NCBI GenBank assembly: GCA_010909165.1
Contig: MU008163.1
Location: 1,922,001 to 1,986,000 of the forward strand
Length of the DNA: 64,000 nucleotides
From: Anthoceros angustus
Taxonomy: Eukaryota > Plantae > Anthocerotophyta
Reading direction: 5' to 3'
Positions 1 through 64,000 of the stretch are shown here, in pieces. Made by a program: the position numbers and the translations under genes. Numbering within the stretch: position 1 is the first letter of the stretch; each line of letters starts with the position of its first letter. A model generated the notes under the pieces. The model saw only the letters and a program-made list of their open reading frames with translations, did no database searches and had not been told where the DNA came from.

Positions 1-206
1 CAGGTTGTGCCACAACCTCTGTGACGAAGGAAGGGGGATGGATCATGGAAGGGAGGAAGAAGGGAACCTGGAGGGTTTAGTGGGTTGACATCACGTGTGG
101 AGGGGCAGAGTGCCGTAACACACCTTCTTCTTCCAGACCTTTGGAGTGACGCCATGAGACCATGGGAACACCTGGCAGCATGGAAGCAACGGAGTGTTGG
201 GCCAGT

Positions 207-258
207 CCAGCCGAGCCCAGCCGAGCCCAGCCCAGCCCCGCCCAGCCCCGCCCAGCCC
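207..258. repeat. Imperfect pentanucleotide microsatellite (CCCAG/CCGAG/CCCCG)n
   Basis: ccagccgagcccagccgagcccagcccagccccgcccagccccgcccagccc read directly. Confidence 0.85.
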
Positions 259-1155
259 GGTCTTTGTGGAGTCCTTGTGGGTCGCTGGATCGTTTGTCCT
301 TGTGGAATCTGGTTGTATCTGTGGGGAATTTGAGAGGGGATTGGTGGTGCTAGTACACAGCACTTTCTCCCCTTCTCCTCATGAGGTTACTGGGTTTTGC
401 GAGCAGCTCAGGCTGGGTGTGGAATATGTGTAGATGAGTCAGATAAAGGATTGTATGTACATGTGTAAATCCATGCACAGCCACTGTAACTGCTTCTCGT
501 GGCAGCGGACCCGGAAATGTTTTGGTTTTCAGCGCTTTGCAGTGTTTGTATGGTTAGCGCCGTACCATATCCATTTGGTCTGCTGAGCTCTAAGAGTACT
601 TACATGACTCAAGCAGCTTCCACAAGGTCACCTGATGAGGTATAAGCAAGGGTGTGGTACTGTACATGGAGCCCTTCGCTTCATACTCCTCCAGGTGTAC
701 TTCGTACGTAAGCCGGGAGAGATGCCTCCGGTTTCCCTCCCATGCAGCAGCCCACTCCGTCTTTCCGTTCCAGTCTGGAATTCTACTGTCTACTGCCGCT
801 ACGGTTTTCCTTCTACTGCTACTGTGCCCACAAGGGGCAACCAAACGAGGCCAAGGCAAGGCAAGGCAAGGCAAGAGAAGGCAGGACAAGGCAGATGCAC
901 CTCAAGCTGTGGGCAGAGTGCAGATCCAGGGCAACCACTCCAGTCCTGCGCTCAAGCGTGCCACCAGCCCGAAGTTGTCCCATGCAACCGGCCCCATCTA
1001 GAAACTTCTGGGAGACGGGTGTTATCTCCACATGTTTCCAGATAAGGCATCTGAGCGCGTGTTTGGACGCTAGCGGATGCGTGCGAGACAAATTCGGGAA
1101 GTCATGGCCAGTCGATCCCGCATCGATGGTTGTGCTTGACTTCATTATCGAATAA

Positions 1156-1272
1156 GATGGTTTGCTTTTGGGTTTGGCTAACCTTTCTTGAATGGATGGT
1201 TTGCTTTTGGGTCTGGCTAACCTTTCTTGAATGGATGGTTTGCTTTTGGGTCTGGCTAACCTTTCTTGAATG
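1156..1272. repeat. 39-bp tandem repeat x3
   Basis: gatggtttgcttttgggt(t/c)tggctaacctttcttgaatg starts at 1156, 1195 and 1234. Confidence 0.9.
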
Positions 1273-2323
1273 GATATCTGGAGGAAGACTGGGCCGGCTT
1301 TGCTGGAGGCGAAGTGAGCTAGGGAGCTTTCAGACGGGGGAATTCGACATCTTGAGAAGGTGGGTGCTTGATGGACAGACGACTCGAGTGTCATGAATGT
1401 GATTGTTAAGCATATGTTGAGGATAGGTGGACTTGTGTATCAATCCTGTTGAAGGTAGGCATGAAGAGACTGCAGGTCACTGCTGGAGATCCATCCTGCT
1501 CGTTGTTTAGCAACACAGCAGATCACCTCCTGTTACCGAGGTTCATTTAAGAAATTGTCTTGCTCAGCAGTAAGAACGAGGGCAGTCAGCCATCCTGCCT
1601 TGCTTCACCCCAGTTCCTCCGCCTTGGAGGATGTCCTGTCGGGAGTGTGTATCTTGACTCACCATTCACCTGGAAGAGCAGGCTGCCACATCCAGTTATG
1701 CAGCAGTGGGAACGTAGGGTGTCCCTTTCCTCTCCGCCTAGGTCACTTTGCCAGCTAAGGAAGGTGTTCCTCAGACTACCGTCCATGTTACATCTAGACT
1801 TGTCCTGTCCATAAAAGTCTCCTACCCGGATCCTCTGCTGCTTTCCTCCATCTGGATCTTACCTGCAATGACGGGGATCCTCCTACTGTCACCAAGCCTT
1901 GGCCACACAAAGCATGCCACAAAAATCCTCCAAAACAACTTGTTGGGCGGCTGCCCAAATTGTCACATGTGCATGTCCAGTCTGCACCCGCCACATGCAT
2001 CGTAGCCTGATAGGTAGCTGAAACCAGCTACTCTTCAGGTAAGAGTAGCTGGTTTCAAGAATCTGCACTCACCAGAAACCACTGGTGCTTCACGCCACAG
2101 GCTGTCCAGCGGTTCCAAAAGCTCCTGGAGCCTTCAATTAGCCAATTAGCTGCACGGGATGCCATCTCCTCCTTAGATGAAACCACTGCGGTGATTGTCA
2201 CACTTCGTGCTCTGCTTGGCGAACACCCTCAACGATGACACATTTCGCCTTTCGTCCATCTGGATCTGTAGCATTATTTCGGTGTTTTTTCTTCGTGCTG
2301 TTTAATAGATTTTGCTAACTGGT

Positions 2324-2397
2324 GGGGATCTAGCTCAGACGGTTGAGCATCCTCATGAGATTAGAGGAGCCCGGGTATCGAGACCCTACATCTCTTA
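2324..2397 (+). pseudogene. Degenerate tRNA-Ala-derived sequence (pseudogene or SINE head)
   Basis: GGGGATCTAGCTCAGACGGTTGAGC...GGGTATCGAGACCCTACATCTCT aligns with plant cytosolic tRNA-Ala (GGGGATGTAGCTCAGATGGTAGAGC...GGGGATCGATACCCCGCATCTCCA). D-stem GCTC/GAGC is intact; the anticodon arm is non-canonical. Confidence 0.7.
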
Positions 2398-3387
2398 TGG
2401 TGTAACGAATGCGTCATGCAATATTTTGCCTTGGACCAAGCGGACTGCTGCTGGTGGCCGGCTGGCCACCGCTCGTATTTTCTCTGTTCGTTAATCTACT
2501 TAAGCGAATTTATCACCACAAGAAACCGTCACAACGAGCAAATCTCTTTTTTGGGTAGTGTGCAAACGAGCAGATTTTGTTCCCTTGATCGGTTTGCTCA
2601 ACTAGTTGGCTGATCGTTTGCCTGATTGACGATATTATTGACAGTGCATGAATTCACCCACAAGGTAGCAAGTCCAAGAGCGAGTCCAAGCTGCTGGTTA
2701 GTGCAAGGAGGGAGGGCACAGGACTGTACGGACGTGTTCATACATGTATGCTCACCATGCCTATTTGAATAGGCGGTTATGATCAGATGCTTCTAATCCC
2801 ACCAATCAGAGCCAACATGAGTCCCCTAAAGGAGGCTCATGTCTCATATTCGTCTGCCAAGAACTGCACCCACATGGTACACTCTGTTGTGCTTGTCTTC
2901 CCATCAGAGACACACGAAAATGATGCTAAGCCAGCTTTTCACACAACTCTTACTTCGAGAAAGTGAAACTCCTCTTTTATTTGGTTCTGAGGGAGTTTTA
3001 CCAAGCTTCCTGTCCGAAAAGCAGACCAGCAGAGTTTGCTGCTGGATACAGGTCGCCAATGTCAAGAGCCCGGTCTGGCCTTGTTTTTAATGGCTCTACA
3101 GGGTCTCTTTCAGATCAGAAGCAAGGTTTGGAATGGCCAATGGTCGGGCAGATGGTGCGGTCCCTTCAGCTCTTGCTCTCGGGGGCAGTGGAATCTCTGA
3201 GAACTCGGTCCTCCTTCGAGAATGCGCCTGTCCTAGCACATGTAACCCAGGAACACTGAGGGCTCGTGGATGTTCCTCTGCATCTCAGAAAGGCACAGAA
3301 GCATGAGCCTGATTAGGTGTGGTGTGAAGGCACTCATGCTTTTCCCCGAAAACAAGAGTACGGATTTGTACGCAAGGTTGTGTAGTA

Positions 3388-3410
3388 GGGGATGTAGGTC
3401 AGATGGTAGA
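3388..3410 (+). pseudogene. 5' part (nt 1-23) of an interrupted tRNA-Ala(AGC) gene
   Basis: GGGGATGTAGGTCAGATGGTAGA matches the plant tRNA-Ala 5' end at 22/23 positions. Confidence 0.85.
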
Positions 3411-5209
3411 CCTAGCTCAGTCGGTAGCGTGGTGAGCGGAGTGGAATGGGGAGCATGGATGTGGCTTGAGGGTGGGCAGTGCGGATGCGTTGTGAGGTGA
3501 TGTGTAGTGTCCGGTAATGAGGGGGGTGCGAGGCCCGGGGCGATGGTGTGTATGTGTTAGGCGTTCCTCGGGATTAGGGTTTCCGTGGGCCCTGTGCAGT
3601 GTCTGTCTGATTTTTCAAAATGGCGTCCCTGTTCTCGGCTCCTTCGGATTCTCATCCTACGTTTGTGAAACCTACGGGAAAGTTTGTGGACACCAGGTTG
3701 ATTGCGCTGGAGCTTGAGGTAAAAGCCTTGGAAACTAAAGCTTGTTGATTGCGCTGGAGCTTCAGGTAAAAGCCTTGGAAACTAAAGCTTGTGATACCAG
3801 GTTGATTGCGCTGGAGCTTCAGGTAAAAGCCTTGGAAACTAAAGCTTGTTGATTGCGCTGGAGCTTCAGGTAAAAGCCTTGGAAACTAAAGCTTGTTGAT
3901 ACGACGTTGATTGCGCTGGAGCTTAAGTAAAAGCCTTGGGAACTAAGGCTTGTTGACAGCAGGTTGATTGTGCTGGAGCTTCAGGTAAAAGTCTTGAAAA
4001 CTAAGTTTGTATAGGACTTGGAGCTTGAGGTAAAAGTCTTGGAAACTAAGTTTGTATAGGAGTTGGTTCAAAAGATACAAAAATTGTGGCTGAGTTGGAT
4101 CAAAAATTATAACAGGATGTGGCTAAGTTGGATCAAGAAACTAGTGAATTATTTGATTGCTAGGCTTTCCAGTCTGTCCTTCAGGACCCCTCCTTGTGCT
4201 GATAGGGATTGGTTAATGAAGTCTGCTCTTAAAGATAGTGCCCAAGGTTTAAAGAAGGCTTTCACGCTTTCGCATGGAGGAATTACATATTTTGTTCGAT
4301 CAAAGATAAAGCAAGTCCCGGCGGTTTGGGAAAGGTTTTTACAAAGTTATTGATTCTAAATAGTAGCGATTATTAGGCTTATGAATGATAAATTGCAGGG
4401 ACATCTGAAACTACGAAGATATGTTTATGATTTGTCCTTTGGTTTTGCCAACCGGGTGAATGATCTCTCTCTGCAATTTCGAGAACAAGAGGTGAAGAAA
4501 ATTCCTTTCACCTGAAAAGTTGAGGACAAGGCTATAGGTTTGGAACATTCTTCATATAACCATCGAGAGAAATTACTTTTGGGTCACAAGCCTCCAGAGA
4601 TTACGGCAGTCCCTCCTTCCACAAAATGTTTTTTAGAAACTTCGGACCGGACCCGCCGTGCTTTGAATTTATGCTTTTCTAGTTTCTGGTTCTCATATTT
4701 AGGATCGGCTTGTTGCTGCTATCGAGTTTCTCAGCCGGTTACGGGTTAACGTGGCTATTCCACTTGCCTTTTGGCTGGGAAAGGATCCAAGCTGGGAACG
4801 CACTGTACTCTTGACTTTCCGTTCTTTGGTCGATCGGCTTCTAGTTTTGAAGGCAAGGACTACTTTGCGGGAAACAACCTTGTATATCAATGAGGACACT
4901 ACCCCATTGCAGTGGCAAAATAAGAAGGAGAAATTGCTTGCCTTTAAGGATGCTCTTGTCTTGGGACAAGTGGCCTTTTTTGGTGATGATGAGTTGGTTG
5001 TTTTGGAGCCTCGTCCTCGACCTCTTTGTGACAGTGTTCATTGATTATTTTGATTGCCTTCTTGTTTGCATCACACACTGTTACCGTCCCTCTAGTTCAC
5101 ACGATCGTATGTGCACTCAATTTTTCACCTTTTTACATTGTACTATGTCTCTCCCATGATGATGTGTCCATCCACAGTCGACATAAAATAAAATTGTTGT
5201 TGTTGTTGT
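3411..5209 (+). mobile_element. Non-autonomous ORF1-only LINE derivative inserted in tRNA-Ala
   Basis: Frameshifted ORF from ATG 3620: coiled-coil repeats (DTRLIALELQVKALETK, VAELDQKL), then DRTRRALNL and RTVLLTFRSLVDRLLVLKARTTLRETTLYINEDTTP...QVAFFGDDELVV (stop 5044), resembling the L1/CR1-type ORF1p RRM-CTD. Followed by a short 3' UTR, AATAAA and (TTG)6 at 5194-5211. TGGTAGA is duplicated at 3404-3410 and 5210-5216. No ORF2. Confidence 0.8.
3697..4060 (+). repeat. 47/57-bp tandem repeat (~7 copies) inside the ORF1 coiled-coil region
   Basis: gttgattgcgctggagcttcaggtaaaagccttggaaactaaagctt at 3697, 3744, 3801, 3848, ~3906, ~3963, plus a partial copy. Confidence 0.9.
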
Positions 5210-5216
5210 TGGTAGA

Positions 5217-5266
5217 GCGCTTGCTTAGCAGGCTAGAGGAGTGGGGATCCATATTTTGCATGTCCA
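5217..5266 (+). pseudogene. 3' part (nt 24-73) of the interrupted tRNA-Ala(AGC) gene
   Basis: GCGCTTGCTTAGCAGGCTAGAGGAGTGGGGATCCATATTTTGCATGTCCA aligns without gaps to the tRNA-Ala 3' part; anticodon AGC at 5227-5229; about 12 substitutions. Confidence 0.85.
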
Positions 5267-5524
5267 CTTGACCATGAGAAGTCATCAAAACAGATCCAAG
5301 CTACTATATCAGTCTTATTTTGGAGAATATGATAGAATCTGACTGATAAATTCTTTTCCGCCTTATTCTGGAAAATACAACTACTTTTTAAAGCTAGAAA
5401 CTTGACGAGTAAAGTAGTTTTTTTTTCACATATTCTTGAAATATTTTTGACAAATCAAATAACTTACTTGAAATGTGAAACTATAACAAAGCGCTAAAAA
5501 TAATATATATCATTATGTACATAT

Positions 5525-5999
5525 GGGGTACCCATCTCGTCACGAAGGAGGTTCTTATACTTTTTGTTTTTTCTAAGGGTGAGGTGGAGCACCAGCTAGT
5601 TTGGTGTGGCCAACTGGAGCTCCAGCAGGCAAATCGAGCCAGCTGGTGCTTCACCTCTGGTCATGCAAGTTGATCACCAAGTTGATCAATTGGTAGCAAA
5701 TCTCCGCCTAATCAGGTTCAGCGGCTGATAAAGGCCGGTTGATTGCTGCGCAGATCCATCCTCGCAACAACCAGACCGTCATAGACAGGGCAGGCGATCG
5801 CCGCGATCAGAACTGTTGCCATCGCCAGGCCGATCGCTCGTGGCTTGCCCATTACAGCGATCAGGTCTGCTGGAGCATTAGCTGCCTTGGTTCGCCGTGC
5901 TGAAGCTCCAGCTTGGTGAATCGGGCCAATTGGTGCTCCACCTCACCATCAGAAAAATAAAATGTATAACAACTTCCTTTGTGACGAGATCGGTAGGCC
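5525..5999. mobile_element. MITE with ~100-bp imperfect terminal inverted repeats
   Basis: Left end GGGGTACCCATCTCGTCACGAAGGAGG...GGTGAGGTGGAGCACCA versus right-end reverse complement GGCCTACCGATCTCGTCACAAAGGAAG...GGTGAGGTGGAGCACCA. ATAT flanks both sides (5521-5524, 6000-6003). Confidence 0.8.
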
Positions 6000-6407
6000 A
6001 TATGTTAGTCAATTATTCTAGATTCTAAAATTATTTGTCTATATATGTATTAAATTGGAAATATCCTTCAAATATTTTTGATGAAGACCTAGTAGAGTAA
6101 CTTGCTTGAACTGCGAACCTATAACTAAGCGCTAAGTTGCTAGTAATAATACACTATCATTATACCGAGACTCCAAAGTTTTCCGTCTAAATATGTACTG
6201 TGTGCGGCAGGTGCTGAGTAGGAAATAGGACAGGCTGCATACAGGTAGGTAGGGCTTGGGATTGACCTAACGTTATACCCTCAAGCCCGCCAAAACCTCA
6301 GCCCTAGTGACTTGAGTTGGAGCTTGTTGAGTAGTGTAGTGTGTTGGAGACACGATGTAGCGCGGAGCGTGGAATAGAAGCGATTTCATGCGCCGCGGCG
6401 GGACACA

Positions 6408-9400
6408 ATGCTGGAGCTGCATCACTACCGGCAGATTGAGTGGAGTCCATCGCCCGTGGTGGCGCTTGCAGCCAGTGTGGATGGCACCGTCGTTGCGGCT
6501 GCAAGGGACAGTGGGGCTATTGAAGTCTGGATTGTTGCGCCGGGCGCTGTAGGATGGCACCGCCAATTGGTATGGGATTCTGCCAGGGTTTAGGTTTTGT
6601 GCTGGAAGGCGTCGGCGCCGCCTGCGTCTGCACTGGGTCTTGCTGGAATTGTAGGTGAGCTGCCTTGAGCAGGAGGTGGAATGCTCACGTGGTGATTTCT
6701 TTTGGCGGGCAGGTGTTTCCTGGACAGCAAGAGGCGGCGATTTCTTCTTTGGTGTGGTGCTACTCGGAGTCGTGTCGATTAGGACGGTTATTCTCTGCTG
6801 GATTGGATGGATTCGTTACTGAATGGGATCTGAAGACGCTGCTCTCGAAGGTGTGTTTTTTGGGGGCTTGTTTATTGCAGGATTCTGGCATTGTGAGTGG
6901 GGGGAAAGTGGGCTGAAATCTGTGTCTTGGGTTGTGCAGCATGTCTCGGATTCGCATGGAGGTCCAGTCTGGCATCTAGCTGCCGAGCCGGTCCGGAATG
7001 GATCCCAAGTGCAAGGGGCTGGCGGAGTGGAAAGGTCCGGTGCTCACGTGGGGACTGACAGTGATGATGATAGCGATGTTGAGAGCAGCCGTGGGTCTGA
7101 TGACGACGATGACGGAGATCAGGAACTCTTCACAGAACAGAGGGTCGCTGTGGGCTGCGACGATGGTTGTGTGCGCCTCTTTGTTGTTAGAGACGCAGAG
7201 AATGGCATGCATTACCAGCGAACTTTTCCAGGGGTCAAAGGTGAGTCAGGGGTCAACGGGAATCATCCGTATGATGATACCGGCGTCCTTGATGACTCTT
7301 CGTTGCCAGTTGCCTCGTGGCTGAAGTGTTTGCCTTCTTGTGCAGCTCGAATATTGTCAGTTGCCTGGAGCACGGATGCAACAAGGGTTTATGCTGGAAG
7401 TTCAGACGGGTATGTTCGCTATGACGTGCATGAAAGCTAACCTGCTTTTTCAGCAGCTGTGTTGAGATTCCGACAAGGAATTTGAAACTGATCGTGCTCA
7501 TGGTTTTCCAGGTGTATTCGCTGCTGGGATGTTGGAAGCCTGCGAGAGTTGTACAGAATAACAGCTGGTGTTGGAGGCCTCGGTGGGGGGTCAGACCTTT
7601 GTGTGTGGTCTCTCTTGGTTCTCAGGTGGGTTGACTGGTTTGAGATTGGTGTACTGTCTCATGGGCAGTCTCATGTAATCTAAATTCAGGAAGGGCAGAG
7701 CCCTAGCTAATGGGTACTGCAGGCACCATTAAAAAAAATTGCATGCTGGTCTGTACCAGGGTGTATGAGCATGGTGCAAAAGCAATGTCGCCTACTTCTA
7801 AAGTGAACCTGACAGTCCAGATGATTGTTCACGTGACAGTAGGAGCAACATTTGAATGGCTTTGGGTTGCCCAATTTGATCATTTGTGTTTCTTGGTCAA
7901 AGCTTTTGATGATTTTTATTTGTATTCAGTGGAGCAAGTAGTCATCAGATTATCTCGTTTGTTGGCTTGTAGCAGTGCTGTGACTTCTCACGTGGGTCTC
8001 CTTGTTGAATGCATCCCATACAATCCTTGGGAACAGCAGATGGATGTGCTGAGGGCTGTCCAGTTGAGATTGCCAGTGTGGCTTGGTACTACATGCTAGT
8101 GACATGATCTGGCAATTTGCATGTGTGCTGTTCAGGGATGGAACTCTGGTCAGTGGAGATAGCTCAGGAACTACACAGTTTTGGGACAGCCGTCAAGGGA
8201 CCCTTCTTCAGGCGTACAAACACCATAAAGCAGACGTCCTTGCTCTGGCTTCAGGTGCTGCGCATCGTGAAGTATTTGCTGCCGGAGCTGATGGGCAGGT
8301 ATGGCAAATGCCTCCTTGGTGGCAAATGTGCGTGGTAGTTTTGCATTCCTTCTGTACTTGTTTCGCTATCTGTGAACTGAACAACTCTGTGGACTGGCTA
8401 CAGATCTCCCTCTACAGGCTTGTGACTCCAAGCACCAGGTCAACAGAGCAGAGTGACTCACTCATTCGTGCTGGGGAGAAGTGGGTTTTTTCTGGCAGCA
8501 AGCGAGCTCATACTCATGATGTCAGGGCATTGACAGTTGCACACCCCCTGGTTGCAGAAGAAGGTATGTCTCACAGCTGTATCGATTCCAGAGGTGTTGC
8601 AGGTGTGCCGGTTGCCTATGCTATACGTAATATCTTTGTTGCCTCTGCAGGAGTAACAACGGAAGCAGAACACAGGAAGAAGTCACGCAGGCAAAAACCT
8701 TCTCAAGTCAGGGCTGACTACCAGAAATGGGCAATGCCGGGGATTCCCATGCTTGTATCTGGTGGCAATGACTCAAAGCTTTTCACCTACCCGGCCCATG
8801 CATTCTTGAACTTTCATCCTCATGATATCTGCATCGCCCCAGAGAGCCCATGGTTTCAGGTTGTACGTGACTCCTCTGGGGCCGCATTGGTCATGTCTCA
8901 GCATGCCTGCCATTTGGACGTTTGGAGAGTGAGTTCAAACTCTCTCTTGGTGTCTACGGCTGGCAACGGAAATGGCAATGGTCATGGGCTGAAAAGAGAG
9001 GGTAGCCTCCTTGGAAGGAGGAAAAGGGAGCTTGTCAATGGTGCCAAAGAAAATGGGCATGCATTGACGAATGGAAATGGTGCAGGGTTAGGTCTGCAGG
9101 ATCTGAAAAGGTTGAAGGGTGACCGTAATACCAAATTTGCAAAGGCGAGTGTGAGATTTGATAAAGCTGAAGCTGCGCCTCCTGAACATCTGGTCAGGAT
9201 AAAATCCAAGGAAAGAGCCCACATATCTTGCAGTGCAATTTCCTCGGATGGGGCTTTTGTGGCCTTTTCTTGTCTCTCCAAGACTCGGCTGGTCCACATA
9301 ACGCAGAAGCGCAAAGATGGTGGTACCTCAGAGGCGTGGGAGATCAAGAAGGTGAAGATCCCTCAGAATTTGCCAACAGCCCATAAACTGGCCTTCAGCT

Positions 9401-10507
9401 CCGACTCCTCACGTTTGCTAGTTGCTGGGCCGCACGGGTTAATTGTGGTATGGTGGCCTTAATGTCTTCTGCCTGTGCAGTCACATGTGACCGGCAGCTG
9501 CTTCTTGTTGCTAGCCCCTTACAGTTTTGTTTCATTTCCAGGTCGTGGATATAGAGAATGCGGAGGTCCTAAGGAAATTCGACATGTTTGTGGACCAAGT
9601 GGATTCCCCAGTGAGCTTGTTATCCACAAGTCTGGACGGTCAGTGGCTCGCTGCTGTAACTAGTGCAGGGCACATCTGCGTCTACAACTTAGAGACTTTG
9701 AGGTAAGCCTTTTTTCGAAGGTCGTCTGAGTGCACTTAGTATGTTGGCTTCAGAGGATTTGGTGAAAACATTTCTGAATGTGGTTTGAATTAACTTCCTG
9801 CACCTGCAGGCACCACTGGTCTATTCCTGCATTGGATGGAGCTTGTGTTACTGCTGCTGTATTCCACCCAGGGAGCAGCAACGTGCTTGTTGTTGGTACT
9901 GCAAATAACCAACTGCACTTGCTTGACATCGAAGCGAAAATGTTAAGCAATTGGTCCAAGAAATATGGATCACAGCTACCCCAGGAATTCTTGGAATTCC
10001 CCGGAGGCCTCTCTGGTCTTTCCATGCCTCCATCAGCTAATGCTACATCCTTGATTGTTTACAGCCCTAGGTACGGCTACCAACCATCTCTTGCAGTATG
10101 CTGGCTCGCTTGTCTTGCTCATGTTGCAGCGTGAGATTCTTTCATTGCCCCCTCCCCCGATCTACGCTGAATTCAGCTGGCTGCTCTGTTGTTCCAGGGC
10201 TATGTGTTATGTGGATTTTCTGAAACCTGTTGGTGAAGTAAGCACAACAGAAGCATACAAGCCCGACGAGGCGTCGCCATCCAAAATCAGCGCGAAAGCA
10301 GGGAATCACACCGTGGCTAACGGTCATCACTCTGCACCGAGGAGGAAAGAAGCCTCCGAGAAGAATTTTGTTATAGCTCGCTTTGAGGAACCAGTACTTT
10401 TCTTGTGCCATGTTTCAGAGGATTCAGTGTTTGTAGTAGAGAAACCTTGGATAGAAGTGCTGCACCAGAGACCCGCTCCTGTATTCAGGCATCTCTATGG
10501 GACTTGA
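6408..10507 (+). CDS. UTP4: WD40-repeat U3 snoRNP/SSU processome protein UTP4 (POPCORN/PCN homologue), multi-exon
   Basis: N-terminus [12 protein letters not shown]...[21 protein letters not shown]; motifs [10 protein letters not shown] and FHPHDIC; C-terminus [13 protein letters not shown] introns, e.g. 6570-6712, 6851-6939, 7241-7345, 7410-7511, 7626-8135. Confidence 0.92.
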
Positions 10508-12793
10508 GGTTTCTAATATAAATTGGACGTAAGCTAACTCATTTCCAGTGTTCCATCAGTCGCCTACTGCACTGATGCCCACTTCAGATCCTCCGTTCTT
10601 TCTCCAGATCCTGTGTGGTATCATGACCATTCTGCGTTTTCGCACCGGATACTGCGCGGAATTACTATGGCTTTGCAACCTTCTCTGACCTTCTCTTACT
10701 GCTGTGCTTCTTGCCAGGACTAGTTAACACAAGATCTGTCGGTCTGTACTGGGTCCTCGGATGTTTTCTTTTAAGGCAGCGTTGATCCATTCTTGTCTTG
10801 AATGTACATGCATCCGTGACTCGTCAATTGTGGCAGCTCGAGGCTTGTAACCAGGAACTAGACAGGTTGCACTGGTACTTCATGCAAGGACATCTGATGC
10901 CCCTGCTGCAAGCGTGCCCTGTTGCCTTCCCTGCACACAGACTCTACACAACGGCAACGGATCCCTGCACGAGGCCACGTGATGTGTGTCCAATGGCCCA
11001 TCCTGCCGGCAACCAGGTATGCACACAGAACTGCCTTTTACCCATCTTCCTTTCCATGGCTTTGAATACAAACGACATCCTCGATCGTCCTGGACGTCTT
11101 CGACGTTGCTTTTTTGCTTTCCGGGTCTTCGCAGCCCTGGGCCATGGGGCCATGGCTGCCAGGTCTGCCTGGGCCCGAGCCTGGGCAGCAAAACAAGGAG
11201 ACGCGACAGGATGGAGAAAGCAGAGGAAGAAGGTACCAGAAACGCCCGCCCCTCGCACACCCTGCTCTTTGTGCCGGGTTGGTGCCATTTTCCAATATTA
11301 GCACCCGCGGTGAAGCGGCCACGCCGCCCTTCTCACAAATACTGGATAAATCGAAGCCATGAATGAAAAGAGCCCGATCCCGTCCGTGCCCGAGCAAACC
11401 GGCTGACAAAACGCGCCTCCTTCATTGCAACGTGCAACGCGAGGGTTTGGCCTGTTTCGGGCCGGGCCCGCTTCCAATTCAATTCGAGCCCGTCGCGTGG
11501 CTCAGATATTTGAGCCGCCTGGACGGAAAGCGGCACATGGGAACACGCCTGGGACTCTATCTGAAACTCCCTGCTACCCATCATTCGACGTACATCTTCT
11601 AACCGCCTCAGTTATGCGCTTTTATGGCGCAGTGAAATCCCAATGTCAACGAGCTCGGCTACCCACACCTGTCACCTACCGGCGCTCGGGCCCGCAACCA
11701 GATTAACTTGCTGTACATAATTCGGCGCAGCTCTTGTTTATCGCGGCGAATCATGTCGCGATAAGCGAGGTTTAATGTACCGTACGAGCGTGACGATACG
11801 AGTGACTCGGGTTTCGACCCCTCGTCAGCTCGCCATGTGACCTGCAACTGCGCGGGTCTCACCGCTTCGCTAAATGTCGAAAGTCTGAATTAGGGTTTAA
11901 GCCGCGGATATTGTATTCAAACAATTGCGCGCACTGCCGGCGGGAAGGCGCCACGGGACGGGACAGGTCGGGTCGGGCCGGGTCGGGTCACGGGGGCAGG
12001 GGAGTACACCGACCTTGTTTGCTTGTCTGTCTTGCGCGTTGCCTGGAAATGCGAGCCTGCGACCGCCTTTCTTCCATGCCAGTGCTTGTGCGTTCTGAGC
12101 TCTGAGAGAGAGTTTTGATGACGATGCCCGCCCGTCTTATCTGTGTCACGATCCGGATCCGGCTGGCGTGCCGCCATTGGCTGCCGAGGAGTGTGTGACG
12201 CCTGGCCGCCTCTCGGGCAGCATCGCATTGCCCGGCCTCTTGGCACGGCCAGCCAGTCTGCTAATTCTGTCTCCTGATCGTGGTGAGGGACGGTGGCGCT
12301 CCCTGCCTGGAAGCATCCGCTTGCGATTGTGGGATAGGTTTGAGGAAATTCGTGCTGGAGGTTGGGAGAGCAGGGAGATCGAGCTCGGCTGAATGCTTTC
12401 ATGTAATTTGCAGCGGGAGGGATGGACGCTATGGTGAGGAATAGCTTGGATTGGAGCTCCTCCAGTAGTTGGATGCTTTTGCGTTTCTGTGAAGGAGAGG
12501 AGCTGGCGCTTTGGAAGCCGCTTGAGGGAGCCTGACTGTTCAGCTTTTCGGGACGTGAATCCGCTGCCCGGGTTTCGGTTCTGCGGGAGGTTGAGGCTTG
12601 GACGGTGTGTGGACGAGGGATGGGAGGCCGTTCGCGTCCATCCGGCAGGCGCGCTTTGTACGGCCCCGGTAGCGGAAGGAGGTCGAGGTCGCCGGATTGG
12701 CAGGTTTGTCAGCACGGATCTGGTTGATGCGTGCGGTGCGAGGGAGAGAAGGGAAGAGAAAGGAAAGGGAGGGGATGTTGCGCCGTTTGTGTG

Positions 12794-14284
12794 ATGGTAT
12801 TGATTAAGAACTGTTGTGGTTTGTGTTTGAGGAATCAGTTTGAGTGCAGGAGGGAGAATCCGGAGGTGGACGCTTTCGAGTCGTTTTACAGGATGAGGCA
12901 CGCAGACGCAAGGGTGCATGCCATGGGATCTCCTTTCCGGGAGGGAGATTACCTGGGTGCGAAAGTGTCCCAGTGTGAGAAGGCTCATCATTCCAGGAGG
13001 CGGTCGGGGAGGCGGACTCACAGCCTGGACTCGCCCGAGAGTGACAGCTACACGCTTGCGGATCTTTTCTGCCAGGGGGATGACATGTATGACGCATTCC
13101 ACAGCGGCAGGAGCGGGCGTCCCAAGGGCCCCTGGAATGCGCTCTTTTCCAGTCTTTTCAGCTGCGTCTCCAGCCCGCGCTCTTCTGCCAGTCGTGCCTA
13201 TACGGATAAGCGAGCCAGGGAGCTGATGGAGCTTAGCAGGCGGCAGGAATCGGCGCTGGCAGACAAGCAAGATACCATTGATATTCTGGAGTGGAAGCTT
13301 CAGCAGCTGCAGCTCTTCGGGCAGGACAGCGCGAGGTGGCTATCGTCCATGTCCAAGCGGTTTGCTCTTGGCCGGGATCGCGATTCCCCCGCCTCCGAAT
13401 CGTCTGAGAAGGGACGCTTCGAAAACTACCTTGCGGGAGTGAAGCTGATGGACAACGATGTGCTGGCGGTTTTGGTTTTGCTGGATACCGCTGTGGTGCG
13501 CGCAAGGATTGCCGTGCGATGCTTCTGCCGCATCTTCATGAAGCAGATGGAGCTGTCCGGGTAATTATTATATTCGTACGTTCTCCTCTGTCTGTTCTCT
13601 TTACGCGCGGTTTATGCACCCGGAGATTTTTACTTACCAGGCTTGATTGTGATTTGCGTCTTCAGGTATGCAGTTTGGAAGGCTTTGTCAGACATGGAAC
13701 CAAGGACGAATTTCGCGCGGAAGGAGCATGCGGCTTTTGTGCTAGAATCACACATCAACAAGGCCTTGTACCACTCCTTTGAAAGCGAGAGCTTTGATGA
13801 TGCTGGAATCACGAAGTTCATGGACCCAGACCAGCGATGTGTGGTCCGGTTGGAAGAATACGAGACTCTGAAGCTAGTGGATGCTGTCGACGCTGTGAAC
13901 AGGAAACACAGACTGTTCGATTCCGACTTCCTTCGCTTCTGCGACACCAAGATGCGGGAGATGTGGTTTTTGTTTCCATGGAACATAGTGTTCCATACCC
14001 CTGAGCAGAGGGCCGTCTTTACTGGTTCGTTTCTGGATGCAGCCAAGAATGTGTGGCTTCTTCACAGGCTGGCCCACTCCTTGAATCCTGTGTGCACTAT
14101 TTTGAGAGTGGGCCGAGGCGCACCAATTGACACAAGGTATGTCGAGGTGGTGGCCATCCCGCCTTATGAGACCTGTAGGAAATGCGTCAAGCCCAAGGTG
14201 GAGTTCATGACCATGCCAGGATTCAGGGCTCATCACAGGGTCACTAAATGTCAGGTCTACCAGCACTTCTCATGTAGCAGATAG
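12794..14284 (+). CDS. IRK-interacting protein / GIL1-like protein, 2 exons (12794-13560, 13666-14284)
   Basis: Coiled coil followed by F.RFCDTKM, AAKNVWLLHRLAHS..P...ILRV, D.RY.E and KVEFMTMPGF.....KCQV motifs. The phase-2 GT-AG intron joins the two ORFs in frame. Confidence 0.82.
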
Positions 14285-15889
14285 CCGCTGGCTAGTGCAA
14301 TCTCAGGCTGCCACTGTTGTGGACGACAGTTGACGGTAAGGTGAGTCTTGGGTTTCTGAAGTTCCTGGGGTAATGCGCAAGGCACAAGTCCAGCTGATTC
14401 ACTTGATACATCATCTGTCTGTTGGTTTCTCAGGAGGACCAAAGAGAGCCTGGGGATAAACGAGTTTTTCCTCTACAAAGCTATGGTTTTATCTCCCCCG
14501 ATCTATCTCCCGCCGGGACGCTATGGGTCTCAAGAGTCCCTTGCATCGTAGGTAGGCAGCTACCGCAGAACTATGAGCGCCATGTACAGTACCCGATCTT
14601 GTATTTGTTGCGCCTATTCCCAATCCGAGAATTGGAATTATTCTTACCAGCCTAATTTGCATGTCATGGTCACTTGGGCCCAATTTTCTTCGGGAACTGC
14701 GCTAATGTTTGTGCTATTTTCTCACTGGATTGGGAAGTCCCTCAAGCCCAATGGAGTGTCCATGCAAAAGTTTCAATCGTAAGTGTTAGATTTTAAAGAT
14801 AAATAATATGTTTTTAAGTTTGTTTAGTAAATTGGATATTAAATATAATTTAGTCTGTATTAGGATAATTGTATTCTATAACAAAGTGTTGGCATATCTA
14901 GGTACAATAGCACAACATCAAAAACCTAGAGTGCAAATAGCATACGCTTTAAACTTAAAACACTCTCTACAAAATATACATCTTTATATATGTATCTATT
15001 AAAAATTACAATGATATAATAAATTTTATTATATCTAAATTAAAATTCATCAACCAATATAACACCAATTTTTTATGTCCATGAGTCTGGTTGCCATATT
15101 GTTGTGAGGGCTTCCGGACCTCTTATCTTGGAAGATGAGTCTCACGATAAATTAAAGCAAGACACCCAAGTATCCTATACAACCACACCATGGGGGGGTT
15201 CGATAGCCTAAACGTGGAGGGACTAAATTCAAACAACACTTTATATATCTATGGAACTATATACAAAATAATATAAGCACGAAAGAAGGGAACAGCCTAA
15301 CTCCAACAGCAACTCTACTGTCCACAATGGAACCTCACCATCTGCCAGGCCACAACGCTGCATGATCAAGCCTGTGCAGCACCCATGGAAAAACTAAACA
15401 CTTCATCAAAGAAGCTTCTATCCAACCTCTACATCCAGCAGCAGAACCAAATTGGCAAACGATAGGTTGGAAGTTCATCCCTGTGAGCGCATACATAGCA
15501 ATAGCAAACGAGCTCCAATTTGAGCTAAATTCAATAGAAAAATTCACAATATAGGGTGAGCTCAGCAAGCCTTGATGTTCAACTTACAGTGAAGCTGCCA
15601 TAACTCGCAACAGAGAGACTCTAACAACCAATTTGTCTAGCCCGTTCTGCACCTTCTCGTATTCGGATGGTTCTTGTGCAAAAGCATCCCAAGCAGCCAT
15701 CTTCAACCCACCACGCTCCCACTTTCAGCCATCATCGAGAGCCAAATCTTTCTCTCTCAATTTGGCCCGGTCAGTCATGTCACATAACAGTAGTTCTTGT
15801 AATCTAAACATTATATAATACCAGCCTATCATCTAGTAAGTGCCAATTGCTTATCACACTGTCTCCTAGCCGACATGATTGAGGATGAC

Positions 15890-17735
15890 ATGGATAACTA
15901 AAGTCTCCTCGCTTCTAAACATATGAAACTAGACGTTGACAGGTAGCACCATAAAAGCAAGCAATGGTTCAAGAGTATTTGCGTGCATATACACAGCTCG
16001 CAAACATCGTGGATTTTCCAAGCTTCACACAACTTTTATAGGTACAAGGTCCTAATCAATATGCACTATTTGCTGTTGAGCGGACACAATCTTTTGCAAA
16101 AAGTAGCACGTTTAGTTTGCTCCTAGGCCGTTTGTGGATACCACACTTGGTAAGATCGCGAGTTAATTACAAGTGTTGCTACAACCAAATGTTATAAGCA
16201 AGTGTAAATTATGAATATAAACAACGGAATACATATAAATTAGTCTAGACTCACAATTGATTAGCATTGACATCTTTTGCAAATGTTGAATCTGAGGGAG
16301 AGGAGAATAGTATACAATGTACCACTTTAGGAATAAGAGGGAAAGTTTGGCGATCAAGTCCTCCAGGATACATGGAAGTTCACATCATTTGGTGACACTT
16401 GGGGAGAGGGAGCGGGAGAGGGAGAAGGAGATGGGGATGGTCCATCATGTAACAAAATAGGAGGAAAAATTAGGAGTGAAGGATACATGGGACCATGATT
16501 TGATAACACTTGGGGAGAGGGATCTAGGAGAAGGAGATGGCGATGGGGGATGGTCTAGTGGGTACTACTTTAGGAAAAGGAGGGAAGCGATGGAAGGTAG
16601 GTGGCAATCTCACGGGTACATTGCGAATGGGGGGAGTGCGAGACGGATGCGGGTTCAGTCTTATAGCCATGCTAGATATGGTGCTGCATAGTAACAACAA
16701 AACAAATAGGCCAGTGGTAGCTTTCTTTCACAAATTAGCACTCCACCACAAAGAATATGTTACTTGGAATCGGAGTAGTGCACAGATATGGGCTATTTAA
16801 ACTCACATACACAGGTTACCGAAATTATTGATCTAATCTTGTTCCATCTCGATATTACATTTATTTCCTGTTAATTAATGGACAACAATAGCCACAAAAA
16901 AATATTTATAAATTTTAATATTTATTTATATTATTCATATATATAGTAAATATTATAAATTATATACCCATTTTTATTTATGGATACATTATATAAAATT
17001 TTATATAGTAGAATTTCTTACAAATACTACTATTCTTGCATGAATTTACTCAACTAAAAATACTGTTTAGCTTCAAATCATTTACTCAGACAATGATAAG
17101 AAAGGTAGGTATCCTTAATCGAGCATTGTGCTAAGTGGTTGCCTAGTTACGGAGGCCATCAAAAGGAAGATACAGCTACATGGTACATGCTGATATGGGC
17201 CTGTGAGGTGCAATACCCCATCGTAGATTTCTCAGTGGAGAGCAACAGTGGCTTCTCAGTGGCTTTTGATATGTTATTAAATATGGGCTTTTTCAGTTCG
17301 CAACCCTTCTATGTCATCCGCAAGGGAGTTTTCAAAGCCTTTCCACCTTGACCCTTTGCAAGAAACCCTGAGTTGTGTGCTTCCCAAGAGGAAGCACCTC
17401 GTCGTTGCGAAATGTTGAAACACTCTGAAGCTCCTGACGGAGCCACAATTGCAACCATACAATTGCCCATATCCTCCTATCGCACTCCAGCCCATGCCTG
17501 GATATGTCCCTATCCAGATGCATGGGCAATCACGTCTCTACTGAGGCCGCAGAGCCCTCTTCATATGCCCCTCCCATCGAGGACAGTGTAATAGGGACCA
17601 GGTTCATCCTCTATGGATAAGCTCCTGACAAAGCAGTGGAAGTTGGCAATGCAGGGTAGAGCTGGACAGCCCCAGCACAAGAATTTATCTGTTCAAGAAC
17701 TCTACACCATCCTTCCTATCAGCATACGGCCAGAC
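15890..17735 (-). repeat. Diverged inverted copy of the array unit (homologous to ~23304-25760)
   Basis: Reverse complement of 17594-17735 matches 23304-23450, and 16050-16300 matches 25050-25380, among other blocks. It lacks the segment equivalent to ~25380-25630. Confidence 0.9.
16251..16724 (-). pseudogene. Decayed ninth copy of the secreted Pro-rich repeat gene (2 modules)
   Basis: Minus strand reads (K)ATTGLFVLLLLCSTISSMAIRLNPHPSRTPPFAMYP*...FPPFPKVVP...MYPGGLDRQTFPLIPKVVH...SDSTFAKDVNANQL*. ATG is replaced by AAA; there is an internal stop and frameshifts. Confidence 0.8.
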
Positions 17736-17986
17736 GGCACCGCCATCCCTCCCTCTTACATTGCAACGCACACAAACAAATGACTGCGTTCCCGACCCTT
17801 GCTTGCGACTTCGGAAAGATCTCCACTATAAGCTTCTTATACCGCTTCATGGATCATGCTCGTAATGCGGACGCTCAAAATTGTATAACATATATGTACA
17901 ATAGACAATGACACAATATCTAAAATAAGACTTTGATATGTACACTATAGGTTCACATGTTCTTATATTACAACGGTCAAATCTTA

Positions 17987-18608
17987 GGAATACCGATCTC
18001 GTCACGGGCCGTCGTGTGTGTGACATAGTTTTTTTGGGCTGTACTGTACTCCAATATGCCATGGCATCTTCAAAATTCCTTCGTATAATATATGTATAAT
18101 ATGCGCCACATCAGCTCGGCTAGGGTTGTGCGGGCAAAAAACTTTCTATCACACAATTTTGGCCCGGTGTTCCCATTGTGTCATGCAGAAGTTTTGTTCC
18201 CTGGGGTTTTAGGGTTACGATCAGGTACTCAATGCTATGTGAAACTGCACCCCAATAGTCAGCAACAAACGCCCACTGCGTACCAAAACAAGCAACCCCA
18301 GTGGCAACGCCGAGACGCAGCAAAGAACCGAGTGTAGCGCAAATGCAAACACAGACCACCCAAAGATATGCATGATGCAATGGCACCCAAACGCCCATCA
18401 CAAGAGTCAACCCTAAACCCTAACCACAAGTGGGTAAGAGAAAAAAGTTTGTGTGCATCATCAGCTGAACGAGATCGCTACACCCAAGGGCCACAGCGAA
18501 GACCGATGTGGTCATGCTAGAAATAGTCCCGCCGTATGCTACGGGACTATTTCTTTCTGTACAGAACCCTAAAAACATATGAATGGTCCGTGACGAGATC
18601 CATATTCC
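17987..18608. mobile_element. MITE-like element sharing its terminal motif with the 5525-5999 element
   Basis: Left GGAATACCGATCTCGTCACGGGCC; right reverse complement GGAATATGGATCTCGTCACGGACC. No clear target-site duplication. Confidence 0.65.
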
Positions 18609-19305
18609 ATACAAATCCAAATTTGTAGATTGCTCCAATCTAAAACACAATAATCAAATCCATACTATAGGTTGATGAATTCTTACAACGGCCAAAATTA
18701 TCTTATGAATATTCTCATATCCGCACTATAGCTTCATAAATTCTTAAGATAAGATACTCAAATTTATATTATTGTTATTATTATTATTACTATTATATAT
18801 ACCACTTGTATCATAAATATTTTAAATATTTTACTACTATCCGATGATATTACGAAAAAGCAAGAATCAATAATCCTTTGAAGTGTTTGTATCAAAATTT
18901 AATGATGGTTCAAATCCCCCTCACCACACGAGATCTTTGCCATCCTCAGCGACAGTTACGGAATGGAGCTCGTCTACAAGTCGAAGAGCTCGCTTCCTCG
19001 TTCAAGGGGGCCTGTATCTAACCTAGGAGGCAAATCACTAGATCGATGTCACAAGGCGCTGCACTTGCCAGCAGGTTGAGCCCTCTTTGAGTTTAACACT
19101 TTCAGAGACTTGAGGTCGGTTGATCCAGGCAGATTCGTGATCCAGGTAGTTCCAATGAGTCACCTGGTGCATCATATGTAGCACGCTCGGGTGGTTTCTC
19201 CACTGGCTCGGAGGCTGCCGCAGATATTGCTTCTCACAGCTCGTTGCTCTGTGGATAGATTGAATTCCAGGAAAAGCTTTTTGTACCTTTCATTGCTGGG
19301 ATAGG

Positions 19306-22300
19306 TCAAGATTCAGGTAGTTCCAACGATGGCGTCTCGGTTTGAAAAGAAGATAACTTGTCAAGAATGCTCTGTGCATCCTCTGGACTGCCACACCTAA
19401 CATACATGTCCGCCAGTGACCTCCTCATCGACTCACGGTACTCTAACCCGCCTTCAATTACCTCAGCGTGAAGCTGTTTACCAACTGCGAGGTCTTCTGA
19501 ACTTGCACAAGTTTTAAGAATGTGGAGAAAGATTTCTTCATTAGGCTTAACGCCCTCCACCTGCATTTGCTGGAAGAGCTTAAAAAGATAGGCTGCGGAC
19601 CCAGACTGAGCATGGCCTTCAAACATGGCACTCCACGAGTCTACGTTTCGATTGGGCAGAGTCTCAAACACTTGCTGGGCATCCACCAGACTCTTACACT
19701 TCACGTACATACTGATGAGGGCGTTGCTGGTGAACAGCTCTCCCTCATATCCAGATTCTTTGATGCGCTTATGCACCTCCCTGCCTTCCTTTAGAGCTGA
19801 TGCAGTACCACATGCGTTCAACATGAGCCCAAAGGTTGCAGAGTTTTCCTTAAAACCTTGATTCTGCATTTGCTGAAAAAGAGTAAAGGCTTCCTTGAGC
19901 TGCTTGTGCAGTGTATATCCTTTGATCATCGTGTTCCAAGAGATCACCTCCTTATCACGCATACCGTTGAACACTTTCCGTGCTTCAGAGGTGCTCCCAC
20001 ACTTACAGTACATGTCAATTAGAGCGTTCCCAACATACACATCGGAATCAAATCCACTTTGGTTTATCTCATTATGAAGCTGCTTCCCAAGATCCAGCGA
20101 ACCTAGGCTGCCACAGGCCCCGAGGATGTTGACAAAAGTCACTTGGTTTGGCTTCACCTCCGAAGCTTTCATCAGCCGATACATGACAAAGGCTTCCTCT
20201 TCCAGACCACAATATGAGTAAGCCCCAATCATTGCCGTCCAAGAAAACACGTTCTGTAGTGGCATCCTGTCAAACACTTGGCGGGCATCTTCAATGCTCC
20301 CGCATTTTCCATACATTGACACCAGGGCAGTTCCAACAAACAAGTCCGTATCTGACCCGTTGCTCAATAAGTGGGAATGAATCCTCCTACCCTCCTCAAG
20401 GGAACTCGGTCGGTTACACACATTCAGAACACTGGCGAAAGTGACCTCGTTAGGCCTTACACCCTCTCTCTGCATCTGCCAGAACAGTCTCAGTGCCTCC
20501 TTTGGACGGCCGCCACGTGCATACCCACTAATGAGTGCTGTCCAACAGACCACACTATTGTGACCAGACATCTGCACAAAAGCTTCCCGAGCATCGTCGA
20601 GAGACCCACATTTTGCATACATGTTAACCAGAGAAGTCCCCAAAAACGTATCCAGCTCCAGTCCTTTCTTCTTGATGTAAGCATGCACTCGCTTGCCCTC
20701 CTGCAAGTTCAACGTATGTGCGCAAGCATTGAGTACACCGACCAGGGTAATCTCATTTGGTTCCATACCGTGAGACTCCATCTGCCTAAATAATTGCAGT
20801 GCCTCACCCGGCTGCCCATGCTGAACGCATCCAGCAATAAGAGCAGTCCAAGTGACAATATTTCGTTCAGGCATCTTGTCAAACACTTGACGTGCCTCTG
20901 CCAAACTCCCGCATTTGGAGTACATCGAAACGAGACCAGTACCAACATACAGGTTACAATCGTCCCCAGTTCCAAGAATCCTGCTGTGGAGCTGCCTGCC
21001 CAATTCTAGAGATGCAAGTTTTGCACAAGCTGTCACTACACTGCAAGTTGTCACGGAGTCAGGAACGCGACCTTCATCTTGCATCTGGTAAAACATCTTC
21101 ACAGCTTCCTCAGAGCGCCCTTTGAACACAAGGGCCCCAATCAGGATGTTCCAAGTGATAACGTCTCGAATGGGCATTTTCTTGAATACTTGAAGGGCAG
21201 TATCAATGTCCCCTCTTTTGACATGCATATCCACCAGAGCCGTTCCCACAAAGACGTCAGTTTCATAGCCGTATTTCACAGCAAGTGACTGTGTCTTGTT
21301 GCCTTGATCTACAGCTCCTAGACTGGTACATGCATTTAGTATGTGCACGAAGGTGAACTGATCTGGACTTAGTCCCTCCTTTTGCATCTGGACGAACAAC
21401 CTCAAAGCTTCACCACCATTTCCGTCATGTGCATAGCTGCCGACCATTGCATTCCAGGCTACAGTATCACGTGACGCCATCTGATCAAAGACTTGGCGTG
21501 CATCTTTTACACTCCCACACTTCGTGTATGCTGACAGCAAAGCAGTTTGAACAATAACATGAGTTTCAAAGCTGTACTTCTTCAGCTGTTTGTGAATTTT
21601 CTTCACAGAATCTAGGTCGTCACACGTGTTGATCAGGTTGACGAAGGAAACTGGATCTGGCTTCATGCCCTGTTGGAGCATTTCATCGAAGAGCCCCAAA
21701 GCCTTACTATTGAGTCCCTGTCGTGCATACCCTCCGATCATGGAATTCCATGCTACAACATCTCGTTCAGGCATTGTATCAAATACCTTGCGGGCCTCTT
21801 CTATGCTGCCACACTTCGCATACATGTCCACCACAGTGTTTGCAACATAGGATTCAGTATGCAAACCAGCTTTAATCGCCAGCTCATGAAGCTCCTTCCC
21901 CTCCTTGAGAAGTCTCAAGGTCCCACACACACTGAGGATGCTCACAAACGTATATTTATCCCCCTCCAGACCCTCTTCACGCATCTGTTGGAACAACCTC
22001 ATAGCCTCCCTGGGCTGCTGTTCCTGCACATAACCGTCAATAATCACAGCGTACGTGACTGTGTTCTTCTCAAGCAGACTGTCAAATACCTCGTGAGCTT
22101 CTTTCATCCTCCCACACTTGACATACATCCAGACAAGTGTGGTCCCTAAAAAAACATCTGGCTTGTAGCCTATACTGATAATATGACTATGAACCAGCTT
22201 ACCATCTGCCAACAACTTCAGCTTGGTGCAGCGTTGCAGAAGACGGACACAGGCAGCGGAGAATATCAAGTCCGGGTCCAACCTGTGATCTATAGAGCGC

Positions 22301-22500
22301 ACCACTTGCAGGGCCTCCTCAAACCGTCCCTCGTCACACAATTTTTTGACTTGCTTTGGTACAGCTCGCTGCAACAATGGAACAGGAGAAGGAGGGCTCA
22401 CAGACGAAGGAGGACTCATAGAAGAACGAGGCCTCGTAGAAGAGGGAGGCCTCAAAAAAGCGCCACCATTGTACACCTGTGGCAAGTAGCAAGAAAACAT
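19306..22500 (-). CDS. PLS-class pentatricopeptide repeat protein (~30 motifs), intronless, no E/DYW domain
   Basis: Regular L-S-P triplets (TF..IL.AC / .ALV.MY.KCG...A..VFD.M / .W.A.I.GY). First ATG at 22500 (MFSCYLPQ...) with a Ser/Pro-rich, transit-peptide-like N-terminus; the ORF ends after an S motif. Confidence 0.93.
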   Translation of the reverse strand: MFSCYLPQVYNGGAFLRPPSSTRPRSSMSPPSSVSPPSPVPLLQRAVPKQVKKLCDEGRFEEALQVVRSIDHRLDPDLIFSAACVRLLQRCTKLKLLADGKLVHSHIISIGYKPDVFLGTTLVWMYVKCGRMKEAHEVFDSLLEKNTVTYAVIIDGYVQEQQPREAMRLFQQMREEGLEGDKYTFVSILSVCGTLRLLKEGKELHELAIKAGLHTESYVANTVVDMYAKCGSIEEARKVFDTMPERDVVAWNSMIGGYARQGLNSKALGLFDEMLQQGMKPDPVSFVNLINTCDDLDSVKKIHKQLKKYSFETHVIVQTALLSAYTKCGSVKDARQVFDQMASRDTVAWNAMVGSYAHDGNGGEALRLFVQMQKEGLSPDQFTFVHILNACTSLGAVDQGNKTQSLAVKYGYETDVFVGTALVDMHVKRGDIDTALQVFKKMPIRDVITWNILIGALVFKGRSEEAVKMFYQMQDEGRVPDSVTTCSVVTACAKLASLELGRQLHSRILGTGDDCNLYVGTGLVSMYSKCGSLAEARQVFDKMPERNIVTWTALIAGCVQHGQPGEALQLFRQMESHGMEPNEITLVGVLNACAHTLNLQEGKRVHAYIKKKGLELDTFLGTSLVNMYAKCGSLDDAREAFVQMSGHNSVVCWTALISGYARGGRPKEALRLFWQMQREGVRPNEVTFASVLNVCNRPSSLEEGRRIHSHLLSNGSDTDLFVGTALVSMYGKCGSIEDARQVFDRMPLQNVFSWTAMIGAYSYCGLEEEAFVMYRLMKASEVKPNQVTFVNILGACGSLGSLDLGKQLHNEINQSGFDSDVYVGNALIDMYCKCGSTSEARKVFNGMRDKEVISWNTMIKGYTLHKQLKEAFTLFQQMQNQGFKENSATFGLMLNACGTASALKEGREVHKRIKESGYEGELFTSNALISMYVKCKSLVDAQQVFETLPNRNVDSWSAMFEGHAQSGSAAYLFKLFQQMQVEGVKPNEEIFLHILKTCASSEDLAVGKQLHAEVIEGGLEYRESMRRSLADMYVRCGSPEDAQSILDKLSSFQTETPSLELPES

Positions 22501-24241
22501 GGTCTCCACCTGCAGACCCTGACCCCTTGCTTGAAAAAGGTGAGAAGTTCCAAAACAGCAACAGCTCCTTCGAGGCACGAACTAGGTTCCTGGAGCATAC
22601 CAGAATAGTGCCTGTACATGTCAGCTACTGGAAGGTGGCTGTCTGGACCTGCTGGTCAGTGGTTTCCTCCTCATTGCCTCCACAGCGTCAAGACATTAGA
22701 AGCTGGATCAGCGAAGGTGGCAGAAGAAGCTCAAGGTAGAACCGCCAGAAAGCACACACAGTAGTCCGAGTCTAGGAATGCGTGTCAGCTCGGAGCCTGG
22801 CATTACCAGCTCTTCCGACACGGACACCCCCTAACAGTCAAGACGACGAGGCCACATTCCATGAAATGAACACCTGATCCTATTCCCAACTGGCTATCCT
22901 CCCTGCTGTAGCATGGGTTGGTTCTCGTCGGAAGGTGTAGGGAGTCTTTACGCGGTTCCTTCGGCCGGCCCGGAACACACCGAAGGCCAACGGGCAGCAA
23001 CTCCGGGAAATGGATCCCCCAATCATCAGTTCAATCCCAAAGTTGCACATATTGTAAAGGGCTTTGGATTGAGCTCGTAACACGCGATGAGAACCGAAGC
23101 CATTTGCAACCTGTCAAGCGAATCACACATCCGCAGCATGTGCTTGGGCAGGCATGTGGGTTCCTGCAGCCGCGTTCAGCACTGGCTCTTAGCAGAGGGC
23201 ATGGATCGGACATATTCAGCTCGGGATGTAGGCTTCTCATGCTACATAGATGGAAGAGTTCAGCTTCCAAGGTTTTCAGCGAGGTGGTTTCACTCGACGT
23301 CTTTGTCTGGCCGCATGCTGCTAGCAAGGACGGTTTGGAATTCCAGAACAGATAAATGCCTTGCCATGGGGGTGTCCAGCTCAACCTCTGCATTGCCAAC
23401 TTCCAGCGCTTGGTCAGGAGGTTGTCCATGGAGGACAAACCTAGTCTCCGATGGCAGCGAGATCATGAACTGTTTGTATGGAGATGGGCATCTGAAGAGG
23501 GCTCTGCGGCCTCGGTTGAGACCTGAGTGCCCAGGCAGCTAGATAGGGACATATCCAGGCATGGGTTGGAGTGCGATAGGAGGACATGGGCAATTGTATG
23601 GCTGCAATTTTGGCTCCATAAGGAGCTTCAGAGTGTTTCGACATTTTGGAACAACGCAGTGCTTCCGAAGCAGACATCTCAGGGTTTACTGCAAATGGTC
23701 GAGGTGGAGAGGCTTTGAATACGCCCTTGCGGATGACACAAAAGGGTCGCGAATGGAACAAGCCCATACTTAATAGCATATCGAACGCTACTGAGAAATC
23801 ACTGAGAAGCCACTGTTATCTCCACTGAGAAATCTACGATGGGGTCATGCACCTCACGGGCCCGTACCGGCAGGTAGTTGTATCTTCTTATCGTTAGCCT
23901 CCGTAACTACCTAACCACTCACTAGAATGCTTGATTAAGCAAACCTGAGTGAATGATCCCAAACTTAAAGTATGTGTGCATGAGTGAATTGATGCAAGAG
24001 TAGTATAACTTGTCAAAAGTTCCATCATATAGTAATTCCACATGGTACACCATAGTGTAAGTGAGATTTTGATATTTAATTTATAATATTTATTATATAT
24101 CTGATTTCATATATATAAAGATTAAAAGATGAAATTAATAAGTAATTACTTTGTAGCTAGTCTTGTCCATTGATTATCATGGAACTAAGTGTGATATCGA
24201 GATTGAGCAATATCATATCGAAACATAGAAACATTTTAGCC

Positions 24242-24248
24242 TATATAT
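24242..24248 (+). promoter_or_regulatory. TATA box of secreted-repeat gene copy 1 (conserved in all 8 units)
   Basis: cc-TATATAT-g about 65 nt upstream of the ATG in every unit. Confidence 0.65.
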
Positions 24249-24308
24249 GTACCACCGTGATTGCAAATAAGATACTTTTCTTTGTGTTGAAGTACTAGTT
24301 TGTGAAAG

Positions 24309-25123
24309 ATGGCTACCACTAGCCTATTTGTTTTGTTGTTGCTATGTAGCATCTCTAGCATGGCTATAAGATGAGCCCGATCCAATTTTCACTCCCCATT
24401 GGCCAAATTCGTTGAAACCTACTTTCCATGGATTCCCTCCTTTTCCTAAAGTAGTACCCGATGGACCATCCCCACCCCATCTCCCTCTCCCTCTCCCCAT
24501 GTGTCACCAAATGATGTTACGATGTATCCTCCGTGTGATCGCCAAATTTTCCTCCTTTTCCTAAAGTAAGTAGTGCAGATGGACCATCCCCACCTCCCTC
24601 TCCCTCTCCCCATGTGTCACCAAATGATGTTCGATGTATCCTCCGTGTGATCGCCAACTTTTCCTCCTTTTCCTAAAGTAGAATGGACCACCCCACCCCA
24701 CATCTCCCTCTCCTCTTCCCACGTGTCACCAAATGATGTTCTCATGTATCCTCCGAGCCGTGATCGCCAACTTTTCCTCCTTTTCCTAAAGTAGTGCCCG
24801 ATGGACCACCCCACCCCATCTCCCTCTCCTCCTCCCACGTGTCACCAAATGATGTTCTCATGTATCCTCCAGCCGTGATCGCCAACTTTTCCTCCTTTTC
24901 CTAAAGTAGTACCGATGGACCATCCTCATCTCCTTCGCCTCTCCTCTCCCATGTGTCACCGAATGATGTTCCCATGTATCCTTCGGATCCGACGCCAAAG
25001 TTTTCCTCCTTTTCCCCAACGAGTACACTATGGACCATCCTCCTCGCCTCCAGACTCAACATTTTGGAAGATGTCAATGTTAATCATCTTCGTGCAAATA
25101 CGAACGATTTGTCTTTGAACTAA
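24309..25123 (+). CDS. Secreted Pro/Ser-rich multi-repeat protein, copy 1 (5 modules; frameshifted as assembled)
   Basis: ATG GCT ACC ACT AGC CTA TTT GTT TTG TTG TTG CTA TGT = MATTSLFVLLLLC signal peptide; modules FPPFPKVVPDGP..SPSPSPHVSPNDV[P/L]MYPP; tail ...VNVNHLRANTNDLSLN*. Frame reconstructed from the cross-copy consensus. Confidence 0.7.
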
Positions 25124-27236
25124 GGTATGCTTATGGGTAGGAGATATAAATTTGCGTGTCCATAGTAATTTAGATGTATTTCTTTGCTCATTTTCATAAT
25201 TTGCACTTGCTTATAACATTTGATTGTTGTAACAATTGTAGTTAGCCATGACCTCACCAAGCGTGGCATCCACAAAGCTAGGAGCAAACTCAAGGAGGTG
25301 CCTTTTGCAAAAGATTATGTCCTCTCGGTAGCAAATAGTGCATTTTGATAGAGCCTCGAGGTATAAGAGCTTGTGAGCAAATTTTGGTCAAGATAGGTAT
25401 TTATTCTACGCCTTTTGCTCAACATAGACTTTGCACTTTAAAGATATATGTATGAGCTCTTGAAAATGAAGAGAGGTTCATAGAGTTTTGAGATGGATCA
25501 TTCTTGTACTTGAGGTGGAAAATATTCTCTTATTATTATCAATGAGAAAGCACCAAAATTGAGTTTCGATTGGTATTTTTTCATTGACATTTTACTACCT
25601 ACTCCCCAATTGTTACAACGAAAAGCCAAAAGAAATCCATAATGCTTGCATGCTATGAATACGGCCGCAAATACTCTGGACCCATTGCTTGCACTGATGT
25701 TGCTAGTAGTCAACCTCATATGTTTGCCAATGAGGAGACATTAGTTATTCGATTACAATTAAGTCTGCATTTTATATTCCTATATTGTTCGAGAAGTGTC
25801 ATGTTCGTGTTCATGTTGGTGGCCATGAATAGCTAGTTGCCTATGGCATGAGGTAGTTAATTTAGTGTTGCCAACTAGAATTGAACCGCTAGTGGACAAA
25901 GTTTTAGGCTAGGGTTCGTGAAGACCCAATTGCTAGAAGTTATCGAATCGAGCATTGAAGCTACATTTCGCCTTGAATGCAAGACACCATATGCCCGGAC
26001 ATGCTCGCAAATGGCCAAAAGAAATTGAAGAATGAAGCTATGAAATGCAAAAGACTTGAACCTTCTACTCACCATAACGTTACTATAATCATAGTATCCG
26101 TTATCTTGTCTGCTTGTGTCTTCACAACGCATGGACAATTTTGGTAAACAATTAACACGCCTTCATCTACCACCAATCCCACCAAGGCCTATCAACTATG
26201 CATGGACACCATGGTCCACACTTATTTGGATCACCAAGTTGCTTGATCTCATCTGGTGCTACAAGTGCGCCTCGCTTCTTCACTTGACATCGTGTCTCGC
26301 AGTGCCACCCCATGGGGTGTCCACTCTACTCCTACATTGCCAACTTCGGCTGGTTAGGAGGTTGTCCGTGGAGGACAAACCTAGTCTCCGGCGGCGAGAT
26401 CATGAACTGCTTGTATGGAGATGGGCATCAAGAGGGCTCTGCCCTGCTGAGACACAGTGCCTGTGCAGCTAGATAGGGACATATCCGCATGGGTTGGAGT
26501 GCGATAGAGGACATGGGCAATTGTATGGCTGCAATTTTGGCTCCATAAGGAGCTCAGAGTGTTTACATTTTGGAACAACGCAGTGCTTCCTCTTGGGAAG
26601 CGTATATCTCGTGGTTTATCGCAAATGGTCGAGGTGGAGAGGCTTTGAATACGCCCTTGCGGATGACACAAAGGGTCGCGAATGGAACAAGCCCATACTT
26701 AATAGCATATCGAACGCCACTCGAGAAATCACCGAGAAGCCACCGTTGATCTCCACCGAGAAATCTACGATGGGGTCATGCACCTCACGGGTCTGTACTG
26801 CGTGTAGTTGTATCTTCTTATCGTTAGCCTCCAGAACCACCTAACCACTCACTAGAATGCTTGATTAAGCAAACCTCGAGTGAATGATCCCAAACTTAAA
26901 GTATATAAAATGAGTGAATTGATGCAAGAGTAGTACAACTTGTCAAAAGTTCCATCATATAGTAATTCCACATGGTACACCATAGTGTAAGTGAGATTTT
27001 GATATTTAATTTATAATATTTATTATATATCTGATTTCATATATATAAAGATTAAAAGATGAAATTAATAAGTAATTACTTTGTAGCTAGTCTTGTCCAT
27101 TGATTATCATGGAACTAAGTGTGATATCGAGATTGAGCAATATCATCGAAACATAGAAACATTTTAGCCTATATATGTACACTCGTGATTGCAAATAAGA
27201 TACTTTTCTTTGTGTTGAAGTACTAGTTTGTGAAAG

Positions 27237-27940
27237 ATGGCTACCACTAGCCTATTTGTTTTGTTGTTGCTATGTAGCAAAGATCTCTAGCATGGCTATA
27301 AGACGAGTCGATCCAATTTTCACTCCCCCATTGGCCAAATCTGAAACCTACTTCTCCATGGATTCCTCCTTTTCCTAAAGTAGTACCCGATGGACCATCC
27401 CCACCTCCTCTCCTCTCCCATGTGTCACCAAATGATGTTCGATGTATCCTCATGTGATCGCCAACTTTTCCTCCTTTTCCTAAAGTAAAATTCATGGACC
27501 ACCCCACCCCACATCTCCTCTCCTCTTCCCACGTGTCACCAAATGATGTTCCCATGTATCCTCCGAGCCGTGATCGCCAACTTTTCCTCCTTTTCCTAAA
27601 GTAGTGCCCATGGACCACCCCACCCCCATCTCCTCTCCCTCCTCCCACGTGTCACCAAATGATGTTCTCATGTATCCTCCGAGCCGTGATCGCCAACTTT
27701 TCCTCCTTTTCCTAAAGTAGTACCCGATGGACCATCCTCATCTCCTTCGCCTCTCCCTCTCCCCATGTGTCACCGAATGATGTTCCCATGTATCCTTCGG
27801 ATCCGATCGCCAAAGTTTTCCTCCTTTTCCCCAACGTAGTACACTATGGACCATCCTCCTCTCGCCTCGCCACTCAACATTTGCGGAAGATGTCAATGTT
27901 AATCATCTTCGTAAATACGAACGATTTGTCTTTGAACTAA
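27237..27940 (+). CDS. Secreted Pro/Ser-rich multi-repeat protein, copy 2 (4 modules; frameshifted as assembled)
   Basis: Same ATG/signal peptide, modules and TAA as copy 1. Confidence 0.68.
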
Positions 27941-30019
27941 GGTATGCTTGCGGTAGGAGATATAAATTTATGTGTCCATAGTAATTTAGATGTATTTCTT
28001 TGCTCATTTTCATAATTTGCACTTGCTTATAACATTTGATTGTTGTAACAATTGTAGTTAGCTTGCGACCTCACCAAGCGTGGCATCCACAAACAGGCTA
28101 GGAGCAAACTCAAGGAGGTGCCTTTTGCAAAAGATTATGTCCTCTCAGTAGCAAATAGTGCATTTTGATAAAGCCTCGGAGGTATAAGAGCTTGTGAGCA
28201 GCTTGGTCAGCATAGGTATTTATTCTACGTCTTTTGCTCAACATAGACTTTGCACTTTAAAGATATATGTATGAGCTCTTGAAAATGAAGAGAGGTTCAT
28301 AGAGTTTTGAGATGGATCATTCTTGTACTTGAGGTGGAAAATATTCTCTTATTATTATCAATGAGAAAGCACCAAAATTGAGTTTCGATTGGTATTTTTT
28401 CATTGACATTTTACTACCTACTCCCCAATTGTTACAACGAAAAGCCAAAAGAAATCCATAATGCTTGCATGCTATGAATACGGCCGCAAATACTATCGAC
28501 CCATTGCACCTGATGTTGCTAGTAGTCAACCTCATATGTTTGCCACGAGGAGACATTAGTTATTCGATTACAATTAAGTCTCGATTTTATATTCCTATAT
28601 TGTTCGAAGTGTCATGTTCGTGGTTCATGTTGGTGGCCATGAATAGCTAGTTGCCTATGGCATGAGGTAGTTAATTTAGTGTTGCCAACTAGAATTGAAC
28701 CGCTAGTGGACAAAGTTTTAGGCTAGGTCTGAAGACCAATTGCTAGAAGTTATCGAATCGAGCATTGAAGCTACATTTCGCCTTGAATGCAGCACCCATA
28801 TGCCCGGACATGCTCGCAAATGGCCAAAGAAATTGAAGAATGAAGCTATGAAATGTGCAACTGTGACTTGAACCTTCTACTCACCATAACGTTACTATAA
28901 TCATAGTATCGAGTTATCTTGTTCAGTCTCTCAATGCGTATGGACAATTTGCAAACAATTAACACGCCTTCATCTACCACCAATCCTACCAATGCCATAT
29001 CAACTATGCATGGACACCATGGTCCACACTTATTTGGATCACCAAGTTGCTTGATCTCATCTGGGTGCTACAAGTGCGCCTCGCTTTCTTCACTTGACAT
29101 CGTCTCCGCAGCCACCATGGGGGTGTCCACTCTACTCCTACATTGCCAACTTCCGGCTTGGTTAGAGGTTGTCCGTGGAGGACAAACCGGTCTCCGGCGC
29201 CGAGATCATGAACTGCTTGTATGGAGATGGGCATCTCAAGAGGTATGCGCTTGCTGAGACCTGAGCCTGTGCAGCTAGATAGGGACATATCCGTGCATGG
29301 GTTGGAGTGCGATAGGAGGACATGGGCAATTGTATGGCTGCAATTTTGGCTCCATAAGGAGCTTGAGTGTTTCGACATTTTGAACAACGAGCGTTTCCTC
29401 AAGGGGCGTATCTGTGGTTTACCGCAAATGGTCGAGGTGGAGAGGCTTTGAATACGCAGCATAGCGGATGGTCGCGAATGGAACAAGCCCATACTTAATA
29501 GCATATAACGCCATCGAGAAATCACCGAGAAGCCACTGCTGATCTCCACCGAGAAATCACATGGGTCATGCACCTCACGGGCCCGCATCGTGTAGTTATC
29601 TTTCATCGCTAGCCTGAATCACCTAACCACTCACTAGAATGCTTGATTAAGCAAACTGAGTGAATGATCCCAAACTTAAAGTATGTGTGCATGAGTGAAT
29701 TGATGCAAGAGTAGTACAACTTGTCAAAAGTTCCATCATATAGTAATTCCACATGGTACAATTATAGTGTAAGTGAGATTTTGATATTTAATTTATAATA
29801 TTTATTATATATCTGATTTCATATATAAAGATTAAAAAGATGAAATTAATAAGTAATTACTTTGTAGCTAGTCTTGTCCATTGATTATCATGGAACTAAG
29901 TGTGATATCGAGATTGAGCAATATCATATCGAAACATAGAAACATTTTAGCCTATATATGTACTACCGTGATTGCAAATAAGATACTTTTCTTTGTGTTG
30001 AAGTACTAGTTTGTGAAAG

Positions 30020-30725
30020 ATGGCTACCACTAGCCTATTTGTTTTGTTGTTGCTATGTAGCAAAGATCTCTAGCATGGCTATAAGATGAGCCCGTATCCA
30101 ATTTTCACTCCCCCATTGGCCAAATCTGAAACCTACTTTCCATGGATTCCCTCCTTTTCCCCAAAGTAGTACCCGATGGACCATCCTCCCTCTCCCTCCC
30201 CATGTGTCACCAAATGATGTTCGATGTATCCTCCAGGCGTGATCGCCAACTTTTTCCTCCTTTTCCCCAAAGTAGTACCGATGGACCACCCCACCCCACA
30301 TCTCCCTCTCCTCTTCCCACGTGTCACCAAATGATGTTCTCATGTATCCTCCAGCCGTGATCGCCAACTTTTCCTCCTTTTCCTAAAGTAGTACCCGATG
30401 GACCACCCCCACCCCATCTCCCTCTCCTCCTCCCACGTGTCACCAAATGATGTTCTCATGTATCCTCCGAGCCGTGATCGCCAACTTTTTCCTCCTTTTC
30501 CCCAAAGTAGTACCCGATGGACCATCCTCATCTCCTTCGCCTCTCCTCTCCTATGTGTCACCGAATGATGTTCCCATGTATCCTTGGATCCGATCGCCAA
30601 AGTTTTCCTCCTTCCCAACGAGTACACTATGGACCATCCTCCTCGCCTCGCCAGACTCAACATTTGCGGAAGATGTCAATGTTAATCATCTTCGTGCAAA
30701 TACGAACGATTTGTCTTTGAACTAA
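30020..30725 (+). CDS. Secreted Pro/Ser-rich multi-repeat protein, copy 3 (4 modules; frameshifted as assembled)
   Basis: Same architecture. ORF 30447-30725 shows FPKVVPDGPSSSPSP...VSPNDVPMYP...DSTFAEDVNVNHLRANTNDLSLN*. Confidence 0.68.
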
Positions 30726-32819
30726 GGTATGCTTATGGTAGGAGATATAAATTTGCGTGTCCATAGTAATTTAGATGTATTTCTTTGCTCATTTTCATAA
30801 TTTGCACTTGCTTATAACATTTGATTGTTGTAACAATTGTAGTTAGCCATGACCTCACCAAGCGTGGCATCCACAACAGTTAGGAGCAAACTCAAGGAGG
30901 TGCCTTTTGCAAAAGATTATGTCCTCTCAAGAGTAAATAGTGCATTTTGATAGAGCCTGAGGTATAAGAGCTTGTGAGTGCTTGGTCAAGATAGGTATTT
31001 ATTCTACGCCTTTTGCTCAACATAGACTTTGCACTTTAAAGATATATGTATGAGCTCTTGAAAATGAAGAGAGGTTCATAGAGTTTTTGAGATGGATCAT
31101 TCTTGTACTTGAGGTGGAAAATATTCTCTTATTATTATCAATGAGAAAGCACCAAAATTGAGTTTCGATTGGTATTTTTTCATTGACATTTTACTACCTA
31201 CTCCCAATTGTTACAACGAAAAGCCAAAGAAATCCATACGCTTGCATGCTATGAATACGGCCGCAAATACATCGGACCCATTGCTTTTGATGTTGCTAGT
31301 AGTCAACCTCATATGTTTGCCAATGAGAGACATTAGTTATTCGCCACAATTAAGTCTCGCATTTTATATTCCTATATTGTTCGAGAAGTGTCATGTTCGT
31401 CATGTTGGTGGCCATGAATAGCTAGTTGCCTATGGCATGAGGTAGTTAATTTAGTGTTGCCAACTAGAATTGAACCGCTAGTGGACAAAGTTTTAGGCTA
31501 GGGTCTTAAGACTCCAATTGCTAGAAGTTATCGAATCGAGCATTGAAGCTACATTTGCCTTGAATGCAGCACCATATGCGGACATGCTCGCAAATGGCCA
31601 AAGAAATTGAAGAATGAAGCTATGAAATGTGCAACCAGCACTTGAACCTTCTACTCACCATAACGTTACTATAATCATAGTATCCGAGTTATCTTGCTGC
31701 TTGTGTCTTCTGCCAAGCAGGCATGGACAATTTGCAAACAATTAACACGCCTTCATCTACCACCAATCCCACCAACCTATCAACTATGCATGGACACCAT
31801 GGTCCACACTTATTTGGATCACCAAGTTGCTTGATCTCATCCGGTGCTACAAGTGCACTCGCTTCTTCACTTGACATCGTCTCCTGCAGCCATATGGGGT
31901 GTCCACTCTACTCCTACATTGCCAACTTCCGGCTGGTTAGGAGGTTGTCCGTGGAGGACAAACCTAGTCTCCGGCGGCACAGATCATGAACTGTTGTATG
32001 GAGATGGGCATCAAGAGGGCTCTGGGCCTCGGTTGAGACCCGAGTGCCTGTGCGCTAGATAGGGACATATCCGGGCATGGGTTGGAGTGCGATAGGAGGA
32101 CATGGGCAATTGTATGGTTGCAATTTTGGCTCCATAAGGAGCTTGAGTGTTTCGACATTTTGGAACAACGCAGTGCTTCCTCTTGGGAAGCGTACATCTC
32201 GTGGTTTCTTTGCAAATGGTCGAGGTGGAGAGGCTTTGAATACGCCTGCGGATGACACAAAGGGTCGCGAATGGAACAAGCCCATACTTAATAGCATATC
32301 GAACGCCATCGAGAAATCACCGAAGCCAATTTGTTGATCTCCATCGAGAAATCTACGATGGGGTCATGCACCTCACGGGCCCGCACCGGTGTAGTTGTAT
32401 CTTCTTATCGTTAGCCTCGAACTACCTAACCACTCACTAGAATGCTTGATTAAGCAAACCCGAGTGAATGATCCCAAACTTAAAGTATGTGTGCATGGTG
32501 AATTGATGCAAGTAGTACAACTTGTCAAAAGTTCCATCATATAGTAATTCCACATGGTACACCATAGTGTAAGTGAGATTTTGATATTTAATTTATAATA
32601 TTTATTATATATCTGATTTCATATATATAAAGATTAAAAGATGAAATTAATAAGTAATTACTTTGTAGCTAGTCTTGTCCATTGATTATCATGGAACTAA
32701 GTGTGATATCGAGATTGAGCAATATCATATCGAAACACGAAACATTTTAGCCTATATATGTACACCAACGTGATTGCAACAAGATACTTTTCTTTGTGTT
32801 GAAGTACTAGTTTGTGAAG

Positions 32820-33627
32820 ATGGCTACCACTAGCCTATTTGTTTTGTTGTTGCTATGTAGCAGATCTCTAGCATGGCTATAAGATGAGTATCCAATTTTC
32901 ACTCCCCCATTGGCCAAATTCTTGAAACCCACTTTCCATGGACCTCCTTTTCCTAAAGTAGTACCCGATGGACCATCCCCACCCCATCTCCCTCCTCTCC
33001 CCATGTGTCACCAAATGATGTTCGATGTATCCTCCAGGCGTGATCGCCAAATTTTTCCTCCTTTTCCTAAAGTAGGCAGGATGGACCATCCCCACCCCTC
33101 TCCTCTCCCCATGTGTCACCAAATGATGTTCCGATGTATCCTCCAGTATGTGATCGCCAACTTTTCCTCCTTTTCCTAAAGTAAAATTCCGATGGACCAC
33201 CCCACCCCACCTCTCCTCTTCCACGTGTCACCAAATGATGTTCTCATGTATCCTCCGAGCCGTGATCGCCAACTTTTCCTCCTTTTCCTAAAGTAGTGCC
33301 CGATGGACCACCCCACCCCATCTCCCTCTCCCTCCTCCCACGTGTCACCAAATGATGTTCTCATGTATCCTCCGAGCCGTGATCGCCAACTTTTCCTCCT
33401 TTTCCTAAAGTAGTACCCGATGGACCATCCTCATCTCCTTCGCCTCTCCCTCTCCCCATGTGTCACCGAATGATGTTCCCATGTATCCTTCTGGATCCGA
33501 CCGCCAAAGTTTTCCTCCTTTTCCCCAACGTAGTACACTATGGACCATCCTCGCTCTCGCCACTCAACATTTGCGGAAGATGTCAATGTTAATCATCTTC
33601 GCAAAAAACCATTTGTCTTTGAACTAA
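32820..33627 (+). CDS. Secreted Pro/Ser-rich multi-repeat protein, copy 4 (5 modules; frameshifted as assembled)
   Basis: Same architecture. ORF 32910-33179 shows AKFLKPTFHGPPFPKVVPDGPSP and RDRQIFPPFPKV. Confidence 0.68.
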
Positions 33628-35709
33628 GGTATGCTCATGGTAGGAGATATAAATTATGTCCATAGTAATTTAGATGTATTTCTTGCTCATTTTCATAATT
33701 TGCACTTGCTTATAACATTTGATTGTTGTAACAATTGTAGTTAGCTTCACCTCACCAAGCGTGGCATCCACAAATGTGCTAGGAGCAAACTCAAGGAGGT
33801 GCCTTTTGCAAAGATTATGTCCTCTCGTGAGCAAATAGTGCATTTTGATAAAGCCCTGGAGGTATAAGAGCTTGTGAGCAGCTTGGTCAAGATAGGTATT
33901 TATTCTACGCCTTTTGCTCAACATAGACTTTGCACTTTAAAGATATATGTATGAGCTCTTGAAAATGAAGAGAGGTTCATAGAGTTTTGAGATGGATCAT
34001 TCTTGTACTTGAGGTGAAAATATTCTCTTATTATTATCAATGAGAAAGCACCAAAATTGAGTTTCGATTGGTATTTTTTCATTGACATTTTACTACCTAC
34101 TCCCCAATTGTTACAACGAAAAGCCAAAAGAAATCCATAATGCTTGCATGCTATGAATACGCTTAAATACCATCGACCCATTGCTTGCACCGATGTTGCT
34201 AGTAGTCAACCTCATATGTTTGCCAATGAGAGACATTAGTTATTCGGGCCATAATTAAGTCTCATTTTATATTCCCTATATTGTTCTGAGAAGTGTCATG
34301 TTCGTGTCTATGTTGGTGGCCATGAATAGCTAGTTGCCTATGGCATGAGGTAGTTAATTTAGTGTTGCCAACTAGAATTGAACCACTAGTGGACAAAGTT
34401 TTAGGCTAGGGTCAGAAGACTCAATTGCTAGAAGTTATCGAATCGAGTATTGAAGCTACATTTCGCCTTGAATGCGCACCATATGCCCGGACATGCTCGC
34501 AAATGGCCAAAGAAATTGAAGAATGAAGCTATGAAATGTGCAACCAAAGACTTGAACCTTCTACTCACCATAACGTTACTATAATCATAGTATCGAGTTA
34601 TCTTGCACAGTGTCTTCACAATGCATGGACAATTTGCAAACAATTAACACGCCTTCATCTACCACCAATCCCCAAGCAGCCTATCAACTATGCATGGACA
34701 CCATGGTCCACACTTATTTGGATCACCAAGTTGCTTGATCTCATCCTGGTGCCAAGTGCACCTCGCTTTCTTCACTTGACATCGTCTCCGCAGGCCACCC
34801 CATGGGGTGTCCACTCTACTCCTACATTGCCAACTTCTCTGGTTAGGAGGTTGTCCGTGGAGGACAAACCTAGTCTCCGATGGCGGCGAGATCATGAACT
34901 GCTTGTATGGAGATGGGCATCAAGAGGGCTCATGCCCTGCTGAGACCTCGAGTGCCTGTGAGATAGGGACATATCTGCATGGGTTGGAGTGCGATAGGAG
35001 GACATGGGCAATTGTATGGCTGCAATTTTGGCTCCATAAGGAGCTTTAGTGTCACATTTTGAACAACGCAGTTTCCTCTTGGGAAGCAGACATCTCGGGG
35101 TTTACGCAAATGGTCGAGGTGGAGAGGCTTTGAATACGCCTGCGGATGACACAAAAGGGTCGCGAATGGAACAAGCCCATACTTAATAGCATATCGAACG
35201 CCACTTGAGAAATCACCGAGAAGCCACTGATCTCCACGAAATTCACGGGGTCATGCACCTCACGGGCTGCATCGCAGGGTTGTATCTTCATCGTTAGCCT
35301 CAGTAACTACCTAACCACTCACTAGAATGCTTGATTAAGCAAACTGAGTGAATGATCCCAAACTTAAAGTATGTGTGCATGAGTGAATTGATGCAAGAGT
35401 AGTACAACTTGTCAAAAGTTCCATCATATAGTAATTCCACATGGTACACCATAGTGTAAGTGAGATTTTGATATTTAATTTATAATATTTATTATATATC
35501 TGATTTCATATATATAAAGATTAAAAGATGAAATTAATAAGTAATTACTTTGTAGCTAGTCTTGTCCATTGATTATCATGGAACTAAGTGTGATATCGAG
35601 ATTGAGCAATATCATATCGAAACATAGAAACATTTTAGCCTATATATGTACACCATCGTGATTGCAAATAAGATACTTTTCTTTGTGTTGAAGTACTAGT
35701 TTGTGAAAG

Positions 35710-36526
35710 ATGGCTACCACTAGCCTATTTGTTTTGTTGTTGCTATGTAGCAAGATCTCTAGCATGGCTATAAGGCAGATCCAATTTTCACTCCCCATTG
35801 GCCAAATTCGCTGAAACCTACTTTCCATGGATTCCTCCTTCCTAAAGTAGCACCGATGGACCATCCCCACCCCATCTCCTCTCCCTCTCCCCATGTGTCA
35901 CCAAATGATGTTCGATGTATCCTCCAGGCGTGATCGCCAAATTTTCCTCCTTTTCCTAAAGTAGTACCCATGGACCATCCCCACCTCCTCCCTCTCCCCA
36001 TGTGTCACCAAATGATGTTCGATGTATCCTCCAGGCGTGATCGCCAACTTTTCCTCCTTTTCCTAAAGTAGTACCCGATGGACCACCCCCACCCACATCT
36101 CCCTCTCCCTCTTCCCACGTGTCACCAAATGATGTTCTCATGTATCCTCCGAGCCGTGATCGCCAACTTTTCCTCCTTTTCCTAAAGTAGTGCCCGATGG
36201 ACCACCCCACCCCATCTCCCTCTCCCTCCTCCCACGTGTCACCAAATGATGTTCTCATGTATCCTCCGAGCCGTGATCGCCAACTTTTCCTCCTTTTCCT
36301 AAAGTAGTACCCGATGGACCATCCTCATCTCCTTCGCCTCTCCCTCTCCCCATGTGTCACCGAATGATGTTCCCATGTATCCTTGGGATCGATCGCCAAA
36401 GTTTTCCTCCTTTTCCCCAACGTAGTACACTATGGACCATCCTCCTCGCCTCGCCAGACTCAACATTTGCGGAAGATGTCAATGTTAATCATCTTCGCAA
36501 ATACGAACGATTTGTCTTTGAACTAA
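35710..36526 (+). CDS. Secreted Pro/Ser-rich multi-repeat protein, copy 5 (5 modules; frameshifted as assembled)
   Basis: Same ATG/signal peptide, modules and TAA. Confidence 0.68.
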
Positions 36527-38624
36527 GGTATGCTTGGTAGGAGATATAAATTTAACGTGTCCATAGTAATTTAGATGTATTTCTTTGCTCATTTTCATAA
36601 TTTGCACTTGCTTATAACATTTGATTGTTGTAATATTGTAGTTAGCTTGCGACCTCACCAAGCGTGGCATCCACAAACAAAGTAGGAGCAAACTCAAGGA
36701 GGTGCCTTTTGCAAAAGATTATGTCCTCGTGAAAATAGTGCATTTTGATAGAGCCTCGGAGGTATAAGAGCTTGTGAGCAGCTTGGTCAAGATAGGTATT
36801 TATTCTACGCCTTTTGCTCAACATAGACTTTGCACTTTAAAGATATATGTATGAGCTCTTGAAAATGAAGAGAGGTTCATAGAGTTTTGAGATGGATCAT
36901 TCTTGTACTTGAGGTGGAAAATATTCTCTTATTATTATCAATGAGAAAGCACCAAAATTGAGTTTCGATTGGTATTTTTTCATTGACATTTTACTACCTA
37001 CTCCCCAATTGTTACAACGAAAAGCCAAAAGAAATCCATAATGCTTGCATGCTATGAATCTCGCAAATACTACTGGACCCATTGCTTGCACGATGTTGCT
37101 AGTAGTCAACCTCATATGTTTGCCAATGAGGAGACATTAGTTATTCGGCTTACAATTAAGTCTGCATTTTATATTCCCTATATTGTTCGAGAAGTGTCAT
37201 GTCTGTCTATGTTGGTGGCCATGAATAGCTAGTTGCCTATGGCATGAGGTAGTTAATTTAGTGTTGCCAACTAGAATTGAACCGCTAGTGGACAAAGTTT
37301 TAGGCTAGGGTTCGTGAAGACTCCAATTGCTAGAAGTTATCGAATCGAGCATTGAAGCTACATTTCGTCTTGAATGCGGCACCCATATGCTGGACATGCT
37401 CGCAAATGGCCAAAGAAATTGAAGAATGAAGCTATGAAATGTGCAACCAGCACTTGAACCTTCTACTCACCATAACGTTACTATAATCATAGTATAGTTA
37501 TCTTGCTCGTTGTGTCTTCACACAGTATGGACAATTTGCAAACAATTAACACGCCTTCATCTACCACCAATCCTACCAAGGGCCTATCAACTATGCATGG
37601 ACACCATGGTCCACACTTATTTGGATCACCAAGTTGCTTGATCTCATCCGGGTGCTACAAGTGCGTGCCTCGCTTCACTTGACATCTCCTGGCCAGCCCA
37701 TGGGGTGTCCAGCTACTCCTACATTGCCAACTTCCGCTTGGTTAGGAGGTTGTCCGTGGAGGACAAACCTAGTCTCCGATGGCGCGAGATCATGAACTGC
37801 TTGTATGGAGATGGGCATCCGAAGAGGGCTCTGCTGCTGAGACACGAGTGCCTGTGCTAGATAGGGACATATCCGGGCATGGGTTGGAGTGCGATAGGAG
37901 GACATGGGCAATTGTATGGTTGCAATTTTGGCTCCATAAGGAGCTTGAGTGTTTCGACATTTTGGAACAACGCAGCAGCTTCCTCTTGGGAAGCGGACAT
38001 CTCGTGGTTTACCGCAAATGGTCGAGTGGAGAGGCTTTGAATACGCCTTGCGGATGACACAAAGGGTCGCGAATGGAACAAGCCCATACTTAATAGCATA
38101 TCGAACGCCATCGAGAAATCACCGAGAAGCCACCGTTGATCTCCACCGAGAAATCTCGATGGGGTCATGCACTCACGGGCCTGCACGTGTAGTTGTATCT
38201 TCTTATCGTTAGCCTCAGAACTACCTAACCACTCACTAGAATGCTTGATTAAGCAAACCCGAGTGAATGATCCCAAACTTAAAGTATGTGTGCATGAGTG
38301 AATTGATGCAAGAGTAGTACAACTTGTCAAAAGTTCCATCATATAGTAATTCCACATGGTACACCATAGTGTAAGTGAGATTTTGATATTTAATTTATAA
38401 TATTTATTATATATCTGATTTCATATATATAAAGATTAAAAGATGAAATTAATAAGTAATTACTTTGTAGCTAGTCTTGTCCATTGATTATCATGGAACT
38501 AAGTGTGATATCGAGATTGAGCAATATCATATCGAAACATAGAAACATTTTAGCCTATATATGTACACCACCGTGATTGCAAATAAGATACTTTTCTTTG
38601 TGTTGAAGTACTAGTTTGTGAAAG

Positions 38625-39652
38625 ATGGCTACCACTAGCCTATTTGTTTTGTTGTTGCTATGTAGCAAGATTCTAGCATGGCTATAAGACAGAGATCCAC
38701 CAATTCCCCCCATTGGCCAAATTCCGTTGAAACCTACTTTCCATGGATTCCTCCTTTTCCTAAAGTAGTACCCGATGGACCATCCCCACCCCATCTCCCT
38801 CTCCTCTCCCATGTGTCACCAAATGATGTTCGATGTATCCTCCAGTGATCGCCAAATTTTCCTCCTTTTCCTAAAGTAGTCACATGGACCATCCCCACCT
38901 CCCTCCTCTCCCATGTGTCACCAAATGATGAATGTATCCTCCAGGCGTGATCGCCAACTTTTCCTCCTTTTCCTAAAGTAGTACCCGATGGACCACCCCA
39001 CCCACATCTCCCTCCCTCTTCCCATGTCACCAAATGATGTTCGATGTATCCTCCAGCCGTGATCGCCAACTTTTCCTCCTTTTCCTAAAGTAGTACCCGA
39101 TGGACCACCCCACCCACATCTCCCTCTCCCTCTTCCCACGTGTCACCAAATGATGTTCTCATGTATCCTCCGAGCCGTGATCGCCAACTTTTCCTCCTTT
39201 TCCTAAAGTAGTGCCCGATGGACCACCCCACCCCATCTCCCTCTCCCACGTGTCACCAAATGATGTTCTCATGTATCCTCCGAGCCGTGATCGCCAACTT
39301 TTCCTCCTTTTCCTAAAGTACCCGATGGACCATCCTCATCTCCTTCGCCTCTCCTCTCCCATGTGTCACCAAATGATGTTCTCATGTATCCTCCGAGCCG
39401 TGATCGCCAACTTTTCCTCCTTTTCCTAAAGTAGTACCCGATGGACCATCCTCATCTCCTTCGCCTCTCCTCTCCCATGTGTCACCGAATGATGTTCCCA
39501 TGTATCCTCCGAGCCGTGATCGCCAAAGTTTTCCTCCTTTTCCCCAACGTAGTACACTATGGACCATCCTCCTCTCGCCTCGCCGACTCAACATTTGCGG
39601 AAGATGTCAATGTTAATCATCTTCGTGCAACAACGATTTGTCTTTGAACTAA
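38625..39652 (+). CDS. Secreted Pro/Ser-rich multi-repeat protein, copy 6 (7 modules; frameshifted as assembled)
   Basis: Same architecture. ORF 39211 shows HVSPNDVLMYPPSRDRQLF. Confidence 0.68.
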
Positions 39653-41759
39653 GGTATGCTTGCGGGTAGGAGATATAAATTTGCGTGTCCATAGTAATTT
39701 AGATGTATTTCTTTGCTCATTTTCATAATTTGCACTTGCTTATAACATTTGAATTGTTGTAACAATTGTAGTTAGCTTGCGACTCACCAAGCGTGGCATC
39801 CACAAATGTGCTAGGAGCAAACTCAAGGAGGTGCCTTTGCAAAGATTATGTCCTCTCGGTGCAAATAGTGCATTTTGATAGAGCCTCGGAGGTATAAGAG
39901 CTTGTGAGCAGCTTGGTCAAGATAGGTATTTATTCTCGTCCTTTTGCTCAACATAGACTTTGCACTTTAAAGATATATGTATGAGCTCTTGAAAATGAAG
40001 AGAGGTTCATAGAGTTTTTGAGATGGATCATTCTTGTACTTGAGGTGGAAAATATTCTCTTATTATTATCAATGAGAAAGCACCAAAATTGAGTTTCGAT
40101 TGGTATTTTTTCATTGACATTTTACTACCTACTCCCCAATTGTTACAACGAAAAGCCAAAGAAATCCATAATGCTTGCATGCTATGAATACGCCGCAAAT
40201 ACTATGGACCCATTGCTTGCACTGATGTTGCTAGTAGTCAACCTCATATGTTTGCCAATGAGGAGACATTAGTTATTCGATTACAATTAAGTCTCGCATT
40301 TTATATTCCTATATTGTTCTCGAGAAGTGTCATGTGTTCTATGTTGGTGGCCATGAATAGCTAGTTGCCTATGGCATGAGGTAGTTAATTTAGTGTTGCC
40401 AACTAGAATTGAGCGCTAGTGGACAAAGTTTTAGGCTAGGTTCGTGAAGACTCCAATTCAGAAGTTATCGAATCGAGCATTGAAGCTACATTTCGCCTTG
40501 AATGCAGCACCCATATGCTGGACATGCTCGCAAATGGCCAAAGAAATTGAAGAATGAAGCTATGAAATGTGCAACCAGCACTTGAACCTTCTACTCACCA
40601 TAACGCTACTATAATCATAGTATCTCGAGTTATCTTGCTCCGTGTCTTCACAGCAGCATGGACAATTTGCAAACAATTAACACGCCTTCATCTACCACCA
40701 ATCCTCAAGGGGTCTATCAACTATGCATGGACACCATGGTCCACACTTATTTGGATCACCAAGTTGCTTGATCTCATCTCGGGTGCTACAAGTGCACTCG
40801 CTTTCTTCACTTGACATCGTGTCTCCTGCAGCCACCCCCATGGGGTGTCCACTACTCCTACATTGCCAACTTCGGCGCTTGGTTAGGAGGTTGTCCGTGG
40901 AGGACAAACCTAGTCTCCGGGCGGCGCAGATCATGAACTGCTTGTATGGAGATGGGCATCCAAGAGGGCTCTGCCCTGGCTTGAGACCGAGTGCCCAGCT
41001 AGATAGGGACATATCCAGCATGGCATGGAGTGCGATAGGAGGACATGGGCAATTGTATGGTTGCAATTTTGGCTCCATAAGGAGCTCAGTGTTTCGACAT
41101 TTTGGAACAACGTGCTTCCTCTTGGGAAGCGAGACATCTCGTGGTTTATCGCAAATGGTCGAGGTGGAGAGGCTTTGAACACGCCTGCGGATGACACAAA
41201 GGGTCATGAATGGAACAAGCCCATACTTAATAGCATATCGAACGCCTCGAGAAATCACCGAGAAGCCACTGCTGATCTCCAGAAATCACGATGGGGTCAT
41301 GCACCTCACGGCCTGCATCGGCGTGTAGTTGTATCTTCTTATCGCTAGCCTCCTCAGAACTACCTAACCACTCACTAGAATGCTTGATTAAAAGGAGTGA
41401 ATGATCCCAAACTTAAAGTATGTGTGCATGAGTGAATTGATGCAAGAGTAGTACAACTTGTCAAAAGTTCCATCATATAGTAATTCCACATGGTACACCA
41501 TAGTGTAAGTGAGATTTTGATATTTAATTTATAATATTTATTATATATCTGATTTCATATATATAAAGATTAAAAAGATGAAATTAATAAGTAATTACTT
41601 TGTAGCTAGTCTTGTCCATTGATTATCATGGAACTAAGTGTGATATCGAGATTGAGCAATATCATATCGAAACATAGAAACATTTTAGCCTATATATGTA
41701 CACTACCGTGATTGCAAATAAGATACTTTTCTTTGTGTTGAAGTACTAGTTTGTGAAAG

Positions 41760-42698
41760 ATGGCTACCACTAGCCTATTTGTTTTGTTGTTGCTATGTAG
41801 CAGCATCTCTAGCATGGCTATAAGAGTAGCATCCAATTTTCACTCCCCATTGGCCAAATTCGTTGAAACCTACTTTCCATGGATTCCCTCCTTTTCCTAA
41901 AGTAGTACGATGGACCATCCCCACCTCCTCCTCTCCCCATGTGTCACCAAATGATGTTCGATGTATCCTCCGTATGTGATCGCCAACTTTTCCTCCTTTT
42001 CCTAAAGTAGTACCCGATGGACCACCCCACCCCACATCTCCCTCCCTCTTCCCACGTGTCACCAAATGATGTTCTCATGTATCCTCCGAGCCGTGATCGC
42101 CAACTTTTCCTCCTTTTCCTAAAGTAGTGCCCGATGGACCACCCCACCCCCATCTCCCTCTCCCTCCTCCCACGTGTCACCAAATGATGTTCTCATGTAT
42201 CCTCCAGGCGTGATCGCCAACTTTTCCTCCTTTTCCTAAAGTAGTACCCGATGGACCACCCCACCCCACATCTCCTCTCCTCTTCCCACGTGTCACCAAA
42301 TGATGTTCTCATGTATCCTCCGAGCCGTGATCGCCAACTTTTCCTCCTTTTCCTAAAGTAGTGCCCGATGGACCACCCCACCCCCATCTCCCTCTCCTCC
42401 TCCCACGTGTCACCAAATGATGTTCTCATGTATCCTCCGAGCCGTGATCGCCAACTTTTCCTCCTTTTCCTAAAGTAGTACCCGATGGACCATCCTCATC
42501 TCCTTCGCCTCTCCCTCTCCCCATGTGTCACCGAATGATGTTCCCATGTATCCTTGGATCCGATCGCCAAAGTTTTCCTCCTTTTCCCCAACGTAGTACA
42601 CTATGGACCATCCTCCTCTCGCTCGCCAGACTCAACATTTGCGGAAGATGTCAATGTTAATCATCTTCGCAAATACGAACGATTTGTCTTTGAACTAA
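41760..42698 (+). CDS. Secreted Pro/Ser-rich multi-repeat protein, copy 7 (6 modules; frameshifted as assembled)
   Basis: MATTSLFVLLLLCSSISSMAIR is intact. ORF 42554 shows FPNVVHYGPSSSRSPDSTFAEDVNVNHLR. Confidence 0.68.
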
Positions 42699-44804
42699 GG
42701 TATGCTTGCGGGTGGAGATATAAATTTGCGTGTCCATAGTAATTTAGATGTATTTCTTTGCTCATTTTCATAATTTGCACTTGCTTATAACATTTGATTG
42801 TTGTAACAATTGTAGTTAGCTTGCGACCTCACCAAGCGTGGCATCCACAAGCAGTGCTAGGAGCAAACTCAAGGAGGTGCCTTTGCAAAGATTATGTCCT
42901 CTCGGTAGCAAATAGTGCATTTTGATAGAGCCTCGGAGGTATAAGAGCTTGTGAGCAGTCGATAGGTATTTATTCTCGTCTTTGCTCAACATAGACTTTG
43001 CACTTTAAAGATATATGTATGAGCTCTTGAAAATGAAGAGAGGTTCATAGAGTTTTGAGATGGATCATTCTTGTACTTGAGGTGGAAAATATTCTCTTAT
43101 TATTATCAATGAGAAAGCACCAAAATTGAGTTTCGATTGGTATTTTTTCATTGACATTTTACTACCTACTCCCAATTGTTACTCTAAAAGCCAAAAGAAA
43201 TCCATAATGCTTGCATGCTATGAATACGGCCGCAAATACTCTGGACCCATTGCTTGCACTGATGTTGCTAGTAGTCAACCTCATATGTTTGCCAATGAGG
43301 AGACATTAGTTATTCGCCACAATTAAGTGCATTTTATATTCCTATATTGTTCGAGAAGTGTCATGTTCGTGTCTATGTTGGTGGCCATGAATAGCTAGTT
43401 GCCTATGGCATGAGGTAGTTAATTTAGTGTTGCCAACTAGAATTGAACCGCTAGTGGACAAAGTTTTAGGCTAGGGTTCGTGAAGACTCCAATTGCTAGA
43501 AGTTATCGAATCGAGCATTGAAGCTACATTTCGTCTTGAATGCAGCACCCATATGCCTGGACATGCTCTGCAAATGGCCAAAGAAATTGAAGAATGAAGC
43601 TATGAAATGTGCAACCAGGACTTGAACCTTCTACTCACCATAACGTTACTATAATCATAGTATCTGAGTTATCTTGCTCCGTTGTGTCTTCACAACAGGC
43701 ATGGACAATTTGCAAACAATTAACACGCCTTCATCTACCACCAATCCAGGTCAAGGGGTCTATCAACTATGCATGGACACCATGGTCCACACTTATTTGG
43801 ATCACCAAGTTGCTTGATCTCATCTGGTGCTACAAGTGCCCTCGTTTCTTCACTTGACATCGGGTCTCCTGCAGGCCTGCCATGGGGTGTCTCTACTCCT
43901 ACATTGCCAACTTCGGTAGCTTGGTTGGAGGTTGTCCGTGGAGGACAAACCTAGTCTCCGGCGGCGAGATCATGAACATTTGTGTATGGAGATGGGCATC
44001 AAGAGGGCTCTGCGCCTCGGTTGAGACCTCGAGTGCCTGTGCAGCTAGATAGGGACATATCCAGGCATGGGCTGGAGTGCGATAGGAGGACATGGGCAAT
44101 TGTATGGCTGCAATTTTGGCTCCATAAGGAGCTTGAGTGTTTCGACATTTTGGAACAACGCTGCTTCCTCTTGGGCGAGACATCTCGGGGTTTCTGCAAA
44201 TGGTCGAGGTGGAGAGGCTTTGAATACGCCCTTGCGGATGACACAAAAGGGTGGAATGGAACAAGCCCATACTTAATAGCATATCGAACGCTACTTTGAA
44301 ATCACCGAGAAGCCACCGTTGATCCACCGAGAAATCTACGATGGGGTCATGCACCTCACGGGCCGCATCGGCGGTGTAGTTGTATCTTCTTATCGTTAGC
44401 CTCGTAACTACCTAACCACTCACTAGAATGCTTGATTAAGCAAACCAGTGAATGATCCCAAACTTAAAGTATGTGTGCATGAGTGAATTGCAAAAGAGTA
44501 GTACAACTTGTCAAAAGTTCCATCATATAGTAATTCCACATGGTACACCATAGTGTAAGTGAGATTTTGATATTTAATTTATAATATTTATTATATATCT
44601 GATTTCATATATATAAGATTAAAAGATGAAATTAATAAGTAATTACTTGTAGCTAGTCTTGTCCATTGATTATCATGGAACTAAGTGTGATATCGAGATT
44701 GAGCAATATCATATCGAAACATAGAAACATTTTAGCCTATATATGTACACTCATGATTGCAAATAAGATACTTTTCTTTGTGTTGAAGTACTAGTTTGTG
44801 AAAG

Positions 44805-45510
44805 ATGGCTACCACTAGCCTATTTGTTTTGTTGTTGCTATGTAGCAGCATCTCTAGCATGGCTATAAGATGAGCCCGTATCCAATTTTCACTCCCCATT
44901 GGCCAAATTAGTGAAACCTACTTTCCATGGATTCCTCCTTTTCCTAAAGTAGTACCCGATGGACCATCCCCACCTCCTCTCCCTCTCCCATGTGTCACCA
45001 AATGATGTTCGATGTATCCTCCGGGCGTGATCGCCAACTTTTCCTCCTTTTCCTAAAGTAGTACGATGGACCACCCCACCCCACATCTCCCTCTCTCCTC
45101 TTCCCACGTGTCACCAAATGATGTTCTCATGTATCCTCCAGCCGTGATCGCCAACTTTTCCTCCTTTTCCTAAAGTAGTGCCCGATGGACCACCCCACCC
45201 CATCTCCCTCTCCCTCCCACGTGTCACCAAATGATGTTCTCATGTATCCTCCGGGCGTGATCGCCAACTTTTCCTCCTTTTCCTAAAGTAGTACCCGATG
45301 GACCATCCTCATCTCCTTCGCCTCTCCCCATGTGTCACCGAATGATGTTCCCATGTATCCTTCGGATCCGACGCCAAAGTTTTCCTCCTTTTCCCCAACG
45401 TAGTACACTATGGACCATCCTCCTCTCGCTCTCGCTCAGACTCAACATTTGCGGAAGATGTCAATGTTAATCATCTTCGTGCAAATACGAACGATTTGTC
45501 TGTGAACTAA
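44805..45510 (+). CDS. Secreted Pro/Ser-rich multi-repeat protein, copy 8 (4 modules; frameshifted as assembled)
   Basis: MATTSLFVLLLLCSSISSMAIR is intact; same modules and TAA. Confidence 0.68.
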
Positions 45511-46588
45511 GGTATGCTTGCGGGTAGGAGATATAAATTTGCGTGTCCATAGTAATTTAGATGTATTTCTTTGCTCATTTTCATAATTTGCACTTGCTTA
45601 TAACATTTGATTGTTGTAACAATTGTAGTTAGCTTGCGACCTCACCAAGCGTGGCATCCACAAATGTGCTAGAGCAAACTCAAGGAGGTGCCTTTTGCAA
45701 AGATTATGTCCTCTCGAGTAAATAGTGCATTTGATAGAGCCTCGGAGGTATAAGAGCTTGTGAGCAGCTTGAAGATAGGTATTTATTCTACGCCTTTTGC
45801 TCAACATAGACTTTGCACTTTAAAGATATATGTATGAGCTCTTGAAAATGAAGAGAGGTTCATAGAGTTTTTGAGATGGATCATTCTTGTACTTGAGGTG
45901 GAAAATATTCTCTTATTATTATCAATGAGAAAGCACCAAAATTGAGTTTCGATTGGTATTTTTTCATTGACATTTTACTACCTACTCCCAATTGTTACAA
46001 CGAAAGCCAAAAGAAATCCATAATGCTTGCATGCTATGAATACGCCGCAAATACTATCGACCCATTGCTTGCACTGATGTTGCTAGTAGTCAACCTCATA
46101 TGTTTGCAGGAGACATTAGTTATTCGTTACAATTAAGTGCATTTTATATTCCCTATATTGTTCTGAGAAGTGTCATGTTCGTGTCTATGTTGGTGGCCAT
46201 GAATAGCTAGTTGCCTATGGCATGAGGTAGTTAATTTAGTGTTGCCAACTAGAATTGAACTGCTTGTGGACAAAATTCTAGGCTAGGGCAGACTAAGGCT
46301 AAGGCTAGACGCGTTTAGCTCAAATATTTGAGAAACATATCGAATCATCGATATGTCGGGCACCTTTGCGCGGACCCATGACACAATGCCTCTACATCCA
46401 CAACTACCAAATGTGAACGCTCCAATGACTTGCAATGTGCACACTTCTCTTAATATTTACCTCACACCATAACATTATCTGTCTCAAAAGGAGTACAATG
46501 GAGGAAATTAAGTGAACCCAATGAATTATGCATGTGTGGGGTGGGAGCGCAATAACTCGAAAAAGTATTACGTGCAACCGTATACCTA

Positions 46589-47820
46589 CAGTCAGACCCC
46601 TCTAATTGGGAACAATTGGGAGTAGCAAAAATCGTCCCATTTAGAGGGGTTCCCGATTAGGCATTTTCATCTTTTTTTGAAAATTAAAATATTTAAAAAA
46701 TCAAAAAATCCTTTAAATCAAAAATTCGAAAGAGCTTAAAAGCTTCCAAAAATCCAAAAACAATCCAAAAATCCAAAATGCTCCCTCATACTACATAGCC
46801 AACCTAATTCTAGTTTGCGGGTTAAAATAATCATCAATCCTTGATTGATCTTTGAGTTACTTTCATCCAATGACTAGCAATATGTTTTTCCAAGCGAGAA
46901 TGCAACTTCAAAGCATCAAGAGTGTTATGTGGCATCTCTTCCAAAACATCTTCACTATCCTCATAGCATTATCTACAGATCCTTTGTCGACGCGGTCTTG
47001 GCGCTATGGTCTCGACGTATCATTCTCCTCACCCCGCTCATTGACAAAGTGAGGGATTAATGCTTGCCATATTTCGTCCTCGTAGGAATATCGTAGTCTC
47101 CAATCCTTCATCCTCCTCAAAGTTCGGATACTCTTCACATCGTTGGATATCCAACATCAAGAATGGCGGTCCAACCATTTGTCTTTGTCATTCACAATCC
47201 TAGACAATGCACTTTTAGAAGTCGCTATTGAAAACTTCTGTTGTCCATCTAGTCAACTCCTTAAGTGTGCAAGAGTGTTGGACATAATATTCACAAACCT
47301 CTTTCTTTTGTTGCTTTGTTAGGGTAGCATGCTTGCGGCCGTTCTTGATTATTCTTTGGCCGCACAAGCCTTCACGTTCTTTGGCTATTCTTTGGCCTTT
47401 AACACCATAACACAACTTACAACACCATAAGACAACTTTTACAAATGAAACAACTTATGTACTAGGAACAATGCTTGATCACAAAGCATAGTGTACGTAA
47501 CTACTACGTATATAGGCCCAATCTCGATGACTGTCTATGTTTTATGATATAATCTCGATAGCCTTTAACTTGACATAATCTCAATAACTCATGGTTTAAC
47601 CTCGATAAGACGATTTCCTCAATTTTTTTTATTTTTTTTTAAATATGTATTTTCCCTTTTACAGAGGTGTACTTGCATTGAATGTTTGGGAGACATGTTC
47701 CCATTTACAAATTAGAGGGGTTTCCCATTTAGCATGTAGCACATTCAAGGGAGTAAGCCCGGGCGTCCCATTTAAAGGGGGTTCCCATTTATAGGGGTCC
47801 CAATTAGAGGGGTTTGACTG
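46589..47820 (-). mobile_element. Internally deleted pogo/Tigger-like (Tc1/mariner superfamily) DNA transposon
   Basis: TA|CAGTCAGACCCCTCTAATTGGGA ... TCCCAATTAGAGGGGTTTGACTG|TA terminal repeats with TA duplication. Minus-strand remnants: CENP-B-type HTH (RKHATLTKQQKKEVCEY...TLKELTRW...F) and a C-terminal PIP-box-like QSRIDDYF near 46823-46850. Confidence 0.88.
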
Positions 47821-49152
47821 TATGTGTACACGTGGGCTTCCTCGATTGTTGAAATCATGTTCTTCGGATGTTAGGCCTGGTCTACTTAAAAATAGCTATT
47901 TTTTCAAAGCATAGCCTCAACTACGTCGACCCGCGTCGAACGGGGCTCATCTCCCTCATGTGAGTCTTTGAAACGCGAGACCTTTTCTCAAGTTAAGTAT
48001 GATGGATGTGCTTTTTTTTTTAGTGAATAAACCAGGGATTTAGATTTCATTTAATTTATAGGACCCCGAAGAACATTACAACATCGAGCTTTGACTAGGG
48101 AGCCCGGAGAACCTTACAATAGCCGCCCATTACGGGCATACATCATATATCGGGGAATAACATAACATCTTGTATATGAGGCGGGCTTGAACGGCTTAAC
48201 AATAGCAGGCCATTTTTGCGGCGAGACAACGAAAGATGGTATATCATGGGGCTTTGAAAAGCTTTTCACAATAGGCAAGAGCAAGCATAGATGAGGTACA
48301 TCGGGATAGGTCGATGGTACCCCATCCTCGGAGTAATCCAAGGGGAGGGGAGGTTGCACAACCATGGTGTTCCAACGAACCAATGACACAAGCTAAGTAT
48401 TAACGTAGTAAATGGATAAATAAAAATACATCTTATAGAAAAACCTCAAAGAACTCATGAAAAATAGTTTTCCGACGCCGTTTCTACTCATGTCCTGAGT
48501 CCCCACTGATAAAAATGAGGCCTTTCCGAGGAGGGAGAAAATTCGGCAGGATATTTGAGAACCAACCCGATAAGTCGGCAACAAGAACAGGGGATCTGCA
48601 CAACTTTGCAGCCACAGCTCCGATGCAAAAGCATGCAGTGTAGAGAGCACAACGATAGTTGCAACGCGGTGAGACACAATATTGTTTTGGAATGTACAGG
48701 TGAACAACAACAGAAATGATATGTTACAATAACTTGCGGATGCAGGGAATGAAGACCTCCCATTCAAGATCTGTTCGAACCGGTTTAGGGCAGTCGGGTA
48801 CTCCTTGCTGACATTTCGTGAAGACTCCAGTTACTGGAGCTTGTCGAATCGAGCATTGAAGCTACATTCCGTCTTGAATGCTGCACCCATATGCATGCTC
48901 TGCTGCTGGCCAAAGAAATTGAAGAACGAAGCCCTGAAATGTGCAACCGAAGCTTCTACTCACCATGGCTAGTTACTACAATCACAGTATCTGAGTTATC
49001 CTGCTCCGTTGCGTCTGCACAACAGGCATGGACAGTTTGTAAACAATTAACACGCCTTCATCCACCACCAGACACAGTCAAGCAGGCTGCTGTGCATTGA
49101 CACCATGGTCCACACTTATTTGCATCACTCAGCTTCTTGATCTCTTCTAGGG

Positions 49153-49593
49153 CTACAAGCGCAGTCTCGTACCTTCACTAGACATCAGGTCTCCTGCAGG
49201 CCAGCCCATGGGTGTCATCAATGAAAACAACTCGGCCTGGTTAGACGGCCGGAACGTGGTCTCGGGCCACACGATGACATGCGCATCTTCCTCATCCTCT
49301 CTTTCGTCATCGCTCTCAACCTGGTCGTACTCCTCAGGCGGCACCCAGTAGGAGCTCCCGGGTATGAGCGGCAGCCAGGCCGGAGCAGCCTTCTGCAATC
49401 TAAACTCCTTGAGCGCCTGCGTCAGCTTCCTGCTGGCACTTCCGTCCGGGTCCACCTCCACGGACTCCTCCCAGGCTGCGTACCGTCTCGTGCACACAAT
49501 TTGCGGTGCCTGGCTGAGCAACGGAGATCGAAACAACGCGGTGGCCACAGTCCAGCGAGCACATACCGCCATTCCCCTGCTCCCCGAAGCCAT
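49153..49593 (-). CDS. Conserved uncharacterised plant protein (APxWLPxxPGSSYWVPP ... TxxGWP family), 146 aa, possibly organelle-targeted
   Basis: KAAPAWLPLIPGSSYWVPP and ELFSLMTPMGWP match the motif pair of a known land-plant hypothetical family; Arg/Ala-rich N-terminus. Confidence 0.78.
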   Translation of the reverse strand: MASGSRGMAVCARWTVATALFRSPLLSQAPQIVCTRRYAAWEESVEVDPDGSASRKLTQALKEFRLQKAAPAWLPLIPGSSYWVPPEEYDQVESDDEREDEEDAHVIVWPETTFRPSNQAELFSLMTPMGWPAGDLMSSEGTRLRL

Positions 49594-50083
49594 CGCCAAA
49601 CCCTTCTGCGCCTGGTGCACTAGACCGAAATGCGCGCTCGCCTCCTACCTGCCAGTCCACAGTTGCCTCATGTCCTGCCCAGCTGAAACCCACCACAGGT
49701 CGGATGACATGCACGAGCCTTGTGACCTAAAACTTGGACTTCCCCGTCTGACAAGTTGCCAAGAAGAAGGAAAGGGGAAGATGACGACGGAAAGGAAACA
49801 CCTGCAAACAGCTATATAAGAAATAGCAGGCGCGAATGTCAATCTTGGCCGCCAAGTAGCCAGAACAGGAAATTGGCCGGCCTCGGAAGTGTATATATGT
49901 AGTGGTGGGCGATCACTGATGCGCCTATATGGACCCGTTGAGTCTGTTTGGTGCGGAGTGCCGGGATCGACCACCAAGAAGGATCCAGCCTTGGGCCTCG
50001 AAGGGCTCTAGGGTTGGGGCGATCTCCGCGGTGCTGGAGCTGTGTCTGTGATCGCAAGCGTGAGACAGAGCTCGGAAGGAATC

Positions 50084-53000
50084 ATGGTGAGGTCCAAGTG
50101 TGTTTTAGAGGCTCGGGATGCTGTTGGAGGAGGATATGGGTGTTGCGAAAGGGGCTTATTTGATGCGTTTCCGCATTTGCAGTTTACATTCGCGGCAATC
50201 AATGATGTGGAGGTGGGAGATGGTGATGTCGACGAGGAGGTACCCACCAAAGAAGCGCAGGTATGCTTGTGGTTCAGGGATGGACTGCGTGGAGAGAGAG
50301 CGAGAGAGATTGTGTGGATGTTCTGATTTGGATTTGTGTGCAGGAGTTTCACCTCACTGAGATGTATGAAGAAGCTCTCGTTAAAATGCAAGCGGGGCAA
50401 TTCGAAGTGGCTAAGGACTTGCTTCAGTCAATATTGCAGAACCCTCTTCTTCAGGGGCAGGTGGGTTTCGGATGCGAAAAGGACACGCTTTTTGTTTAAG
50501 GATTTGTGTTGCTGATTGTGATTTAATGGCTGCAGATGCATAGCTCATCGAGTGCCAACTTCATGCCTCATTTAAGGTGCGTGTGGTCCTCCATGTGCTA
50601 TTGCCAATTCTCATGATTGTTTGGGACAATATATCTGTTTTGTACCATAGTTTTCTGGATCAATCGTTGCCCATGTCACTGATGTCTGTCGCTGGCTGTG
50701 TGACGGACCCTGGATTTCTTGTTTCAGATATTCAAGCTTAAAAAATTTGGCGGAAGCATTGACCAAGCTGGGGTCGGAATATCATGGAGAAGCATTGCAC
50801 TGTTATCTCCAGGCCGTGGAAATGGATGATAAGGATGTTGTCATTTGGAATCGACTTGGGACTCTCGCTGTCTCGCTTGGCCGTTTGTTTATGGCTCGAA
50901 GAGCCTTTGAACAGGGTGTGCTATGCAGTCCGCGTAACTGTAAGCTTGAGCTTTTCATATTTCTTGGGTCCTAGGCAGTTGTTTTTCATTAAGTTTGATT
51001 TGAGAGTCTGACTTGACTTTAGAAGTGGGTGCTCATTTCCTCGTGTTCTTTCTCTACAGGGCTTTGTATGGAGAAGTTGTTGGAAGTCCTGATTGCTGTT
51101 GGTGATGAGCTTGCATGTGCTTCTGTAGCAAAGCAACTGCTACAGCTTTCACCTTTTCATGCAAGGGCACGATATGTCCATGATGTTCTGGAAGGGCGTA
51201 TTAACTATCACATGATAAATCAGGACGAATCTTGCAATAATTTGCCGGGTTTCGTGCCATACGGCATCGACCTCCTTAATCCAACACACCGCAGCTTGTC
51301 GTTCACCAAGAAAAGGAAGTTGGAAGAGCTTGAAACAGATGAATCCTATCGCAAGAAGCAGCGATTGCACTGCATAGATTTGAGAATAAGTGACCCGTCG
51401 TGGGTTACCCTTGCAGACACTCTTCTAAGGGTCTTGCAAGAAAAGCCATCACTGTCCCCATATTGTATGATCGGTGGTGAAAAGAAATCGTTTCAGGATT
51501 TACAGAAGTCTGATGCGTGGCCCATAGCAAATGCTCGTCTCCAGTTTGCTGTGAGTGGCCCTGAGCTCGACATGGAAGATGTGACAGGGTCACATGATAT
51601 ACCGTTGCAGGTGAAAGATAATGTGTCCCTAGAGCATGATGGGTCGAGCTGTGCAACAGAACTGACTCCATGTCCACCTCTTAATGACAGTTCATGCTGT
51701 GAGGAAGCTGCCATCAGTAAAGGCTCTGGGGCTGACTTGCAGGACGGTAGACAAGAGGATAGGGCGGAGGTAGCTGGGCTGGCAGGAGACCCTAAGAATG
51801 CTGGCAGAAAGGATGCTCAAAGTCATCAGGATTTGTTGCATGAGCGTCGTAGTTCTCGAATTGAACGATTGCGAAGTGGGTGCACTGTTGGACAGGATAA
51901 AGGTATGGATCTTGAGGAAAATGGGAAGCACTCAAAGGACTTGATGCTGTTGCTTGAGCCTTTTGTTGTTCACCCTGTGGATGAAGAAGAGAGCTGTGTA
52001 GAACTTGCCAGCGGGAGTCTTGTCGCTGAGTCCTCACCTGTACAGCCACTCTCTGCGGATGAGCAGCAAGCAGAAGTTAAGGAGTTTCTTCACAATCAGA
52101 CTGCAAACAGTGGTGCTTATGATGTGAGTGAGAGGTTGCTGGAAAAGCTGGCCACATCCAAGTGTGTGGCAGACTATGCACCGGTGCTGGAGCTAGAGAA
52201 GCGGATAAGGCTATCAACAAAGAGGAAAAGAACAATCAGCTGCAGCCTGTTTCTTGCTGAGCTGTATGCAGATGCAGCAGCAAGTGCAACCAGTGAAGAT
52301 ATTGCTAAACAACTTGTGGAAGATGCCAAATACCACCAATGTACAGTATGGGAGGATGTGGCTTCAGAAGTGGAGCTGTCAGATGGGTCCAGCTCAGGAT
52401 CCCTTCATGGTCTTCAGATTGGACCAGCTCCCGATGCAGGAGACATTGGATATAAGAAAGGAACCCCTGATTTAAGTGTTGACAATGTACATGGTGATAT
52501 GGTTGAGGATGCAGGATTGGCCTTCTGTCCCATGAAGTTTAGTCTGCAATCAAGTCCCTTCACAATGTCCTCCACTCGAGGACAGGAATGGCCTTTTTGG
52601 GTCCGTTATCACTGGTTGGATGGTCGTATTAAAATTATTTCTGGCCAACAGGAGCAAGGTTTGAAGCGGTTAAGGACATGCCAGAAATTACTTGAGACAA
52701 AGGAGCAAATGGACAACTCAGTTGCTGCTGTTACTCTACCTCATTGCAAGGTAGATAGTCTTGTTACCACTTCCGCTATACAGAAAAAGATTGGGGGTTT
52801 AGAAATTGTGGACCTGATAAGAAATGGCGGCATGAAGGCAGTTGAGCAGGGTCGCTTTGAGGAAGTTATAGAGATGCTCTCTCCAGTCCTGTTTTCAATG
52901 AAAGGTCAGACAGTGGAGAAAGTGAGGCCAGGTGGTGGGTGCACTCTTCGAGACATGGACTGCTCTCATGAACTTGTTGGGTTACGCCTAGTACTATTGG

Positions 53001-56000
53001 CTTCCAGAGAACTGAAGCCGGAGCACGTGATCCTAAGTTTGCAGTGTCATGCACGAAGGTTGGAAATGCTTTGCCACGAGGTAGACTCTAGGGATGGGGA
53101 CTGGAAAGAGGGTTTCTTGCTGCCCACACACGGCCAGGGATCTGCTTCTGATGTGAATGGAGTCCAAGAAATAAATTTGGACTCTGCCAGGCTGATCTCG
53201 GAGGAAGTAAGATGCATATCACGGTGTGCTGTTCGCGTTCGGGAGAATTTAGATTCGGGGAACTTGGTAAGCAACCTACTCTGTGGAACCGTCATCTTTG
53301 GATCACCCGTTCCGGAGTGCTCAATGTGTAATTGGCTTTGCAGGAACGAGGCACTGTACCACTTTCTCTCCTCAGGAGGCTCCAGCTGCAGATTCTAACA
53401 GTAATGGGCCAGAATGTAGACTCACTATGGCAGGTGAAGCCAGGTGCAAACTCTGGTGCTCACTTTCATGGTGTGTGTCTCGTAGACGCAGCTGTTGCGT
53501 TCTGCAGGCTGAAGTACTTAGATCTTGAGGCCACAATCAGTCAACAGGTAATGACCACCTCAATAAATGACACATGTGCTTGTGCACCAACAGTCTTTGT
53601 CTGACAGGAATTTGTTGACTCTGCAGGTGTCACTGCTTGTGACAGTCCATGATGTACTTGCTGAGCATGGGCTCTGCTGTGCGGGTGAAGATTGCGAAGG
53701 GGGAGAGGGAACCTTTTTACACATGGCTATCAAGCATCTTGGAGCTTTGGATCTGAGAATCAAAGGAATGAGCTGTAAACAGACACCTGGACAAAGTACA
53801 GGATCTCGGGATCAGAAAGGAACATGGGATGAATTAGATGAAACAGCTGCATCTGAGCATCAGTTCGTTGTGGACAGAGAAGGTGTTAGTGATGCTGCAA
53901 GTGTGCCTGATAAAGCACATGCTACGGTGGAAGTTAGCAGAGTGGTTGAGGGCAGTGGCTTCAATTCGGCTGAAAAAAGACGACTGGAGTCAGCCATTGA
54001 TTGTGCCCTTGATCAGAGTTTCTTTTGCCTCTACGGCCTGAACTTGCGGGGTGGTGACATAACAAGTCCCGAAGGAATTGCGCAGCACAAGAACACCAAC
54101 AGAGGAGATTATCAGACCAAGGACCAGTGTGCAGGAGTTCTTCAGTACATTTTGCCCTACGTGAATTCCTGCTCAGTAAGCTTCCTGTGCACTCTGTTCT
54201 GATTTGACAGGGCGACATGTATCAGTTGAGTCTGTGGTGGACTGAACGCTGTATCTGGATTTTGCAGAGATATCGACTTCAGAAGCTGAAGAAAGTTTTG
54301 CGAGCTGTTAGGGAACAATTTCCACAGCCTCCATATGAAGTGCTTTCGAGAAATCCGATTGATATATTCTTAGACGATCCAACATTTGATGAGAGCAAAC
54401 TTTACGAAATGATAATGTCTGGAGAAAGTGTTGAAGATATCTTGGAATTGGTGCTGGGGAAGGAGGATATCACAAGCAGCACACCCCATAACCTAGGTGA
54501 AAATGGGGTTGCTTCAGAGGTAAGGGCAGCGGAGGTGCATATTTTTCTGAACTCTGCATCGTCATCCATATCCTGTATGCCCATTACTGTTGAAGCCTCT
54601 TGCTCAAAAGCTTCACGAGGCAGTGAGAAGGATGGTGAAACTCTGGTCAACAAATCCCTTGAAGACAAGGTTCCTCCTCCTGATCCGTATTCGGAGGTTT
54701 ATGAGAACCTGTACTATCTGCTTGCCCAGATTGAGGACATGAGTGCAGGTGAGAAGTATCCTGGATTCATCCTGACCACAGAGGGAGAGCAGTTCATCTT
54801 CTCAAATGCAAATCTTGTGAAGTACGATTTAATGTACAATCCAGCTCGATTTGAGAGCTGGCACAGGCTTGCCCATTTATATGATGAGGTTTGTTTTTCC
54901 GTCTCTTAAGCAACTCTGACCCGCTGTTTTTCAGCAACCTCTGCATTTTTTTACTTTTTTGCGATTGCAACCTCTGCAATTGATACTAATCAATGCAACC
55001 CACTACGTCACGTTTGTTATATTTGCAACTGCAGGACGTCGACTTGGTGCTTAATGACGGTAGCAAGAAAATCAATGCATGTTCCTGGCGACGAAAACCC
55101 AACTATGCTAGGCGCGTGGAGGCGAGTCGTAGACGAAGTCGCAGGTGCTTCCTAGTCAGTCTGGCTCTAGCAAGCACGCCAGAATTGCGGGTTGGCTCTC
55201 TAATCTCTAGTAGTCTAGTAGGTCTCTGCAGTAGCGATTGCTGCAATATTGAGTTTCACGGGTCTTGCAGAAGACTGAAGTTCCAGACTCCTATCTTCCA
55301 TTTGACACCTTGGTTGGGTGCTTGGCAGAGTGAGGTGCATGGACTCCTAGCTCTGGTTTATTATGACAATCTCCAGAATGTGGCTCCAGCGTATGATCAA
55401 CAGCAGAATGTTCCCATGAGGGATGCTTCATGGCTTGCTGCATGTGAAAGGGCATACATTCAGTTTGAAAGGGCACAGTCTTCCAGGTCTGATTGGTACA
55501 CCCTAACTCTGCACTTCGAGTTTCTGGTTCCCAGATTTTAACCCCAACAGGGCCAGCAGTTGTACTCATATATTGATTGCTGTTACAGGCCTGATTGGAC
55601 ACATCCGCATTACCAGGGAAAGCTTGCTGAGAAGATGGGGAGGCCTTACACAGAGTGGCTTGCCCACTATGCCAAGGCAGTGAAAATGAACCCCAGTGCT
55701 GTAGACACATTTTACAGGTTACATGCTTCGCGGATCAAACTCCTTTGCAAGAAACAGCTCGATGACATTGGATGCCTTCAGGTGTGTGACAAAGTCTGCT
55801 TCTGCCACGCTTCTCTCTGCTCCTCTCTTGCTGGTCGTGTCCTTATGCTTCTCTCGTGTGACAGGTTTTAGCACAATACTCATACTTGCCGGTCTCAAAA
55901 GAGAAAGTGGCAAAGTACTTGGGCCCCCATGGCTCAAGCAATGCTGTGTCAGAGGAGAACCTGGGCAAAGCTTGGAAGGCGCTATTTGATGACTGCATGG

Positions 56001-59000
56001 CAGCTCTGCAGCTGTGCATTGAAGGAGACCTGAAGCACTATCACAAAGCTCGTTACCGGATAGCCAAGGGATTCTACCATTTGGGCAGGGAGGAAGACAT
56101 CGAGCGGGCCAAAGAGGAGATCTCCTTCTGCTTTAAGTCGCACCGCTCACCCTTCATCATCTACATGTGGGAAATTGACGACTCATCCCGGAAAAACAAG
56201 TAAGCTCAACTCCCCTGCCTCTGCCCGCTGGTCACGTCTTGCTTTTAAATCGCCATACTTTTTCTTCCTCTGCCCACAACACAGCACGCTCTCACCAGTC
56301 TACATGAGATGCATCCAGTCCCGAGAGTCTGGACGGCATGAGATGAGGTTGAACGCTGAGCGGTTAACCCCATTCCTGTAGTTTAGTAACCAGTCTGGTG
56401 AGTCGGCCGGCCCTAATCTAGGGTGTTATGCCTCGGGCTAAATATATCGTCCCGTTCCAGCAGTCGATGATCAAGAAGGATGGCGGAACCCTTTCGCCGG
56501 GGCTGTTGTGGACGTGTTCGTCGTTCAGGGTTTCGAGGCCGGCCGGTGAGACTGGCCGGCGAAACTGGCGAGCTGGAACTTAGTTGTCCCTGCTTGTGTT
56601 AGTAGCGGAAGGAAAGGCACTTCGAATGGGTGTGTGTTGTATGCATGTGAGGGTGTGCCGGTATTTGTGTGACCTGGACGGAAGCGATGCCTTCCTGTAG
56701 GACGCTGCTTACCGACCTCCGGAATCATTCTTCCTCTTCTGCGCCGAGAAAGCTTCTATCTTCCCAAATACTTCTGCGAAGTCTGTCTCTGAATTTCCCT
56801 GATGGAGTTTCATAGTTATCTGTGATCTTTCCTGCTGGTTTTGATTGTGGTGAAGGTGGTGTGTAGACGTCCGGTTTGTGTTCCGCCCCAGTGTTTAGGT
56901 CTCCTGGCAATAGCTGCGCCAGTCCATGTCTTGCTCTCAAATTACGGGCGGAGGCATGGGGCGGTGTTAAGTTAAAGGGATCTCAATCGCTGTGCCGAAC
57001 GGATCACATGTACTCACAGTCACCACCCATTCGACTTCATATGGCGTTTGGGTCTGGGTCATTGAAGTAGTGGGTCTTGTGCAGCCGCCACAGCTTAGGA
57101 AACTTCTGTTGACCACCGTGGCTGGCACTGAAGAATGCAGCTTTTAGTTCCGTTGCATTTGTGGGGCAGTTAAGGAGTGCTCTTCTCTTGGTCTATTAGC
57201 TAGAGGTCTCTGGAAGTTGGAAATGGGATGTGAGCTGTGGGTAAGTGTGATCCGTTTGGTAAGGTGATTGGAATCTCTTTTCGGGCCTTCAATTCGAGCA
57301 TGGAGTGTCGCCACACGTGGTCGGGCACCCTTGAAATAGGGATCGCTGCTGTTGTGCGTGTGTCGGTCGTTCTGATTCCAAGAGAATTAACTGGCTGATC
57401 AGTGGTGGTGGCAAGCTCTTAATAAACTCCTTATACAATAAGACTCACTACCCTAAACCCTTAATAAGACTCTTCTAAACTCTCTTTGTGCAGGAAGAAG
57501 TCTGGTTATAGACTGTCTAGGTGCAGGAAGAAGAAGCCTGTTGACGGACTGTCTTTGTGCAGGAAGAAGAAGCCTGTTAACGGACTGTCTTTTTGCAGGA
57601 GAAAAGTTGCTGCTACCAATGGTGGAAAGATCGTGTTGGAGTTTGCCATCGCTGAGAGCTCACGGAAGTTCATCACCTGTGTGCGGAAATATTTGTTGTT
57701 TTATCTCACTCTTTGCGAGAGTACAGGAGATGTAAGTACACTGGAGCGTGCATACAATACTCTTCGAGCTGACAAGAAGGTATGCTTTCTGGTTTTCTTG
57801 GAATCTCTCTTAAGTTTCCTCTTTATTTCTTAAATCAACCTTGTAAGTGGCAAATCCTCACTCCCCAGATTGGTTTCTGATCCTTACCTTTCATGGCAGT
57901 TTTCGATCTGCTTGGAAGATATCTGTTATGTGGCGCTGGGGCACTACATAAGAACCTTGGCGACAGCTATAAACATTGGCAGGACGAAAGCTGCAGGTGT
58001 AATCCCTTTTCAATCGTTGTTGGACAAGATGTTCCATGTTTGTCTAGACCATGGGAGCTCGTGGTGGTCGGATAAGAGTACGGGGGATGCAAGAGTTCAA
58101 GTCTCAGATGGCTCAATCTATAGGTTGGTATCTTGTCTGAAGCCTGTTCGCTTTCTAGCTGGAATATTGCTTTCACCCTGGAGCGTCTGAGAATGTAGAG
58201 CATAAATTGGGAGAAATGTATCGCTGATTAAATGTCACCTCGGGCCAAGGGTTTTCTGCCTGTCCCCACGTTCAGATTGCTAACTCTCATTGCCTTTGGG
58301 CTTCCGCTGAAGTGTCATGATGGCTAGTGTGCATGAACGAAGTTTTACAGGTTGTGGCACCTAACGCACGGTTTTAAATGTTTGCAGTGGCTATGTAATC
58401 GAGTATCTTGCTTACCTGGAAAGTAGCAATAATGTGGATGGACTTGAAGCAGTGAATGAGAAGCTCAGGAAGAGGTTCAAATGTCCTAAGTTGGTTGGAC
58501 CCCTGTGTGTGCATGTGTGCACCACTGCAGCTCTCTCCTGGTGTCGAGCTCTTTTCAGAGCCTTGTCTGCCATGACCCCACTTTGCCCAGAAAATCCTCA
58601 TAGTGAACTTTCAGAACCTCGTCTGATTGTTGATTTGTTGCCAGACGCTGTGGTAGATCTGAAACAGGCAGGTCATGGCTACGCAGTGGTAGATGATGAT
58701 GCTAATCATGAACGAGGTGCGCCTGTCATGGCTGCCTCATCATTCCCCTCATGGATGAGGAATATACATGTCACCAAGGTTGCTCCTGAAGACCTGGACA
58801 AGGCAATAACCCTTCTTAAGTCTGCATATACCTTTCACCGTGAAAGTGCTTTGCAGTCCATGCCAGAGGGTGTCAATATGTTTATCAAGGGGTCTCCGGA
58901 ATTATTATCAGGTTTTGGTTATCCTCCATCTAACGTACATGCTGCTAGGGCATCGCAAGCGGGTGAACGTGTTGATGTGAGTGCTCCTAGGAAGCTGTTG

Positions 59001-59566
59001 TTGTGGGCGTTTACTCTTGTTCATGGACAACCTTGCAGTATGGCAGATGTGGTCAAGTATTGTGATGAGCAGGCTAAGGTTGGTAGCAATTGTAGTGTGC
59101 ATATTTTTTCTTGCATGTTATGTTTTTTTTTTTAATCCTTTGGTGTATCTCTTAGTGCAATCTTCTCACGGCTTGTCGTTTCCCTGGACAGGGGCGACAC
59201 AAGAGAGGATCTGCAGTAGCAGGTGTGCTCTCTGTTACACCAGGTGCGTAAACGTCTGACTTAGTGTGTTGACAGGTAGCTAGCCAGCTTCTTTTCGCAC
59301 ACAAGTTGATTTGTGATTCTCCAATGGCAAAGGCTTTCTAGGATTTGCTGATTACAGCTGTGCTGTCCTGCGTAGGTTCCTCAATCCCTGTTAGCTTGAA
59401 ATCTTCTCAGGCCCTTTTGGCTTGAAATCTTGCAGGAGCTCCTGACGTAGTTGAGGCACCGAGCGCAAAAGATGCCACTGGTCATGTCACTTACGAGTTG
59501 TCCAGGCAGGCACGTGACCACGGTTCCACCAGCTCGATGACTGAGATTGCTCTTGGAGATGTCTGA
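50084..59566 (+). CDS. CABIN1: Calcineurin-binding protein 1 (HIRA complex TPR subunit), multi-exon; last exon uncertain
   Basis: ATG-only first coding exon (50084-50086) spliced to FTFAAIND...PTKEAQ|EFHL. Motifs [80 protein letters not shown]. Confidence 0.92.
56200..57480. other. Unusually long (~1.3 kb) CABIN1 intron, probably containing an insertion
   Basis: Donor GTAAGC at 56200; other introns in the gene are ~60-270 nt. GC-rich interior ending in AATAAA and CCCTAAACCCT. Insertion boundaries and target duplication not found. Confidence 0.45.
57483..57600 (+). repeat. 33/36-bp tandem repeat containing four in-frame 3' splice acceptors
   Basis: TGCAG|G with AG ending at 57493, 57526, 57562 and 57598. 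Confidence 0.85.
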
Positions 59567-61242
59567 GCAGGTAGAAGCTTAGCCAGATGGTCCTGCGTTT
59601 CTGGGCACACAAATCTTCAGGTGGATAATTTGGGGGTGTCCCTTCTCTGTGGGATTATATTGAGGTGATTCTACATGTCCTTCGGATGGAACATATTTGG
59701 CACTGCTTGTATGTCCTGGAAAGGAATCCAGTAACAATAGAAGTCCAGCTATGTCCGAATACTTGCGTATAGGACCACTCAACCAGTCAAACTGTAAATG
59801 TACCTCCCACATAAAATGCTGACTTTGATATTTCTGGGGCAGTTGTTCTTTTCCCAACAGCCGAAGTTATGCTCCTGCCCACAAGCGTTCTTTCTACACA
59901 GGGAGCCAGGTAAACCTACCACAATAGGTTGAAGGCAGGCATGTGTTGAGTTGATAACTCTTTATTCCGTTCTCTATTTCGTGAGGAGGGTATGCAAGCT
60001 CTCTCACACAATATAAGGCACAGGCTCACCGGGGCCTTGTGCAATTGCACTGACGTGCCATCGTGTATGTCTGCAGGTTCTGTCTGGTACACTCATGTCA
60101 TAGTTACCACCTTCCTACAGATGTATCAGAAGATTCGAACTTGGTGCCGACCCCCCCTTCCCGGGGGTCGGGCTTGTATCCCGTCACAACACCTGAGATT
60201 CCTGTTTTGTAGCTGTTACGGTACTCTGGGACTCTCCGGAAGGAAAGGCTGTTCCGTTCGCAGAGCAAAGGTTAACTAACTCCACCCTGTGTGGGTTGTC
60301 AGGGGATGGGACTCGGCACACCGCAGATCACTGTAGTGATCATCACGTGGTAACTTGAAGGTAACCTGTTGAAAAAAGGCACTCAACTGCAGTATGCGCT
60401 GTTTTGTGAGGAGAAATGTCTCCTCTTTATACACTGGGCAGGGTAGTGAGAAGTGAGTGAAAGTGGAAGGGCAAGTGCGAGAAGGGAAGCTGACAGGAGG
60501 GTGGGTGTGCCTTTGTCTGTCAGGACGAATAATGCGATTTGTGTGCGAAGGTGCTTTCAATACTTGGGATGCATCATCATGAGACTAGAGAAGTACATGT
60601 GACAAGTGTCTTATATGCCTATGTATGAGTATGTGTACCAAGTCTCCATAGAATGTTCCATACACGCCTCATTTGGCAGCGCTCACTAGGTCTCTTGATG
60701 TGAAAAGGGATGCACCATGTGCCTTACATGTGCCTTCAACAATGAACTGTCCCGCACATTTTGGCTCACTCCTGGTTCCAGCCAGAATGCTTGAATATGA
60801 ACTTGGTACAGCCTCCACCGTTTCTTTCCTCGATGCCTGCGCTATACGGAAAAGCATGCACTCCACCCCGCTTTCTGCAAAGAGATTGACTGAACCTTGC
60901 CTGTGCAAGGCTTTATCGATAGACCAGGGCCGCCAGTTCCGAAGTGCGGGCATGCGTGGGCGTCGCAGTCTGCAGCTGCCTTAGACTGAGCAAAGGAACC
61001 AGGGGGTGAGGAGCGTCGGATCCCGCTCCTGATGCATTCCAAGTTCCAATTCTCCCAAGCTTGCTCCCCGATGGGCAGTGAATGGCAGTGTGCACACCTT
61101 GGGAAGGTCTCACGGAGAAATAAGTTGCTGGGCTCTGGCCGGATGGCCCTGACTGCGTCTGAGGCTGCCGTACAGGTTAGAGGTGGAGGAAGCTAGGATT
61201 GCTGGCCCAATTCCCACCTACGTGTTCTTGATTCACGACGAC

Positions 61243-64000
61243 ATGTCAAAGCACTGCCGAGCAGCCGGTCTCGGAGGCCTTCTCGTTTGTCTTGTATTCA
61301 TCTCTGTGTGCCAGGGGAGTCCAGATTCCCCCTTCGTTCCTTCACCACACAGGCCATGGAGAATGCACACTCTCTTCTCCACCGAATGCCAGCTGTACTT
61401 CGACTGGCAGACTGTGGGTCTGATGCACAGTTTGAGGAAGAGTGGGCACCCGGGGCCCGTCACCCGCCTGCTCAGCTGTACTGACGACGCGCTGGTGACC
61501 TACGAGGGCATGGATCTGGCACCGACGGTTGTTGTGCCGTCCATGAGTTTCGATCCTGTCACAAAGGATTGGTGGGATGTCCTTCATTTTGGCTCTTCTT
61601 CTGAAATGGCAGCTGCCCTCGAGTCCGGGGTTTTGAGTGATTTGTGGGTTCTGGCCTCCTTACAGGTACCCAGCAATCAACAAGCCAGCAGGGGTTGTTC
61701 ACTGGCTCAATCACAGTCCAGATGCAGAGAATGTGGATTGGGTGCTTATATTGGATGCCGACATGGTTGTAAGGGCACCCATTCTTCCCTGGGAAGTTGG
61801 TGCTGAGATTGGTAGACCTGCATCAGCATCTTATGGGTATGTCAAGGCTTGACCAACTTGGAACTGTGTTCAAGCCGGCAATTTTTTCTACAGTCGTGTT
61901 GATGCTTGGGCCTGTGATGACGCAGGTACCTCATAGGCTGTGACAATGAGCTGGCGACGTTGCACACCAAGCATCCGGAATTGTGTGACAAAGTGGGTGG
62001 GTTTATCATGATGCATGTCTCTGATCTGAGAAGAATGGCCCCACTTTGGCTCTCAAAGACCCAAGAGGTTCGGGCTGACAAAGCTCACTGGCGAACGAAC
62101 ATTACTGGAGACATCTACGAAAAGGGGTGGATCAGTGAAATGTATGGCTACTCCTTTGGAGCTGCAGAGGTATGCTGCGTGTTCCTTTGATTTGTTGAGT
62201 TGCCTGAGCTGAGTTTGCAAAGCTGTTAATGTTGACCTTTCCTTGTGCAATTGCAGGCTAACGTACCAGTGTCAGATCTTTGGGAATGCTGATTCTAACC
62301 TACCATGTCACCAGGTTGGTCTTCGTCACAAGGTCAATAATACGTTGATGATATATCCTGGGTACACTCCTACGGATGGAGTGGAACCTCAACTGTTTCA
62401 CTATGGCTTGAGGTTTGATGTGGGGGAGTGGCATTTCAGCAAACTAGAGTACCATGAAGACAACATTGTCTACGACTGTAACCGTTTATTTCCTCCTCCG
62501 CCCTTCCCTGAGCAGGTGAGAATGTGTAATTTGCTTATCAGATGTGTCAACAGAAGTGTCAATCAAGCTCTTGATGACTTCTGTTGCAACAACTTGCGCA
62601 GGTGATTGCCATGGAGTCTGATTTCAGAAAACGCCGGGCTTTGCTTCTCAGCGTTGAGTGTGTCAATACCATCAATGAAGGGTTGATCCTGGTGCACAGA
62701 CGTCGTGGTTGTCCGACACCCAAGAAGTCTCCCTACCTGACGTTTCTAGCAGAGGACCTATTACAGAAGAGCTCAGTGTTTGTAACAGAGGTAGGAGATC
62801 TCCAGTTGGCTGAAGATGGAGGCATGGAAAATGCTGGTGACGGTAAGGGCTCACACACAGCAGAAGTTCAGCGGCTTCCATCCACAACTCAGAACAATCA
62901 GACGAATGGTGCTAAGTCGGATATGAAACAAGACAAGAAACCCTCTGCAAATGTTCCTCGTCCCAAGATTCACACGTTGTTTTCTGTCGAGTGCTCAATG
63001 TACTTTGACTGGCAGACAGTAGGGATGGTGCACAGCTTTACTCTGAGTAGGCAACCTGGACCACTTACACGGTTGCTTAGCTGCACGGAGGAGGATCTCA
63101 AGACGTACAAGGGTATTGACCTAGCTGCCACACATGTTGTTCCATCCATGAGCAGGCACCCACTAACCGGCGACTGGTAATCTCTAGGTCTAGGCTTCGC
63201 TTTGTTGTCCTTGCCTCCTCTATGCAACGTTAACACCCTTCCTGCCTTAACTCTTTTCAATTTCTGCTGCAGGTATCCTGCTATCAATAAGCCCGCTGCT
63301 GTTGTTCATTGGCTAAATCACGTCGAGACGGATGCCGAGTACATTGTGATTCTTGATGCTGACATGATTCTCCGTGGGCCGATAACACCATGGGAATTAG
63401 GTGCTGCACCTGGCCACCCTGTCTCAGCTCCATACGAGTAAAATTTCTCAGCCCTATTTATCCATTTACCCTCGCTGTGGTCACTAGCATTGAAGGTGGG
63501 GTGCAATTCATGATCTCGTCTTCCTTGTGCATGCTGGTGGTCGCAGTTATCTTATCGGTTGTGACAATGAACTGGCGAAGCTTCATACAAGATATCCAAA
63601 GGCATGTCAGAAAGTGGGTGGGGTCATCGTGATGCACATCGATGATCTCCGGATATTTGCTCCACTCTGGCTTCACAAGACCGAGGAGGTTCGTGCCGAC
63701 AGGGCACACTGGAGGACAAACCTTACTGGGGACATTTATGGGGAAGGTTGGATCAGTGAAATGTACGGTTATGTCTTCGGTGCTGCAGAGGTGAGGAGCA
63801 TTTCTGCACAACACCGTGTTAGCTGCGTCAGGTGTCCTGCCTTTTGTTTGGTTTCATGATCTGGTCTGTTATGCACTGACAGGTGAAACTGAAGCACATT
63901 ATAAACCAAGACATCATGCTATATCCAGGTTACGTTCCTAGTCCTGGTGTAGAACCCCGTGTGCTCCACTACGGGCTGGAGTGGAAAATTGGCAACTGGT
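61243..64000 (+). CDS. SERGT1: Peptidyl serine alpha-galactosyltransferase (GT96), multi-exon, truncated by window end
   Basis: Signal/anchor peptide, then two tandem domains each with HTLFS.EC..YFDWQTVG, DW|YPAINKP, ILDADM, YLIGCDNELA and GWISEMYGY.FGAAE. Confidence 0.92.

Follow-up and report, generated by a model that had tools for sequence, protein, structure and literature searches.

A decayed, reverse-transcriptase-less retroposon with a LINE ORF1p-type gene remnant in the D-arm of a tRNA-Ala(AGC)-derived sequence of Anthoceros angustus

Introduction

How did a remnant of a LINE ORF1p-type gene come to lie inside the D-arm of an Anthoceros angustus sequence derived from tRNA-Ala(AGC), and was its landing place chosen or accidental? 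We followed up an earlier note on this DNA, which had described an ORF1-only retroposon set precisely into a tRNA-Ala(AGC) gene and had proposed that it might belong to a tRNA-targeting, non-autonomous family. The window is the whole stretch of DNA that was analysed (64,000 nucleotides, 64 kb), and all coordinates are counted from its first letter unless a liverwort locus is named.

Results

The host tRNA-Ala sequence

Three features of the window concern the host sequence.

3388 to 3410, plus strand: tRNA-Ala(AGC)-derived 5' part, positions 1-23 (acceptor 5' strand, D-stem, D-loop)
5217 to 5266, plus strand: decayed tRNA-Ala(AGC) 3' part, positions 24-73 (AGC anticodon arm, degenerate T-arm, acceptor 3' strand)
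2324 to 2398, plus strand: second tRNA-Ala-like unit, decayed and uninterrupted, 1 kb upstream of the split tRNA-Ala

Taking out 3411-5216 rejoins 23 and 50 nt into 73 nt, just as the earlier note had it. Comparison was made with tRNA-Ala(AGC) genes that were called by ARAGORN and fetched from metagenome contigs. Among the fetched loci, one natural variant of tRNA-Ala(AGC) matched the 5' part at 23/23 positions by BLAST. The joined 73 nt form 18 of the 21 canonical cloverleaf pairs (shuffled sequences: 8.9 +/- 2.2, with at least 18 pairs in 2 of 100,000 shuffles) and have AGC at 34-36, G3:U70, U8, A14, G18G19 and U33 all present. Identity to the ARAGORN-called genes is 60-61 of 73, and in the T-stem CCCC has become TTTT. 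ARAGORN did not recognise the joined sequence as a tRNA, even with thresholds relaxed to 50%, and the Rfam tRNA model matched neither of the two halves, whether searched whole or truncated. The description of the joined sequence as an exact tRNA-Ala(AGC) is thus not upheld, with 13 of 73 positions differing from real genes and no call by either program. These comparisons support a split sequence that is tRNA-Ala(AGC)-derived and is broken in its D-arm.

By the time of insertion the target may already have become a pseudogene, or it may have been a repeat derived from a tRNA. A reading along these lines takes the target to be a tRNA-derived SINE head or a member of a tRNA-like repeat family, in which case the insertion would have interrupted no tRNA gene of the cell. 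The missing ARAGORN and Rfam calls speak for it, as do the other decayed unit 1 kb upstream (54/73 identical to real tRNA-Ala(AGC), with an anticodon loop larger by 2 nt) and a first T4 run that comes about 50 nt past the 3' end of the split tRNA-Ala. Against it stand the length and register, which are exactly those of tRNA-Ala(AGC) at 73 nt with G3:U70 retained, the lack of any SINE-like body or common flank connecting the two tRNA-Ala-like units, and a pattern of decay (7 transitions among the 13 changes) that fits plain ageing after disruption. Weighing both sides, we consider this reading improbable.

Boundaries and retroposon hallmarks of the insert

The insert measures 1,806 bp (3411-5216) and is located at position 23 of the tRNA-Ala(AGC)-derived sequence. 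Its junctions and non-coding parts are as follows.

3404 to 3410, plus strand: left target-site duplication TGGTAGA (tRNA positions 17-23)
3428 to 3619, plus strand: G-rich 5' UTR of the element, with a T5 stretch (about 3611-3615) expected to terminate transcription by RNA polymerase III
5045 to 5193, plus strand: 3' UTR of 149 nt with AATAAA immediately 5' of the tail and no second ORF
5194 to 5211, plus strand: (TTG)6 microsatellite tail, its final TG being shared with the start of the right TGGTAGA
5210 to 5216, plus strand: right target-site duplication TGGTAGA

Several hallmarks named in the earlier note were confirmed here: the 7-bp duplication of TGGTAGA at both junctions (3404-3410 and 5210-5216), the 3' end made up of AATAAA followed by (TTG)6 at 5194-5211, and the absence of reverse transcriptase, with neither a reverse transcriptase (RT) nor an endonuclease (EN) match in the insert. 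The remainder of the 64-kb window was likewise free of EN and RT matches. Inspection of the ends revealed no terminal inverted repeats or long terminal repeats (LTRs), and a BLAST search of the window with the insert itself returned only the self match and tandem-repeat matches. The ORF1 stop codon falls at 5042-5044 and is followed by 149 nt to the tail, so that the duplication-bounded unit contains no ORF2. Taken together, these observations support an insert that is a target-site-duplication-flanked, RT-less retroposon with a LINE ORF1p-type gene remnant. A second copy of the element was not found in the window or in the searchable protein collections and metagenome contigs, which do not include this genome. 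A search with the PPR gene had as its best match a Logan protein at 64% identity, and the named matches came from seedless plants and gymnosperms at 42% or less.

Layout and decay of the broken ORF1

The reading frame of the element falls into three parts.

3620 to 4066, plus strand: start codon and N-terminal coiled-coil-type region, frame-broken, with tandem repeats of 47, 57 and 104 nt
4063 to 4702, plus strand: central part of the broken ORF, read largely in the frame of 3412, where 3 in-frame stops interrupt it
4703 to 5044, plus strand: longest open piece (113 codons and stop), which covers the remainder of a LINE ORF1p-type RRM plus a CTD-like domain

The N-terminal half of the ORF is disrupted by the out-of-frame tandem repeats (47/57/104 nt). 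Within it, the motif LIALELQVKALETKAC has hydrophobic a/d spacing at 1, 4, 8 and 11, which is heptad-like as judged by eye in a region that is frame-broken; in relatives the N-terminal halves are of coiled-coil type, according to weak Pfam matches. In the frame of 3412, 7 in-frame stops lie over 3868-4749. A motif of RRM beta-1 type, DRTRRALNLCFSSF, is found at about 4646-4690 and resembles RSRRNNLRFEGL, ARGKNIRIVGL and ARKLNLRVVGL in relatives P0005, P0002 and P0018, a likeness seen by inspection only, since BLASTP of the ORF piece 4540-4746 against the homologue P0002 from the liverwort Riccia gave no alignment. The earlier statement that the insert encodes an ORF1p-like protein therefore needs dividing: the likeness to ORF1p stands, whereas today the reading runs through three frames and meets many stops. 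Both the element and the split tRNA-Ala are decayed, and nothing at the locus is functional today.

Identity of the C-terminal piece

A phmmer search with the 113-aa piece against 1.84 billion proteins produced 24 matches, weak though significant (E 1.1e-6 to 1e-3). In the resulting alignment (A1), the pattern AHRxG...RTI..F...DR..VL...LKGT.IY.NEDL...GKIAYF is conserved and common to the piece and its relatives. When the A1 profile was compared with PDB, the four best matches were all human L1 ORF1p (2ldy, 2ykp, 2yko and 2w7a; E 7e-6 to 3e-3), the first three of them at E 7e-6 to 1e-5. The profile similarity to LINE ORF1p that the earlier note had called for is accordingly present, with human L1 ORF1p reached at E 7e-6.

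An alignment-based AF2 model of the piece (pLDDT 87) replaced a single-sequence AlphaFold model (pLDDT 47) and was used for structural comparison. Foldseek placed L1 ORF1p in its top 3 positions, though weakly (E 0.2-0.5). VIA-align aligned the model with L1 ORF1p over 100-102 residues spanning RRM and CTD (Z 7.1/6.4/6.4; best 2ykp_C, Z 7.1 over 100 residues), whereas ordinary RRMs aligned to residues 1-66 only. In human L1 ORF1p (PDB 2ykp, 2yko, 2ldy, 2w7a) the RRM and CTD come after a coiled coil, for which the insert has a putative counterpart; identity to it is 10-16% (10-13% in the structural alignments), a remote likeness of domain architecture.

Other searches were less productive. Pfam returned no family for five ORF pieces at E up to 10, the L1 ORF1 family included; a word-based protein search with a 97-aa piece had no match; and a scan of metagenome contigs turned up no close relative of the ORF1 domain. 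ESM-Atlas searches by feature and by shape led to eukaryotic clusters only, a few of them with Baculo_FP_2nd, which serve as leads only.

Genomic context in the liverwort Riccia bears on the same point. The homologue P0002 (8536-9558 of its locus, L002) precedes by 19 bp an ORF (9577-10848) with Exo_endo_phos_2, and RVT_1 follows after. This position upstream of an ORF2 with endonuclease and reverse transcriptase supports the ORF1p identity of the insert's piece. From profile, model and context together, the C-terminal piece is supported as the RRM and CTD-like domain of a LINE ORF1p-type protein. The ends of the liverwort LINE relatives had no tRNA fragments. An A-box-like match in the Riccia locus was discarded, as it proved to be merely a hairpin.

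One further explanation for such a protein remnant is that the insert is a retroposed copy of a host gene domesticated from a LINE ORF1 (L1TD1-like), and belongs to no transposable element family. Its ORF1-only content, the one copy in view and the AATAAA close to the 3' end would all agree with this. We nevertheless regard it as very improbable: the tail is (TTG)n and not poly(A), a tRNA-fragment head (described below) and a D-arm target suit a LINE-type life cycle, and an intact or close homologue was not found among the 1.84 billion representative proteins.

A tRNA-Lys-like head

The first bases of the insert resemble part of a second tRNA.

3411 to 3427, plus strand: insert head, tRNA-Lys positions 6-22 (A-box/D-arm), 17 nt in sense orientation

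The head is identical to real tRNA-Lys(CTT) at 16 of 17 positions. Its 15-mer 3413-3427 occurs 6 times in the 122 fetched loci, every time inside a tRNA-Lys gene, and by chance 0.08 head matches with up to 2 mismatches would be expected in the window. It breaks after G22, at most 1 nt from the site at which the tRNA-Ala is split (A23). To judge from this sequence match, the head suggests that the progenitor resided in another tRNA gene. A SINE-like, Pol III-driven reading of the head was rejected, given that a B box is lacking and that a T5 run lies at about 3611.

It may also be observed that the head ends at G22 and not at A23, and that chimera formation with a 5' tRNA fragment could be its source instead.

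The head is where accident has to be weighed against choice. A non-specific ORF1-only or internally deleted LINE may have landed by chance in a decayed tRNA-Ala pseudogene, the Lys head being a chimera produced by reverse transcription or RNA ligation. Such an account gains from the single insertion that is visible, and from a strong selection effect: with very many insertions screened, one random match inside a tRNA is not improbable. 5' tRNA fragments often end in the D-loop or D-stem, which would explain the break at position 22 with no targeting at all. Yet the host and head breaks lie at most 1 nt apart, which for a random break in 73 nt has a probability of about 4%, and the Lys head begins at tRNA position 6 and not at position 1. 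Mammalian genomes are known to contain chimeric tRNA/LINE-1 insertions in which the tRNA piece is truncated, which favours a chance origin; in that mammalian survey, however, the piece is mostly antisense and spans roughly half the tRNA (positions 1-37), whereas here it is sense and covers positions 6-22 (bioRxiv 10.1101/2025.02.02.635956). We hold chance landing to be unlikely, though to be taken seriously.

Discussion

Proposed origin and target choice

The reading that we prefer, with some confidence and well short of certainty, is that the locus is the fossil of a single retroposition by a non-autonomous, ORF1-only LINE derivative, driven by a partner element and descended from a progenitor in another tRNA gene. 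Integration would have proceeded by target-primed reverse transcription, with endonuclease and RT supplied in trans by an autonomous relative. A nick in the bottom strand, on the left side of TGGTAGA, would free a ...CCA-3' end that could base-pair with the last UG of the (UUG)n tail and serve as the cDNA primer; a second nick 7 bp away would give the target-site duplication. The element RNA apparently began with tRNA-Lys positions 6-22 and ended that portion at the D-arm site, from which we infer that the progenitor sat at the equivalent site of another, tRNA-Lys-like gene. Its transcript would have started within or upstream of the 5' half of that gene. The partner endonuclease would prefer the D-loop/D-stem motif GGTAGAGC, which is conserved in many tRNAs.

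Specificity for tRNA targets is plausible under this origin. Two events bear on it, a direct one at position 23 of tRNA-Ala and a presumed one at position 22 of a tRNA-Lys-like sequence, and together they are suggestive but not sufficient. A wider proposal, which we put forward tentatively and lean slightly against, is that a land-plant LINE lineage, probably of hornworts, which recognises ..GGTAGAGC in several tRNAs, inserts at this motif and is co-transcribed with an upstream tRNA fragment, spawned an ORF1-only parasite that exploits its targeting machinery. The case for target specificity is drawn from one directly examined copy.

If true, D-arm targeting of several tRNAs by a plant lineage would extend both tRNA-gene targeting and ORF2 loss in taxonomic and mechanistic range, and would give a concrete motif and a partner endonuclease to seek. 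Site-specific LINEs are models of how harm to the host is avoided and are starting points for programmable insertion tools; the locus also bears on the turnover of tRNA genes in bryophyte genomes.

Comparison with known systems

Among ORF1-only elements, the mammalian HAL1 ('half-L1') is non-autonomous, consists of ORF1 and LINE ends only, and is mobilised by the ORF2p of its partner (PMC5753468). The Anthoceros element resembles it as a LINE derivative with ORF1 and LINE ends and without ORF2. HAL1, however, descends from the L1 of mammals, ends in poly(A) and lacks target specificity, whereas the Anthoceros element, known from one copy, belongs to a seedless land plant, carries a (TTG)n tail and is inserted in the D-arm of a tRNA sequence. 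Drosophila HeT-A and its relatives (Jockey clade) are ORF1-only telomeric LINEs that need the ORF2 of related elements, and ORF2 loss has recurred within this target-specialised telomeric lineage (PMC13534243). HeT-A differs from the present element in its clade, in a gag-like ORF1 with zinc knuckles and in its target, which is the chromosome end and not a site within a gene.

Non-LTR elements reported to be specific to tRNA genes include NeSL-1_TV (tRNA-Pro, Trichomonas) and LIN15_SM and LIN25_SM (tRNA-Arg and tRNA-Glu, planaria), a NeSL-related group assigned to the restriction-like-endonuclease elements (PMC4640811). Each of these three is reported for one tRNA species, whereas two are implied here (Ala now and, earlier, one that is Lys-like); unlike the NeSL group, the Anthoceros element has an L1 RRM-type ORF1, a plant host and a liverwort relative with an APE-type endonuclease. 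Insertion at fixed positions in or beside multicopy small-RNA genes, which the present element may share, characterises the L1 elements of the Tx1 clade (Keno, Mutsu, Dewa) and Dada, of which Dada-tA inserts inside tRNA-Ala and several families duplicate a portion of the A box (PMC3706591). Dewa differs in that its target is, by description, the spacer of tRNA-Leu and not the gene, and the Dada elements differ as DNA transposons, not of LINE type.

The earlier note had put the combination of features forward as one not known to be described. That is too broad in one respect, as tRNA-specific non-LTR elements (PMC4640811) and target-specialised ORF1-only LINEs (PMC13534243) are each known, and it holds in another, as the searchable literature yielded no report of tRNA-targeting non-LTR elements or ORF1-only LINEs in land plants. 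The taxa described there are Trichomonas and planarians for the former and mammals and Drosophila for the latter (PMC4640811, PMC5753468, PMC13534243). If the wider proposal is true, the Anthoceros element would be a plant counterpart that joins R2/Tx1-style gene targeting with HeT-A/HAL1-style loss of ORF2.

Structure of the insertion

Removal of the 1,806-bp insert (3411-5216) leaves flanks of 23 nt and 50 nt that join to 73 nt, and the flanks overlap by 7 nt because the heptamer TGGTAGA is present at both junctions (3404-3410 and 5210-5216). At its end the insert carries AATAAA and then (TTG)6 (5194-5211); junctions, duplication and 3' end are all as the earlier note had described them. The overlap of the flanks, the AATAAA and the (TTG)6 are the marks of a single event of retroposition that duplicated 7 bp of the target site. 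The element could alternatively be a retrocopy of a domesticated ORF1 gene, but the (TTG)n tail speaks against this and we consider it unlikely. No second copy of the insert and no autonomous partner was found within the 64-kb window, in protein collections or in the metagenome contigs scanned. The parts of the locus are as follows:

3388-3410: tRNA 5' part, first 23 nt
3679-4066, plus strand: tandem repeats in the ORF1 coiled-coil region, with periods of 47, 57 and 104 nt
4703-5041, plus strand: longest open stretch, 113 codons, with a stop at 5042-5044
5217-5266: tRNA 3' part, last 50 nt

Coding remnant and ORF1p identity

An ATG at 3620 starts a frame that is broken soon after, the frame from 3412 contains seven stops within 3868-4749, and reading through the ORF of the insert requires at least three frame changes. 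In the tandem repeats, a 104-nt unit (47 + 57 nt) is present in 2.7 copies at 93% identity; 104 is no multiple of three, and this period disrupts the reading frame of ORF1. The repeats recall the coiled-coil region of L1 ORF1 in mouse, a region polymorphic in length. In the repeated peptide LIALELQVKALETKAC, positions 1, 4, 8 and 11 are hydrophobic, which, judged by eye, is coiled-coil a/d spacing. Merely 149 nt separate the stop at 5042-5044 from the tail. No likeness to an endonuclease or reverse transcriptase was found in the insert or the rest of the window, which agrees with the reported absence of the latter. The proposed ORF1p-like coding capacity thus survives as an ORF1p-type remnant, but not as an intact frame, given the stops, frame changes and out-of-frame repeats.

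Pfam and a word-based protein search gave no match for the ORF pieces of the insert. An exhaustive phmmer search with 4703-5041 against 1.84 billion representatives returned 24 proteins (E-values 1.1e-6 to 1e-3; 30-47% identity) and nothing closer. Among these are several hypothetical proteins from Riccia sorocarpa, a liverwort, in which a long N-terminal half of coiled-coil type precedes the matching C-terminal domain. For one of them (P0002), the last ORF of the gene model ends at position 9558 of its genomic locus and the next starts at 9577 with Exo_endo_phos_2, then RVT_1; because this ORF comes directly after it, P0002 belongs to a bona fide APE-type LINE as its ORF1. This liverwort LINE (CM100798.1; 7983-12500 of the locus) has an ORF1 made of a coiled coil and the same C-terminal domain as the insert, an APE-type endonuclease/RT ORF2 starting 19 bp after ORF1, and a further RT fragment just upstream; its ends showed no tRNA fragments.

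An alignment built from the window piece and its 24 hits has a conserved pattern that includes the window copy. Searched as a profile against all PDB sequences, it gave human LINE-1 ORF1p as the best four matches (2ldy, 7.3e-6; 2ykp and 2yko, 1.2e-5; 2w7a, 3.3e-3), in keeping with the likeness to LINE ORF1p proposed before. AlphaFold, supplied with this alignment, produced a confident model (pLDDT 87), for which the best three PDB matches by Foldseek were L1 ORF1p, weakly (E 0.2-0.5). The top VIA-align matches were 2ykp_C (Z 7.1), 2ykq_C (Z 6.4) and 2yko_A (Z 6.4), with 100-102 residues aligned; these L1 ORF1p matches span model residues 1-106 (chain 173-293, RRM plus CTD), whereas generic RRM or ACT-like domains aligned to residues 1-66 only. 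Just upstream of 4703-5041 and one frameshift off, DRTRRALNLCFSSF resembles the beta-1 motif of the relatives (RSRRNNLRFEGL / ARKLNLRVVGL), by eye only, since BLASTP of the piece carrying it found no match. We regard the ORF as LINE ORF1p-type at the level of domain architecture, with remote homology, because gene order, conserved pattern, profile match and modelled structure agree.

The split tRNA-Ala

ARAGORN called no tRNA in the whole window, and none in the joined sequence (3388-3410 + 5217-5266) even with thresholds down to 50%. Rfam found none at gathering level or at E up to 10, also in runs that permitted truncated matches by having each half abut the end of the searched stretch. For a tRNA-Ala reference, metagenome contigs were scanned with the window's own 27-nt 5' motif (N at position 11), which gave at least 120 stretches; from these, 125 matches were taken, with 34 distinct 73-mers among them, the commonest of which (79/125) is called tRNA-Ala(AGC) by ARAGORN. 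One contig fetched in this way (L105, 1-9465) carries an unusually dense array of 28 tRNA genes in 9.4 kb.

The joined sequence is identical to the commonest 73-mer at 60/73 positions and to the best variant at 61/73; its 13 substitutions from the reference are 7 transitions and 6 transversions, and its T-stem has changed from CCCC to TTTT. It keeps 18 of 21 canonical cloverleaf pairs (shuffles 8.9 +/- 2.2; 2 of 100,000 reach 18), together with AGC at 34-36, G3:U70, U8, A14, G18G19 and U33. By its identity to the reference, its pairing and the retained AGC and G3:U70, it derives from a tRNA-Ala(AGC) and has decayed; the split falls between positions 23 and 24, and positions 17-23 are duplicated. 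The earlier note had seen an exact 73-nt tRNA-Ala(AGC); length and origin stand, but exactness does not, given the substitutions and the lack of a call. Overall, its observation was partly confirmed and its interpretation partly supported. Rather than a working gene, the element may have hit a pseudogene or a tRNA-derived repeat.

Another tRNA-Ala-like unit, uninterrupted and still more decayed, is located 1 kb upstream (2324-2398, plus strand); it is 54/73 identical to a real tRNA-Ala(AGC), has an anticodon loop 2 nt larger and is not called by ARAGORN. The two units may represent an old tRNA cluster or members of a tRNA-derived repeat. Two inverted repeats of ~76 bp (5519-5594 / 5931-6005; 85% identical, ~340 bp enclosed) just downstream of the split tRNA resemble a MITE-type element.

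The tRNA-Lys head and possible target recognition

Of the first 17 nt of the insert (3411-3427, CCTAGCTCAGTCGGTAG), 16 are identical to positions 6-22 of a real tRNA-Lys(CTT), which is the best-matching of the 199 tRNAs called across the fetched loci; the chance expectation in the window, allowing up to 2 mismatches, is 0.08. All six occurrences of the 15-mer 3413-3427 in 122 fetched loci lie within tRNA-Lys(CTT or TTT) genes. By comparison, the head was not copied from the host tRNA-Ala, since only 13/17 nt agree. It stops after G22, and the host tRNA-Ala is broken after A23.

On the simplest reading, the retroposed RNA came from a copy located in a tRNA-Lys-like gene at the equivalent D-arm site, its transcription began inside or upstream of the 5' part of that gene, and the tRNA-Ala break and the tRNA-Lys head record two independent events at one tRNA position in two isoacceptors, which points to recognition of a shared ..GGTAGAGC motif rather than a single tRNA species. 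The main rival is a chance insertion of an element with a chimeric head. The D-loop is a frequent end point of 5' tRNA fragments, which favours this rival by weakening the argument from coincidence. It is also favoured by the tRNA/LINE-1 chimeras documented in mammals, but these are mostly antisense and half-length (bioRxiv 10.1101/2025.02.02.635956). Polymerase III is unlikely as the transcribing enzyme because the head is not followed by a B box and a T5 run is present at about 3611.

The duplication, the tail, the absent RT, the ORF1p-type remnant, the tRNA position and the foreign tRNA head are the observations underlying the following scheme. A related autonomous LINE would have mobilised the element in trans. 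A bottom-strand nick left of TGGTAGA would expose a ...CCA-3' end, with which the (UUG)n tail could pair over 2 nt through its final UG; the TG that closes the tail cannot be told apart from the one that opens the duplication. A second nick, 7 nt away, would produce the duplication.

Other features of the window

An intact, single-exon gene on the minus strand (19306-22578) encodes a PPR protein of 1,089 aa; the closest protein in the collection is 64% identical (Logan assembly), and named hits (≤42%) are from lycophytes, ferns, liverworts, mosses and gymnosperms. An open frame of 789 aa on the plus strand (51029-53398) has no Pfam match at E 0.001; an ESM-Atlas feature search weakly suggests the coatomer alpha C-terminal region (0.88), so that the frame may belong to a COPA-like gene as one large exon.

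Comparison with known systems

A literature search found no land-plant example of a tRNA-gene-specific non-LTR element or of an ORF1-only LINE derivative, and the value of the finding hinges on a genome-wide census of copies. NeSL-1_TV (tRNA-Pro), LIN15_SM (tRNA-Arg) and LIN25_SM (tRNA-Glu) are non-LTR retrotransposons specific to tRNA genes (PMC4640811); Dewa targets a tRNA-Leu spacer, and Dada DNA transposons lie inside tRNA genes, tRNA-Ala among these (PMC3706591). HAL1 of mammals is an ORF1-only LINE derivative (PMC5753468), and ORF1-only elements are recurrent at Drosophila telomeres, where the loss of ORF2 is linked to specialisation on a target (PMC13534243). The element is a variation on these already known kinds.

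Follow-up and report, generated by a model that had tools for sequence, protein, structure and literature searches.

A young nested tandem array in Anthoceros angustus, probably a methylated macrosatellite built from the remains of a dead gene

Several macrosatellites, i.e., tandem arrays of kilobase-sized units, carry genes. Each 3.3-kb unit of the human D4Z4 array includes a DUX4 ORF, and RS447 and CT47 are further gene-bearing macrosatellites. These arrays are CpG-rich and usually methylated and silenced, and their copy number shifts by unequal exchange. In plants, the genes for extensins, proline-rich proteins, and arabinogalactan proteins are often located in tandem arrays, with variable repeat numbers. 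Here, we describe a locus that resembles both systems in part, located in a 64,000-nt window of the Anthoceros angustus genome (contig MU008163.1, positions 1,922,001 to 1,986,000; all coordinates below are those of the window). Like D4Z4, RS447, and CT47, the locus consists of head-to-tail kilobase units, each of which has a promoter-like region together with a gene or the remnant of one. Unlike them, it is a land-plant locus of ~8 units, the remnant is an orphan Pro/Ser-rich sequence with a minisatellite of its own, and methylation is something that we infer. As in plant hydroxyproline-rich cell-wall proteins (HRGPs), tandem Pro/Ser-rich modules that contain Ser-Pro runs come after a signal-peptide-like start; unlike in HRGPs, the in-frame pieces have no SPPPP blocks, Tyr cross-link motifs, or PPVYK-type pentapeptides, and the frames are broken. 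We consider it probable that the locus is a young and likely methylated pseudogene macrosatellite, amplified after the death of the gene and further garbled by assembly errors.

The array contains eight units with a spacing of 2783–3135 nt, whose ATGs are the first positions of the pseudo-CDSs in Table 1. As assembled, the units are 93–96% identical to one another, and their kilobase size and head-to-tail arrangement are those of a macrosatellite. The original prediction described a nested anatomy for the unit: a TATA box, an ATG ~65 nt further on, a signal-peptide-like start, sub-repeats, and a conserved tail with a TAA stop codon at its end. Indeed, this anatomy is present in all eight units, with a TATATAT motif ~65 nt upstream of each ATG and sub-repeats of ~113–117 nt forming an internal array inside every unit. 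Module alignment recovered exactly the predicted numbers of 5, 4, 4, 5, 5, 7, 6, and 4 modules per unit, i.e., 40 in total. The order of the modules (first, A, B, last) is kept across units, with some units having extra first-type modules or extra A/B pairs. Together, the unit array and the internal module array support amplification at two nested scales, as had been proposed. The two edges of the array are in the same unit phase (start at unit position 43878, end at 43891, by self-BLAST of unit 7) and share ~14 nt of microhomology, GCCATGGGGTGTC. The spacer between pseudo-CDSs has no ORF of >130 codons in the majority consensus. In the last unit, the spacer is interrupted by 2.5 kb of sequence that includes a MITE-like element with 32-nt inverted ends (46580–46611 and 47798–47829).

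Table 1. Positions of the array, its parts, and neighboring features within the window (frame changes are minimum numbers)
Feature	Positions	Strand	Evidence
Older inverted single unit copy; ~2 modules, 70–78% identical, ATG changed to AAG	15894..17661	-	
Intact 1090-aa PPR gene between old and young copies	19306..22578	-	Pfam PPR families, E down to 1e-153
Whole tandem array: left partial unit, eight units, interrupted last spacer	23362..49216	+	self-BLAST of unit 7
Pseudo-CDS of unit 1, from ATG to TAA; 5 modules, ≥11 frame changes	24309..25122	+	
Pseudo-CDS of unit 2; 4 modules, ≥12 frame changes	27237..27939	+	
Pseudo-CDS of unit 3; 4 modules, ≥15 frame changes; has the unit-specific junction variant (5-T / CCCCAAAG)	30020..30724	+	
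Pseudo-CDS of unit 4; 5 modules, ≥15 frame changes	32820..33626	+	
Pseudo-CDS of unit 5; 5 modules, ≥16 frame changes; one 40-codon in-frame module at 36050–36169	35710..36525	+	
Pseudo-CDS of unit 6; 7 modules, ≥17 frame changes	38625..39651	+	
AT-rich block, invariant and present in every unit; comprises TATA-like motif, 5' leader, and opening 42 nt of ORF	41509..41803	+	
Pseudo-CDS of unit 7; 6 modules, of which five are exactly 117 nt; ≥17 frame changes	41760..42697	+	
34-nt junction block (one of 28), in which each forward frame has a stop	42445..42478	+	
Pseudo-CDS of unit 8; 4 modules, ≥14 frame changes; its 5' version, with TGA at codon 23, matches independent X1 contig	44805..45509	+	
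2.5-kb interruption in the spacer of the last unit	46289..48814	.	
Intact 155-aa gene of unknown family adjoining the array	49153..49620	-	homologues

While the anatomy was as predicted, the reading frames were not. The original prediction held that a few 1-nt corrections would yield one open frame. We counted the minimum number of frame changes per copy between the peptide landmarks on which that prediction was built. Each copy needs 11–17 changes (117 in total), numbers that apply to the copies as assembled and mix real lesions with errors at CG/CHG hot spots, and even the majority consensus needs 13. Translation of all units showed that the ORF is open from start to stop in none of the eight copies, and only seven of the 40 modules are internally in frame (FPPFPKVVPDGP...HVSPNDV.MYPPSRDRQL). 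In the majority consensus, modules are 116–118 nt long, the central ones modally 117 nt, and all three forward frames contain stops. The 40-residue (120-nt) module that had been taken as the unit of the gene is a minority variant picked among the copies. Similarly, the predicted junctions with runs of five Ts exist, and they put the junction in frame in the translations of units 3 and 4 and in the module alignment, but they too are minority variants. On the minus strand, which is G/A-rich, ORFs of up to 133 aa run through the modules; we discount them because they are discontinuous, belong to no family, and would be expected from base composition.

Some of the lesions are shared among modules or units. 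First, a 34-nt block, TGATCGCCAACTTTTCCTCCTTTTCCTAAAGTAG, occupies 28 of the 32 internal module junctions (23 exact, five with one mismatch) and holds TGA, TAG, and TAA across the three forward frames. Exact repetition of this block 23 times excludes random error as its cause. Since the junctions of the older inverted copy (CAAACTTTCCCT) and of the last module of the young units (CAAAGTTTTCCT) are both in frame, the internal junction appears to have lost 1 nt before it multiplied. Second, in an independent DNA sequencing run, X1, a k-mer contig with a depth of 36 (~5–6 copies) reads AGATGAGCCCGT; this sequence lacks 1 nt that is present in the older copy and has a TGA at codon 23. Third, a 134-nt X1 contig with a depth of 25.7 (~4 copies) places the three landmarks of the original prediction in three different frames within the last module; this contig carries the CCTCTCCCTCTCCCCATG variant, which is seen in four assembled units. 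Copy numbers for X1 were derived from internal consistency, with the depth of 51.8 for the array-wide conserved block taken as all eight copies and 25.7 as the four-copy variant. If X1 was a nanopore run, its contigs could share systematic errors with the assembly. The lesions common to the copies are not noise.

Could the array nonetheless consist of eight genes that are intact and expressed and that encode a secreted, multi-module Pro/Ser-rich protein, as originally predicted, with every frameshift and stop being an assembly error? The assembly is demonstrably noisy at this locus, and the noise is of a type that creates false frameshifts. Moreover, some modules are in frame, the most frequent module length, 117 nt, is divisible by three, several hot spots have an in-frame variant in some copy, and frames are kept in the older copy. 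However, with eight noisy copies to choose from, an in-frame variant is on offer at almost any site, and homopolymers of ≥5 nt are correct in the nearby PPR gene. This reading is contradicted by the shared lesions, including the junction block with stops in three frames, by X1 contigs at multi-copy depth that carry the codon-23 TGA and the three-frame last module, by the number of frame changes left in the majority consensus, by the lack of any homologue among 1.84 billion representative proteins, and by the lack of codon-position bias (see below). We regard it as very unlikely.

Assembly noise is nevertheless a substantial part of what distinguishes the copies. Per position, substitutions are ~6- to 7-fold and indels 4- to 5-fold more frequent ≤2 nt from a consensus CG or CHG site than ≥6 nt away. 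At the CG/CHG sites themselves, deletions (6.0%), transversions (3.8%), and transitions (5.9%) occur at comparable rates, and variability correlates with the density of CG and CHG sites (Spearman 0.65). Because the differences concentrate within 2 nt of these sites, and because deletions and transversions are as common there as transitions, many of the copy-to-copy indels are probably assembly errors. X1 contigs also differ from the assembled units mostly by gaps. Hence, the earlier suggestion that the indels are errors probably holds for many differences between copies, but not for the shared lesions, which are real. By contrast with the rest of the unit, where 12–43% of columns are variable, only 0–7% are variable in the AT-rich block, and the eight copies do not differ at all over the opening 42 nt of the ORF. 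The block has a GC content of 28% and only three CG and three CHG sites, and we attribute its invariance to a lack of methylatable sites. The PPR gene serves as an internal control for assembly accuracy in unique DNA: its ORF is unbroken despite eight homopolymers of ≥5 nt. The best match to the PPR protein is 64% identical, and the next matches, from ferns, conifers, lycophytes, and a liverwort, are ≤43% identical.

Methylation-linked base-calling and consensus errors are a feature of long reads, although a text search of one nanopore review found no statement on methylation-linked consensus errors. The best account of the noise pattern appears to be that bases at methylated cytosines were miscalled in the long reads, and that polishing with short reads could not remove these errors from a multi-copy array. 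If so, the array would be heavily methylated and therefore probably silent. The error pattern thus suggests that the array is probably methylated, and silencing is likewise probable. One possible RNA run yielded a single 158-nt contig, which was assigned to the left-edge copy.

The older inverted copy is present as originally described, with MYPGGLDRQTFPLIPKVVH in frame. It had been put forward as independent support for a single frame; it does keep the same frames, but in three pieces. These stop-free pieces (16524–16724, 16354–16509, and 16251–16373, all on the minus strand) span 66, 51, and 40 codons. Because the older copy keeps the proposed frames in this way, a real gene for a secreted Pro/Ser-rich protein is a plausible ancestor, judging from the resemblance and from stop-free stretches in C/T-rich sequence, where stops are rare. 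Comparison of the old and young copies gave no sign of purifying selection, either as a third-position excess or as stronger conservation of coding sequence than of flanks: differences at the three codon positions number 19, 22, and 29, and divergence is 17.6% in the coding part and 19–19.5% in the flanks.

These observations bear on a second alternative, that there was never a gene, and that the locus is a 117-nt minisatellite within a 2.9-kb macrosatellite whose C/T-rich strand happens to read as Pro/Ser-rich, with an ATG and a hydrophobic start arising by chance. The absence of a third-position excess and the equal divergence of the flanks are consistent with this reading, as is the failure to find a homologue or Pfam family. 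Open stretches of 40–66 codons carry little weight against it, because stops are rare in C/T-rich sequence. In addition, a 9-kb contig from a related species that contains a homologue of the neighboring 155-aa gene has no such gene beside it, and the module motif is absent from that contig. A coincidental origin would, however, have to account for a coherent plan that comprises a TATA-like motif, ATG, signal-peptide shape, 39-codon period, non-repetitive tail, and conserved stop. It would also have to account for an older copy that, at 20–30% divergence, holds the frame from the signal through the first module over 66 codons, with the junction and the tail in frame. We consider this alternative unlikely, and continue to favor a dead gene.

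Searches for relatives of the putative protein were negative. A profile of the seven in-frame modules found no homologue at E ≤0.001 among the representative proteins, and Pfam searches of the young and old ORF pieces, the spacer ORFs, and the minus-strand module ORFs found no family at E up to 1. There was no match in a word-based protein search with the minus-strand two-module ORF, nor in exact-pattern scans of metagenome contigs with either the signal-peptide region or the module core. Rfam and tRNA scans across the window found nothing. By eye, MATTSLFVLLLLCSSISSMA has the shape of a signal peptide (a hydrophobic core and small residues at −3 and −1), with the best-supported version stopping at codon 23.

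The right edge of the array lies 63 nt inside the 3' end of the neighboring 155-aa gene; therefore, each unit carries a fragment of that gene. Homologues of the 155-aa protein are 155 and 153 aa long and 60–61% identical over 90–94% of the query. For related-species contigs found via homologues of the PPR and 155-aa genes, alignment is limited to coding regions; in contig L003, the DNA match is confined to the 155-aa gene. The position of the edge also bears on whether the unit is a transposable element or the internal tandem-repeat region of one. A second, diverged, inverted copy 6 kb away would fit such an element. However, Pfam found no transposable element protein domains in any unit ORF, and the units lack both terminal inverted repeats and long terminal repeats. 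Instead, they have same-phase edges with microhomology, as in segmental tandem duplication, and include the 3' end of an ordinary neighboring gene. We consider a transposable element highly improbable.

On the reading that we favor, the order of events might have been as follows. An ordinary 2.9-kb genomic segment would recently have been amplified in tandem to give eight full units plus edge pieces. The segment would have consisted of a promoter-like, AT-rich block, the remains of a gene, a non-coding spacer, and the last 63 nt of the 155-aa gene. This gene would have been lineage-specific and would have encoded a secreted Pro/Ser-rich protein with modules of ~39 codons. The gene was presumably already dead when the segment was amplified, with all or most units sharing the 1-nt loss that leads to the TGA at codon 23. 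Likewise, the internal module that multiplied would have carried a junction that was 1 nt short, closing all three frames. Later, the numbers of units and modules may have expanded and contracted by unequal exchange. Finally, assembly would have overlaid false 1- to 2-nt indels and substitutions around CG and CHG sites on the real lesions.

This locus serves as a warning that multi-copy, probably methylated arrays in this assembly are dense with false indels near CG and CHG sites. Selecting in-frame variants from different copies is therefore no way to recover hidden genes, and independent reads are needed to tell real lesions from noise. We think it improbable that the noise hides at least one intact unit, or that an intact paralogue lies elsewhere in this genome. 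Such a gene would point to the recent birth and burst amplification of a bryophyte-lineage family of secreted wall or mucilage proteins with 39-residue modules and module numbers that vary between neighbors. Were the genes of the array intact, they would constitute a new family of secreted repeat proteins in an early-diverging land plant. The reading that we consider probable is more modest: a young nested tandem repeat that arose from a dead orphan gene and captured the end of the gene next to it. As such, the locus would cleanly illustrate two-scale amplification in which the edges of the duplication can still be read.

The array is a macrosatellite, probably gene-derived, with a minisatellite nested inside it. 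It is of an ordinary kind, in a plant lineage that has been sampled poorly. Its eight head-to-tail units (2783–3135 nt long, 93–96% identical to one another as assembled) each contain a block of a 113–117-nt sub-repeat, the module. Tandem Repeats Finder places the eight blocks ~2.9 kb apart, and an exact 11-nt search locates the ATG-bearing starts at 24309, 27237, 30020, 32820, 35710, 38625, 41760, and 44805, with no difference among the eight over the first 42 nt from the ATG. With the module anchor as the cutting point, we count 5, 4, 4, 5, 5, 7, 6, and 4 full modules per unit, 40 in all, reproducing the counts of the original prediction. Module types are ordered first, A, B, last, and are orthologous from unit to unit, meaning that the module array is older than the unit amplification; module number varies between units through additional first-type modules or additional A/B pairs. 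The array starts and ends at an identical unit position, with ~14 nt of microhomology at its edges. The majority consensus of the spacer has no long ORF. The MITE-like element that lies in the last spacer has short sub-repeats of the CCCATTTAGAGGGG type inside it.

The original prediction held that 1-nt corrections would restore a single open frame, and hence eight hidden genes for a secreted Pro/Ser-rich protein. We find that frame open in none of the eight units. Following the predicted peptide landmarks through three frames, at least 11–17 frame changes are needed per copy (117 in total, ~1 per 55 nt), and 7 of the 40 modules are internally in frame. Majority-consensus modules are 116–118 nt long with stops in each forward frame, and 13 frame changes remain in the majority-consensus gene, even though private noise should cancel there. 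The strongest single fact against an open frame is a 34-nt block, TGATCGCCAACTTTTCCTCCTTTTCCTAAAGTAG, with TGA, TAG, and TAA in frames one, two, and three, respectively; it is found at 28 of 32 internal module junctions, and is exact in 23. The predicted 120-nt module and 5-T junction turn out to be only minority variants among the copies, the 5-T junctions being mostly in unit 3, with one in unit 4. Within unit 3 (30147–30610, which also holds extra-T junctions), three of the four full modules (m1, m2, and m4) read CCCCAAAG where others read CCTAAAG. This variant is absent from all other units, and is due either to intra-unit conversion or to a unit-specific systematic consensus error.

The idea that assembly errors have damaged the units is right in kind, since a good deal of the damage is probably error. 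When units are compared, there are ~0.5–0.6 indel events for each substitution, far more than expected in diverged plant DNA. Variation is patchy: AT-rich blocks (e.g., 41509–41803) are invariant, while GC-rich blocks have 20–43% variable columns, and variability tracks CG+CHG density (Spearman 0.65). Within 2 nt of a consensus CG/CHG site, substitutions occur at 0.08–0.10 and 1–2-nt indels at 0.03–0.04 per position, as compared to 0.013 and ~0.007 at distances of at least 6 nt. In the site columns, deletions (6.0%) and transversions (3.8%) are no less common than transitions (5.9%), and the columns immediately beside the sites are hit at almost the same rate. Deamination of methylcytosine would yield transitions at cytosine only. 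Nanopore consensus sequences are prone to errors at methylated cytosines, and the pattern fits long-read base-calling errors of this type; one nanopore review does not state a methylation-linked consensus error. The PPR ORF adjoining the array, in unique DNA, is unbroken despite eight homopolymers of ≥5 nt, indicating that the noise is confined to the array, whose multiple copies defeat short-read polishing. The 295-nt “conserved promoter” block has only 3 CG and 3 CHG sites; its invariance is due to this scarcity, and is not evidence of selection.

A public DNA run (X1) and a possible RNA run (X2) were compared, as k-mer contigs, with the 6,000 nt at 38375–44374. A quarter of the sampled words are present in X1, and next to none in X2. 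Five X1 contigs were rebuilt from their listed differences and each was set against all units. Gaps dominate, with one contig showing 7 mismatches versus 33 gap letters over eight units. Depth in the X1 contigs agrees with copy number: 51.8 at a block common to all eight units, and 25.7 for a contig with the CCTCTCCCTCTCCCCATG variant, which exactly four of the assembled units carry. An X1 contig of depth 36 has AGATGAGCCCGT after the signal-peptide-like stretch, matching the unit 3/8 version, with a TGA at codon 23. At this site, the old copy (a diverged, inverted single copy of the unit) has AGACTGAACCCG, which keeps the frame; hence, AGATGAGCCCGT reflects a real 1-nt loss common to the young units. 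In a 134-nt X1 contig (depth 25.7), FPKVVPDGP, HVSPNDVPMYP, and DRQSFPPFPNVV are each in another frame. Frameshifts and stops are thus retained in part by independent reads, as the TGA and the three-frame contig, which counts against the original prediction, with the proviso that the X1 platform is not on record and, if it is nanopore, systematic errors are possibly common to X1 and the assembly. In the sole X2 contig touching the stretch, the loose letters are identical to the left-edge partial unit (23376–23405 and ~23362–23540) and not to any internal one. Should X2 prove to be RNA, this would point to low-level transcription at the left edge of the array, where a 151-aa ORF lies.

In the old copy, spacer end, promoter block, pseudo-CDS, and 3′ flank follow one another as they do in the young units, and the start codon has changed from ATG to AAG. 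Three of its pieces are stop-free in the predicted frame: 66 codons from the signal-like start to FPPFPKVVP, 51 codons that include DGPSPSPSPSPAPSPQVSPNDV, and 40 codons that cover the junction and tail. The junctions of the old copy, CAAACTTTCCCT, and of the young last module, CAAAGTTTTCCT, are in frame. The young internal junction, CAACTTTTCCT, is 1 nt shorter than either, suggesting that the frameshift was already in the module that multiplied, i.e., that module amplification followed gene death. Differences between old and young copies are spread 19/22/29 by codon position, and divergence is 17.6% in the coding part and 19–19.5% in the flanks; both are evidence against strong constraint. 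No Pfam family was found for any piece tested. A profile of seven in-frame modules had no match among 1.84 billion representative proteins, a library that contains a relative's transcriptome protein but not the Anthoceros angustus proteome, so this absence is only moderately informative. A related species' 9-kb contig with a homologue of the neighboring 155-aa gene has no module motif. We consider it only slightly more likely that the sequence is a pseudogene, descended from a lineage-specific gene for a secreted Pro/Ser-rich protein, than that no gene ever existed here.

The window is plant DNA. The closest database relative of the PPR gene is 64% identical, with further matches (≤43%) in ferns, conifers, lycophytes, and a liverwort. 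The old copy and the young array are inverted relative to each other and flank this gene, which suggests an old inverted duplication around it. The 155-aa gene seems to be an orphan gene conserved in this plant lineage; of its two homologues, one comes from a contig of a related species and the other from a transcriptome. The right edge of the array is 63 nt inside its 3′ end, such that every unit carries a fragment of the gene, as expected of segmental duplication. A transposon origin of the unit is disfavored by this fragment and by the lack of TE domains; searches for TE domains, RNA families, and tRNAs found none. The ORF pieces far to the left of the array are probably exons of a WD-repeat gene.

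Features of the array and its surroundings (window positions)
Feature	Position	Strand	Remarks
ORF pieces	6823–9462	+	weak WD40/beta-propeller matches
Old single copy of unit	15894–17661	−	70–78% identical to young units
PPR gene	19306–22578	−	intact, 1090 aa
151-aa ORF	23087–23542	+	
Array, true span	23362–49216	+	self-BLAST
Insertion	46289–48814		interrupts last spacer; holds MITE-like element
MITE-like element	46580–47829		~1.25 kb; 32-nt inverted ends, 91% complementary; in 2.5-kb interruption of last spacer
155-aa gene	49153–49620	−	intact, no Pfam family; homologues of 155 and 153 aa, full-length, 60–61% identical
789-aa ORF	51029–53398	+	no Pfam match (E ≤ 1)

We propose that a single-copy segment with a dead orphan gene may have been duplicated in tandem at short microhomology, and that unequal exchange would then have produced eight units, shuffling module numbers between 4 and 7. 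The array, presumably methylated, would have acquired its dense false differences in the assembly through long-read base-calling at methylated cytosines. What the original prediction observed was largely right, but its central interpretation, hidden genes, was wrong, and the array is a cautionary example against rescuing “hidden genes” from noisy arrays.
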